Below, one piece after another: positions 1-64,000 of a stretch of 64,000 nucleotides of DNA; position 1 is the first letter of the stretch, and each line of letters opens with the position of its first letter. Source of the DNA: Geosiphon pyriformis uo1 (taxonomy: Eukaryota; Fungi; Glomeromycota); the NCBI GenBank assembly GCA_016748015.1, contig JAAOMT010000283.1, positions 376,108-440,107 of the forward strand, written 5' to 3'. The translations under genes and the position numbers were made by a program. Under the pieces are notes generated by a model. It saw only the letters and a list, made by a program, of their open reading frames with translations. It had not been told where the DNA came from and searched no databases.

Positions 1-1185
1 AAAAAAATAAACTGAATGAAAGATCTTAGATTTATACAAAAACCAAGAGCAAATGGGCATTTTCAGTTATAGTAGTATCCAAAAAAGGTGAAACTTTACA
101 CTTCTGTGTTGACTATTGTCAATTAAATGCCATTACTATAAGAGACATGTACCCATTTCCTAAAATTGATGCAATGCTAAATAATTCAATGATGCTGTTT
201 TCTTCTCAACTATTGATTTAACTGCTGGATTTTGGCAAAAAGAAAACTGCTTTTATTACCAAGTATGATACCTATAAATTTACAGTCATGCCTTTTGGTC
301 TCACTAATGCTCTTCTCATCTTTCAATGCCTAATAGACAAAGTATTTGAATCAATAAAAGAAAACTTTGTTCTGGTCTACTTAGATAACATAATAGTTTA
401 CTCAAAAACCTGGAATGAACATCTTGAACACTTGCAAAAGATTTTTGATCTGCTCAGAAATGCCAGCCTTAAGATTAATCCAATCAAATCTTTCTTTAGA
501 CATCAATCCACCCAGTTCCTTGGTTATCTTATTACAAAAGATGGAATCTTCTCTGATCTAGCTAAAGTTAAAAAAGTTCAGAACATTAGACAACCAATAA
601 ATGTTCTTGAACTATGCTCTTTCTTTAATTTGACCTCTTACTATCACAAATTTATTAAAGATTTTTCTAAAATCACCTTCTCTTTCAATCAGCTATTCAG
701 AAAAAATGTTAATTATTACTGGGGCACTTATCAACAAAAAACTTTTGAAATTCTAAAGGAAAAACTTGTTATTGAACCAATTCTCAAGCAATCTGATCTG
801 AACCAATCTTTTATTCTCCACACTGATATATCTGATTATGAACTTGGTGCTGTTTTTTCACAGAAAGATGAAAATGGCAGAGAACATACCATAGCATATG
901 CCAATAGATCCTTCACACCAGTAGAAAAAAACTATTATATAACTAAACAAGAATGTTTAGCAGTAGTTTGGACCACTAGTTACTGAGATCAATATTTTCT
1001 TGGTGCAAAATTCTTAGTGCTAATAGATCATTAAGCCTTGGTTTGGCTGCACAATAAAAAAAAGCTGGAACACAAACAAATAACTTGTTAGATACTCCAC
1101 TTGGATGAATTCAACTATGATATTTAACACCATAAAGGAGCAAATTATCAAAATGTTGATGCTCTCTTTAGACTTATCATTTAGT
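1..1185 (+). pseudogene. pol: Gypsy pol RT-RNase H (family A)
   Basis: ORF 288-986 plus flanking frames with FCVDY and NVDAL(S)R motifs. Confidence 0.93.
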
Positions 1186-1245
1186 AATAGTACAACCTCT
1201 TAAACCAAACCAACTTAATTATTTGTAACTTCTTTACAAACAAAC

Positions 1246-2562
1246 ATGATAATGGACTTGGACAACTACTCTGTCTTAATAGAATTTTTAGATAAAGGAC
1301 AATACCCACCAGAATACACTTGACAGCAAAGAGAATATTTGCACAAACAATCAAATTTCTATTTGATTTGCCAGAACTAGCTATATAAAAAAAATAGAAA
1401 ATATTTTGACTGCTCTTAGAGAGTCATCAGATTTGAAGAAAAAGAAATTGTAATATACAACATGTATACTGATCTGTTAGCTGGACACTTTGGAAAAACA
1501 AAAACAATTCAGAAAACTTTAGCTTGCTATTATTGGCCTATCTTGGAAAAAGACATTGCTGAATACATCAAAACCTGTAATACCTGCCAAAGAAGAGGCA
1601 AACCCAATCACAAAGAAGATATCCATCCAATCTCTGTTGGTCAACCATTTGACAAAATTGGTATAGATGTTGTTGAACTTTTAACAATAACTCCTGATGG
1701 CAACAAATACATTATCACAGCTACTGACTATCTTACAAAGTGAGTAGAAGCAAGAGCCACTTCTGACCAAACAGCAGTCTTAATAGCCAATTTTATTTAT
1801 AAAGATATTATTTGTCACCACGGCTGCCCCAAAAAACTTTTATCTGATAGAAGAAGAGCTTTTCTCAGTACACTGGTTGAAAAACTTTGCAGAAAAATGG
1901 GAATACATTATAAACTCTCTTCCCCTTATCACCCCCAAACAAATGACCTAGTAGAATGTTTTAATAGAACACTATGTGAAATTCTAGCCAAAACCAGTGA
2001 AGAAACAAACTTATGGGACAAAGTACTGCCTTCAGCTTTGTTTGCTTATAGAACTGTGAATCATAACATAACAAATTATGGATCTTTTTATCTGCTCTAT
2101 GGATGTATGACAACACTACTAATAGAAACTGATATTGAGACAATACCCTTTGAAGAAATCACAATAGAAAATTACAAAGACATTTCGCAAAGAAGACTTG
2201 ATACCATTTTTGACTTCTTAGTAGAAGCACAAATAATTGCTTTTGAAAAGATAAAACAGTTCCAAGATAAGCTTAAGAAAAAGAAAACCTATAAAACACT
2301 TTCTTTAAGTATTAGTAACTTGGTATTGAAATACCATTTAGATAGAGACAATGTCTATGGTAATAAATTCTCTAGCCAATAGAAAAGACTTTTTATAGTC
2401 AACAAAGTTTTGAACAATGGTTTTTATATTTTTTAAAATCAATCTGGAACAATTTTCAATGATCATCCTGTTTATGATACACAACTCAAGAAATATTATA
2501 AATGACTTAATTGGTTGTCTGTTGTGATAATACTGACTCAAATGATCAGGAAAATCAAGTAT
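1246..2562 (+). pseudogene. Gypsy integrase (family A): HHCC finger, DDE core, GPY/F-like tail, no chromodomain
   Basis: ORFs 1462-1743 (GHFG...CNTC...IGIDVV) and 1897-2382 (SPYHPQTNDLVE). Confidence 0.92.
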
Positions 2563-2605
2563 AAATAAACACATCATTCCCAAAACAAAGGTATTTTCAA
2601 TTGAC

Positions 2606-3250
2606 ATGAACAATTATTTTCTGGATCAAAATATTCAAAACAACTTCTATACTCTCTATGAGTATTGGATCAAAAACTATCCAAATGCTACTTTAACTAT
2701 TGGAAAACAAACCACCATAACTGATAACAGTAGAACACATACTGTTATTAGATTAAAGAAAACTACTACCAGAAGAGAAAAAATTGGTAGCAAAATAGAT
2801 AAATATCTGTTAGAAAGTATAACAGCAGCTATACTTTCATCTTTCAACACAATTAGAAAAACAATTCAAAAAATCTTACCCATAAACAAAAACTTGTTAT
2901 ATAAAAGGCAATTAGAACTTTATAGTCATCTTGGTAAAATTATAGAGGATATGAAACTCCTAAAAAAAACAACTTCAAAGATACAGGTAGAAATTTTGGG
3001 CATTATAAGGTTAGATGTCTTAAGAATTTTAATTATTTCTAAAAGAGCCAAAACTCTAATATAAAAATTTGGTCTCTTGAATACAAAACTCATTTTATCT
3101 CAAATATTATACATCTTATTCACCAAAAACTTCAATAAACTAGTTAGCTTTGAGTTAAACAAAACCTTTTAAATAGATTATTTCATAAATAGCTTGATTT
3201 TACCAGAGCTCAATCTTTTTAGAAAAAATAATATTATGGTTGAAACTCAT
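2606..3250 (+). pseudogene. Family A ORF3, ~210 aa unknown protein between integrase and 3' LTR
   Basis: ORF 2606-3064 continues past a premature stop into the PPT/LTR; homologous copies start at 37942, 41381 and 61183 (minus). Confidence 0.85.
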
Positions 3251-4750
3251 ATTTTTTATTAGTTATCACATGTATTAGCCATTGATGTCATAAAATTAGC
3301 CACTCTATTTTTAAATAGTGATTATTGACTTGATTAATAACTTTATTGTTAATTTGATCATTGATCTGATCATTGATTTGACTGTTGATTTGATCATTAA
3401 CCTGATTATTAATCTGATCATTAATCTGGTTATTGACCACTTTTAATAGCTATTTAAGCAATGAGTCTCTTAGCTGTAAAAAAATATGATCAAAGTAATA
3501 AAATAAAACAATATTAATTACTTCCTCTTATATCATTGTTACTTATAAAGAAAACATATAAAAAAAATAGTAGAAAAAACAAATAGACTAATAGGAAAAT
3601 AGTAGTTAAACACATAAGCACATTGCTCAACAATGTGGAGCAATGTTAGAAAATTAGGGCACATTGCTTAAAAAATTATAACACATTGTTTAGGAATGTG
3701 AGCAATCTCATAGAACTTAAATTATGTATATATAGTAAGAGCATTAGAAGCAAAAAAAGAAGAATTAATTACCAAAACCTCTCTATTACCAGATTTTTAG
3801 TAGAATTATCAATATTAATAAATAATTATTCACCATCTAAAGCACTTTCCCTACTATCAACATGAAGTGTTAATAGTATTAAATACTTAATCATACTGAA
3901 ACAATAGCTCTTAATTATAGCTATTGATAGGATACTAATCTTTAATTGCTTTGGCTTATTTTTTATTTTTTTTATTTTTTATTTTCTTTGTTGTTTAACT
4001 AAATTAATTAAAAATTAAGTGCTGAATTATTGATGTTAAAGATTGCCTAATAAAAAACTCTTGTGAATGAGTAAACACATAAAAAATATGGATTGCTTAC
4101 CAAAGGAGTACTGGCCATTAAGCTGAGAAAAAAATTAACAGAATTGCAATTCTGAGAAGCTACAAATAACCAATAGTTGAATCTCTGTCTATTATACAAA
4201 AGACTTAACCAAAATCTTCAGATATTACCAATGAGATCAGTTACTAAGCACCAAATTATGAGTTTGTTATTTGCTTTGAGACCTCAAATAATTACTTGTA
4301 ACATCATTTATTCTTTTTTTCCTATTTTTAAGTATCTGAATATTTTGGGATAAAAAATTACTTGTTGGCATTCACATATCTTATTTTTTCCCCTTCTTGA
4401 TTTGTATTTGTTAGAATTAGCCTGAGAAGCAATTACTTGTTTTTGTGATTTATTGAATAAAAAAACAATTAAAAAGCATAATAATACCTGTTATTGATTC
4501 TAAGAATTACCAAGTTAAGACATAGAATAATAGCAGCAGTGTTATTTTGTTGACAATCATAAACAATTTTTTTACTTTCAGATTTTCAGAAAAAATTTGT
4601 GACTGTGATTTTTATGAGACTAATTATACACATTAAATCTTTACATATTTAATTTACTCTTTTATTGTAATTCTCTTTTTAATTATTTCTATTATCTTAC
4701 AATTCTGTTCTCTTTTGCTATCTATTAGCTTGTTACTCCAATCTATAATA
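3232..4750 (+). repeat. Family A LTR (3' LTR), interrupted by a family C solo LTR
   Basis: Matches 13228-13896, 38568-39259, 42007-43610 and 59958-60680; termini decayed from TG..CA to TA..TA. Confidence 0.92.
3537..4303 (+). mobile_element. Family C solo LTR (U3 type C1) with 4-bp TSD TCAT
   Basis: TGTTAC...GTAACA termini; TCAT at 3533-3536 and 4304-4307; similar to 56085-56860. Confidence 0.92.
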
Positions 4751-5167
4751 ATATCATTATATAGTCTAAATAAACCAGAACAATGTTTTCTTTTTTTGAT
4801 TTAAATACTTTGTCTATTAAGTATTAAAAGGTGAAAAAAACATTGATAAGACCAAAAGACATAACTGTGAATTCATAGGTGCTATACTTAGTAATAAAAG
4901 CAGTTTTTTTTCTGCTTTTTGGATACATCTCTACTTGTCAGAATCCAGTATTTAAGTTAATAGTTGAAAAAAAAGCAGCACTATTGAATTTGTTTAGTAT
5001 TGTATTAATTTTGGGGAGTAAGTATATGTTTGTTATAAGTCAATACAGAAGTGTAGAGTTTTATCTTTCTTGGATATTACTACAACTAAAAAAGTCTATT
5101 AACTCTTGATTTTTTGTATAAATTCAAGGTTTTTCATTTGATTTATTTATTTCTTGATAAATTCATC
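4751..5167 (-). pseudogene. Family A RT N-terminal fragment, antisense to copy 1
   Basis: Reverse complement aligns to positions ~1-400 and ends at VLVYLDYIMI. Confidence 0.88.
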
Positions 5168-5667
5168 TTTTTTTTTGTTAACATGTAGTTATACCAGTAA
5201 TTTATTAGTTATGTTTACAAAATTGTGGCACTTTTATAAAGCCAGCTTATCCAATAATACAAAAATTACAAGATGTGGCTAACCACAAGCAGAAAGTCTT
5301 AACTATATACTAGTACTATCTTTTTTTTTGTTAACATGTAGCCATACTGATTGTTTATTAGTTTGTCCAACAATATAGTTGACACTTTCATAAAGCCAAC
5401 TTACCAAATAATACAATATTATAAGATGTGACTAATCACAAGTGAAAAGCTCTAACTACATATTAGTACTACCTATGCTACTTAATATATTAAACAGATT
5501 TAATTCATATATCTTACTTATAATGCAAACAAACTTATGACTACTTTTAACAAGATCATTCATCTACTTAACAGTCTGATTAGGATTGAATTTGATACTA
5601 AAAAGTTGATTCTTTCATAATTTCATTATTGTATTAAATATGTTATCATAGACCAAAAAATTTTTAA

Positions 5668-5715
<48 letters not shown>

Positions 5716-7773
5716 CATCTATGTTTTTATCTTCAAATATATTAACAAAACAAACTTTCTCACTTCTCTTTTTGAGATTCACCATTTTTTTTGCAACAAA
5801 AAAACCACAGTATTAACAGCTTTAATTTGGATTGCCATTTCAATCACACTTTCTTTCAAAGCCTTTACCATAACAGCAGAGTAAACAGTAATTTAGTAAT
5901 TAACACAACCAAAGAGCCTATAGGCTCAACTATAAATTTTATTAACAAAAACAGTTCACTAAGATGAATTTTCAAAAAAACCAATCTAGCATTAACAGCA
6001 GCATTTGGACCAGAAGAGACAACAGACAACAGAGATGTTAAAGTTTTGAGAGGAGCACCAAAAACTGGATTTACATCAGCAGTAGCAACAACAAAAAAAA
6101 CCACAAAAACAACAGCTTTGACATAAAATTTAACTTTAACAAAAAATGACTTAAAAACTTTGAGACTACCAGCAGAGTTGAAAGCTACTTTGGGAGAGAA
6201 AGGTGATAACATCTTGTAGTCCACAGCCAAATAATCTAAACCTTAACATCTATAGCAGCAGTAACAACCAAAAGTTTTCTACCAGATATGGCAGCCATAT
6301 AAGATACCAGTCTTTGATACAGCAATGTTTAAAGATTCTAAGAAATCAAAAATAATTACAGCAAAATATTGACATTGGTATGACTTAGAGAAATGAAAAA
6401 TAAAACAAGTATGGCCACCAACTTAAGAGACCAAATCACTAATCTCAAAGACAATACAATCAAAAAAAAAATTGACCAACTTAGCTTTGAAAGCATCTCT
6501 TGAAGTAATAATCTCTTTTTAATTGACTAAAGATAGAATTCTAATACTGTCTTTTCTAACTAGTATTGACCAGTAAATAAGAGCAGCAGCAGCAGAAAAA
6601 GAATTTTTAAATTGAACTATGGCATATTGCCACAAGTCAGCAGACTTCAACTTGACTAAAGTAACAACACCAAAAATACCAAAAGCAGCTATAATGTCAT
6701 TAAAAAAAATACTTAAAAGTACATTATAAAGTGCAATTAACAGAGAAGAAGAAAAAACAAAGGTGACACCAAAAGACCATGGAATATTAAGAGTGGTCAG
6801 AAAAACCTTATTACCAATGGCCACTTTAATAGCACTATTTAGACTTTCCTGAGATGTAAATTTCATACAAAACAACTTAACAACATCTCTTAAAACAGAC
6901 TTAAACCCAATACAACCAGGCAGCAACTGAAACAAAAAACTAAGCAGAGCCATTTTAATCTTAAATATAACACCAAATACTAGATTAGAGATCACTCAAC
7001 CAGAGAATCTTTGATAATTATTCATATTTTTTCAAACACCACTATTAGCAGCACCAAAAACTAGAGAAAGAATAGTTGATTCTATTTTAATCTAATTAGC
7101 CCAATTTTTAAGATTATCTAAATTGATGGACTGTTTTATTTCTGGAATTGGTGATAATCTGCTGGAAAGTATCATATTAGACAACACAGCCAGTGGTTAA
7201 TCTTAGCCCATCTTAAAAGATGTGCTGGCTGCTGTTATGAAAATCTTATCCAAAATTTCATCTAGAATTACAAAGAAGTTTGGTGTAACCATAGCAGTTG
7301 TAAGTGCCAGCTGCTATTTTTTGGAATTTTTTGCTTTTACAGTCATTTGTAAAGCATTAGTAAGAGTAATAAAAGCAGAAAAAACCAACTTATTAATTAG
7401 TCTGTTATTAAAAATTCTTGGGCTCTTAAAAGTAATAAAGACAATACTGGGACTAATTTAAGTATATCTTTTGAAAAAAACTTTGACTGAAAAAGAACTA
7501 TCAGTTAAAGGTAAAAAAATGAACCAGAAGCTGCTAAAGGCAGTTTTTTACTAATATTTTTTAAAAGAAATATAACCAAAATATTTTGTCTAGTTGCTTC
7601 AATAATAGAGAAACTTTCTTATATTAAAACTTTATTAGTTACTATAGAAAAAGTAACATTTGCAACTTTTTTACTCTTAGCTCTAGTCATGATCATAAAA
7701 ATTAGAAGAGAAAAAGTTTTATGCTAATACTATTTTTGCTATCTAATATATTAAATATATTTAATTTATACAT
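5168..7773 (-). mobile_element. ORF1-only poly(A) retroelement (LINE ORF1-like: RRM-like repeats + CCHC knuckle), with duplicated 3' end
   Basis: Degenerate ORF from ATG 7696 to ~5480 (fragments 6519-6995, 5865-6230); T9 tracts at 5168 and 5321 heading a ~153-bp duplication; homologous to 8360-10575. Confidence 0.7.
5669..5716. repeat. (ATT)n microsatellite; poly-Asn on minus strand
   Basis: Directly visible trinucleotide run. Confidence 0.95.
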
Positions 7774-8335
7774 TGTTACTGGAGGTTTTTGGTCTCTTTT
7801 CTTGAATGTTGTTAATGTTGATTTGCTGTGAATTCACGTTTTCAGGAAGTAGTTGGACCTTTAGTAACTGAATTTATTTTCAAATTATCTCTTATAATTT
7901 GAATTGCTGAGCTTATAAGTGGAATGGCCAATTCCTTGCCAGTTACTTTATGTAGTTACATTGTAGTAAATGTCAACTCTTTCCCAGGAATTGCTCATCT
8001 AGAAGCTTACTAAAATATATAGTTATTTTGCTGTGAAAGTCAATTTTTCTACAAGAATCTTGTCTGTAGACTACTCTAATAATTGTAATAAGAAAAGAAA
8101 ATAAAAATAAAAAAAATGTAAAAGAAATAGAATTGTGTTAAGGAAAACGTTTTCTATCTAGGCCTGGAGTCACTAACAGTTTATTGAAATTGGTAGCTAA
8201 TCAATTTTAAAATGTTAGTTGTGTTGAGGGAATTCCAAGTGTAATAATCAAAGGATTTGGTTTTCAAATATTTAATTTTTATTTGAGATATGTAAAAAGT
8301 GATTTGTTCTAATTAAGATATTTAAAGTAAGCTAC
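7774..8335 (-). repeat. Truncated family B LTR
   Basis: Begins TGTTACTGGAGGTTTTTGG and aligns to 25817-26385. Confidence 0.9.
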
Positions 8336-8675
8336 TATGATAAGATACTATGAAAAGATAAAAGTAAAAAAGTTGCAAACATTATTTTTCTTATAGTAAC
8401 TAATAAAGTTTCAACATGAGAAAGTCTTTCTGTTATTAAAGCAGTTAAACAAAATGTTCTGGCTACATTTCCTTTGAAAAATATTAGTAAAAAGCTGCTT
8501 TTAGCAGTTTTTGGTTTATTTTTTTTACCTTTGGCTGGTAGTTTTTTTCTAGTCAAAGTTCTTTTCAAAAGACACACTTGGGTTAGTTCTAGTGTTGTCT
8601 CTATTATTTTTAAGAGCTTAAAGATTATTAATAACAAATTAGTTAACAAACTGGTCTTTCCCACTTTTATCACTT

Positions 8676-8711
<36 letters not shown>

Positions 8712-10575
8712 TTACTACTACTACTACTACTACTACTACTATTACTACTGTTTCACAAATAGTTATAAAAGCCAAAAATTCTAAAAAACAGCAGCTGGCA
8801 CTTACAACTACTTTGGTGACACCAAATCTCTTTGTGGTTTTAGATGAGATCTTGGATAAGATCTCTATAGTAGCAGCCAGCCTTTTTTCTAATGTGGATG
8901 GCAACAACAGTGGCATGTCTTCCAAGATAAGCCAAGATTAACTACTGGCTGTATTGTCTGATGTGGTATTTTCTAGCAGATTATTACCAATCCCAGAAGC
9001 AAAACAGTCCATCATTTCAGATGATCTCAAAGATTGGGCTGATCAGATAAAAATGGAATCAACTGCTCCTTCTTCAGTTTTGGTGCTGCTAATAGTAATA
9101 CTTGAAAGAATGTAAATAGTCATTAAAGGTTCTCTGGTTGGGTGGCCTCCAATTTAATACCTGGTACTACATTTAAGATCAAGATGGTCCTGCTTAATTC
9201 CTTGTTTCAGTTGCTGCCTGGTTGCATTGGGCTTAAGTCTGTTTCAAAAAATACAATTAAGTTGTTTTGTATGGAATTTACATCTCAGGAGAGTCTAAAT
9301 AGTGCCACCAAAGTAGTCATTGGTGATGAAATTACTCTTAAGATTGCACAGTCTTCTAATGTGGCCTCTGTTTTTTTCTTTTTTTTGTTAGTTGCATTTT
9401 GTAATATACTTTTGAGTACTTTTTCTAATAACATTAAAACTGCTCTTGGCATTTTTGGTGTGGTTATTTCTGTTAAATTAAAGCCTGCTGGCTTATGGCA
9501 ATATGCTGTGGTTTATTTCAAAGACACTTTTTCTACTACTGCTGTTCTTACTTACTGGTCTGTGCTGGTTAAGAAAAACAGTATTAGAATTTTTCTTGTT
9601 ATTAACCAAAATGATGTTATTTTTTCAAAAGATGCTTTTAAAACTAAGTTGGTTAATCTTCTCTTTGGCTTTACTGTCTTTGAGATAAGTGATTTGGTCT
9701 CCCAAGTTGGTGGTCATACATGTTTCATTCTTTGCTCCTCTGAAGCATACTGACATCAACACTTTGCTGTGGTTATCTTTAATTTTTTAGAATTTCTGAA
9801 TGTTGCTGTGTCAAAAACTGGTACCTTGCATGATTGCTGTATCTGGTGGGAAACTCTTGGATGTTACTGTTGCTACAGGTGTCAAAACTTGAATCATTTG
9901 GCTGTAGACTGGAAGATGTTACCTTCTCTCTCACCCAAATTCTTTTCTAACACTTCTGGTGGCCCCAAAGTTTTCAAACCTTTATTTGCTAGATCTAAAT
10001 CTTATGTCAAAGCTGCTGTCTTTGTGGTTTCTCTTGTTGTTGCTGCTGTTGATATGAACTTGGATCTCAGTGATTCTCCCAAAACTACAACATCCATGTT
10101 GTTTGTTGTCTCTTCTGCTCCCAATATTTCTATTGAATCTAGATTGGCTTTTTTGGAATCTTATCTTAGTAAATTGTCTGTGTTGATAAAATTTTTGGTT
10201 GAACTTGTTGGCACTCTAGTTGTATTGGTTACCAAATTGCTGTCTACTCCACCTGCTGTGAATGTGTCAGTTAAGAAAAGTATGACTGGATTGGTTAAGC
10301 AAAATAAAGGCTTGGCTGTTGTTGTTTCCATGATGCAGAAAAGAATAACACATCTTAAGAAAAAATGTAAACAGACCTGCTTGGAGGATCTATTAGATGA
10401 TAATAATATGGTTAATAATGATAATAATAATAATAATAATAAAGATTTTTCAGTCTATAATAACACCTTTGATATTATGATACACCTATGAGAAGATTAG
10501 TCTTCCAGTATCAAATCCAATCCTAATCAGACTGCTAAGTGGATAAGTGGTATGATTAAGAATAGTCATGAGCTT
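8336..10575 (+). mobile_element. Second copy of the LINE ORF1-like element (RRM-like repeats, zinc knuckle, acidic/Asn-rich tail); decayed
   Basis: ORFs 8474-8941, 9142-9753 and 9769-10491 (CYRCQNLNHLAVD knuckle); inverted homolog of 5500-7690. Confidence 0.75.
8678..8749 (+). repeat. (ACT)n microsatellite encoding poly-Thr
   Basis: Directly visible trinucleotide run with two ATT interruptions. Confidence 0.95.
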
Positions 10576-12260
10576 ATCAAACTAGCTAATTTGCAGGCAC
10601 AAAGATGGTCAGCTTATAGTATACTTGAATATTCCACTAATAAATGATCTAAACCAGAAGTTAATCTTATAGCAAACATTATACAGATGATGAAAGAAAG
10701 GAGCATCTCATTCAAAAACTCTGGTTACACATGTTGGGTACCTGAATCCTTAAGACCACATACATACTTAATTGAGACTATTATAACTCTACATGCAACC
10801 TAGACTAAAGTTAAAAGTTTACTAAAAAAAGAAAACATTTTGTATTTGTATCAGATACAAAACAAAGATGGATCACTAATGACATAGATGAACTTCACAA
10901 GGAAATACAGACAGAGTGACAGTGGTAGAATTTCCAAATGGTTTAAAATATTGGAGGCTATACTTATTAAAGATAAATACAAGAAAATTGATGTAATTCA
11001 ATGTAAAGCACAAAATAACTAATCTAATACTAGATAATCTATGTACATCCAGATTCCTAATACTTTGTTATCACAATGGAGGAGAGTATGAGATAAGTTG
11101 AGGCTAAAAAAGAAAATTGAAATATCAACAGATGGTTCACTGGTAAAAGCTGATTTTGAGGATGTTAGAAGAGCAGCTGCTTTGGTGACACATGAAATAG
11201 AGGCCAACTTTGGTATAGCAGTTGATAGTATATTATTGTCAATAAAAACTAAGACTAAAGCTGTACTATTGGCTTTAAAAGCAGTACCTTACAAATGTAA
11301 ACTAATATTGAACACAGATAGTCAGGCAGTAGTATTAACAGCTTAAAGATAATTGTCCAAAGACTTTCCCATGTCTATTAAGAATCAGCTTAAAACTTTT
11401 AACTGGCACAATCAAAGCTATAATAGGAGAAAAAAGAATTGATCTTAACATAAACAAAGTAGCTGCACATACTAAAATATCCAAAAATAAGATGGCTAAC
11501 AAACTAGCCAAAAAAGCTACTGCTTTTGACACAGTGGGATGGGCCTACAATGCTAAGAATATCAGCTATATTCTCTTTTGCAGAAAAGTTGAATTGAATC
11601 TGAATATCAAACATTTCTTAAACCAACAGACTGGATTTCAAGCAGCTTTGGATTGAGTTGGCAATGACAAAGTCCAAGAGACATTAAGGCCTTTAGACCA
11701 GATAATAAACTGGAAATGCACAACCAAGGTATGGAACTGAGATGATAAAATGTCATCAGGCTTTATTTTAGCTGGTTTCTCAGCAATACATATATTTATC
11801 ATGAAATTATTTCATAATATGTTGTCAACAGCAGAAGTGCTATACAAAAAATGTTCCCTTATGTATCAGAATAACCTTTGCAAAAAATGTCACATGGAAG
11901 TAGAAACCAACCAGCACTTTTGGAAATGTTTTATGAATATTCAAAAAGATGAGACATTGATAATATAAGAAATAAGTGAATACAATGCTTATCAAAGACT
12001 GTAGAAAGAAAACATAAAACCATAGACTCTGGTAAGAAAATTGTTCTGTCTAAAAAGTACATTATGTCAACACCTAACATAGATCTGTTATGTAAAGAAT
12101 TAATTGATAAGCAATTTAGAAGAATTAATGCTTTTGCTAACATTGATCAAAAGACTAATAATAATATATTGATTAAGGTGTGTAAATAGGCAGTAACTTA
12201 AGCAAAAAATAGGTTATAGAGGAAATATTGCAAAGTACAAACAGAAGCAAAAACTTTTTT
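10576..12260 (+). pseudogene. Non-LTR retrotransposon ORF2 3' part: post-RT region, RNase H, CCHC zinc finger (A-rich family)
   Basis: ISTDGS...AVLLAL...NTDSQAV (11098-11346), KVAAHT..N...LAK, and LCKKCH..ETNQHFWKC (11750-11968). Confidence 0.8.
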
Positions 12261-12526
12261 TTATTCTTTGACTGTTACTACACATTTTACTATGTCTCAA
12301 ATTCAGAAAAATAAGTTTTTTACAAAAAAAATCTTTAATTATAATATATTATTATTATTACAACAGACTTAAAAGTATCTGACAACAACACTGACAGTAA
12401 AGTGACACTAGTCACACAAATAAGTACAAATATACAAACTACTAACTGTAAAGACCAAACAGAGAGAAATGAAACTTCTTCTATGAAAAAAAAAAGTATA
12501 ACACAATCTTATGAAATTTAACAACT

Positions 12527-13227
12527 ATAGAAACTACAAGACCTATTATACTTTCATTTAGGTTTGAAACTGTCAACAGACCATTTGAAAGTGTGAACAC
12601 AAGTAGTGAAGATGACACACCTTTCAGAATAGCCAACACATCAAAAAAAACAGTTCCACATAGGTGAGCAACAGACTTTTTTCCAACAATAGCCAACAGA
12701 TTGGAGGAAAAAACCAACAAAAAATACAGACACATTGAAAAAATAAGTGTAAAAAGTCTAACTGAGAAATTCAACCAAGTGATTGAAGAAAATTCATCTG
12801 AAAATATGACTGTCCAAACCAACAACTTTGTTTTGCAACCTATGTTTAATAAAGGCAGAAACAGCAACAAATTCCAAATGAAAGCTTGGACTAGTAAAAA
12901 AAAAGCCTCAAAGTCCTTAAAAAAAATTGATAAATATCCAAAAGCACCTAAAGGAAACAGTGAAAGAGCTGTGCAAATAGAAGCAGCTTTGAGGAAATAC
13001 AACTCTGATATTTTAGACAAAATCAACAGTGGAAAGCAAATAGACAATTTATTTGTCACAAACAAAGATAAAGCTAATCTGGATGACAAATTAGAAGACA
13101 TGGAAGATGCTAAATTGGGGCTTTCAAGCAGAATGGCAAGTCTGAATCCAGACCAATATAGTAGTAAATCACTTGGCAAAAAACCCATGTTTATGGAACC
13201 AAACCAAGATGAAAGATGGAAAACTGT
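12527..13227 (+). pseudogene. Degenerate K/N/S/E-rich ORF truncated by LTR A; possibly the ORF1 N-terminus of a LINE
   Basis: ORF 12701-13258 extends upstream through one TGA; no recognisable domain. Confidence 0.35.
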
Positions 13228-13896
13228 TATTATGGTTGAAACTTATACTTCTTATTAATTATTATATATATTAGCCACTAATGTCATATAAATTAGCCAC
13301 TCTATTTTTAGAAAGTAATTATTGACCTGATCAATGACCTGATTGTTGACTTGATTATTGACTACTTTTGATAACTATATAAGTGATGAATTTCTTAGCT
13401 GTAAAAAAAACATGTAGAAATAAAAGAAATAAAAAAAATAAAATAACAACTTTCATCTCAATCATTTTTTTATTGCTAATTTCCCTTTTCCTATCTTCAA
13501 GTATCTGAACATCTTGGGATAAAAGATTACTTGTTGGTTATTTTTTACCTTTTTCTTAACTTGTATAATTGTAGCATATGAAGATTATTGAATAAAATGT
13601 GACTGAAGAGCATATTTGATATCTGATATTAAATTCTAAGAGTGCCAATGTGAGACATAGAATTATACCAGTGTGTGATCATTTGTTAACAATATAGACT
13701 ATCTCTCTACCTTCAAATTCTCTGGTTATTTTTTGAAAAGTATAGCAACTAAGATATTTTATGAGACTAATCTTACATATTGAATCCATACTTATTCAAT
13801 TTGCTCTTTGAAGTTAAATTCCCTTTGATTATTTTCATCACTCTACAATCCTGTTCTCTTTTGCTATCCATTAACTTGTTACTCTAACCCATAACA
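13228..13896 (+). repeat. Family A 5' LTR
   Basis: TATTATGGTTGAAAC...CCCATAACA, followed by PBS and gag. Confidence 0.93.
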
Positions 13897-13902
13897 TAAA
13901 AG

Positions 13903-13919
13903 TGGTGCTCCCTGTGAGG
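13903..13919 (+). promoter_or_regulatory. Primer-binding site TGGTGCTCCCTGTGAGG (family A)
   Basis: TGG start 6 nt after the LTR end; complementary to a tRNA 3' end ...GAGCACCA; isoacceptor not assigned. Confidence 0.85.
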
Positions 13920-13939
13920 TTGTCAAAATCCACTTTGTT

Positions 13940-15495
13940 TTTTATTGTATAGGTAATTATTCATACCTGTTATAACAATCAGAAGAATATTTTAAAGCAC
14001 ACAACAAAAATAATCTAGACTTTATTGAACTTAATCTTTTGTCTTCCTGTTTGATTTGCTTCCCTATTGAAAAACAATCCAGTAGACAATTCTAAGACTT
14101 TTGAAACTGGTTTCTGAATAAGTATTTAGCTAAAATCTACACAGTCTATACAACTTATTACTTTGATCAAGCTTATTTTTGAAGAAAAAAACAACAACAT
14201 CAATTAACTTTTATATTCCACAACTTTTGAACAACAGCCCCTTGATTTCGAATATCTGAATCATCAAATCTATACTTGGATTGCTGTCCATTAATCAACT
14301 GAAACTTTTCTTGAAACAGAAGAAGAAAGTTATCAAACTGCTTCTGTTTTTGATCTCTTTTTAAGTAAATTAGATTATTCTATTCAAACAGTAACTCCTA
14401 AACCAATGGCTAATAATTCTATGCAACAGAACATTCTGATTGCCCTTCAAGGTATACAAACTGCTTTGGAAAAAAGAAACAACACTCTATTATTCTTGTT
14501 TAGAGATGATACACAAGATCCAATTGAATAGTTGAACAACTTTAAAAAAGCTACCACAGTCAACCAATATAATAATGAATATAAGTTCCAAATTGTTGGT
14601 GGCTATCTTCAAGGCTTTTCTGTTACTTGGTTTTCACAAAAAATTAATGCCAATGCTCAACAAAAAATCATTAGATAGACACTAGCAAATGCTAGAGAAA
14701 ACAACACCTCTTTTACTATCTGGTTTGAAATAAAATTTAGAACTCCTATCTTGATATCTAAATAGTGCATAGAACTAGAAAAAAAAACTCAAGATCCTGG
14801 TAAAGTGATAACTGAATATGCCAAAACCATCAGAAAGTTAATTAAAAGAGTAGACTCTGAAAGAAACTGGACAGAAGAACAAAAGATTCATTCCTTTATA
14901 AAAAGATTGAGAACAGATCTGTTCTATGCTCTTTGGCCTCTTTTGGCCCTGAAAGACAATTCCATAATGGACATAGCTGTTGAATTTGCCCAATGAATTG
15001 AAGACAACCAAAGAATGCATCTAGAATCCATACTTCCAGTTTTTGCTCCTGCTCTTGTTATGGTTCCTGCTTCCCAAATGGCTGCTGCCTTTTTTGCTGC
15101 CCAAACTCAAGACCCAAATGAATAGTTAATAGATAGACTTACAGCTAATTTTGCCCAGTTACTGGAACCATTAGCCCAAGCAGTTAGAGAGAATCAACAA
15201 CCCCAAAAACCCAGATTAGCATCCTGTTTTAATCAATCCCAGCAACTTCTTTATTAAAGACAACAAAATTATGGCCCATCTGTGTGTTATCACTGTGGAT
15301 TAACTAGACATTTTTCCAAAGATTGTAACAATTTTCTTCTGCCTTCTCCAGCTCCCAAAAACAATGACAATTAAAACAACAGAATTATTAACAATAATGT
15401 CTCCAACCAAAAACCCAATTATGCCAACATCAATTTCTTTGAAGAGAATCTCTTAGTTAAAGCCACTGTTTATTAGCCTTTAAACTGGTAGGCGC
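13940..15495 (+). pseudogene. gag: Family A gag (capsid-like region + CCHC knuckle), truncated by the family C insertion
   Basis: DP.EWL..F..A...NQY pattern, EYAKTIRKLIKRVD (14805-14996), CYHCGLTRHFSKDC near 15284. Confidence 0.85.
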
Positions 15496-16325
15496 TATTA
15501 CTCATAAAATATAGGAAGTATATTAGCATATAAATTAGCCAATCAGAAGTAGCTGTAGTAAATGTGAAATTCCAGGATTCCTCTCAAGAGAAATTGCAGA
15601 ATTCCAGGAATTTCAGAATTTTTATACAAAAAATTGCAGGATTCCAGAATTCCAGAATTCCTCTCAAAAGAAATTGCAAAATTCCAGAAATTCCAAAATT
15701 CCTGGTGTGAAGAATTGAGGAATTGAGGAATCTCAATTATGTATATATAGCAGTAGTGTTAAAAGTAGAAAAGACAGACCATCCAGTTTAGATTTAATCT
15801 AAGCAACCTTCCATTTACAACTATCAATAAATAAATAATTTTTATCTCAATCTTACTCATTACTATTAACACTTCATATTGATAGCAATTGATACTTAAC
15901 CATACTGGAACAATAGTTCTTGATTATGGCTATTGACGAGATACTAACTTACAAATTGCCTTGGCTTATTTCTTTACTTTTTTTTTTTATTTCTTTTCTT
16001 TGGTTTTATTGTTGCATATTAAGTGATTAAAAAAAATAATGCATGGAGTTACTGATGTCAAAGTGACTGGTAAAAGACCCAGAAATAAGGGTAGAACACT
16101 CAATTAAGGATAGCTTACCAGGAGGAATACCAGCCATTACACTGAAAAAGAAATTAACAAAACTGCAGTTTTAAGAAGCTACAGATAACACAACTATTAA
16201 ATCTTTGTCCATTATACAAAGAACTTTACACCAAAACCTTCAGATATCAACACCAGAAATACCAATCAAGCACCAAATTATGGGTTTGTTATTTGACTTG
16301 AGATCTCAAATAATCACCTGTAACA
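15496..16325 (+). repeat. Family C 5' LTR (U3 type C2)
   Basis: TATTACTCAT...CCTGTAACA; GGAATTCC-like repeats upstream of TATATATA; matches 42521-43382 and 44892-45787. Confidence 0.92.
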
Positions 16326-16327
16326 TT

Positions 16328-16344
16328 TGGTGCTTCCTGTGAGA
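16328..16344 (+). promoter_or_regulatory. Primer-binding site TGGTGCTTCCTGTGAGA (family C)
   Basis: 2 nt after LTR end; same motif at 56863 and 44071-44087 (minus). Confidence 0.88.
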
Positions 16345-17332
16345 TATAATCCTACAGAAAACCAGCACCAACAAACCTCATCTAAACAGTGACAGAATTC
16401 GAAGAAATAGGAACAAATCATTTAGGATTTGCAAAATTCTTATTCCAATATTATTACACCCATCTTGAATTAACAAATAATAGTTGGCCAATAAAATCAG
16501 CTTTCAATTGCTATGTCAATGAGAAAATTGTATACCATTTAAGAGGCCAAGAAGATCTAGAATCCACCTTTAACAACTTCTTCAGTGAACTATTCCAAAG
16601 CACTACCCTTCTGCAAAACTATTTATTCGCATCACTAATTACAGAAATAAACAAAAAAATTGAAAAATACACCAAACAAAAATTTTCTATTACATTTGCT
16701 AATAAAGAAAAAAAAAGGCTACAAACACTAGCAGGAACCCCAAAGCAAATCCAACTACTCACTTAAAAAAAACAAAGATTTAATTCTCTAACCAATCCAT
16801 CATATTATTACACACCTGGAAGCACTATCAATATAATATCAACAGACACGTTCACCACAAACATGACCACACTATTGAACAAGATCCTGTTCCAAAGTAA
16901 ACAAAAGAAAACAGAATTACTAGGAACATACAGCAATTACTTTGAGAAATTTAAATTGCAATCTCCAACACCATCAGAAATTTGATCACTACTACCACAA
17001 CCAGATTTTGAAACCATTAGTCCTTGGGAAATAACTGACTCCGAGGAAGAAGAAGGTAACAATTAGTAAAATAGTAACCAAAACATGATCTTAGAAAAAC
17101 CAGAAATTGGGACTCCAGTTAATCAAACCCCAAAAAACCAAAACAATCAAAACCTTGACATTAATAATTAACAACACTTATCTTCAGTAATTGTGATCAA
17201 TTCACCACTAACTCTACCAATCACCAAACAGCAACAACAGCCATAATCATTACCCTAACAACAAATCCAGCAGCAATCACAACAATAATCAATGGCTTAT
17301 GCTCCAATTGCCAAAATAGAAAAATTTACCGG

Positions 17333-18429
17333 TGTTACAGGTAAACTTGGTGGATATAGGAAATGGTAACATTTGGTGTTCTCAATTATTGATGATGCAT
17401 TTTTCACATAATTTTGTTGGCTTAGTCTTGATTATCAGTCTCTGAAGGTCTATTTTTGGATGTGAATTTTATCCATTGAGTTCTTTGGTTATAAGGCACA
17501 GAGTTTGTCTTTTGTCAATTGCAACGTTTTTTGTAAATGTGAGCTTTCTTCTCCGAGCTAACGAGTGCAGTTGTTAGGGTCTGGCATTGTCTTTTCATCC
17601 TTTTGGTAAGCTAACAAGATAATGTTAATATCCAAAACTTAGGGGGAGCTTCCCTCTTTTACCAGGCTATCATGAAGTCTATTCCCAGACAGTCGATTTT
17701 ACTATGTTGCCACTCCACAAAAAATTAAGACAGAAAAAGAAAAAAAAAAAAAAGAAAAAAAAGAAAAGAAAAGAGAGAAAAGATAAATTAGTATCATCAA
17801 TCACCGTGATCAAGAGCGATTGGTCCAAATCATTAATAGGTTTGAGGCAGTTATGCTAAGAGCATCTGTTTTAGAATGGAGGTATGAGACAAGGGTTAAT
17901 TCATGTAAATTTCACGAAGTTCGAGAACATGAATTTGCGATTTTGATTTCTTTTAATAATTGGTTTATTTCAGGAGATGAAATAGGAAAGATAATAAAGG
18001 ATGAAGGGGTATGGATATTTTAATTTCTGGTCTAGAGGTTCATATCTATTTTTTCTTCTCTGTCTTTTCTCACTTCTACAACTACTTGCTTTTATACATT
18101 CTTTTGGTTTTACAGGATTGCTTTTAATTGTCTTGCTATCGCTAGCTATTGCTTTGTTGTTTCTGTTATTGCTTTGTTTTTCTATGTTATTACTAGTTAT
18201 CCTATATTATAACATGTTATCTGACATTATTACATGTTATTCTGTGTTATCCTGCATTATAACACGTTATCCTACGTTATTGCGCACTATTCTGTGTTAT
18301 CCTGCGTTATAACACATTATCCAATGTTATAATGTATTATCCAATATTATTGTGCATTATTCTGTGTTATGTCACGTTTTTGGTCACATTTCTTTATAAC
18401 TTTGGATTGGTTTTTCTACTCAAATAACA
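17333..18429 (-). mobile_element. Solo LTR, family D, with TSD CCGG/CCAG; relatively CpG-retaining
   Basis: TGTTAC...ATAACA termini; gag frame (FTG|E) resumes after it; orientation inferred from the position of the tandem array and purine tract. Confidence 0.85.
18190..18378. repeat. Degenerate ~20-bp tandem array (TTATCCTGCGTTATAACACG-like) in LTR D
   Basis: About 9 imperfect units visible. Confidence 0.85.
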
Positions 18430-19739
18430 CCAGTAAAAAAGACAATGTCCAAGTATGGCTTAACAATATGGAAAAAATCATTGCAGCCAATGGATGGAAT
18501 AATGACAGAGTCTTTTAAGTGATTTCCTATTTTCTATAGAATATTACCAACTCGTGATATCAGAGTTTAGCCACTAAACTTCAAACATTCTAGGAATTTA
18601 AAATTGCATTCTTGGGATATTTCAGTAATAATAACAGTATTAATTGCCTAGCCAATGCTTTTACTACAATTAAACAGGGAGAAACTGAAGCAGTTACTAC
18701 TTACTTGGAATGCTTTCACAGGAACTTGTGCCAAATTCAAGCAATTCAAGCTGATTATTTTATAGTGCCATAAATCCTAAACCAGTTCATCCATGGACTG
18801 CACAGTAGCTTTCTTCAATGTGTATATCCAATGCACCTACAAACTCTTTAGAACACAGTCACCAATATGAGAGATTTTGAATTGGCAGAACTTGAAACAA
18901 ACTATGTTTAAGCCATTAATCTAGTCATAAATGGATCATCTAACTTGGATTCCAAATTGAAACAACTCAGTGACTCAATTAATCAAAAATTGGAAGGATA
19001 CTTAACTGACAATTGTGCAATTTATCAACCACCACAACAATGCAATAACTCAGGAAACATAAATTATTTCCAAAATCAATTGTGTTTATCATCATTATTA
19101 TTATCATTTTCAAATCAGCCATGGCAACAAGAGACATGTGTCTGTCATAACTGTGGTAAACAAGGCCACATTAGAGCCAACTGCTGATTTTATAGTAATA
19201 ACTTATGATCGAGAAATCAATATCAAAATTCCAATTACCAGTTTCAAGTTCTGAATTATCAACCCAACCCAGCACCATATTAACTGAGTTACCTATCTAT
19301 GATGCAACAGCCAATCTATCAACCACCAATTTATTAGTTCTCAGTACCTGTTATTTATCAACCGCAGTCCCAACCCATTTATCAGCTGCAGCCTCAGATA
19401 ATTTATCAGCCCCAACAAATTCAAACACTGCCATAGAACTTACCTTAAAATGGAACCCAAAGGCTGAGACTAACACAACAAAGCTGGAGATCATTGATAG
19501 TAGTTTATTAACCAATCCTCAGTTCCTTCACACAACCATCAGGATCTTAACAATGGAATTTAGGCACCAGGTACACCCAAAACCCAAATTTCCAGAACTA
19601 TTTAAGTCTTTTGGTTATCCCAGAAGATGCCACATCCAACAAATCAGAAGCCAACCAAAAACCACTTACCAATAATATTCTACCAACAACTATTATAGAA
19701 AACAAATTACTTACTACTATCTTTTCTTTTGAATTCGAG

Positions 19740-20170
19740 GAACCAGTTGAAATGTTGCTATTCAGTGGAGCTGCCCTAGAATCAAAACTCATTACTGCAA
19801 TGTATACCAATGCTAAAGTTGATAAGCAGCACATTAAACTGATCCTAAACAATGGATCAGCTGGCAGTATTATTACACGACAACTTATGGACTGTTACCA
19901 AGTTGATCACACTACCAGTGCATGCATAATCACTGCTGATAGAATGACCAAAACTCCGATTGGTGAAATAGACGACTTCCCATTTAAAGTCAACAACATT
20001 ATAATACCAATCAAGATATTGGTAATGGAAACAACTCAGTATTAGACTTTTGTTGGAAATAACTGGTTGTTGAAAGCCAATGCTGTGCTCAAGTAAAACA
20101 TTCAAGAACTGCAACTCAACCAGAACAGCCACCACACATGCATGCCAGCCACTTGTGGTTACTTCAAGAC
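19740..20170 (+). pseudogene. Retropepsin (aspartic protease), family C
   Basis: IKLIL(D/N)NGSAGSII and VGN(D)WL motifs. Confidence 0.85.
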
Positions 20171-21279
20171 TATTTCCAACAACAAACCACTCATTGAATT
20201 AGAAGAAAAAGAAAAAAAACCTACCTGAGAAGCATACCAAGTCTCTTGGGCCAACACTGAACACAATGAGCTATCACTAATACTTTCTTGAAACAATAAA
20301 ACAAAAGGTAAGAAAGAGGACACAACAGAAGAAGACACAACAACTGAAGAAATAACTAGTGGCTGAGAGAGATCCTACTCACATGAGCCATTAAAACAAC
20401 TACCACATATTCCACTCAAATGCCAAGATTGTAACAAGAAACTTTCTTCCATGAAAGCTTGAATCGCACCCAATGAAGATTACTGAATGCGAATTCACTA
20501 TTATTGCAAGCTGTGCCACTAAAAATAATATGGCTATCCAAAACAACAAGGCAAGTGAGACAATGAACTATGTTTCACTTGTGAGGAACAATTACTCAAT
20601 GAAGGAATATGAAACAATATTTCTGGATAAGAAGAAATGTGTGATGCTTCAAGCCAATACACAATCCTTATCAGCAACTGGATAAGTTGTGGAATGTTTA
20701 TTACTGCTGCCTGGCACTGAGCAATCTCTCATTTGAATGGTTATCTACACAATAAAAACAAGATCTGGCAAATAGTAAACACCAAAGTAGAAGGCACTAC
20801 ATCTAGCAAAATATTAGAAATCAAGAACAACTCTCCAGAACCAGTTAACATTGTTCTGATTCCCAACCCAGACATTTTCCTGGACCTGAAAACAGGCCCA
20901 GAAGAATTTTATAAGCACTATCAAAATTTGGCACCAACCAGAGAAGAACAGGAACAGCACTTGGAAGAAATAAACACCCAATTATGTGACCACTGCTTGA
21001 TCCCATGTGACTTCCAGTATTGTAATGAGTGTGACCTTATCTACAATCCACCACCATGCATGATCTACATGATTTTAGAAGAAGACAAGCCAATTAACAA
21101 CTGTGCATTGGAATTGAAATCAATTTTCAATCCCAATTCAAACTCTGACAATGATGATAACAAAAACAATGGTTCCAGCTCTACTCAAAATGACAATGGA
21201 AATAACAACAATTCAGACTCTAATTCAAACTCTGAAACATTTATCACACTTCTTGACCTCACCAAGGAACAAGAATTTA

Positions 21280-21710
21280 AATGGTTCAACAATAATAATG
21301 AAGGTATTATGTCAGAACAGGTGCATGATACTGATGCAGGGTTTGATTTAAGATATTCAGAAAAAGATCCCATCAAATTGGAATCTCATTCGCACACTTG
21401 TATTAATCTCAAAATAGCACTGGAAATTCCAGCAACAATAATGGTACAGTTAGCATTTAGAAGTAGCTTAACAAAAAAAAGAATCAACATCAGAGGAGGA
21501 ATAATTGACACAAGATACATAGGAAATATCATTGCTATGCTACAAAATAACTTAAAAAAAGCCTACACCATAGATCCAAATAAAAAGATAGCACAGGTAA
21601 TATTCCTATCTCTGGTTAAGGTAGCTCAATTAGTATTAGTAAAAAACAGAGAAGAATTAAGATAACAGTAAGAGAGATACAAAGATTTGAGTTCATAGGT
21701 AAAATAGATG
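21280..21710 (+). pseudogene. dut: dUTPase domain in family C pol
   Basis: Motifs AGFDL, RSSL, GGIID.RYIGNI, KIAQVIF and a decayed motif 5. Confidence 0.9.
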
Positions 21711-22165
21711 TACCAGTCAATATAACAGAGGAAGAGGTTATTGACAAAAAAGAAATTATCTCCACCTGTCAATTAATTTCCATTCCACCATATGATTGGT
21801 ATATAGTAATTATAGAAAAAAAAGTGAAAAATCAGGTTCAAATGTTTGAGGCAGAAACACAACTTTGTAAATCAGGAGAGATTGGATTAATTAATCTACA
21901 CATACCAGCCAAGAATCATAGTCATATTAAAATCTCCATTTACAACAACACAGGAAACATTATGGAGATACCAAAAGGAATTACCATTGGATATTTAACC
22001 ACTGAAATTAAAGAACAACCACCAAACCCCATTTTAGACTTTCCATAATTGTGTGAATATGTGGATATCACATCACAAACAATCTATAGATGAGAAGAAT
22101 GTTATCTGCTTCAACCAAAACAATTGGAACAGATGAACTTGGAAAACTTAGACCCACTTCAATGA

Positions 22166-23520
22166 ATGCAATTTAAGATGTTACTTAACAACTTCAACAA
22201 CATCTTTGCAAGTGAAAATGAATTTGGCAGAACTGACATAATTCAGCATCAAATCAAGACTAGAGATGCAATGCCAATTAAACAAAGAGCATACAGAGTA
22301 CTGTCAGCCAGCCATGAGATCATTAGTCAAGAAATCAATCAAATGCTTAACAATGGGCTAATTTAGCCATCAATGAGCCCATAGTCATTACCAGTAGTAC
22401 TAGTCTATAAGAAAAATGGGAAAATTCACTTCTGTATGGATTACCATAAACTGAATAGAATAACTAAAGGTGATAACTATTCAACACCAAAAATCCAAGA
22501 GCTGTTTGATGCTTTTGGAGGAAAAAAATAGTTTTTGACTTTAGACTTAGACAGTGGTTACTGGTAAGTAGCCATGAAACCAGAAGACAAAGAAAAAACG
22601 GCTTTCACAACATGAGAAGAAAATTTTAAGTTTGAAATCATGCCATTTGACTTGATAAATGCTCCAGCAACATTCCAATGGCTTATGAAAATTGTTTATA
22701 CTGGACTACTGTAAAAATCAGTAGTTGTTTACTTAGATAACACCAATGTGTTTTCCAAAACATTTGATGATTATCTACATTATCTTCAACAAGTATTTGA
22801 AAGACTTAAATAAGCAGGATTGAAATTAAATGCAAACAAGTGCTTCTTTGGCAAAATGAAACTCAACTTTTTGGAACATGTAGTAAGCAAAGATAATATC
22901 AAAACAGATCCAGACAAGATAGAGATTGTTAAGAACTTTCCAGTATCAAATAATCTCACCAAATTAAGAGCATTCTTGGGATTTGTGGAATACTATCATT
23001 GTTTTATTAAGGATTTTTCCAAAATAGCTCAACCATTACACCAACTCTAAACAAAGAACACCAAATATGAATGGACTGAAACTCAACAAAAAGCTTTTGA
23101 TATATTAAGAAAAAAGCTTATTCAAGCCCCAGTACTGATCTATTCAGATCATAGCAAGCTATTCAGAATAACAACCAATGCATTTGGTCAAGCATTGGGA
23201 GCAGTACTATTGTAGAAAAGACTGGATGAAAGAGAGCATCCAGTAGTTTATGCCAGTAGAAGCTTAAGTCCAATTGAAAAGAACTATAAAACTCCAGCAC
23301 TAGAATACTTAGCTATCTATTGGGCTGTTATTAAATAGAAAAAATACTTGAGTCAGAAGTTTGACATATACACTAATTACAAAGGATTGACTTCAATCCA
23401 GAAACAAAAATTTGGAGATGATTGCCATACCAGATGGAAAATAAAACTTTCATCATTTAATTATACAGTACATTATAAAAAAGGAAAAGAAAATGGAAAT
23501 GCTGACAGATTGTCATGAAT
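22166..23520 (+). pseudogene. pol: Family C RT + RNase H
   Basis: PIKQRAY, FCMDY, MPF..NAPATFQ, YLD(N), LGAVL, YASRSL motifs. Confidence 0.92.
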
Positions 23521-23563
23521 AAACAAATCTAAAAACATTTCAACTCAAAAAATATAACAAAAG

Positions 23564-24935
23564 ATGAATATACAAAAATACTAACAGCTTCAACATTATA
23601 TAAATACCCAATTGCTCAAGGAGAAATTATCTCAACAGAACAAAGGAACATAAAACAACAATCAAAATATTTTATCAATCATCAAAATATACTTTACCAA
23701 AAGAACAAAAGAAATTTAGATCAACCAATCAGAATAATTACAGAACCAGAAAAAGAGACAATATTATTCAACATGTACTCAGATCAAACAGCAGGACATT
23801 TTTATAAAGAAACAACCATAGAAAGAACCAGAAAAAAATATTATTGGTTATCAATGTATTCAGACATCATTCAATATATTCAAAATTATGATGCTTGTTA
23901 GAGAAGAAGAGGAACAAGATCCAGTGAACCATTAAGACCAATCAAAGTAGGACAACCATTTAATAATATTGGAATTGACTTAGTTGGACCATTAACAATT
24001 ACTAGTAAAAGCAACAGATATATTGCAGTAGCCATAAACTATCTCATTAAATGGCCAGAAGCAAAAGCCATTCAAAGAGCAGATGCAGAATCCATTACCA
24101 AATTCATCAAGAGTTGATTTGTTGACATGAATGTCTAAAAGAACTACTATCAAATCAAGGAACTCATTTTGTGAATAGAACATTGACAGAATTAAGTCAA
24201 AGATTTGGGATAAAAAGACTATTATCATTATCATATCATCTACAAACAAATGGGTTAGTTGAAAAATTTAACAGAACATTGTGTAAAGCAATCACCAAGA
24301 TTAGTCAAGAAAACCAGAACAAATAAGATTTGTTTATACCATCAATATTATTTGCTTATCGGACAATGAAGCAAGACACTACACAAACAATACTATTTGA
24401 ATTAGTATATGGTAAAACAGCAATATTACCAGTTGAAATAGAAGTCAATACTTATCCAACAGAACCAATAACAAAAGACAATTTTCAGGAAATGTTACTA
24501 AGAAAAACATATGACATGATGGAAACACTAGAAAATAAATGGCAAAAAGCAGCTAATAACATCCAAAAGTCACAAGAAAAACAGAAAGAAAGACATAATA
24601 ACCAACTATCAGATAAACCAGTTGAATTCAAGATTGAAGACAAAGTACTTTTACATCATACCAAAGTGGAAAAACAATGAAATAGAAAATTTGATCCCAA
24701 ATGGGATGGACCATTTTACATAGAAAAATTCTTGAAAATGAAGCTTATAAATTAAGATAGAACAACAAAATCTTAGCCAAAGCAGCATATGGTAATCGAC
24801 TGAAACCATATTATCATATAGTGTCACCATCTACTAGTAATATTCTACAATTAAAAGTACAGAGAATACTAGTCTAACCAGATGAGATTTCATGAGATCT
24901 GGAACCAATCATAATCATTGAACCAAACACATAAA
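23564..24935 (+). pseudogene. Family C integrase
   Basis: AGHF, IGIDLVGP, QTNGLVE, KWDGPF motifs. Confidence 0.9.
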
Positions 24936-24993
24936 ATTGAACAATAAAAGAGTATATAAAGACATAGTAGACATAACAGAAAACTTCAGAAAA

Positions 24994-25618
24994 ATGGAAA
25001 TTACTAACAACATTCACTCACTAGCACAACAACTCTTCCAACTGATTCAACAACAGAATATAGAAATTACTATTAATTAACAAACCATTCAATACCGAGA
25101 TACCAGAAAGATACCCAAATACAAAAGTCAAAAAAAAACAGAAAACACTATAAATAAAATGGTTCTGAAAATAAAATTAGCAATAGAAGAACCAACAAGT
25201 GTTACCATATATCAAGAGTTGACCAAAGAAACTTGGAAATAGTGGATACACAAATTTCCAAAGAACTTTTGTTATTTTCACTTGGGAGACACTTGAATAT
25301 TCAGAACTTATACACAGATAAAACAAAACAATTATTTAACACAACAATACTGCAACAACTGGAACAATTTGTGGAAAAAAACAATTTGACTACACAAGCA
25401 AGAGTTATCTATCAGCTACATATAGAATTCTAAGACAGACTGGAAATCTTACTTAATTCAGAATTGAACTCCATTACAGTTAATCAAATGGGAAAAATAA
25501 CCAACACCCAATTTAAGAAATTACAGAACAAAATAACCCAAGTAATTCTCGAAAAAGAAGTTCAAAAAATACTCAACAACAGAGAATTAGAGTTAGGAGA
25601 TTTAGGAGATTTTGATGG
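24994..25618 (+). pseudogene. Family C ORF3, cut by an LTR B insertion
   Basis: ATG 24994 MEITNNIHSLAQQLFQLI...; fragments 25233-25433 and 25464-25618. Confidence 0.8.
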
Positions 25619-25816
25619 TGTTACTAGAGGTTTTTGGTCTCTTTTCTTAAATGTTGTTGATGTTTGTTTGCTGTGAATTCACGTTTCTGGATGTGGTTGA
25701 ACCTCCAGTAACTGAATTTATCTTCAAATTATCTCCTATAATTTGAACTGCTGGGCTTATAAGTGGAATGGCCAATTCCGTGCCAGTTGCTTGTGTAGTT
25801 ATGTTGTAGTAAATGT
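25619..25816 (-). repeat. Partial family B LTR into which another family B element inserted
   Basis: 198-bp duplicate of 25817-26014. Confidence 0.88.
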
Positions 25817-26809
25817 TGTTACTGGAGGTTTTTGGTCTCTTTTCTTGAATGTTGTTAATGTCTGTTTGTTGTGAATTCACGTTTTCTAAAAGTAGTTAAA
25901 CCTCCAATAACTGAATTTATCTTCAAATTATCTCCTATAATTTGAACTGCTGGGCTTATAAGTGGAATGGCCAATTCTATGCCAGTTACTTTATGTAGTT
26001 ATGTTGTAGTAAACATCAACTCTTTTCCAGAAATTGCTCATCTGGAAGCTTACTAAAATGTATAGTTACTTTGCTGTGAAAGTCAACTCTTCTACAGGAA
26101 TCTTGTCTGTAGACTACCCTAATGATTGTAATAAGAAAAAAAAAGAAAAATAAAAGAAATGTAAAAGAAATAGAATTTTTGTCAAGAAAAACGTTTTCTA
26201 TCCAGGCCTGAAGTCACTAACAGTTTACTGAAATTGGTAGCTAATCAATTTCGAAATGTTAGTTGGGTTTTGGAAATTTTCCAAGTACAATAATTAAAAA
26301 ATTTGGTTTTTTCAAATTATTTGATATTTATTTCTTTTTGTGTGTATAGGAACGGTTTTAAGAGATAAATCTAAAGTAAGATACATTTTCCAGAAGAGAA
26401 AAGCTCTTCTTTTATACAACTTGTTGTAGTACTAGTCTATGAACTTGCACTTTTTCTCTTTGCTCAAATTTCAGCAAACTAAAGATACATTTTGATGAAC
26501 TACAAGTTATTTTGCTAAACTATTGATTAATTTGGGTGAACTATTCATAATTTCGGCAAATTTCTGTAAATTTCGGCGAATTTCTTATAAATTTTGGCGA
26601 ATTTTTGAATGTTACAAAGTTCAGAGTATTGTGTAATTTGATCATCCTACTTTCTGTAATACTAATTAGATTATTTTAATTAAATCATGATATGTGATAA
26701 TTGATTAAATAATAAATGATAATTTGAAATGATATTAATATACTAATGAATTATAGGAATTATAAGGGTAATTTCATGCTAATTAATAGCTAAAATTCTA
26801 CTGGTAACA
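25817..26809 (-). repeat. Family B 3' LTR
   Basis: TG..CA termini; near copy of 34743-35693. Confidence 0.95.
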
Positions 26810-27497
26810 TAATTTCTTCCTCAAGACTGAGCTCCATCGAAATCCAAGCACTATCTGTAATATTAAAATAGTAATCTAAAATAATTGAAATAATTTGGTC
26901 TGAAAATTGTTGAAATTTCAGTTCTGTGAGTTTGCCAATGTATTGGACTTTCATTGGTTGCAGTATTGAATTTTGTAGAACATTTTCACAAGTATTAAAC
27001 AAGTCATAGAGTCTAAGAGCTGCTCTAAGTCTGTAGCGAGTGTTTGTTGGTCCAGCTGCTGTTTTGAATTCATTGTGGATTTGTTTTTGTATAACTTCAG
27101 AAGTGAGATTTGTTGCTTCAAGTTTCTGTTTTCGTTCATAAAGTGTTTTTCCAATTTGAAAGTATTTATAAATAGGGATGTGTTCATTGTTCTGTTCATT
27201 AAGAAGTAGTAGAAGTTTTTGTTGCATTGTAGCATTTGGTGAAATGTCAATAGGGGCAATTAAAAGATTTTTTTCTAGTGCCTGCTTCAAAAGTCTTGGT
27301 AATCTATTCTCAGAGTGACTTCTTGTTTTTCTTCTATAGGAGTAATAGTTCTGTAAATGATTTGCTACTGGGGCTGTGGTTTCTTTCTGAATGTAATTAA
27401 TTTGACTTCCATTAATCGTTATAGATAAGTCAGAGAGTGTTTTTAAGGCTAACATTAATTTTTGGGATATTTGTTGAATATTTCGGGGAATAATCAT
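26790..27497 (-). CDS. Family B ORF3, 235 aa, uninterrupted, unknown function
   Basis: Complete ATG-to-stop ORF after integrase, overlapping the PPT and LTR start. Confidence 0.8.
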   Translation of the reverse strand: MIIPRNIQQISQKLMLALKTLSDLSITINGSQINYIQKETTAPVANHLQNYYSYRRKTRSHSENRLPRLLKQALEKNLLIAPIDISPNATMQQKLLLLLNEQNNEHIPIYKYFQIGKTLYERKQKLEATNLTSEVIQKQIHNEFKTAAGPTNTRYRLRAALRLYDLFNTCENVLQNSILQPMKVQYIGKLTELKFQQFSDQIISIILDYYFNITDSAWISMELSLEEEIMLPVEF

Positions 27498-27644
27498 GAT
27501 AAAATTGACTAATTATGAAAAGAGAGAATAAAGAAAATTATTTTTGGATATGGGGTTTTTATTTGTTTTTGGGTTTGGGTGTTTTGTAATTATTTACTAT
27601 TTTTGTCTTTGTGTTTTTATTAAAGAATTATTGTAAAATTTAAG

Positions 27645-29016
27645 TGTTCAAGTTTGGTTGTTGTTCTATTATAATTATTGGTTCTAAATTTTGGGGAATA
27701 TCTTCAGGATTAATTAAAGAGGAATGTGTACCAATTTGTGGAATTAATGGTTCAGGATTGTTTCTGGAATAATAGTGTTTCAATTTGTCTCCATGTGCAA
27801 TTTTTGCTAGTACTTTGTCATCAAGTCTTAACTTATATGATTTATTGCCTAGAATTTCGTGAATATAAAATGGTCCATCTCATTTGTTTTCAAATTTCCC
27901 ATTCCATTGTTTTTCAGCCTTAGTTCTGTGTAAGAGAACTTTATTTCTAACTTTAAATTCGTTGGTAATAGGTGGTAATTTGTTGTCATGTCTTTTTTTT
28001 TGTTGAGCTTGGAAATGTTCAATATGAGTTGCTGCTATTCTTCTTTTTCCTTCCAGTGTACTAAGAAGAGTGTAGGCTCTTCTTTGGAGTGTCTCTTGAA
28101 AGTTTTCTTCATTGATTGGTTGCACTGGGTATGTTTCCACTGTGAAATTAATTGGTAATGTTGCTGTCTTTCTATAAGTAAGATCAAATGGTGTGTGTTT
28201 CGTAGTATCTTGTTTTAGTGTTCTGTATGCTAGTAACATTGATGGAATAAAGATATCCCATTCCTGCTCAAAGTCTGTTGAGACTTTGGCTAAAGATTCA
28301 CACAATGTTCTGTTGAAATGTTCTACAAGTTCATTTGTTTGAGGGTGATAAGGTGATAATAGAAGTCTTTTGACATTGAACTGTTCACAAATTTCTTGTA
28401 TCAAGTTGTTCACAAAATGTGTTCTTTGATCAGATAAAAGTTCAATTGGGCATCCATGTCTACAGATAATGTCTTCATAGATGAAATTTGCTACTGATTT
28501 TGCATCTGCTCTTTGGATGGTTTTAGCTTTAGGCCATTTGGTAAGATAATCCATTGCAACTGCAATATAACAATTTTTTTGGGTTGTAATAAGTAATGGT
28601 CTGACTAAATCAATTCCAACTCTGTCAAAAGGTTGTCCAACTTTGATTGGATTTAAAGGTTCTGTGGGGCGAGTTCCTTCTCTTCTTTGACAATTATCAC
28701 AAGATTCTACATATTGTTGAATGTTTTTTTGCATGTGAGGCCAAAAATAATGTTCAAGGGTTCTTTGAATTATTCCCTTTTTTCCCAAGTGTGCTAAAGA
28801 CGGATCTGTATGCATGTTGTATAAAATTGTTTCTTTTTTATTCTCTTGTACTAATCTGAATGGTTTTCTGTGATTTTTATAATAGATTTTGTTCTGGTGT
28901 ATAAAATATTGTTTTGATTGGTGTTGTAAGTGGTGTTTTTCACTTGGAGACCAGTTTTCTGGCATGGTAAGAGTCTCTAAATAATTTTTAAGATTGCTGT
29001 AGTTTCTGGAATTCAT
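27645..29016 (-). pseudogene. Family B integrase
   Basis: ORF 27880-29016 (H..AHLG, CDNC, VGIDLV, LSDQ, PQTN.LVE); GPF tail lies after a stop. Confidence 0.95.
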
Positions 29017-29073
29017 TCTTGTTTGGTTATTTTGTTGGTAAGTTGGTAAGTTGTGGTGGAATTGTTGTTGGTA

Positions 29074-30450
29074 TTAATCTTGTCTCATTCTTGAGAGGCT
29101 ATCAATATTGGTATGTAGTTTTCCTGGTTTGTGATGTACAATATATCTGTAGTCTGCTAGGAAGTCATTCCATCGAGACTGTTTGGCACTTTGTTCAGTT
29201 TTCTTTTTATTGAGCCATTTGAGGCCAATGTTGTCTGTTATTATGTCAAATTCTTTTCTATTCTTCAGATATTGTTGAAAATGTTTAAGAGCCCAAATAA
29301 CTGCAGCAGCTTCTAATTCAGTTGAGCCATATTTGAGTTCTGTTGGCTTGAGTGTTCTGCTGGCATAGGCAATAACTTGTTTTTGGCTATTTTCATCCAA
29401 TTGTGATAAGATGGCACCAAATGCTATGTGTGAGGCATCAGTGGCTAATTGGAATCGTTTGTTGAAGTCTGGGTAAGTAAGAACTGGAGCTGTTGTCAAT
29501 TTTGTTTTGAGAATTTCAAAAGCTTTTTGTTGTTTTTCAGTCCATTTGTATGGTACATTTTTGTTGGTAAGATAATTGAGTGGTTTGGCAATTTCTGAGA
29601 ATTCTTTTATTAATTTTTGATAGTAAGAGGCTAATCTCACAAATCCTCTTAGTTCTGTAGTATTTCTGGGGATTTGAAAGTTTTTGACAGCACTGTTTGT
29701 TTCTGGATTTGGTTTGATTCTATCTTTACTAACTATGTGTCCAAGAAAGATCAAGCTTGTTTTTTCAAAGTGACATTTCTCAATATTTAACTTTAATCTT
29801 GCTTTCTATAATCATTGAAAAACTTCTCGCAGGTTAATGAAATGGGCTTTAAAGCTTGGTGAGTATACATCAGTATTATCAAGATAAACAATTACTAATT
29901 GTCACAAGAGCCCTTCATAGACAACATCTATGAGTCGCTGAAATGTTGCTGGTGCATTGCAGAGTTTAAAAGGCATAACATTAAACTCATAATTTTCTCC
30001 TTGAGTGGTGAATGCTGTTTTGGGTCTATCTTTTGGGTCCATTTCGACTTGCCAGTATCCACTTTCCAGATCTAAAGTTGAAAAGAACTTGGCTTTTCCT
30101 AGAGCATCTAGCATGTCATCAATTCTTGGAAGAGGATAGGCATCTCCAATTGTAACACTATTCAGTTGTCTATAATCAACACAGAATCTGATTTTTCCAT
30201 TTTTCTTTTTAACTAAAACTACTGGTGAGGCCCAAGGACTTTTTGATGGTTGAATCAATCTGTTATTGAGCATTTTTTGGACCTCTTCTCTGATGAATTG
30301 GTGGCTGGCAGATGGCACTTGATAAGCTTGTTGATGTTTTGGTAGAGCATTTCTTGTATGGATCTGATGTTAAACAATGTCTGTTTTTCCCAAGTTATTG
30401 TTGTCTTTTGCAAATATATCTGCAAATTCAGCTATCAATTGTTTCAATTG
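29074..30450 (-). pseudogene. pol: Family B RT + RNase H
   Basis: ORFs 29902-30318 (SPWASPVVLV, FCVDYR, LDLESGYWQ) and 29074-29754 (TDAS, ITD, DSLSR). Confidence 0.95.
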
Positions 30451-30919
30451 TCTTTGTTGTTAAGATTCTAAGGGACCCATATTGATTCGAGAGAGTTTTT
30501 CTTCCAACAAGTGGTAGTTTTCAGTAGTGAGAATGATATTTGGATTTGGGAGTAGAGTGTGCTTTACAATTTCGATGAAATTAGAAACAATTTGAGGGTT
30601 TTTATCTTAAAAGATATTGCTGTGTATGATTCCAATTTCTAATTTGTTTAATAAAACAATAGGGTAATTATTGGGGTTGTAGAATGTAACTTGAAATTTT
30701 TTCATTCCTTTGGGAATATAAACGTTTAGAATTGATATTTCATGCTTCAAACAGATTTGTTCATTGGATTCAAAGATTTGTTGTGTAGTGGTGGGTTTTG
30801 AGCAAGTGTAAATTTTGTGATGTTCTCCAAAAGATGAAATGATAATTGGCTGAGGAAGTTGAAGAATCTGGTGAGATTTATTTTGTGTATTAAGAACTAT
30901 GTTTACTGGGACTGTAAAT

Positions 30920-31350
30920 CGTCCAGTTGAACCAAAACCTTGAGTTTCTCTTTTACTTTTTCCCAATTGTTCTCTGTTGTTTACTGATTGTAAACCCGAA
31001 ATGTTGATTAAGGGTAAGTAAATTGCTTGAGCAATTTTTTCAGCATGTTCAATTTTGAATGGTTTGTCTGTCTCATTCTGTAACATAATGGTAATGTCTC
31101 CAATGTATCTTGCATCTATAACTCCTCTTCTAATATTGATTCTTTTGCTTGCCAATGATGATCTGGAGACAATTTAAATCATTGCTCCTGGTGGAATTTC
31201 AAGAGCAATTTTGAGATTGATTTTTGTCAAAGACTTTGGTTGGAGAATCAAAATATCTTTTTCTGAGTATCTTAGGTCATATCTAGCATCAATTTCGTGT
31301 GCTTTTTCTGGTCTGATTCCTTGGTCATGATTGTCAAAATATTTAAGTTG
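30920..31350 (-). pseudogene. dut: dUTPase domain in family B pol
   Basis: DA.YDL, RSSLA, GVIDA.YIGDI, KIAQAI and R..QGFGSTG motifs. Confidence 0.92.
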
Positions 31351-32289
31351 TAGAGGTGGTTGCTTTTCAAGAAGATAAATGGGAGTGATTGGTAGTTCTT
31401 CTACTAGTTCAGATATTCCAAATTCGATTTCATTTTCATCATTTTCATCTGACAGAAGAATGCTAAGAACATAACATTCTAAACACCATTGGTTATTACA
31501 AGGCATAACACATTTTTCACACAATTGAATGTTCATTTGCTCTAATTGTTGAATTTGAGCTTCTTTGATCGGATATGTGTGGCTTACAATTTGGTGGTAG
31601 GTTTCTATTTCATCTTCATAATCAAATCCAGCTAATTCCATGGTATACTCAATGTATTTAGCTTCTTTCATTTGGCGGATATCTTTTTAGGTGGCTCCAT
31701 TGATCAATGCCATTGCTAGGTCAAAAATTATTTCAGCATCATGAGGATAGTGGTAAAGTTTATTGAGAGCACTGTTGTATGCTGCATCAAATGGTGTTCT
31801 TCTTCTGACTTTTTCCGAAATTAATAAAGTATATTGACAGGTTTGATCACATACTCCTTTTCTTATTGCTACATCAATCCAATTGCATTCTTCTGGTAGC
31901 ATTTTTCCATATGTAAGGCAAGGTGTGTTGTCCTATTTTCCACTTCTTTTTGGAGATCCAAATCGTTTTCTATGGCATGCTTTGCAAAAGTAACAGGTAC
32001 GAGTTTCATATTTCTCTTCTGGAGAAATATATGCTCCCATTGATGAAAGTTTTTTGTTGCAATCTTTGCATTTGAATGAAATATAGGGTGGTTGTTTCTG
32101 TGGTTCTGGTGTAGAATATCTAACTTTCTTCCATCCCCTTGATTCTTCAAAAATCTCTTGTTCAGTCTCTTCAGCCCAATTGGATGTTGATCCAAAAGCC
32201 ATGTAGGTTTCAGTAAGTGGTATTTCTTTTTCCTTTTCAAATTCAAATACTGGAGCTTTTTCTGATTGTTTGTTAAAGGTACCACAGGT

Positions 32290-32700
32290 TGCAGGTACTA
32301 TGGTATATTGTCCTTAGTATGAGATTTTAAGTTCTTGAGTTTCCCAGTTCAGGTTTGCATTGGCCTTGAGAAGCCAATCATTTCCGACTAAAGCTTAGTA
32401 TTGGAGTGCATCCATAACAAGAACTTTAACTGGAATGATGATTTCATCAATTGAAAAAAGGAAATCATCAATTTCTCCTACTGGAGTCTTCTTCATATCA
32501 TCAGTTGTAACAATAACTGTTTGAACTGGTCTGTCTACATTTTGTTTGAGTTGTTGCATCAGCTGGTAAGTGATAATACTTCCAGCTGATTCACTATCTA
32601 AGATTAAGTAAATGGGTTTTCCTTCCACTGTAGCTTCTGTGTACATAGCAGTAATTGTTTTTTGTTCATTGACTGCTGCATTACTAAGCAGAAATGGTGA
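32290..32700 (-). pseudogene. Retropepsin, family B
   Basis: LILDS(G)SAGSII in ORF 32395-32802. Confidence 0.88.
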
Positions 32701-32799
32701 TTTATTTGCTTTAAATTTAAATGGAAATATATCTGACAGATTAGCATTTTGGGCAATTTGAGCTGGTGGAATGGTGTGGTTGGAAGGGTTTGATCTTAG

Positions 32800-34806
32800 C
32801 ACTGCAACTTTATTTTCAAAAAGTGCAGTTTGTTGAAAATCCGATTTCTCTGGTATTGTAAGATAACTGAGTTGAGTGTGATAGTAATTGGGTCTTTGCT
32901 AACCCGAATTTTGGGGAACCAACTGGTTATTTGGATTAATTCTGTTGTGGTTATTTTGCAATTGATTTTGGGGTGTGAATTGGTTATGTTAAACCAATCT
33001 TCTTGCTGATACTTGATATTGTTGAGTGGATGGTGTTTGATATGGCTGAATTGGTAAAGGTTGCTGATATTGTTGCTGTATTGATTGTGGAGCTGGTGGA
33101 TAGTAGTTTTGATTTTGTGGTCTTGGTGAATAATAGGTTGGTGGTGGAGATTGGTAATAGGATTGTTGTGGTAAAGAGTAACATTGATTACTCCTATTTT
33201 GTTGGTTTCTTTGCAATTTCCTACAATCTCATTTCTAGTGTTCTGGAATTCCACAATAATGACAATTTTGAGATTGGTTGTTGGATGGTAATCCAAAATT
33301 GTTTTGGTTGCATTGTTATGGTGGTTAATATCTTTGTGGTTGTTGCTGCTGTTGTTGTTGGTTTGTAAAATAGCTTTCAACTTTCTTTGTGAGTTGGTCT
33401 ATTTTTTCTTTAGCTGCTAAGCTGGTTTCTTCAATTGCAAGGTTTACAAGCTTGGTGTGATTTGCTTCTTCCATTGCCATTTCATAGCTCTTTGCATGTC
33501 TAATAGCAGTTGCTAAGTCTGCTGGAGCATGTAAATAGACTTTCTTAATCAGTTTGTTTTTTAATCCTGCTATAAACTAATCCAGAATTTGAGCATTAGA
33601 ATAGTAGTCATTGGTTTTCAATTGTTGGATTTGTCTGAGAAGTTTGTTAAATTTTCCAAGATAGATCATAACAGTTTCAGATGTTTCTTGTTTGATATTG
33701 TGAAAGTGGTTTCTGAGAGTGATAGAGGTATTGTTGTCAGTGAATTGTTGTAGAAAAGCATTTTTGAATGCTTGCCAGTTTTCAAATGGTTCTTCTAAAT
33801 TTTCAAACCATTCTCCTGCTGTTCCTTGGAGAAAGTAAAAAATTACTTTAAGCATTTTTGCTGCAATCCAACCATTTGCATCTCCTGTTTTTTGAACTTT
33901 GTCAAGCCATTCTTGAGGACTGGTATCATTATTTTCACCCATGAATTCTGGAATCTTTGCAATGTAAGCAGTTGCCATTTCCTCTTTATTTTCTGTGGCT
34001 TTTCTTTGTTCTGATTCAATTTCTTTATTTTCCAAATTTTTTAAATGATCACTTTTGTTTTTCTGCAAGTATTCAATAATATTGGTGCTTGTTGATATAA
34101 GTTCCTGCTGTTGAGTAGAATTTCTAGGTGACTGAAAATTTTCTGGTCTGAAAAAACAGTTAAGTGGTGAATTTAGTGTTTGTGGTCGAGCAAGTAAAAT
34201 TGGAAATGGTATGATAAAAAGTGGTAATTTGACACTAGTTCTTTGTTCAGATGTTTGCAAGTGTTTGGCAGTTGTCTTTGGTAGTATTCGAGTGTTTGGA
34301 GTGGTTTTTGAGTGTTGTTTCACTTTTTGTTTGCTTTTGTTGCCTGTTTCTGTTTCTAATTTAAAGTCAAAAGAGTATTTAGACTGTACTGGGTATTTTT
34401 CTTCACAATACTTGATAATGTTGTAATTGAGTTCTTGAAAGTAGGTGGCAAGTATTTCACTGTTAAGGTCTTCAGTTCCCAATCATAAATAGTGTATTAG
34501 ATTATTGTAGAGGTTGCTTTTCACTTCTGAAATGTTGTAATTTCTAAGAAGATAATTGTTGATACAGTTTTTAATATATTGGTAGAGTGTTCTTTCAACA
34601 ATTTCAATTCCATCTGGGATGTTGAATCTCTGCTTGCAATGAGTGTAAATTGACTGATAATACTCTAGAGTTGTTGTGTCTGGTGTGGTCGCCACTTTGA
34701 AGTTTGTTGTTTGCTGTGTTATTTCTGTGAGAAAGCACCAAATGTTATCAGAGGTTTTTGGTCTCTTTTTTTGAATGTTGTAACTGTCTGTTGGTTGCAA
34801 ATTCAC
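32800..34806 (-). pseudogene. gag: Family B gag with long N-terminal extension and Q/N/P-rich tail
   Basis: ORFs 34483-34806 and 33577-34482 (MATAYIAKIPEF.GE..EWL); CHYCG knuckle near 33260. Confidence 0.85.
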
Positions 34807-35693
34807 GTTTTCTAGAAATAGTTAAACCTCCAATAACTGAATTTATCTTCAAATTATCTCCTATAATTTGAATTGCTGAGCTTATAAGTGGAATGGCCAA
34901 TTCTTTGCCAGTTACTTTATGTAGTTATGTTGTAGTAAATGTCAACTCTTTCCCAGAAATTGCTCATCTGGAAGCTCACTAAAAATGTGTAGTTATTTTG
35001 CTGTGAAAGTCAACTCTTCTACAGAAATCTTGTCTGTAGGCTACCCTAATAATTGTAATAAGAAAAAAAAAGAAAAATAAAAGAAATGTAAAAGAAATAG
35101 AATTTTTGTCAAGAAAAACGTTTTCTATCTAGGCCTGGAGTCACTAACAGTTTACTGAAATTGGTAGCTAATCAATTTCAAAATGTTAATTGGGTTTGGG
35201 GATTTTCCAAGTGCAATAATTAAAGAATTTGGTTTTTTCGAATTATTTGATATTTATTTCTTTTTTTGTGTATAAGAATGGTCCTAAGTGATAAATCTAA
35301 AGTAAGATACATTTTCTTGAAGAAAAAAGCTCTTCTTTTATACAACTTGTTGTAGTACTAGTCTATGAACTTGCACTTTTTCTCTTTGCTCAAATTTTGG
35401 CAAACTAAAGATACATTTTGATAAATTACAAGTTATTTTGCTGAATTATCGATTAATTTGGATGAACTATTCATAATTTCGGCGAATTTTAGAATGTTAC
35501 AAAGTTTAGGGTATTGTGTAATTTGATCATCTTACTTTCTGTTATACTAATTGGATTATTAATTGAATTGTGATATGTGATAAATTGATTAAATAATAAG
35601 TAATAATTTGGATTAATATTAACATGTTAATTACTGATAGGAATTATAAGGATAATTTCATGCTAATTAATAGCTAAAATTCTATTGGTAACA
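34743..35693 (-). repeat. Family B 5' LTR
   Basis: TG..CA termini; PBS TGGTGCTTTCT adjacent. Confidence 0.95.
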
Positions 35694-38600
35694 ATGCTTA
35701 ATGAACAAAGTATTTGAATTAATAAAAGAAAACTTTGTTCTGGTTTACTTAAATGACATAATGGTTTACTCAAAAACCTAAAATGAACATCTTAAACACT
35801 TGTAAAAGATTTTTGATCTGTTCAGAAATGCTGGCCTTAAAATTAACCCAATTAAATTTTTTTTTGAACACCAATCCACCCAGTTTCTTGGTCATCTTAT
35901 TACAAAAGATGAAATCTTCTCTAATCCAGTTAAAGTTAAAAAAGTTGAGAACATTAGACAACCAATGAATGTTCCTAAACTACACTTTTTTCTTGGTTTG
36001 GTCTTCTACTATCACAAATTTATCAAGGATTTCTTCAAAATCGCCTTTTTTCTCAATCAGCTACTCAGAAAAAATGTCAATTATTATTGGGACACTCATC
36101 AACAAAAAGTTTTTGAAATTTTGAAGAAAAAACTTGTTACTAAACCAATTCTCAAGACTTCTAATCTAGACCAACTTTTTATCCTCCACACTAATACATC
36201 TGGCTATGGACTTGATGCTGTCTTTTTACAGAAAAATAAAAATGGCAGAGAACATGCCATAGCATATGCCAGTAGATTTCTTACACCAGCAGAAAAAAAC
36301 TATTCAGTTACTGAACAAAAATGTTTAGCAGTAGTTTGGGCTATTAGTTACTAGGATCAATAATTTTGGTGCAAAATTCTTAGTGATAACAGATCATTAA
36401 GCCTTGGTTTGGCTGCACAATAAAAAAAAACTGGAACACAAACAAATAACCTGCTGGATACTTCATTTGGATAAATTTAACTATGATATTCAATACTACA
36501 AAAGAGCAAATTATTAAAATGCCAATATTCTCTCTAGACTCACCATCTAGTAACAGTACAAGCTTCTTAAACCAAACTATCTTAATTATTAGTAACTCCT
36601 CTTTTTGACAAACACAATAATGGACTTGAACAACTACTCTGCCTTAATAGAATTTTTGAGTAAAAGACAATACTCACAAGAATACACTTGACAGCAAAAA
36701 GAACATTTGTGCAAACAATCAAATTTCTATTTAATCCACCAGAACCAGTTATATAAAAGAAACAGAAAAGATTCTAACTGCTCCCAAAGAGTCATCAGAT
36801 TTGAAGAAAGAGAAATTGTAATATACAACATCTACACTAATCTATTAGCTGAACACTTTGGAAAAACAAAAACAATTCAGAAAACTTTAACTCACTATTA
36901 TTGGCCTATCTTGAGAAAAAACATTGCTAAATATATCAAAGCCTGTAACATTTGCCAAAAAAGATACAAACCCAATCACAAAAAAGATATTCAACCAATC
37001 TCTGTTGGTCAACTATTTAACAGAATTGGTATAGATATTATTAGATCTTTAATAATAACTCCTAATGACAACAGATACATTATTACAGCTACTGACTATC
37101 TTACAAAGTGAGTAGAAACAAGAGCCACTTTTGATCAAACAACAGTCTCAATAGCCAATTTCATTTATAAAAATATTATTTGCCATTATAGCTGCCCCAA
37201 AGAACTTTTATCTAATAGAGAAAGCAGAAAAATGGAAATATGTTATAAACTTTCCTCTCCTTACCACCCTTAAACAAATGACCTAGTGGAATGTTTTAAT
37301 AGAACACTATGTGAAACTCTAGCCAAAACCAGTGAAAAAACAAACTTATGAAACAAAGTACTGTCTTCAGCTTTGTTTGCTTATAGAACTGTAAATCATG
37401 ACATAACAAGTTATGAATTTTTTTATCTGCTCTATGAATGCATAGAAACACTACTAATAAAAACTAATATTGAAACAATACTTTTTGAAAAAATCACAAT
37501 AAGAAATTACAAAGACATTTTGCAAAAAAGACTTGGCACTATTTTTGACTCCTTGGTAGAAGCACAAATAATTGCTTTTAAAAAGATAAAACAGTTCCAA
37601 GAAAAGCTTAAGAAAAAAAAAACCTATAAAATACTTTTTTTAAGTGTTGGTGACTTGGTACTAGAATACTGTTTAGACAGAGACAATGTTTATGATAATA
37701 AATTCTCTAGCCAATAGAAAGAACTCTTTATAGTCAACAAAGTTTTGAACAATGGTTCTTATATTCTTTAAAATCAATCTGGAACAATCTTCAATGATCG
37801 TCCTATTTATGGTACACAACTCAAGAAATATCATAAACGACCTGATTGGTTGCCTATTGTGGTAATACTGACCTAAATAATCAGCAAAAATCAAGTATAA
37901 ATAAATACATCATTCCCAAAACAGAGGTATTTTCAATCGATATGAACAATTATTTTCTGAATCAAAACATTCAAAACAGCTTCTATACTCTTCATTAATA
38001 TTGAATCAAAAACTATCCAAATGCTACTCTGATTATTGGAAAACAAACCACCATAACTGATAACAGTAGAACACATACTGTTATTAGACCAAAGAAAATT
38101 ACTACCAGAAGAAAAAAAATTGGTAGCAAAATGAATAAATATCTGTTGGAAAGTATAACAGCAGCTATACTCTCATCTTCCAACACAATTAGAAAAACAC
38201 TCTAAGAAATCTTACCTATAGACAAAAACTTGTCATATGGAAAGTAATTAGAACTCTATAGTTATCTTGGAGAAATCATAGAAAATATAAAACTTATAAA
38301 GAAAACAACTTCAGAGATACAAGCAGAAATTTTGGGCATTATATAATTAGATGTCCCAAGAGTTTTAACTATTGCTAGAAGAGCCAAAACTCTAATACAA
38401 AGATTTGGTCTCTTGAATATAAAACTTATTTTATCTCAATTATTATATACTCTATTTACAAAAGACTTCAACAAACTAGTTAGCTTTGAGTTAAATAAAA
38501 CTCTTTAAATAGATTACACTATGAATAGCTTGATTTTACTGGAGCTCAATCTCTTTGGAAAGGATAATATTATGATTGAAACTTATATTTCTTATTAATT

Positions 38601-39259
38601 ATCACATGTATTAGCCATTAATGTTATATAAATTAGCCACTCTATTTTTAAAAAGTAATCATTGATCTGATTAATGACCTAACTGTCGACTTGATCATTA
38701 ACTTAGTTATTGATCTAATCATTGACCACTTTTGATAGCTATATAAGCAATAAATTTCTTAGCTATAGAAAAAACATGTAGAAATCAAAGAAAAAAATAA
38801 AATAAAATAACAACTTTATCTCAATTCTTCTCTTATTACTAATTTTTTTTTCCTTACTTTCAAGTATTTAAACATTTTGGAATAAAAGATTATTTGTTGG
38901 CATTTATCTACCCTTTTCCTGACTTGTATAATTGTAATATTTGAAGATTATTGAATAAAATGTGACTGAAGAGCATATCTAATACCTAATATTGAATTTT
39001 AAGAGCATTAATATAAGGCATAGAATTATACCAGTGTGTAATTATTTGTCAACAGTACAGAGTATTTTTCTACTTTCAGATTCCCTGGTTATCTTTTGAA
39101 AAGTATAGTGACTGAGATATTTTATGAGACTGATTTCACATATTGAATCCATATTTATTCAATTTGCTCTTTAAAGTTGAATTTTCTTTGATTATTTCTA
39201 TCATCCTACAATTCTGTTCTCCTTTGCTATCTGTTAGTTTGTTATTTCAACTCATAACA
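35694..39259 (+). mobile_element. Family A copy 2 (RT from the FQRL motif, RNase H, integrase, ORF3 from 37942, LTR 38568-39259)
   Basis: Collinear with 325-4750. Confidence 0.94.
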
Positions 39260-42200
39260 GTATACTCAAAAACTTGAGATAAACATCTTGAACACTTGCA
39301 AAAAGTTTTTGATCTGCTCAAAAATGCTGGTTTTAAGATAAACCCAATTAAATCTTTTTTTGAACATTAATCCACCCAGTTTCTTGGTCATCTTATTACA
39401 AAAAATAGAATTTTCTCTGATCCAGTTAAGGTTAAAAAAGTCCAGAACATTAGACAATCAATAAATGTTTCTGAACTATGCTCTTTTCTTAGTTTGGCTT
39501 TTTATTATTATAAATTTATCAAAAATTTTTCCAAAATCACTTTTTCTCTCAATCAGTTATTTGAAAAAAATGTCAATTACTACTGGAGCACTTATTAACA
39601 AAAAGCTTTTGAAATTCTGAAGGAAAAACTTTTTACCAAACCAATTCTTAAACAACTTAATCTGGACCAACTTTTTATCTTCCACATTAATATATTGGGC
39701 TATAGACTTGGTACTGTTTTCTCACAAAAAAATGAAAATGGCAGAAAACATGTTATAGCATATGCCAATAGATCTTTCACACCAGCAGAAAAAAACTATT
39801 CAGTAACTAAACAAGAATGCTTAGCAATAGTTTGGGCTACTAGTTACTGGAACCAATATCTTTTTGGTGTAAAATTCTTAGTAGTAACAGATCATTAAGG
39901 CTTGGTTTGACTGCACAATAAAAAGAATCTGGAACACAAATAAATAACTTGCTAAATACTTCACTTAGATAAATTTGACTATGATATTCAACACCACAAA
40001 GAAGCAAATCATCAAAACACTGACACTCTCTCTAAACTTATTATTCAATAACAGTACAAGCTTCTCTAATTAACTCACCTTAATTATTAGTAACTCTTTT
40101 TTGACAAAACACAATAATGGACTTGAACAACTATTCTGCCTTAATAAAATTTTTGAGTAAAGAACAATACCCACCAGAATACACTCAACAGCAAAGAGAA
40201 CATTTGTACAAACAATCAAATTTCTATTTAATCTGCCAGAACCAATTATATAAAAGAAACAGAAAAGATCTTGACTATTCTCAGAGAGTTATTAAATTTG
40301 AAGAAAGAAAAATTGTAATATACAATATGTACACTGACCCATTAGCTGAACATTTTGGAAAAACAAAAACAATTCAGAAAACTTTAGCTTGCTATTATTG
40401 GTCTACTTTAAGAAAAAACATTGCTAATTACATTAAAACCTGTGACATCTGCCAAAAAAGAGACAAATCCAATCTCTGTTGATCAACTATTTGACAGAAT
40501 TGGTATAGATGTTGTTGGACTTTTAACAATAACTCTTGATGACAACAAACACATTATCACAGCTACTGACTATCTTACAAAGTGGGTAGAAGCAAGAGCC
40601 ACTTCAGACCAAACAGCAGTCTCAATAGCCAACTTCATATATAAAGATATTATCTGCCATCATGGCTGCTCTAAAGAACTTTTATCTGATAGAAAAAGAG
40701 CTTTTCTCAGTACACTGGTTCAAAAACTTTGTAGAAAAATAGAAATACGTTATAAACTTTTTTCTTCTTATTACCTTCAAACAAATTTATAAGACAAAGT
40801 ACTGCCTTCAGCTTTGTTTGCTTATAGAACTGTAAATTATAACATAACAAATTATAAATCTTTTTATCTGTTCTATAAACACATGACAACACTACCAATA
40901 GAAACTAACATTGAGACAATACTCTTTAAAAAGATCACAATAAGAAATTACAAAGACATTTTGCAAAAAAGACTTGGTACTATTCTTGACTTCTTGGTAA
41001 AAGCACAAATAATTGCTTTTGAAAAAATAAAACAATTCCAAGAAAAGCTTAAAAAAAAAAACCTATAAAATACTTTTTTTAAGTGTTGATAACTTAGTAT
41101 TAGAATACCATTCAGACAGAGACAATATTTATGGTGATAAATTTTCTAGTCAGTAGAAAGGATCTTTTATAATTAACAAAGTTTTGAACAATGATTTTTA
41201 TATTCTTTAAGATTAATCTGGAACAATCTTCAATAATTGTTCTGTTTATGATACACAACTTAAGAAATATTATAAATGACTTGATTGGTTGTCTGTTGTG
41301 GTAATATCGACCCAAATAATCAGCAAAAATTAAGTATAAATAAATGCATTATTCCCAAAACAGAGGTATCTTCAATCAACATGAATAATTATTTTCTGGA
41401 TCAAAACATTCAAAATGCCTTCTATACTCTCTATAAGTATTGAATCAAAAATTATCCAAATGCTACTTTGATTATTGGAAAACAAACCACCATAACTAAT
41501 AATAATAGAACACATACTGTTATTAAACCAAAGAAAACCACTACCAAAAGAGAAAGAATTGGTAACAAAATAGATAAATATCTGTTAGAAAATATAACAG
41601 CAGCTATACTTCCACCTTCCAACACAATTGGAAAAACAATTCAAGAAATCTTGCCCATAGACAAAAATTTGTTATATGAAAGGCAATTAAAACTTTATGG
41701 TAATCTTGATAAAATTATAAAGAATATAAAACTTATAAAAAAAACAATCTCAGAGATACAGACAGAAATTTTGGGCATTATATGATTAGATGTTTTAAGA
41801 GTTTTAACTATTGCTAAAAAAGCCAAAACTCTAATACAAAGATTTGGTTTCTTGAATACAAAACTCATTTTGTCTCAAATATTATACACTTTATCTACCA
41901 AAGACTTTAATAAATTAGTTAGTTTTGAATTAGACAAAACTTTTTAAATAGATTATCTCATGAATAGCTTGATTTTGCCAAAGCTCAATTTCTTTGAAAA
42001 GAATAATGTTATGATTAAAACTCATACTTTTTATTAATTATCATATGTATTAGCCACTGATGTCATATAATTAGCCACTCTATTTTTAGAAAGTGATTAT
42101 TAACTTGATCAATGATCTGATTATTAATCTGATCATTAATCTAATCATTAATTTGATCATTAACCTAATCATTGATCTGATTATTGACTTAGTCATTGAC

Positions 42201-43610
42201 CTGATTATTAACCACTTTTGATAGCTATATAAACAATGAATTTCTTAGCTGTAAAAAAGCATGTAAGAATTAAAGAAAGAAAATAAATAAAATAACAACT
42301 TTCATCTTAATTATTTTTTTATCACTAATTTTTCTTTCCCTACTTTCAAGTATCCAAACATCTTGGAATAAAAGATTACTTGTTGGTTATTCTCTATCTT
42401 TTTCCTGAAATGTGCAATTGTAGTATTTGAGGATTATTGAATAAAATGTAATTAAAAAGTATATTTGATACCTAATATTGAATTTTAAGAGTGCCAACAT
42501 GAGGCATAAAATTATACCAGTATTACAGATGACAATTTTCAGTGTTGGATTAAATAACAAACCTGTAATTTGGTGCTCAAAGCTATTCTTGTTGTTGAGG
42601 ATCTGAAGGTTTGGTATCTGAAGATTTTGTATCCGAAGAGTTTAGTTGAGTTCTTTGTATAATGGACAGAGATTCAATGATAATAGTTTTATCCATAGCT
42701 TCCCAAAACCACAGTTTTGTCAATTTTTTTCTCAGCTTGATGGCTGGTATTCCTCTTGGTAAGCTATCCTTAATTGAGTGTTCTACTCTTATTTCTGGGT
42801 CTTTTACCAGTCACGTTTATCCTGATATCAGTGCCCTATGCGTTAATCCTCAATAGAATTAGTAACAACAATAAAATCAAAGCAAAAAATAAAGAAAAAA
42901 AAAAGGAAATAAAGAAAGAAAAAAAATAAGCCAAGGTAATTTGCAAGTTAGTATTCCATCAATAGCCATGATTAAGAGCTATTGTTCCAGTGTGGTTAAG
43001 TGCCAATTATTATTAACATGAAGTGTTAATAGTGGAAATGGATTTGAGATAACAAATAGTTATTTATTAAATAATTGTGGTAATTAAGCTAAGAATTCTT
43101 CATGTTTATTCTGTTTTTTCTGCTTTTAATGCTACTGCTATATATATATATTTGAGATTTCTCAATTCCTCAATTTTTTGTGACAGGAATCCTGCAATTT
43201 CTGATAAGAGGAATTCTGGAATTCTGGAATCCTGCGATTCCTTGTCAGAGAATCTTGAAATTCCTGGAATTCTGCAATTCCTCTAAGAGGAATTTTGGAA
43301 TTTCACATTTACTACATTTATATTTGATTGGCTAATATCTACTGACTAATAATACTATATTTTCTATATTCTATGAGTAATACCAGTGTATAATTATTTG
43401 TTGACAATATAGACTATTCCTCTATCTTCAGATTCTCTGGTTATCTTTTGAAAAGTATAGGACTAAGATATTTTATGAGATTGATCTTGTACATTAAATC
43501 CATACTCATTTAATTTGCTCTTTAAAGTTGAATTTTCTTTGATTTTTTTTATCATCTTACAATTCTGTTCTCCCTTGCTATCTGTTAGCTTGTTACTCCA
43601 ACCTATAATA
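39260..43610 (+). mobile_element. Family A copy 3 (RT from VYSKT, RNase H, integrase, ORF3 from 41381, LTR 42007-43610 containing a solo LTR C)
   Basis: Collinear with 397-4750; small internal deletions in integrase. Confidence 0.94.
42521..43382 (-). mobile_element. Family C solo LTR (type C2) with TSD CCAG
   Basis: CCAG at 42517-42520 and 43383-43386; LTR A resumes after it. Confidence 0.9.
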
Positions 43611-45863
43611 GTATAATGGATAAATGGAAGAAACTACTCTTGGTTTCTTCTAAGTAGATAGCTGTATTTTTTTTGGTGTTTCTGCTGGTGTTTGTAGTTT
43701 TCTCTTGCCTTTTTCTGCATAAGTAATAAGGAATATTTGTTGGGTGTAATTTTCAATTTTTCTATTAATTTTAGTAATAATTGGGGTGAAGTTTTAGTTT
43801 AATGGTAAGCTGGTATATTGAATTAATTTGCTGTAAAAATTTCCTCTTGCTAATTCTGTATTTACTGATTCCTTTAGAAAATATTTAATTCTTTTATTAA
43901 CATAGAAGTTGAAAGCTGATTTTGCTAATAGTTGGTTGTTGGTTAATCCCAAATATTAACAGTAGTATTGGAATAAGAATTTGGCAAATTCTAAATGATT
44001 TGTTTTTCTTCTTTTGGATTTTGCTACTTTTAAGTATTTGTTGTTGGTGTAAATTCTCTATAAGATTATATCTTACAGAAAACACCAAATGTTACAGATG
44101 ATTATTTGAAATCTCAAATCAAATAACAAATTCATAATTTGGTGCTTAATAGCTAATCTCTTTGGAAATATATGAAGGTTTTAATAATCTGAAAATTTTG
44201 GGTTGAGTTTTTTGTATAATGAACAGAGATTTAATAGAGATTTTCTTTAGTGATATTTAAGTGTCAACTCTTGGGTTAATGTTGTTTGTTGTTTGTCACT
44301 TCTCAGAATTGCAATTCCATCAATTTTTTTTTCAGTGTGATGGCCAACAATCTTTCTGGTAAATTATCTTCAATTATGAATTCTACTTTTATTCCTGAAT
44401 CTTTTACCAGTGCTATATCTTGATGTTAGTATTTTCACATGTTAATCAATTAGTAAACAACAAAAAAAATAAAAAAAATAAAATAAAAAAAATAAAAAAA
44501 TTTAAGCCAAGACAATAAAAAGTTAGTATCTCATCAATAGCTATGATTAAGAGCTATTGTTTCAGTATAATCAAGTATTAATAGTAAGGAGAGTAATTTA
44601 GATAATGAATAATTATTTATTGATATGAATAATTCTAACTAAGATGTTTTTCTTTTTAACAGAGAGATCTTGATATTAATTCTGTTTTTTCTGTTTCTAA
44701 TACTCTTGCTATATATACATAATTTGAGTTCTATGAGATTACTTACATTCTCGAGTGATGTGCTATGATTTTTTAAGCAATGCTTACATTGCTGAGCAAT
44801 ATGTTATAATTTTCTGACATTGCTCCATATTGCTGAACAATGTGCTGTAATTCCTGACAATGTTCTATATTGTTAAGCAATGTGCTTATGTTGTTATAAG
44901 TGATTATTTGGGATCTCAAATCAAATAACAAATCTGTAACTTGGTGCTCAATTGATAAATAGTGTTGTTAATATCTTTAAGTTGTTGGTATCTAAAGGTT
45001 TTGTTGATCTGAAGGTTTTGTTATTAAGTCTTTTATATAATAAACAGTGATTTAATAGTTGTTTCTGTAGCCTCTTGGAATTGCAATTCCATCAAATTTC
45101 TTTCTCAACATGGTGGCCAGTAATTCTCCTAATAAGCTATCCTCAAATCTATGAGTGTTCTATCCTTGTTTTATGGGTTTTTTACTAGTTTCTATGATGT
45201 CTGTACTTTAGTGCTTAATTCTTTACTCAATTAGTAAATAACAACAAAATAAAAGAAATAAAAATAAAAGAAATAAGAAATAAAAAATAAGTTAAAACAA
45301 TTCAAATTAGTATTCCATCAATAGCCATAATCAAGAGCTATTGTTCTAATATGATCAAGTATCAATTTCTATTAACATGAAGTGTTAATAGTAAGAGTAG
45401 ATTAAGATAGAATAATTATTTATTTGATATTTGTGATGTAGAAGGTTGTTTAGATCAAATCTAAACTAAGAGATTTCTAACTAAAGGATTCTGCCTTTTC
45501 TACTTTTAGCACTACTGCTATATATACATAATTGAGATTTCTCAATTTCTCAATTCTTCACACCAGGAATTCTGGAATTTCTGGAATTTTGGAATTCTTT
45601 TAAAAGGAATTCTGCAATTCTGCAATTCTGCAATTCTTTGTATGAAAATCCAAAAATTTCTGGAATCCTGAAATTCCTAGAATCCTGCAATTCCTTTGAA
45701 AAAAATCCTGGAATTTCACATTTACTACAGTTACTTCTGATTGGCTAATTTATATGCTAATATACTTCCTATATTCTATGAGTAACAATATATTAACTAC
45801 TATTTTCCTATTAGTCTATCTGTTTTTTCTATTATTTTTTGTATGCTTTTTTTATGAGTAATA
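43611..45863 (-). mobile_element. Family C 5' fragment: LTR (type C1, 44090-45863), PBS, start of gag
   Basis: Reverse complement aligns to 56085-57345. Confidence 0.9.
44892..45787 (-). mobile_element. Family C solo LTR (type C2) nested in a type C1 LTR, TSD ATGT/ATAT
   Basis: TGTTA...GTAACA termini; outer LTR resumes at 45792. Confidence 0.9.
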
Positions 45864-47092
45864 CTGCTTATTTTTTGATAGTCAGACTGTTTGAATGCAT
45901 GCAAGTCAGAATTGCATTTAATATATCCAGATTTTTGTAATCAGTGTTGGATAGAATGCCAATATATTGTAAACATTATTTATAGTAAAAATTTGAGAGT
46001 TGAATGACACAAAGTAAAAAGTTATTCAGGGATTTTAGAAAATGAATGTGTTAATGTTCTTGCCACTGTTGCTTCCCTTTCTGATTGGTATCTTCCCCTC
46101 ATTTAAGAGAACATTATATTATAACTGGTAGTAATATGGTTTTTGATAACTTCAGACATTTTGTTCATGATATTTTTAGATTTGTTCATTATGTATACTG
46201 GGAGATTAGTTTTGGTTCTAAGGTTTTGGCAGATGATTTGCTTTCAGATATTAACTGGCTCAGTTTTTCTTTGGTGTAACATTCTGATTTATACATGACT
46301 GCAGATTTCACAAACTCTCTGTTAGCATATGCACTTATTTTATAAAGACTTTATATTATCAGCTACTTGTTGTTGTTCAGAAGCACTTGTATAACAGACA
46401 TTATCCTAATGTGTTATGTTTGTACTATGATAATATTAAGATTTCAGATCATGTGTTTTCTTGTAAAGTTGACAATTCTATCTGTTATCAATTATTAAAT
46501 GTCTATACAACTTAATAGGAAGTATTTTCTGGTCTTCTTTGCTTCTCTTTTTATATCTCTCAGTTTTTATTATCTTGTGCTTCTAATGTCTCTATGTATA
46601 TGATTCTTTGTAAGGGTTTTGTTTTTGAGGGTTGGCTCCAAAAAGCTGTTTTAGTTTTCTGTAATTCCAAAGTTATATGTCAAAGGATTGTGAGATTTTT
46701 GTATACTTTTTATGTTACTTTTAGAGATAATATCTGGTTAATTTACACTAAGCATCATGTTTTTATGGAAAAAAATAGACTGATTCCACTAGATAATTCA
46801 ACTCTTGTTTTAGTTTGTGGGCTTTTTTTAAGGTTTTCTATTGGTGTTATCAAGTTGCTTGGAATTGCTGAGATTTTTGGCATTTATTTTGGTTTTCATA
46901 GGTCTTGCTTATTTTTTTCAAGTGTTAGTGGCTTGGCTTCAGTTCACATAGTTGCTTAGTGTTGTTCTGATTGGTCCAAGTGGCTAATCACATGTAGTAA
47001 GAGCATGATTCACACCTAGTTTAGATTACTTATATAATATATGATACTAGATAGTATTTAGACCTCACTCGTAAAGCATAATAAAAAAAAAA
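45864..47092 (+). mobile_element. LINE 3' end (RNase H C-terminal half, zinc finger, 3' UTR, A-tract), T-rich family
   Basis: DSQ, HKVKSYSGILENE..N, C..C...SDHVFSC motifs; homologous to 55000-56084; A-run at 47083-47092. Confidence 0.75.
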
Positions 47093-47839
47093 GTTGTAAT
47101 TAATAATTTAAAATTGTAATAAAGTATTATTTTGGTTACAACTTATTATTTTTATTATTTTTAAATTTAAATAAAAATCATATTTTAAATACAACAATTT
47201 TAAATTAAATATTTAAATAAACATTAATTATTTTAAACAATATTATCAAAACTAAAAATGTTGTTTTGAAATATTTGGCAGTTTTGGAAATACTATATAT
47301 ATTAAACAATCATGATACTGCTTTGAACCAATAAAAATTTTTTGATTTTGAAAATGCAATATTAAGTATTTGTTTAAATACTCTAAAATAGGTAATAGTG
47401 CTTGTTTATATTCAAAATACATATTATAACGTGATATAAGTTTATTGGAATATTATTTATTATTTATTTTAAAAAAATCACATATTTTTTATTGATTCGT
47501 AACAATGTTAGATTTTATCGAAAAATTGCAATAAAAATAATTATTAACGTAAAAGAAGTGAAAGTTTGATTATATATATCAAATGGATAATGGATTGTTC
47601 TATGTAAGTCAAAAATAATTTTACTTTCCTAATGGTACATTAATGATGTACAAAAACTTGTATTATGGAAAGAATTACAATAAACCCGCATTTTAATTCT
47701 GAAGTTAATAGAAATTGCGAGAAATAAATTACCGATTCAATATTAAAATAAAATGAAAAATGAAATGCCAAGTGCAAAGATTTTTGTAAAGAGTTCGTGC
47801 AAAACAAGATGAGAATAAAAAAAGAAAAATTATTGAGAA

Positions 47840-50800
47840 TCATCGTATATAACCTCCTGAGGTTCCAATAGTAAGGTAACCTCCTTGGCTACTCAAATCC
47901 AGGCGCTCTAAAAGCGTATGGTACAAAAATTTATATGCCCAAATGTTGCCTTTTATCCTTTTGAGGTCTACAATATAGAGTCCAGGAAGATTTTTTATTT
48001 TGCACAATTCTACAGAAAATCGAATTTCATCTCCGGAATCTACTGTCGAGTCACCGTAGATAATATCTGGAGTAGCAATAATCGAATTTGAATTATTTAT
48101 AGAGGCGCTAGGAGGCGGAGGTGGCGAAGTAATTGGGATGGATGGATCCAAATGAGGATTACTTTGGGATGAACTCAAAACTCTGGCGTTACCCGCTATT
48201 GCTGGCACTGAGATACTAAGAGCTAATGGTTCTTCGTTGATATGTGTTGTCAAGAAAGATGGAGACGCTGTTGGGGTTGATTTTTTCTTATGATTTCTTG
48301 GTGGAGATGAAGGAGCTGAGGAATTTGTAGATGGAGATAATTGGCTGTTGTTGGAACTTGTACGACGTAATAATGTCTTGAACGTTCCAGGTGAATATTT
48401 TCGCTTTTTCTTATCAAACACTTCGAGACCATTCTCCATTATTGGGAGGGTGTCCTTTTCTTTATCTTTTAATTTGCTATTGTCTTTAGTAGTTTGTGAA
48501 ATTACCTTACGTTTCCGTCTTACACATCGAACCTTGAATTCTCCTTCACGCTTGATTTCAATACCCATGCTTACAAGCGTTTGTTTGACAACAATGAATA
48601 CTTCGTAAGGTGCTCGTGATGTCAAAGCCAATTGATCGACAGCCCCATGATGCCATCGAAGCTTAGATTCCACGTTCGCAAGCGAATGACCAGCGGGAAA
48701 ACAGGAGGCTCGTGATGTGGCATTATTTGATGCGTCAGTTGTCACTACTACTGTGGGAGTCTGTTGATTCTTTGTTTTGGGATTTTTTGACCTTTCATTC
48801 CCTAAAGCAACTCCGTTGGTGGGACCTGATTCTTGAATTTTGGGAATTTTTACAGGGGCGGGTGTGGGGAGAATTGGCCCATCGTGGTTTTTGGCTGTTT
48901 GTAAAAATGAATATTTAAATTAATATTATTAGAAAACATAATTTATAAATGCCAAAAGGTTAGTATGTTACCCAAGGACTTTCTGCGGAACCAATCCATA
49001 ACTTTTTTCGCGGCATTTGAGCTACCACTGGTCGTTGAACTACCACTAATTGTCTTTCGCTTTTCCTTCGTGGGTGTGTGAAGAACACTCCCGTGATTAA
49101 CTTGACCTACTTGAGCCAACGGATTTTTGAATGAATCTACCATTAAACTAAAAGCTTTTCTTTTGCCCCCTCTGTTTCGGGGTCGATCGTGGAATGCATT
49201 AATCTCGTCAACCACAGTATCCGATGCAGTATCGATTGGCATTTCTTGGGAATTTTGATGGGATATTGGAGGTGCTTTCAATGAAATTATATAAGATTGC
49301 ATTACGGAATTAGAGGTTCCGGTTTTTTGATTGATATCATTTAGGGAATCACTGGGAACAGTGGAGATGGGTGAGACATCAGATGTCATATTGTTACTCA
49401 TAAATTTATATACTTTTTCTTGAGAAGATCCTCTTTTATTAGGTCTTTTTTGGGCCGCTGCTGGTAGGGATGGAATTTTAGAAAAGCTTGATAAACTAGA
49501 AGGTAAAGAATCTCGACGACTGGGAACCGGAGGGAGAGGTGATGACGGAGGCGTACCCACAGGTGAAGTAAAATGTGTGGGAGTAGGTGGTGGTTCAGCT
49601 GATAAAAGTTCAGAGGTGGATTGAATATTACCCCTTTGTGGTACAAGTTCAGAAAGAAAGTTGGATCCGCCAGATGGAGGACCATGAACCGTAACTGGTC
49701 TTGTACGCACAGTATCACGCTTCTTGGGGGCTGAAGAAGCATTCTTGAGCTCTATTGGTGTTATAGATTGCGGAGATGGAACTAAATTATTTAATATTGG
49801 CGGTGCGGGTGATGAAATATGCCCATTCCTAATTTGAGAGAAATCTGATTCCTGAAGGTCTATATTTTGGTCCCGTTCAAATAGAGTGAAAAGTCCTGAT
49901 CCATTAGTAGCAGAGCTCTTGGAAATTGTTGGAGTACCTGGTGGTGTATTACCTGTCCCACTGCTTCCTGATGTTGCAGATATTGTGGATGATACGCTAT
50001 GATGTTTGTCGGATTGAGAATACATGCCATTTGCCTCTAACGTCTGCAAAGATGATACAGTATTCATGAGAGCAGGAGCAGAAGCGTTGTCATAATCATT
50101 GCTGCCAAAAACCTCGCTTATATCGGGGACGACAAATTCTGTTGAGGGGACTGATAGATTAGCCCCTAAACGAGTGCCGTCGGCGAATATGAAATCTTCC
50201 CCGGGATAGTCAATGAATGAGTTATCAGGATAATCATATTCAACTTGAATAGTGTGACGTTTTACTGATGCAGGAGTTCGCATGCTATTGGGAAGAAGAT
50301 TAGTATCTCGGGCATATTCTGATGATAGATAAGTATTACTGGGAGCCGACATTCCTGCTGGAAGGTATTCTTCGGGTGGTGGTGGTGATGAATATGTGAC
50401 GGGGTTAGCAGCTGCCTGCTCAATTTGTGAGAAAATTTTAATTAAGCAAATAAAATATGGGTTCAAATTTTTAGATGCCAAAATTTACCTCTAATTCTGA
50501 CACACTGTAATCGAAAATTTCCGAATAAGGTGCGAGCCAGCTGTGTAAGTTAATATAAAGGAAGATAATATGAACAATAGAACTTACAACTGGTTTATTA
50601 CGTTATATTAAACAAGAAAACGAGATTTTCGTATACCAACCGATGTGACATAATAATTCTCATATCGCATCGTTTGGCGGGGTCAGGTACGAGCATCTTT
50701 CCTAACAGATCTTTTGCATCTGGGCTAACGTAATCCGGAAATACTAGAGGAGTGTTGATAATATATTTGTACAGCAGGTTGATATTATCTCCATCCGGAT

Positions 50801-52124
50801 TACAAGGATCATCGTCGAATGGAAGGTATCCCGATAACATGGCGTACTAATTAACATGACATGAAAGATTAAATTTTCTATCCAAATTGGAAAAAATCAA
50901 GATGAACTTGAATATCAGTATTAAGCAACAACTTTACCAAAATTACACCGCAACTCCAAATATCCACAGCACTTCCAACATAAAGCCCTTCACTTATAAC
51001 CAATTCTGGGGCAGCATAACAAGGACTCCCACAGGATGTTGCCATAAGATCATCTTTAGCGCTTTGGAATTGGTTAGCAAAACCAAAATCGGTTATGATT
51101 ATGTTGCGATTCCGATCCAATAAGAGATTTTCCTAGATTGATGAAAATTAATATTATAACCTAATTTATCCACTATGTTGAAACCGTAAAGTTATACTTA
51201 CAAGCTTAAGGTCACGATGTACAATATTCTTTTGATGTAAATAATTAACCCCGCTAATTAATTGGGCGAAAAGCCGGCAAGCATCTCGTTCCTTAAGGTA
51301 TCGATGAGCTAATATATGATCAAAAAGCTCACCCCCTTTGTCCGGAGAAATGATGTTTGGTGAATTAGAAAATTGGTATTTGTGGAGAGCTTTATATATT
51401 AAAATATTAGCTCAATAGCAAAGATGAGAGCTTTTACCAGATGCGTATTCTAGAATTATGCCAATATATCGTTCTGTTTCAAACACGTCATAAAGTTTTA
51501 CTATGTTAGGGTGCATCACATCCTATTTTGGGAATTATGCAGAGGAATGTAAAGCCAAAAGGATGGTTAAGGTCTGACAAGAAAATAAATATAAAATGAC
51601 GGATATTATTTTCAAATATATGATAATAAAATTACCCTTAATACACCAATTTCTCTCTCGATCTTTTGCAATCGGGATTGACTATCAACAGATTCCTTAC
51701 GTATGAGTTTAATTGCGACCTAATTCCCAATTTTCAGTGTGAAATTGTAAGAGTAAATAATATCAAAAGTCTTTCCTATGTTCTACTCAGTTAACCAATT
51801 GAAAAAACGGGTTTTATGGAGATTTAAGCTCAGGTTTTGCTTCATATTTTCTAATCGCCTTTCAAAGTCACCATCTCTCACCTCCTCGCGAGTATCTATA
51901 TGCATCCCCAGTTTAACTTTCCCGAATTCACCTTCACCTAAGGTTTGCAGCAGAACATATGGTCCAAATAAGTTGCCCTTATGCATTGAACTCTGTGTCA
52001 TTTGGGGTGGTTGTCTGATTTCTGCATACCTATACGGTATGGGAATGGGTGTTGATACGGGGCGTCCACGTGAAGACTGTTGCTGTACATTTTGATGTTG
52101 GGAAGGAAAAAACGTTGTTTCCAT
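47840..52124 (-). CDS. KIN4: KIN4/Ppk1-like CAMKL Ser/Thr protein kinase with C-terminal KA1 domain, 9 exons, ~1165 aa
   Basis: Exons (minus): 52124-51882, 51719-51636, 51522-51438, 51335-51202, 51132-50938, 50846-50641, 50540-50489, 50415-48972, 48894-47840; all introns GT-AG with consistent phases (3498 nt total). Motifs [39 protein letters not shown]; KA1-like RFSVELCK...[12 protein letters not shown]. Confidence 0.93.
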
Positions 52125-52599
52125 TCAAGTATTTAAAGCTGGGAACGTGTTTTACGAAAATGAAAGAAAAACAAAATAGAAAAAGTAAAAGGGAAAGAAA
52201 ATGGAATAGTATAATATCAAATATCCTGTGCTGAGAAAAGGTAATATAAGTTTGTGTGCTCGGTTTCTATTAGTATCTTCAGACACTAAGGTTACGTCAT
52301 TTCCGTTTTTGGTTGAAACTTTAAAATATTTTGGGGGTTAATGAGACTCTTTATTTGTTAGTAAGGATGGGTGATTGTTCTTTTTTACGTCGTGTTGAAG
52401 TTCCAAGGATATCTCGCAATACGAAATCCTGAACCAATTATTTTAATCCCGGCCCGTGAAACCCTTTTTGGATAGTTGGTTGGATTTTACTTTGAAATTT
52501 CTCCTCTAGAAAAAACCTGTTGCCAACATGAAAGCTGTGAAACGTGATGTGTCCAAGAAAGGCCGATAAAATAAATTATTGCTAAGAATAGCCGATGCC

Positions 52600-53990
52600 G
52601 TATTAATAATGCAATCAAAAATTATTAATAGAAGCTTTTCATAAATATTGATATATTCAATTTAAATATAGTAACACTTAATAAAATAGGAATAATTTCC
52701 ATAACATGATCTAAATTAAATAAAAAATTATAAATATATATAATATAAATAATATAACCAAATAAACAATTAAATAAGATTTAAAAAATAATTAAATTAA
52801 ATAGACTTATTTTGTAAATGAATAAAATATACAATTTTTAAGTTAATAAATAAAATATTATAAAAAAAAGCAAAATAAAAATAAAAATAACATTTTAATA
52901 AATTATAATTAATATAAGGAATTGCTAAATTGACCCATTAGCAACACGTGATATTAATATATATAGAATTTTAATATTTATTTATTAGTAATTTTAATAA
53001 ATATTAGTTTAATTAAAAAAAAAATTTTTTTTCTTATATATTTAATTTTTTATTATGCTTTAAGTAATTTATAGTGTTTTATAATTAAAAAACACTTCGT
53101 TGTGAACAGATTCGAATATTATGGCCTTGTTTTTTACAAATTTTACATTTACATACTTGAATTTGAGAAAAAACATTTTTAAAAATTTTAAATTGGAATA
53201 AATTTTATTGAACTAATAATTCTTAATGAGCAATATTTTGTTGAAAGCAATTTAAAGCACCTAAAAAATATTTTCAAGTTTATTGATTAAAAAAATTCTC
53301 AATTACAAAAAATATGATTAAATCTAAATTAATTGAATATATATTGTTTTTTGTTAATATAGAATTAAAAATTAATATATTTTATTTATTTTTTTAAACA
53401 ATAAATTCAAATTTAGAATAACTATTAGAATATTAACTTCAAAATTAATCATTTTAAAAATATAATTTGTATTTATTAAATGCCAAATAAAATAAAACTG
53501 ATTTATAGAAAAAATTTTTATTAAAAAACATATTTTAAATTTAATATTTATATAAAAAACCTATTATTATCGAAAAAATACCAAAGCAAAATATTATATT
53601 ATTATCCAATAGTTTTTATACAAAAAAATACTATTTATAAACTGTTTTTAAGACAAAGATTAAAACTTGTTATACAATATTTCTTTAAATATTTCCAATA
53701 ATTTGGTAATTAAGTTGCTGTTTTTTATTATTAATCTTCTAATACAAGTTTTTAAAAACATTATATTCATTTTTTTAATTATATTTAAAGATAATATAAG
53801 TATTATTAACAGCAAAACAGATAATTTTATAACTACATATACTTAAAAATATATAAAAATATTAAGATTTTGTATTATTATTTTATAAAAATTATATAAT
53901 ATTTTTAAAGATAATAATATTATATAAATATAATTTATAATTTTATAAAAAAAGAGTTTGTTCAAATTTAATTTAGTAAAAACTCATTCA
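52600..53990. other. Extremely AT-rich intergenic spacer upstream of the kinase gene
   Basis: Long A/T runs, no ORFs in the track; similar tract at 47095-47600. Confidence 0.8.
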
Positions 53991-53999
53991 GATATTAGG

Positions 54000-56084
54000 T
54001 TTTTTGCTAATATAGTTTTAAGAAAAACTATTTCAGATAAACAATTTTTCTACTTGGTTTTAGCAGTTTTGCATTTTATTGTTAATTACAAGATTCAATT
54101 TAGTTTTGTTTTTAAGAATGTATATAATAAGTAGGATATATTAATCATGAAAGATTTAAAAATAAAAAATGTCTTGTCCAAAAACTTTCCCAATAAGGCT
54201 TTTTATTATCTATCTTTATATAGTTTAAAATCTTTTGAACAAATGCAGATAGAGAGTAAGTTGGCCTTAGTGCTGTTTTTTAAATATTAATAGTATTCTT
54301 AGTTATTTGTTTAGTCATTAATATCTTAATTTACAAGTTTTAAGTTGGTCTCCAGTACATTTTTTACAGTCTTTTGTTAAGTTGAGAATCAGTCTGGTTA
54401 ATAATTTTCTAGTTAATATGATAGAATTTTTTTTGGATTATGATATATTTCTTAAAAACAGTCTTTCTTCTGTTTTTTGGTTCTTAGAAAGCACTTTAAT
54501 GTTTTTTGTTTTGGAGAAATCAGTGTTTTATGATGTTTACAAATTACTTAAAAAATTTGGTATCATCTTTATTAAACAATTATATAATAAAAAGATTGTA
54601 GTTTTTGATTGAAAAAGTTTTTATCATTGAAAAAGACTTGATTCTTAGAGTCTTGTTCTTGTATGATTCAAATTAGCATGCAAATTTCTGGTCAACTTTT
54701 CTTGTTATCTTACTGCACAGTTTTTTATTGGATCTTTTCAATATTCAAATGCTTTTGTTCTGATGGCTTTTCTATAGTATAGCAGTATTATTCTGATACT
54801 GGTTTAAATATTATCAATGTTTACATAAATAGATTTTTGAAAGATTTAAGTACATACAAGATAAGATATAGTGCAGCTGCATTTTTTGTGTATTTAAATA
54901 TGAGCATAGATGTTGAGATTAGTAGTTTGATTTTTTCTATGTTGGCTAAGTTGCAAGCAATTGCTCTGGCTTTAAAATATGTTCTTGCAAATAGTAGTTT
55001 TGTAATATATTTGGATAGTCAAACTGTTTTAAATGCTTGTAATACTGAACCAAGATTGGTTCTATTAAATTTTTGCAATTGATATTGGATGAAAAACTGT
55101 AATATAATAAACTTTATTAGAAATAAGAAGCTTAATGTTTTTTGGTCTAAAATTAAAAGCCATTTAGAAGTCTCAGACAATGAACATATTAATAAGTTGG
55201 CTAACTTAACTTTGTGCTCGAATTTAATTCTTTCTATTCTTATTAAGAAGGTTTACATTAAAACTGGTAGGATAAAAGTATTTAGAAATGTTTGTTATTT
55301 TGTATATAATATCTTTAAGACTATTCATCAAGCTTGTTGGGAAGTAGAACTTAGATCTAATGTTATTAATACAAACATAGTTGGAAATATGAATTGGATT
55401 TAGACTTTTTTAGTTTGGTATTTTGATTTACATATAACATTTGACTTCATAAGTAAATCTATTATTAATTTATACTTATATTTTATGAAGGCTTTATACT
55501 GTTATTTGCTGGTCGTTAGAAGACACTTGTATAATAAGACTTATTTCAATGTGTTGTGTCTTTATTGTAAGAAGGTAGAACTTCCAGATTATTTATTTAT
55601 ATATGTAATAAACTTTGCTATTTATATGGACTTACTCAACTTTCATATAATTTAGTAGGCTATTATATCAGAATTGTGCCTATTTTTATCTTGTGTCATA
55701 CAAACACTTTTCACATATGCTTTTAATTTAGAAATATATACTATTTTGTACAAGAGTTTTGTATTTAAGAATTGATATCTAAAGACTTTATTTGTGTTTG
55801 GTTGTACTAAAATTGCTAGTAATATGATTATTAAATTAGTAAGAGACTTGGAAATAGTTTATTAAATAAAAATGTAGATAATAAGAGCTAAATTTAAAGC
55901 AATAATAAGAAAAAAAGGTTTGATTATGAGTAATAATTCAATATCTTCAGAGACTTATAAGTTTCCTTTATTGTTTTTTGATGGTGTTATTAAATTGCTT
56001 GGCATTTGTAAAGACACATAAAGTTGGTTTTGGTTTTTGTAAGTTTTACAGTTTTTTTTCTGGTATTAATAACACAATATCTGT
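54000..56084 (+). pseudogene. Heavily decayed LINE ORF2 3' half (post-RT region, RNase H, zinc finger)
   Basis: LQAIALAL...IYLDSQ (54837-55082), WSKIKSHL..DNEH.NKLA (55089-55403), CLYC..VE.PD motif. Confidence 0.78.
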
Positions 56085-59000
56085 TGTTACTTATAAAAGA
56101 AAAACATATAAAGAAAATAGTAAAAAAAACAAATAGACCAATAGGAGAGTAATAGTTAGCACATAAGTATATTGCTCAAGAAATTATAACACATTGCTTA
56201 AGAATATGAGTGATCTCATAAAACCTAAATTATGTATATATAGCAAGAACAGTAGAAACAGAAAAAACAAGATTTATTTTATCTAAACCACTTAGTTTAG
56301 ATTTTATCTAAGCAATCTTCCAAAATCACAAATATCAATAAATAATTATTTGTTATCTCAATCCATTTTCTACAATCAACACTTCATGTTGATAGTAACA
56401 AATACTTAACCATACTAGAACAATAGCTTTTGATTATGGCTATTGATGGAATACTAATTTATATTTGTCTTGGTTTATTTTTTTCTTTTATCATTTTTTT
56501 TTTTTATTATTTTGTTTCTTGTTGTCTACTAATTAATTAAAAATCATATGTGAAATAATTAACATTAAGGATAGTCTGGTAAAAGACCCCAAAGGAAGGG
56601 TATAGAGTGTAAGAATTTAAGAATAGCTTACCAAAAGGGCATCTCTGCCAGATTACTAGCCATTACATTAAGAAAAAAATTCGATGAAATTGTAATTCTA
56701 GAAGGCTACTAAAACACTATTAAATCTCTATTCATTATACAAAAAACTTAACCAAAACCTTCAAATAAAAAACCTTCAGAAATCAATACCAAATCAGCTA
56801 TTAAGCACCAAGTTACAGATTTGTTATTTGATTTGAGACCCCAAATAATTACTTGTAACATTTGGTGCTTCCTGTAAGATATAGTCCTACAGAGAACTAG
56901 TACTAACAACAATCATCCAAAAGTGGCAAAATCAAAAAAAATAAAGACAAACCATTTAAGATACACCAAATTCTTATTTCAGCATTATTGTTAATACTTG
57001 GAATTAACCAACAATTACCTATTAACAGAATCTATCTTCAACTTCTACATCAATAAGAGAATTTTTTATTTGCTAGGAGTACTTGTAGAAACTGACTTTG
57101 CAAGAAGAAATTTTTACAATGAATTAATCCAAAATACCAGTTTACCAGTAAATTATAACTTTACAGCAATCTTCACTAAAATCAATAGAAAAATTAAAAA
57201 TCATACTTAATAAAGATACCCCATCACCTATGCAAACAAAGGCAAAGGAAAATTACAAACATTAGCAGTAATACTTCAAAAAATACAACCACCCACTTGG
57301 AAGAAAACAAGACTTAAATTATTAAACAATTCATTATATCATTATAATCTAGAAGTGCCATCAATATTTTATCAGTAGACACATCTACATCAAACATAAA
57401 AACACTATTGGCACAGATATCATTCCAAAATAAACAATCAAAAGCCAACTTATTAGGAACTTATGGCAAATATTTTGAGAGATTTAAATTGCAATTGCCA
57501 ATGCCATCAAGATTTTGATTACCATTACCACCACCAGATTTCGGAACTATGAGTCCTTAGAAAATAACTGAATCAGAGGAAAAAGAAGATAAGGATCAAG
57601 AATTTAATTATCAAAATCTGATCTCAGAAAACCTGAAAGTTGAAACCCCAAATATTCAAACTCAGAAAAATCAGAACAATCCAAATTCTGATCTTATTAA
57701 TTAGCAATACTTATTTTCAGTAATCATGATTAATCAGCCACCAATTGAACTGATTGCTGAACTGATTCAACAGCCATAAGTACCACTTTAACAACAACCA
57801 CAACAACCATCACAACAACAACCAATGGCATACACACCAATTACCAAAATCAAAAAATTCACTGGTGAAAAAGATAATATGCAAATGTAACTAAATAATG
57901 TGGAAAAAGCTATCACAGTTAACAGATGGAATGATGCCAAAACACTTTAAGCCATCCCATATTTCTTACAGGATACTGCTGATTTCTGGCATCAGAGTTT
58001 GGCCCAGAAACCCCAAACTTTTAATGCATTCAAGCTAGAATTTCTAAGATATTTTAGCAATAACAACAGTATTAATTGCTTGGTTAATATATTCACCACT
58101 ATTAAGCAAGAAGACACAGAAGCAGTTACCATATACTTGGAACACTTCCATAGAAATTTGTGCCAGATTTAAGCCATCGATGCTGATTATTTCACAGTAG
58201 TCCAGATTCTGAATCAGTTCATTCGCAGATTATACAACAGCATCCTGCAATGTATACATCCACTATACTTAGCCAATATTTAAGCAATAGTCACCCATGC
58301 CAGAAATTTTGAAGCTGCCAAATTAGAAGCCAACCATGCCCAAGCTGTAAATCTAGTAATGAATAGATTATCTGAATTGAATTCCAAATTGAAACAATTT
58401 AGTGATTCAATTAATCAGAAACTAGAAGAGTACTTAGCTAACAACAATCAGATAATATATCAACCACTCTAATGTTATGACAATTCCAAAACTATCAATC
58501 AACACCAAAATCAGTCATGTCCAGTGTTAGCATGACTATTATGACAGCAAAAAACATGTATCTGCCACTATTGTAATAAACAAGAACATTTGCAATTTGA
58601 ATGTCACAAAAGAATAAGCAACCAATGATCAAGAAATCAATATTGAAACCCCAATTACCCATTTTAAACTCCAAATTATCAACCAAATCCAGAAACATAT
58701 AAACTAAATTACTTATCAATGATGCAGCAGCCAATTTATCAACCATCCATTTATCAAACTTTAGTACCAGTTGTTTATTAATTACCACAGCCACAAATAA
58801 TTTATCAAACACTAGCAATTCTAATACTATCACCAAACTCAGCTCAAATGACATCAAGAAATCCCAGATCAAGGGTCACTCAAAACTGGAGATCAGTAAT
58901 AATTGTTCACTAACCAATTTCCAGCTCTTTCAACCAATTATCAAGATCACAACAGTGGAGTTTAGAAACCAGTTATTCTCAAAACCTGAATTCTCAGAAC

Positions 59001-59957
59001 TATTTAAGTCTCTTAGTAACCCCAGAAGACACTTAATCCAAAAACCTAAAACCCAACCCACAGCAGCCACTTATCAGTAACATTTTATTAGTAACTGTTA
59101 CTAATGACAAATTATTAGCAGCAATTTTTCCCTTTAAAAACAAGAAACCAGCAAAAACACTTCTTTTTAGTGAAGTTGCTCTTGATACAAAACCTATTAC
59201 TGCAATGTACACTAATGTCAAAGCTAATGGTCAGTTCATTAAACTGATCCTTGATAATGGGTCAGCAGACAGCATCATCACATAACAACTTATAAACCAA
59301 TTAGGTTGCTGAGTTGATTGTACTGTCAGTGCTTGAATCATTACAGCCAATGAAGTAACCAAAACTCCTATTGATGAAATTAATGACTTCTCTTTTAAAG
59401 TCAATAGCATTATCACTTCCATCAAAGTTTTGGTGATAAAAGCAACACAATAACAAGCACTAGTTAACAACAACTGGTTGTTTAAAATCAATGCAGTATT
59501 TGATTAGATCATGCAAAAGCTCCAACTCAGTTAAAATGGTTAGCATACATGTGTACCAGCCACATACAGCCACTTTTAGATAAACACTACCCCAACACCA
59601 CTTATAGAATTAGAAGAAGAAGAAAACAAACCTACTTGAGAAGCTTATTAAGTGTCATAGGCTAATACTAATCACAACAAATTGCCACTAATACTCTTTT
59701 GAGATGACAAAAAAAAAGAAAAAGAAAAATACAAGTGACAAGAAAACACTACCAACTGTAACACTACTAGTAATTAGAAAAGATCCTATTTGACTAACAC
59801 CAGACCAAAACCACCATATATTCCTCTTAAGTACAAGGACTGCAAGAAAAAGCTGTCCTCTATAGGAGCCTGAGTTGCTCCAGATGAAGACTACTAAATA
59901 CACATGTACTATTACTATAAGTTATATCACCATAAATGCTACAGCTACCCAAAATGC
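56085..59957 (+). mobile_element. Family C copy (LTR 56085-56860, PBS 56863, gag, protease, start of Cys-rich domain), truncated by family A
   Basis: Collinear with 15496-20545 but without the LTR D insertion. Confidence 0.92.
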
Positions 59958-62900
59958 TGTTATGGGTTGAAGTAACAAGCTAACAGATAGCAAAGGAGAA
60001 CAGGATTGTAGGGTGATAGAAATAATCAAAGGGGAATTTAACTTCAAAGAGCGAATTGAATAAGTATGAATTCAATATGCGAGATCAGTTTCATAAAATA
60101 TCTCAATCATTATACTTTTCAAAGGTAACCGAAGAATCTGAAGATAAAAGGATAGTCCATACTGTCAACAAATGATCACACTTGGTATAATTCTATGCCT
60201 TATGTTGACACTCTTAGAATTCAATATCAAGTATCAAATGTGCTCTTCAGTCACGTTTTATTCAATAATTTTTAATTACTTTGTTTAATCATTTCAGGAA
60301 AAGGCAGATAAACACCAACAAGAGATTTTTTATCCAAAAAATGTTCAGATACTTGAAGGTAGGAAAAGAGAAATTAATGATAAGAGAATGTTTGAGATGA
60401 AAGTTGTTTTATTATATTTCTTTGATTGTTGGGAACATACTTTTCTACAGCTAAGAGACTCATTGCTTATATAGCTATGAAAAGTGGTCAATGATCAGAT
60501 CAATGATCAGGTCAATAATCAGGTCAATGATCAGATCAATGGTTAGGTCATTGATTAGATCAATGATCAGGTCAATAATCAGGTTAATAATTACTATCTA
60601 AAAATAGGTTGGCTAATTATATGACATCAGTGGCTAATACATTTGATAATTAATAAAAACTATGAGTTTCAATTGTAACATTATCCTCTCCAAAGAGATT
60701 GAACTCTGGCGAAATCAAACTATTTATGGAATATTCTAATTGAAGAGTTTTGGCTCTTCTGGCAATAGTCAAAGCTCTTAGGACATCCAACTATATAATG
60801 TTCAAAATTTTCACTTGTATCTCAGAAGTTGTTTTCTTTATAAGCTTCATGTCTTCTATGATTTTACCAAGGCAACTATAGAGCTCTAGTTGTCTTTCAT
60901 ATGACAAGTTTTTGTCTATGGGCAAGATTTTTTTAATCGTTTTTCCAATTGTAGTGGAAGGTACAAGTATGTTTTCTAACAGATACTTATCTATTTTGCT
61001 ACCAATTTTTTCTCTTCTGGTAGTTGTTTTCTTTGGTCTAATAACAGTATAAGTTCCACTGTTGTCAGTTATTGTGGTCTGTTTTCCAATAGTCAGGATA
61101 GCATTTGGATAGTTTTTGATCCAATACTCATGAAGAGTATAAAAAGCGTTTTGAATGTTTTAATCCAGAAAATAATTGTTCATGTTAATTGAAGATATTT
61201 CTGTTTTGGGAATGGTGCATTTATTTATACTTGGTTTTTGCTGATCATTTGGGTCAGTATTACCACAACTAGTAACCATTTAAGTCGTTTGTGATATTTC
61301 TTGAGTCGCGTGTTATAAACAGGACAATTATTAAAAATTGTTCCGGATTGATTTTGAAAAATATAAGAACCATTGTTTAAAACTTTGTTGACTATAAAAA
61401 GACCTTTCCACCGGCTAGAGAATTTATTATCATTGTCTTTGTCTGAGTGGTATTTCAAAACTAAGTCACCAATACTTAAAAAAAGTGTTTTATAAGTTTT
61501 CTTCTTTTTAAGCTTTTCTTAGAACTGTTTTATCATTTCAAAAGCAATTATTCATGCTTTTACAAGTGAGTCAAGAATGGTACCAAGTTTTTTTTGCAAA
61601 ATGTCTTTGTAATTCCCTATTGTAATCTCTTCAAAGAATATTATCTCAATATCAGTTTTTATTGGTGGTATTGCTATTCATTCATAGAGCAGATAAAAAG
61701 ATTCATAACTTGTTATGTTATGATTCACAGTTCTATAAGCAAACAAAGCTGAAGGCAGTACTTTGTCTTATAAGTTTGTTTCTTCACTTGTTTTGGCTAG
61801 GGTTTCACACAGTGTTCTATTGAAATGTTCTACTAGACCATTTGTTTGGGGGTAATAAGGGGAAAAAAGTTTGTGATGTATTCCCATTTTTCTACAAAGT
61901 TCTTCAACCAGTGTACTGAGAAAAGCTCTTCCTCTATCAAATAATAGTTCTTTGGGGCAGCCATGGCAACAAATAATATCTTCATAAATGAAATTGGCTA
62001 TTGAGACTGCTGTTTGATCTGAAGTGGCTCTTGCTTCTACCCACTTTGTAAGATAGTCGGTAGCTGTAATGATGTATCTGTTGCCATCAGGAGTTACTGT
62101 TAAAGATCCAACAACATCTATACCAATTCTGTCAAATGGTTGACCAACAGAGATTGGATGAATATCTTCTTTGTGATTGGGTTTTCCTTTTCTTTGGCAG
62201 GTATCACAGATTTTAATGTATTTAGCAATGTCTTTTCCCAAGATAGGCCAATAATAGCAAGCTAAGATTTTCCAAATTGTTTTTGTTTTTCCAAAGTATC
62301 TAGCTAATAAATCAGTGTGCATATTGTAGATTACAATTTCTTTTTCTTTAAATCTTATGACTCTCTAAAGACGGTTAGAATCTTTTCTATTTCTTTTGTA
62401 TAACTGGTTCTGGCGAATCAAATAGAATTTTGATTGTTTGTGCAAATATTTTCTTTGCTGTCAATTGTATTCTGGTGGGTATTGTCCTTTACCCAAAAAT
62501 TCCATTAAGGCAGAGTAGTTGTCTAAGTTCATTATCATGTTTGTTTGTGGGAGAGTTACTAATAATTAGTTTGGTTTAGTTTGAAGTGGTTGTACTGTCA
62601 CTTGGTGGTAAGTCTGGAGAGAGTGTCAGCATTTTGATGATTAGCTCCTTTGTGATATTGAATATTATAGTTGAATTCATCCAAGTAGAGTATCCAGTAA
62701 GTTAATTTTTTGTGTTCTAGCTTCTTTTTGTTGTGCAGCCAAACCAAAGCTTGGTGATCTGTTACTACCAAGAATTTGGCACCAAGAAGATATTTGTTTT
62801 AATAACTAGTAGTCCATACTACTGCCAGACATTTTTGTTCAGTCACTGAGTAGTTCTGCTTTGCTGGTGAGAGAGTTCTACTGGCATATGCTATGGCATG

Positions 62901-64000
62901 TTCTTTGTCATCTTCATCTTTCTGGGATAGAACAGCTCCAAGTCCATAGCCAGATGCATCAGTGTGGAAAATGAAAGATTGATCTAGATCAGGTTGCTTC
63001 AGAATTGGTTCAGTAACTAGTTTTTTCTTTAGAGTTTTAAAAGCTTTTTGTTGGTGTGTGCCCCAATAGTAGTTAACATTTTTTCTGAATAGCTGATTAA
63101 GTGGAACAGCTATTTTGGAGAAATCCTTGACAAATTTGCAATAATAGAAAGTCAAACCAAGGAAAGAGCATAGTTCATGAACATTCATTGGTTGTCTAAT
63201 GTTCTGGACTTTTTCAATCTTAGCTGGGTCAGGAAAGATTCTATCTTTTGTGATAAAATGACCAAGGAATTGGGTAGATTGTCTTCTAAAGAAAGATTTG
63301 ATTGGGTTGATCTTGAGACCTGCATTTCTGAGAAAATCAAAAACCTTTTGCAAATATACAAGATGTTCATCTCAGGTTTTTGAGTACACTATTATATTGT
63401 CCAAATAGACCAAAACAAAGTTTTTTTTCACTGATTTAAATACTTTATCTATTAAGTATTGAAAGGTGGGAGAGGCATTGGTGAGACCAGAAGGCATGAC
63501 TGTGAATTCATAGATGCCATACTTGGTAATAAAGGCAGTTTTCTTCTGGCTTTCTGGATCCATCTCTACTTGCCAGAATTCAATAGTTAGATCAATGGTT
63601 GAAAAGAAAGCAGCATCTTTGAATTGGTCCAGCATTGCATTAATCTTGGGAAGTGAGTATATGTCTCTTTTAGTGATGGTATTTAATTGGCAGTAATCAA
63701 CACAGAAGCATAGGGTTCCACTTTTCTTGGATATTACTACAACTGGAAAAACCCATTCACTCTTGGTTTTTTGTATAAATCCAAGTTCTTTTATCTGGTT
63801 TATCTCTTTCTTGATGAACTCATCATTGTGCCAATTGGATTAATATGGCTTCAAATGGATGGAGTGAGTTTCTTTGATGGTGATAGTGTGTTGTATTACA
63901 TGGGTTTGTTCAGAGGTATCACTTTCTTTTGAGATAACTGGGCTATTTCTAGCCAGCAGATTTTTAATGTCTATCTTTCTTTCTTCTGGGGAGGGTTTTC
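59958..64000 (-). mobile_element. Family A copy 4 (RT, RNase H, integrase, partly deleted ORF3, PPT, 3' LTR 59958-60680); runs off the window
   Basis: ORFs 63372-63635, 62799-63353, 61768-62322, 61225-61458; PPT GGAGAGGATAA; intact TG..CA termini. Confidence 0.95.

Follow-up and report, generated by a model that had tools for sequence, protein, structure and literature searches.

The Ty3/Gypsy elements of Geosiphon pyriformis carry a third open reading frame (ORF3), located between the integrase and the 3′ LTR, whose product represents a real, undescribed accessory protein family. The slot that it occupies is a known one, and additional ORFs are no novelty in themselves. The window, i.e., the whole stretch of 64,000 nucleotides analyzed here (strain uo1, contig JAAOMT010000283.1, GC content of 30.6%), contains elements of three families, A, B, and C. 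A sense ORF lies between the integrase and the 3′ LTR in all six copies of the window as well as in a metagenome contig, L001. The six copies were all located where the original prediction had placed them, and every one begins with an ATG of its own, some 65 to 150 nt past the integrase stop codon. The features used below are as follows (window coordinates).

2606 to 3262, plus strand: ORF3 of family A, copy 1 (A1); 218 codons with 2 internal stops, extending into the LTR
24994 to 25618, plus strand: ORF3 of family C; decayed, with 3 stops and one frameshift near codon 98
25817 to 26809, minus strand: 3′ LTR of element B; 993 bp, 88% identity to the 5′ LTR of B
26790 to 27497, minus strand: ORF3 of family B; 235 amino acids, intact (start at 27497, 235 codons, 0 stops), final 20 nt within the 3′ LTR
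26810 to 26848, minus strand: pre-LTR DNA motif and polypurine tract (PPT), read through by B ORF3
27640 to 33978, minus strand: gag-pol of element B in a single frame (gag, protease, dUTPase, RT, RNase H, and integrase); 20 stops
34743 to 35693, minus strand: 5′ LTR of element B, after which comes a PBS-like TGG stretch
37942 to 38598, plus strand: ORF3 of family A, copy 2 (A2); 218 codons with 6 internal stops
41381 to 42037, plus strand: ORF3 of family A, copy 3 (A3); 218 codons with 3 internal stops
60650 to 61183, minus strand: ORF3 of family A, copy 4 (A4); 177 codons after internal deletions, 2 stops

Architecture of the elements

Element B lies on the minus strand and is complete, with two LTRs and one gag-pol frame that has a dUTPase ahead of the RT and is followed by ORF3. 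The order of gag, protease (PR), RT, RNase H (RH), and integrase (IN) between two LTRs, together with the PBS and the PPT, identifies it as Ty3/Gypsy; gag and integrase were assigned with Pfam, and PR, RT, and RH by reading the translation. No chromodomain was seen by inspection at the end of the integrase (GPF/SH3-like). The dUTPase of B lies between protease and RT at approximately 30900 to 31300 (minus strand), and another was found upstream of the RT of C at 21060 to 21665 (plus strand). Among fungal Gypsy elements, a dUTPase is a known but uncommon feature. Element B is bordered by the end of the C ORF3 on one side and by the pol of an A element on the other (window 25615 to 26013 and 35693). 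The LTR end shows a 199-bp tandem duplication, and a clean target-site duplication is absent; recombination between two B insertions, or else a join made in assembly, is the probable origin of this element.

The reading frames of A and B both traverse the PPT into the start of the LTR, as had been proposed, ending about 35 nt (A) and 20 nt (B) inside it, while the C ORF3 is truncated at about position 25618 by B-type LTR sequence. The LTRs of the families had been described as unrelated, which holds for A versus B (no blastn match at an E value of ≤1e−3); no LTR could be assigned to C, and the comparison covers A and B. Less significance can be given to the intact state of the B copy, which the original prediction had singled out. 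The 20 stops in the 2,112 codons of gag-pol leave a probability of 0.11 of finding none in 235 codons by chance, and the same gag-pol contains stop-free runs of 397 and 243 codons. A TATA-like stretch precedes the ORF3 ATG by 46 nt in A (four of four copies) and by 41 nt in C, and B has a pyrimidine tract and an AG 11 nt before its ATG, but such matches are common in 70% AT DNA.

Other repeats were detected in the window. The LTRs of family A contain a 12-bp tandem array (3319 to 3436, 42094 to 42211, and 60486 to 60588), with hairpins predicted in one copy (z of −5.3). An inverted pair of 1.9 kb with 73.5% identity (5531 to 7371 and 8734 to 10575) probably corresponds to two copies of another mobile element. 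Two long Ser/Pro-rich ORFs at 47840 to 50352 (minus strand) resemble exons of a host gene, the last of them with an end that we take to be like the KA1 domain of MARK/Kin1 kinases.

Homology and extent of the ORF3 family

Judged by profile alignment, the ORF3 proteins of B and C are homologous along their entire length (hhalign E value of 1.2e−5 and probability of 81% over 175 columns that reach from the N-terminal to the final helix, using 36 B and 22 C rows). The motif LFSLG formerly ascribed to C had been read in the wrong frame; intact C proteins have YF(H/Y)LGQH, which is closer to B. Searches with B ORF3 gave 204 homologous proteins at an E value of ≤1e−3 among 616 candidates, and the 120 matches listed comprised 119 hypothetical proteins of G. 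pyriformis and the window's own. Similarly, 110 of the 161 candidates matched A and 46 of the 55 matched the C piece, all of them named as G. pyriformis hypothetical proteins.

A joint B+C profile compared to 1.84 billion representatives retrieved 114 matches, mostly fragments of B or C and fused gene models, although it also reached the subfamilies D, G, and H and three metagenome proteins (P0312, P0316, and P0379). The origin of 10 matches was looked up; 7 were from G. pyriformis, and the other 3 were these metagenome proteins. The diversity of ORF3 amounts to at least six Geosiphon subfamilies plus three metagenome types. In a tree of 16 rows (4 fragments omitted and family A not included), C, D, G, and H grouped together (99/99), and long branches led to the metagenome rows. 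No relative of the B integrase or of P0316 was found in viral contigs, nor was any relative found in phage records. In the Atlas, the top clusters for B ORF3 were unnamed Mucoromycota proteins (0.93 and 0.92), at a recognition below the reliable level. Public gene models (P0227 and many of the B+C profile matches) join pieces of ORF3 to gag, integrase, dUTPase, or the ORF3 of other families; such models are probably chimeras that annotation created from nested elements.

Similarity at the C-terminal tails had been counted as protein homology, but the tails reflect a DNA motif just before the PPT that is common to A, B, and L001, with its first part also in C (window 26810 to 26848 on the minus strand, window 3185 to 3230, and L001 3085 to 3123). 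L001 matches window 26841 to 26803 at 85% over 39 nt (blastn). The motif is translated as EL(S/N)L..E in B, A, P0312, and P0316, and the end of the C proteins, DFDGAQY, is the DNA of B read in a different frame. In A, B, E, and F, part of the acidic tail is encoded by the purine-rich PPT, and that of G is not acidic. Tails encoded by shared DNA are no evidence of protein homology, and they were trimmed before the whole-length tests described below. The motif itself is conserved although the LTRs of A and B are unrelated, and it folded no better than shuffled sequences in all five correct windows. It might act in cis in plus-strand priming or in packaging.

Position of family A

Whether A belongs with B and C depends on the kind of test applied. 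Local comparisons favor an unrelated origin: hhalign gave E values of 0.29 against B, 0.26 against C, and 0.41 against the wide family, hmmsearch yielded 0 to 4 bits (at most 3.9, with shuffles up to 9.9), no pure A protein appeared among the 114 matches of the B+C profile, and the top Atlas clusters differ from those of B. However, in a semiglobal alignment of the family profile to A over its whole length, with tails removed, the score was 99.8, against 62.8 ± 7.5 for column shuffles and 65.8 ± 7.7 for shuffles of 10-residue blocks, and it was reached by none of 700 shuffles of either type. Single A proteins (n = 22) had a median score of 102.8 (range, 87 to 115), above all control windows, of which 246 were bacterial (maximum, 92.9) and 55 came from gag-pol (maximum, 93.4). 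The z value remained at 3.0 to 5.5 across four gap settings, although C versus A alone stayed at noise level (z about 1). The motifs are collinear, with the N-terminal half and the LY..LG motif in register and the last third a few residues off the by-eye register. Altogether, the A ORF3 is probably a distant member of the family, and an independent origin appears rather improbable. The homology of the three ORFs, as first proposed from alignment by eye, thus stood for B and C in profile alignments, and for A it is made probable by the whole-length test only, the local ones being negative.

Inheritance and selection

The 3.7-kb contig L001 carries RT-RH-IN with two stops followed by an intact ORF3 gene, that of P0316, whose frame crosses the motif and the PPT into TGTTAC as in B. 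Its layout (RT-RH-IN-ORF3-PPT-LTR) is the same as that of the window elements. Integrase identity to B falls from L001 (57%) to C (52%) and A (40%), and ORF3 identity follows the same order (31%, 23%, and 21%, the value for A being at noise level), which fits a descent of ORF3 together with pol. Open homologous frames persist at 23 to 37% identity. These comparisons suggest that ORF3 has been inherited vertically under selection.

A dN/dS check was run on the four A copies of the window with a context-matched null; plain pN/pS was dropped, since it is biased by transitions. Among their private changes, 45 of 121 were synonymous versus 36 expected (omega of about 0.7; P = 0.03 to 0.04), with omega values of 1.2 to 1.6 in shifted frames and 0.57 to 0.60 in RT/RH. 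There was no synonymous excess in the shared changes or in either of the two integrase segments used as controls, and the excess in the A ORF3 frame is a weak, if favorable, sign of selection. The idea of an ancestral soluble accessory protein of this lineage, whose divergence tracks that of the integrase and which lacks env features, is supported for B and C and is probable for A.

Protein features and predicted structure

The proteins examined agree with the expectation of a soluble product, as neither a signal peptide nor a transmembrane segment was indicated in five of five by hydropathy, the only property used (maximum over 19 residues of 0.27 to 1.61; the stretch with the highest value, in the A ORF3, includes D and R). 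Their isoelectric points are basic (8.9 to 9.4 in all five), and the cysteines, 0 to 2 per protein, are not conserved. A model built from 36 diverse rows reached a pLDDT of 74.6 and a pTM of 0.63. In this model, a helix (residues 5 to 19) and a beta-hairpin (24 to 37) are followed by a disordered basic linker of low confidence (40 to 62) and by helices at 66 to 76, 91 to 99, 108 to 127, 133 to 148, and 153 to 167, after which come two short helices and finally a long one that begins at residue 192. The blocks from 81 to 210 score 78 to 95 and form the predicted helical core. Residues conserved across subfamilies are Y110, Y112, G116, G149, K150, N152, A159, R162, F167, N185, G188, and F195, giving as core motifs YxYxxxG116, G149-K-x-N152, and R162; many are aromatic or aliphatic, and the conserved polar ones are basic. 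An earlier model from B-only rows was poor (pLDDT of 47.9), and its Foldseek search was meaningless.

As anticipated, no characterized env or known domain matched ORF3 in Pfam, PDB, or viral structure searches. Pfam had no family near the cutoff for B or A ORF3 nor for eight family members, and over 36 members the matches were only scattered; an SH3 match among the latter derives from integrase fused into a gene model. The 36-row profile had no PDB sequence match at an E value of ≤10. With the second model, of which mainly the part past residue 75 was compared, Foldseek matches were at noise level (best E values of 0.34 in PDB and 0.13 in the viral BFVD), and VIA was at noise level too (best Z of 5.3). 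No clear helix-turn-helix row was present in VIA, and the TetR-type rows of Foldseek had E values of 0.4 or worse.

A weak lead toward a known domain was DUF1016_N (PF17761, the N-terminal helical domain of YhcG), chosen after a Pfam E value of 0.12 in one of eight proteins and then compared, as a 44-sequence profile, to ORF3 residues 108 to 171 (hhalign P of 0.003, above 100 of 100 block shuffles, but a probability of only 11%). The two agree in register over 61 columns, each with a YxxIG helix, a second helix, a Gly turn, and a third helix that closes with F/Y. However, scores were 12.9 bits for P0043 and 11 to 14 for B with the 44-sequence profile, short of the Pfam gathering cutoff of 32.8, family A gave a P of 0.35, and the whole-length test did not set the domain apart from controls. 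DUF1016_N is bacterial and fused to a predicted nuclease, which it precedes as a helical domain (PMC1189080). Two further domains were discarded or minor: for DUF6192, a low Atlas row for A and B, one sequence gave E values of 0.88 and 0.69, and DUF3102 had only one subthreshold match in 37 genomes.

Possible functions of ORF3

We tentatively favor a role for ORF3 as a nuclear, nucleic acid-binding regulator of its own element, from the predicted model and by analogy. On this view, a single Gypsy lineage with a dUTPase would have conserved ORF3 as an accessory gene passed on together with pol, and the encoded protein, helical and soluble, would bind nucleic acid in the nucleus and regulate the expression or export of the element's own RNA. 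Nuclear entry might be signaled by the basic linker (40 to 62), contact with DNA or RNA might be made by the pair of helices flanking G149-N152, and the gene may have its own subgenomic transcript. The solubility, the basic charge, the conserved G-K-x-N turn and arginine, and the analogy with CERV (see below) all point in this direction, although the reading is weakened by the fact that no known DNA- or RNA-binding fold was matched, and the basic pI counts less because it is common in AT-rich genes. Alternatively, in line with the targeting or anti-silencing factor of the original prediction, ORF3 could be a protein-binding adaptor that tethers the integrase or preintegration complex to chromatin or blocks host silencing proteins; this is the main competing view. 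The B integrase has no visible chromodomain, so that targeting could come in trans, the conserved core is rich in aromatic or aliphatic residues, and the VIA rows include chromatin-related bundles (CHD1 C-terminal domain and Orc6, both with a Z of 5.1, noise level). But these structural matches are not significant, and the basic nature of the conserved polar residues fits nucleic acid at least as well; we hold the adaptor to be somewhat unlikely.

Geosiphon belongs to a coenocytic host group, and ORF3 might act there as a particle-associated helper that chaperones virus-like particles or moves them between nuclei in the hyphae, with no membrane fusion. This would suit the env position and the conservation across the lineage, and comparable functions have been suggested for the sense ORFs of plants (PMC7264820), but neither a structural-protein fold nor a signal peptide or amphipathic membrane anchor turned up, and we consider it improbable. 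Even less credit is due to the view that the ORF3s are unselected by-products of the 3′ region, alike through helical pattern, AT-rich composition, and the shared PPT motif, which fails for B and C, where homologous frames stay open at 23 to 31% identity. A degenerate env or small fusogen agrees in position and strand only; with no transmembrane or signal stretch, few and unconserved cysteines, and no viral fold match, this reading is very improbable and largely refuted.

The preferred regulator can be extended to a broader proposal, which is doubtful as a whole: in Glomeromycotina-type Gypsy elements, family A included, ORF3 would be an old, lineage-defining gene encoding an undescribed nucleic acid-binding helical fold remotely akin to DUF1016_N, a Rev- or Tas-like regulator made from a subgenomic transcript.

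Relation to known elements and significance

The original prediction took env as the canonical extra gene at this position, which was overstated, since non-env ORFs have been published there from plant and rotifer elements and from those of some fungi (PMC7264820, PMC5408684, and PMC2864245). The sense additional ORFs of Ty3/Gypsy elements (PMC7264820) resemble ORF3 in their location between pol and the 3′ LTR, their strand, their presence in most copies of a family, and their unknown function. However, the plant ones are env-like, some with transmembrane segments, whereas the Geosiphon ORF3 has none and matches no family. LTR retrotransposons of bdelloid rotifers (PMC5408684) share with B an ORF3 after the integrase and a dUTPase between protease and RT, and some of their ORF3s have 210 to 230 amino acids. 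The rotifer ORF3s are DEDDy exonucleases, GDSL esterases, or membrane proteins that were acquired in repeated captures, while the Geosiphon ORF3 matches no enzyme and follows the vertical descent of pol. For fungal Gypsy elements, PMC2864245 mentions an “add. ORF” of unknown function and, in one family, a dUTPase between PR and RT. That paper concerns chromoviruses, and the dUTPase elements that it names are from basidiomycetes and ascomycetes; the likeness to ORF3 is by description and not by sequence. Our working analogue is CERV of the Caenorhabditis elegans element Cer1, a nuclear, non-env protein that is encoded by the element and handles that element's RNA (PMC10309623). CERV is made from a spliced mRNA and its function has been shown, whereas that of ORF3 is only inferred, and the likeness proposed here is one of role. 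Among the titles and abstracts listed in searches of the openly accessible literature, including work on Glomeromycota LTR retrotransposons, none described the ORF3 family.

An immediate consequence is that several hundred gene models annotated as hypothetical proteins are explained as transposon genes (at least 204 clusters for B, 110 for A, and 46 for C). The intact metagenome copy is a usable natural sequence for biochemistry. LTR elements make up 41.2% of the G. pyriformis genome (PMC11952901). If the Rev- or Tas-like proposal were true, these fungal elements would be “complex” retroelements, which would help to account for the expansion of LTR elements in Geosiphon. As a third gene that has been retained throughout this radiation, ORF3 is a candidate for the means by which the elements stay active or escape silencing in a multinucleate fungus.
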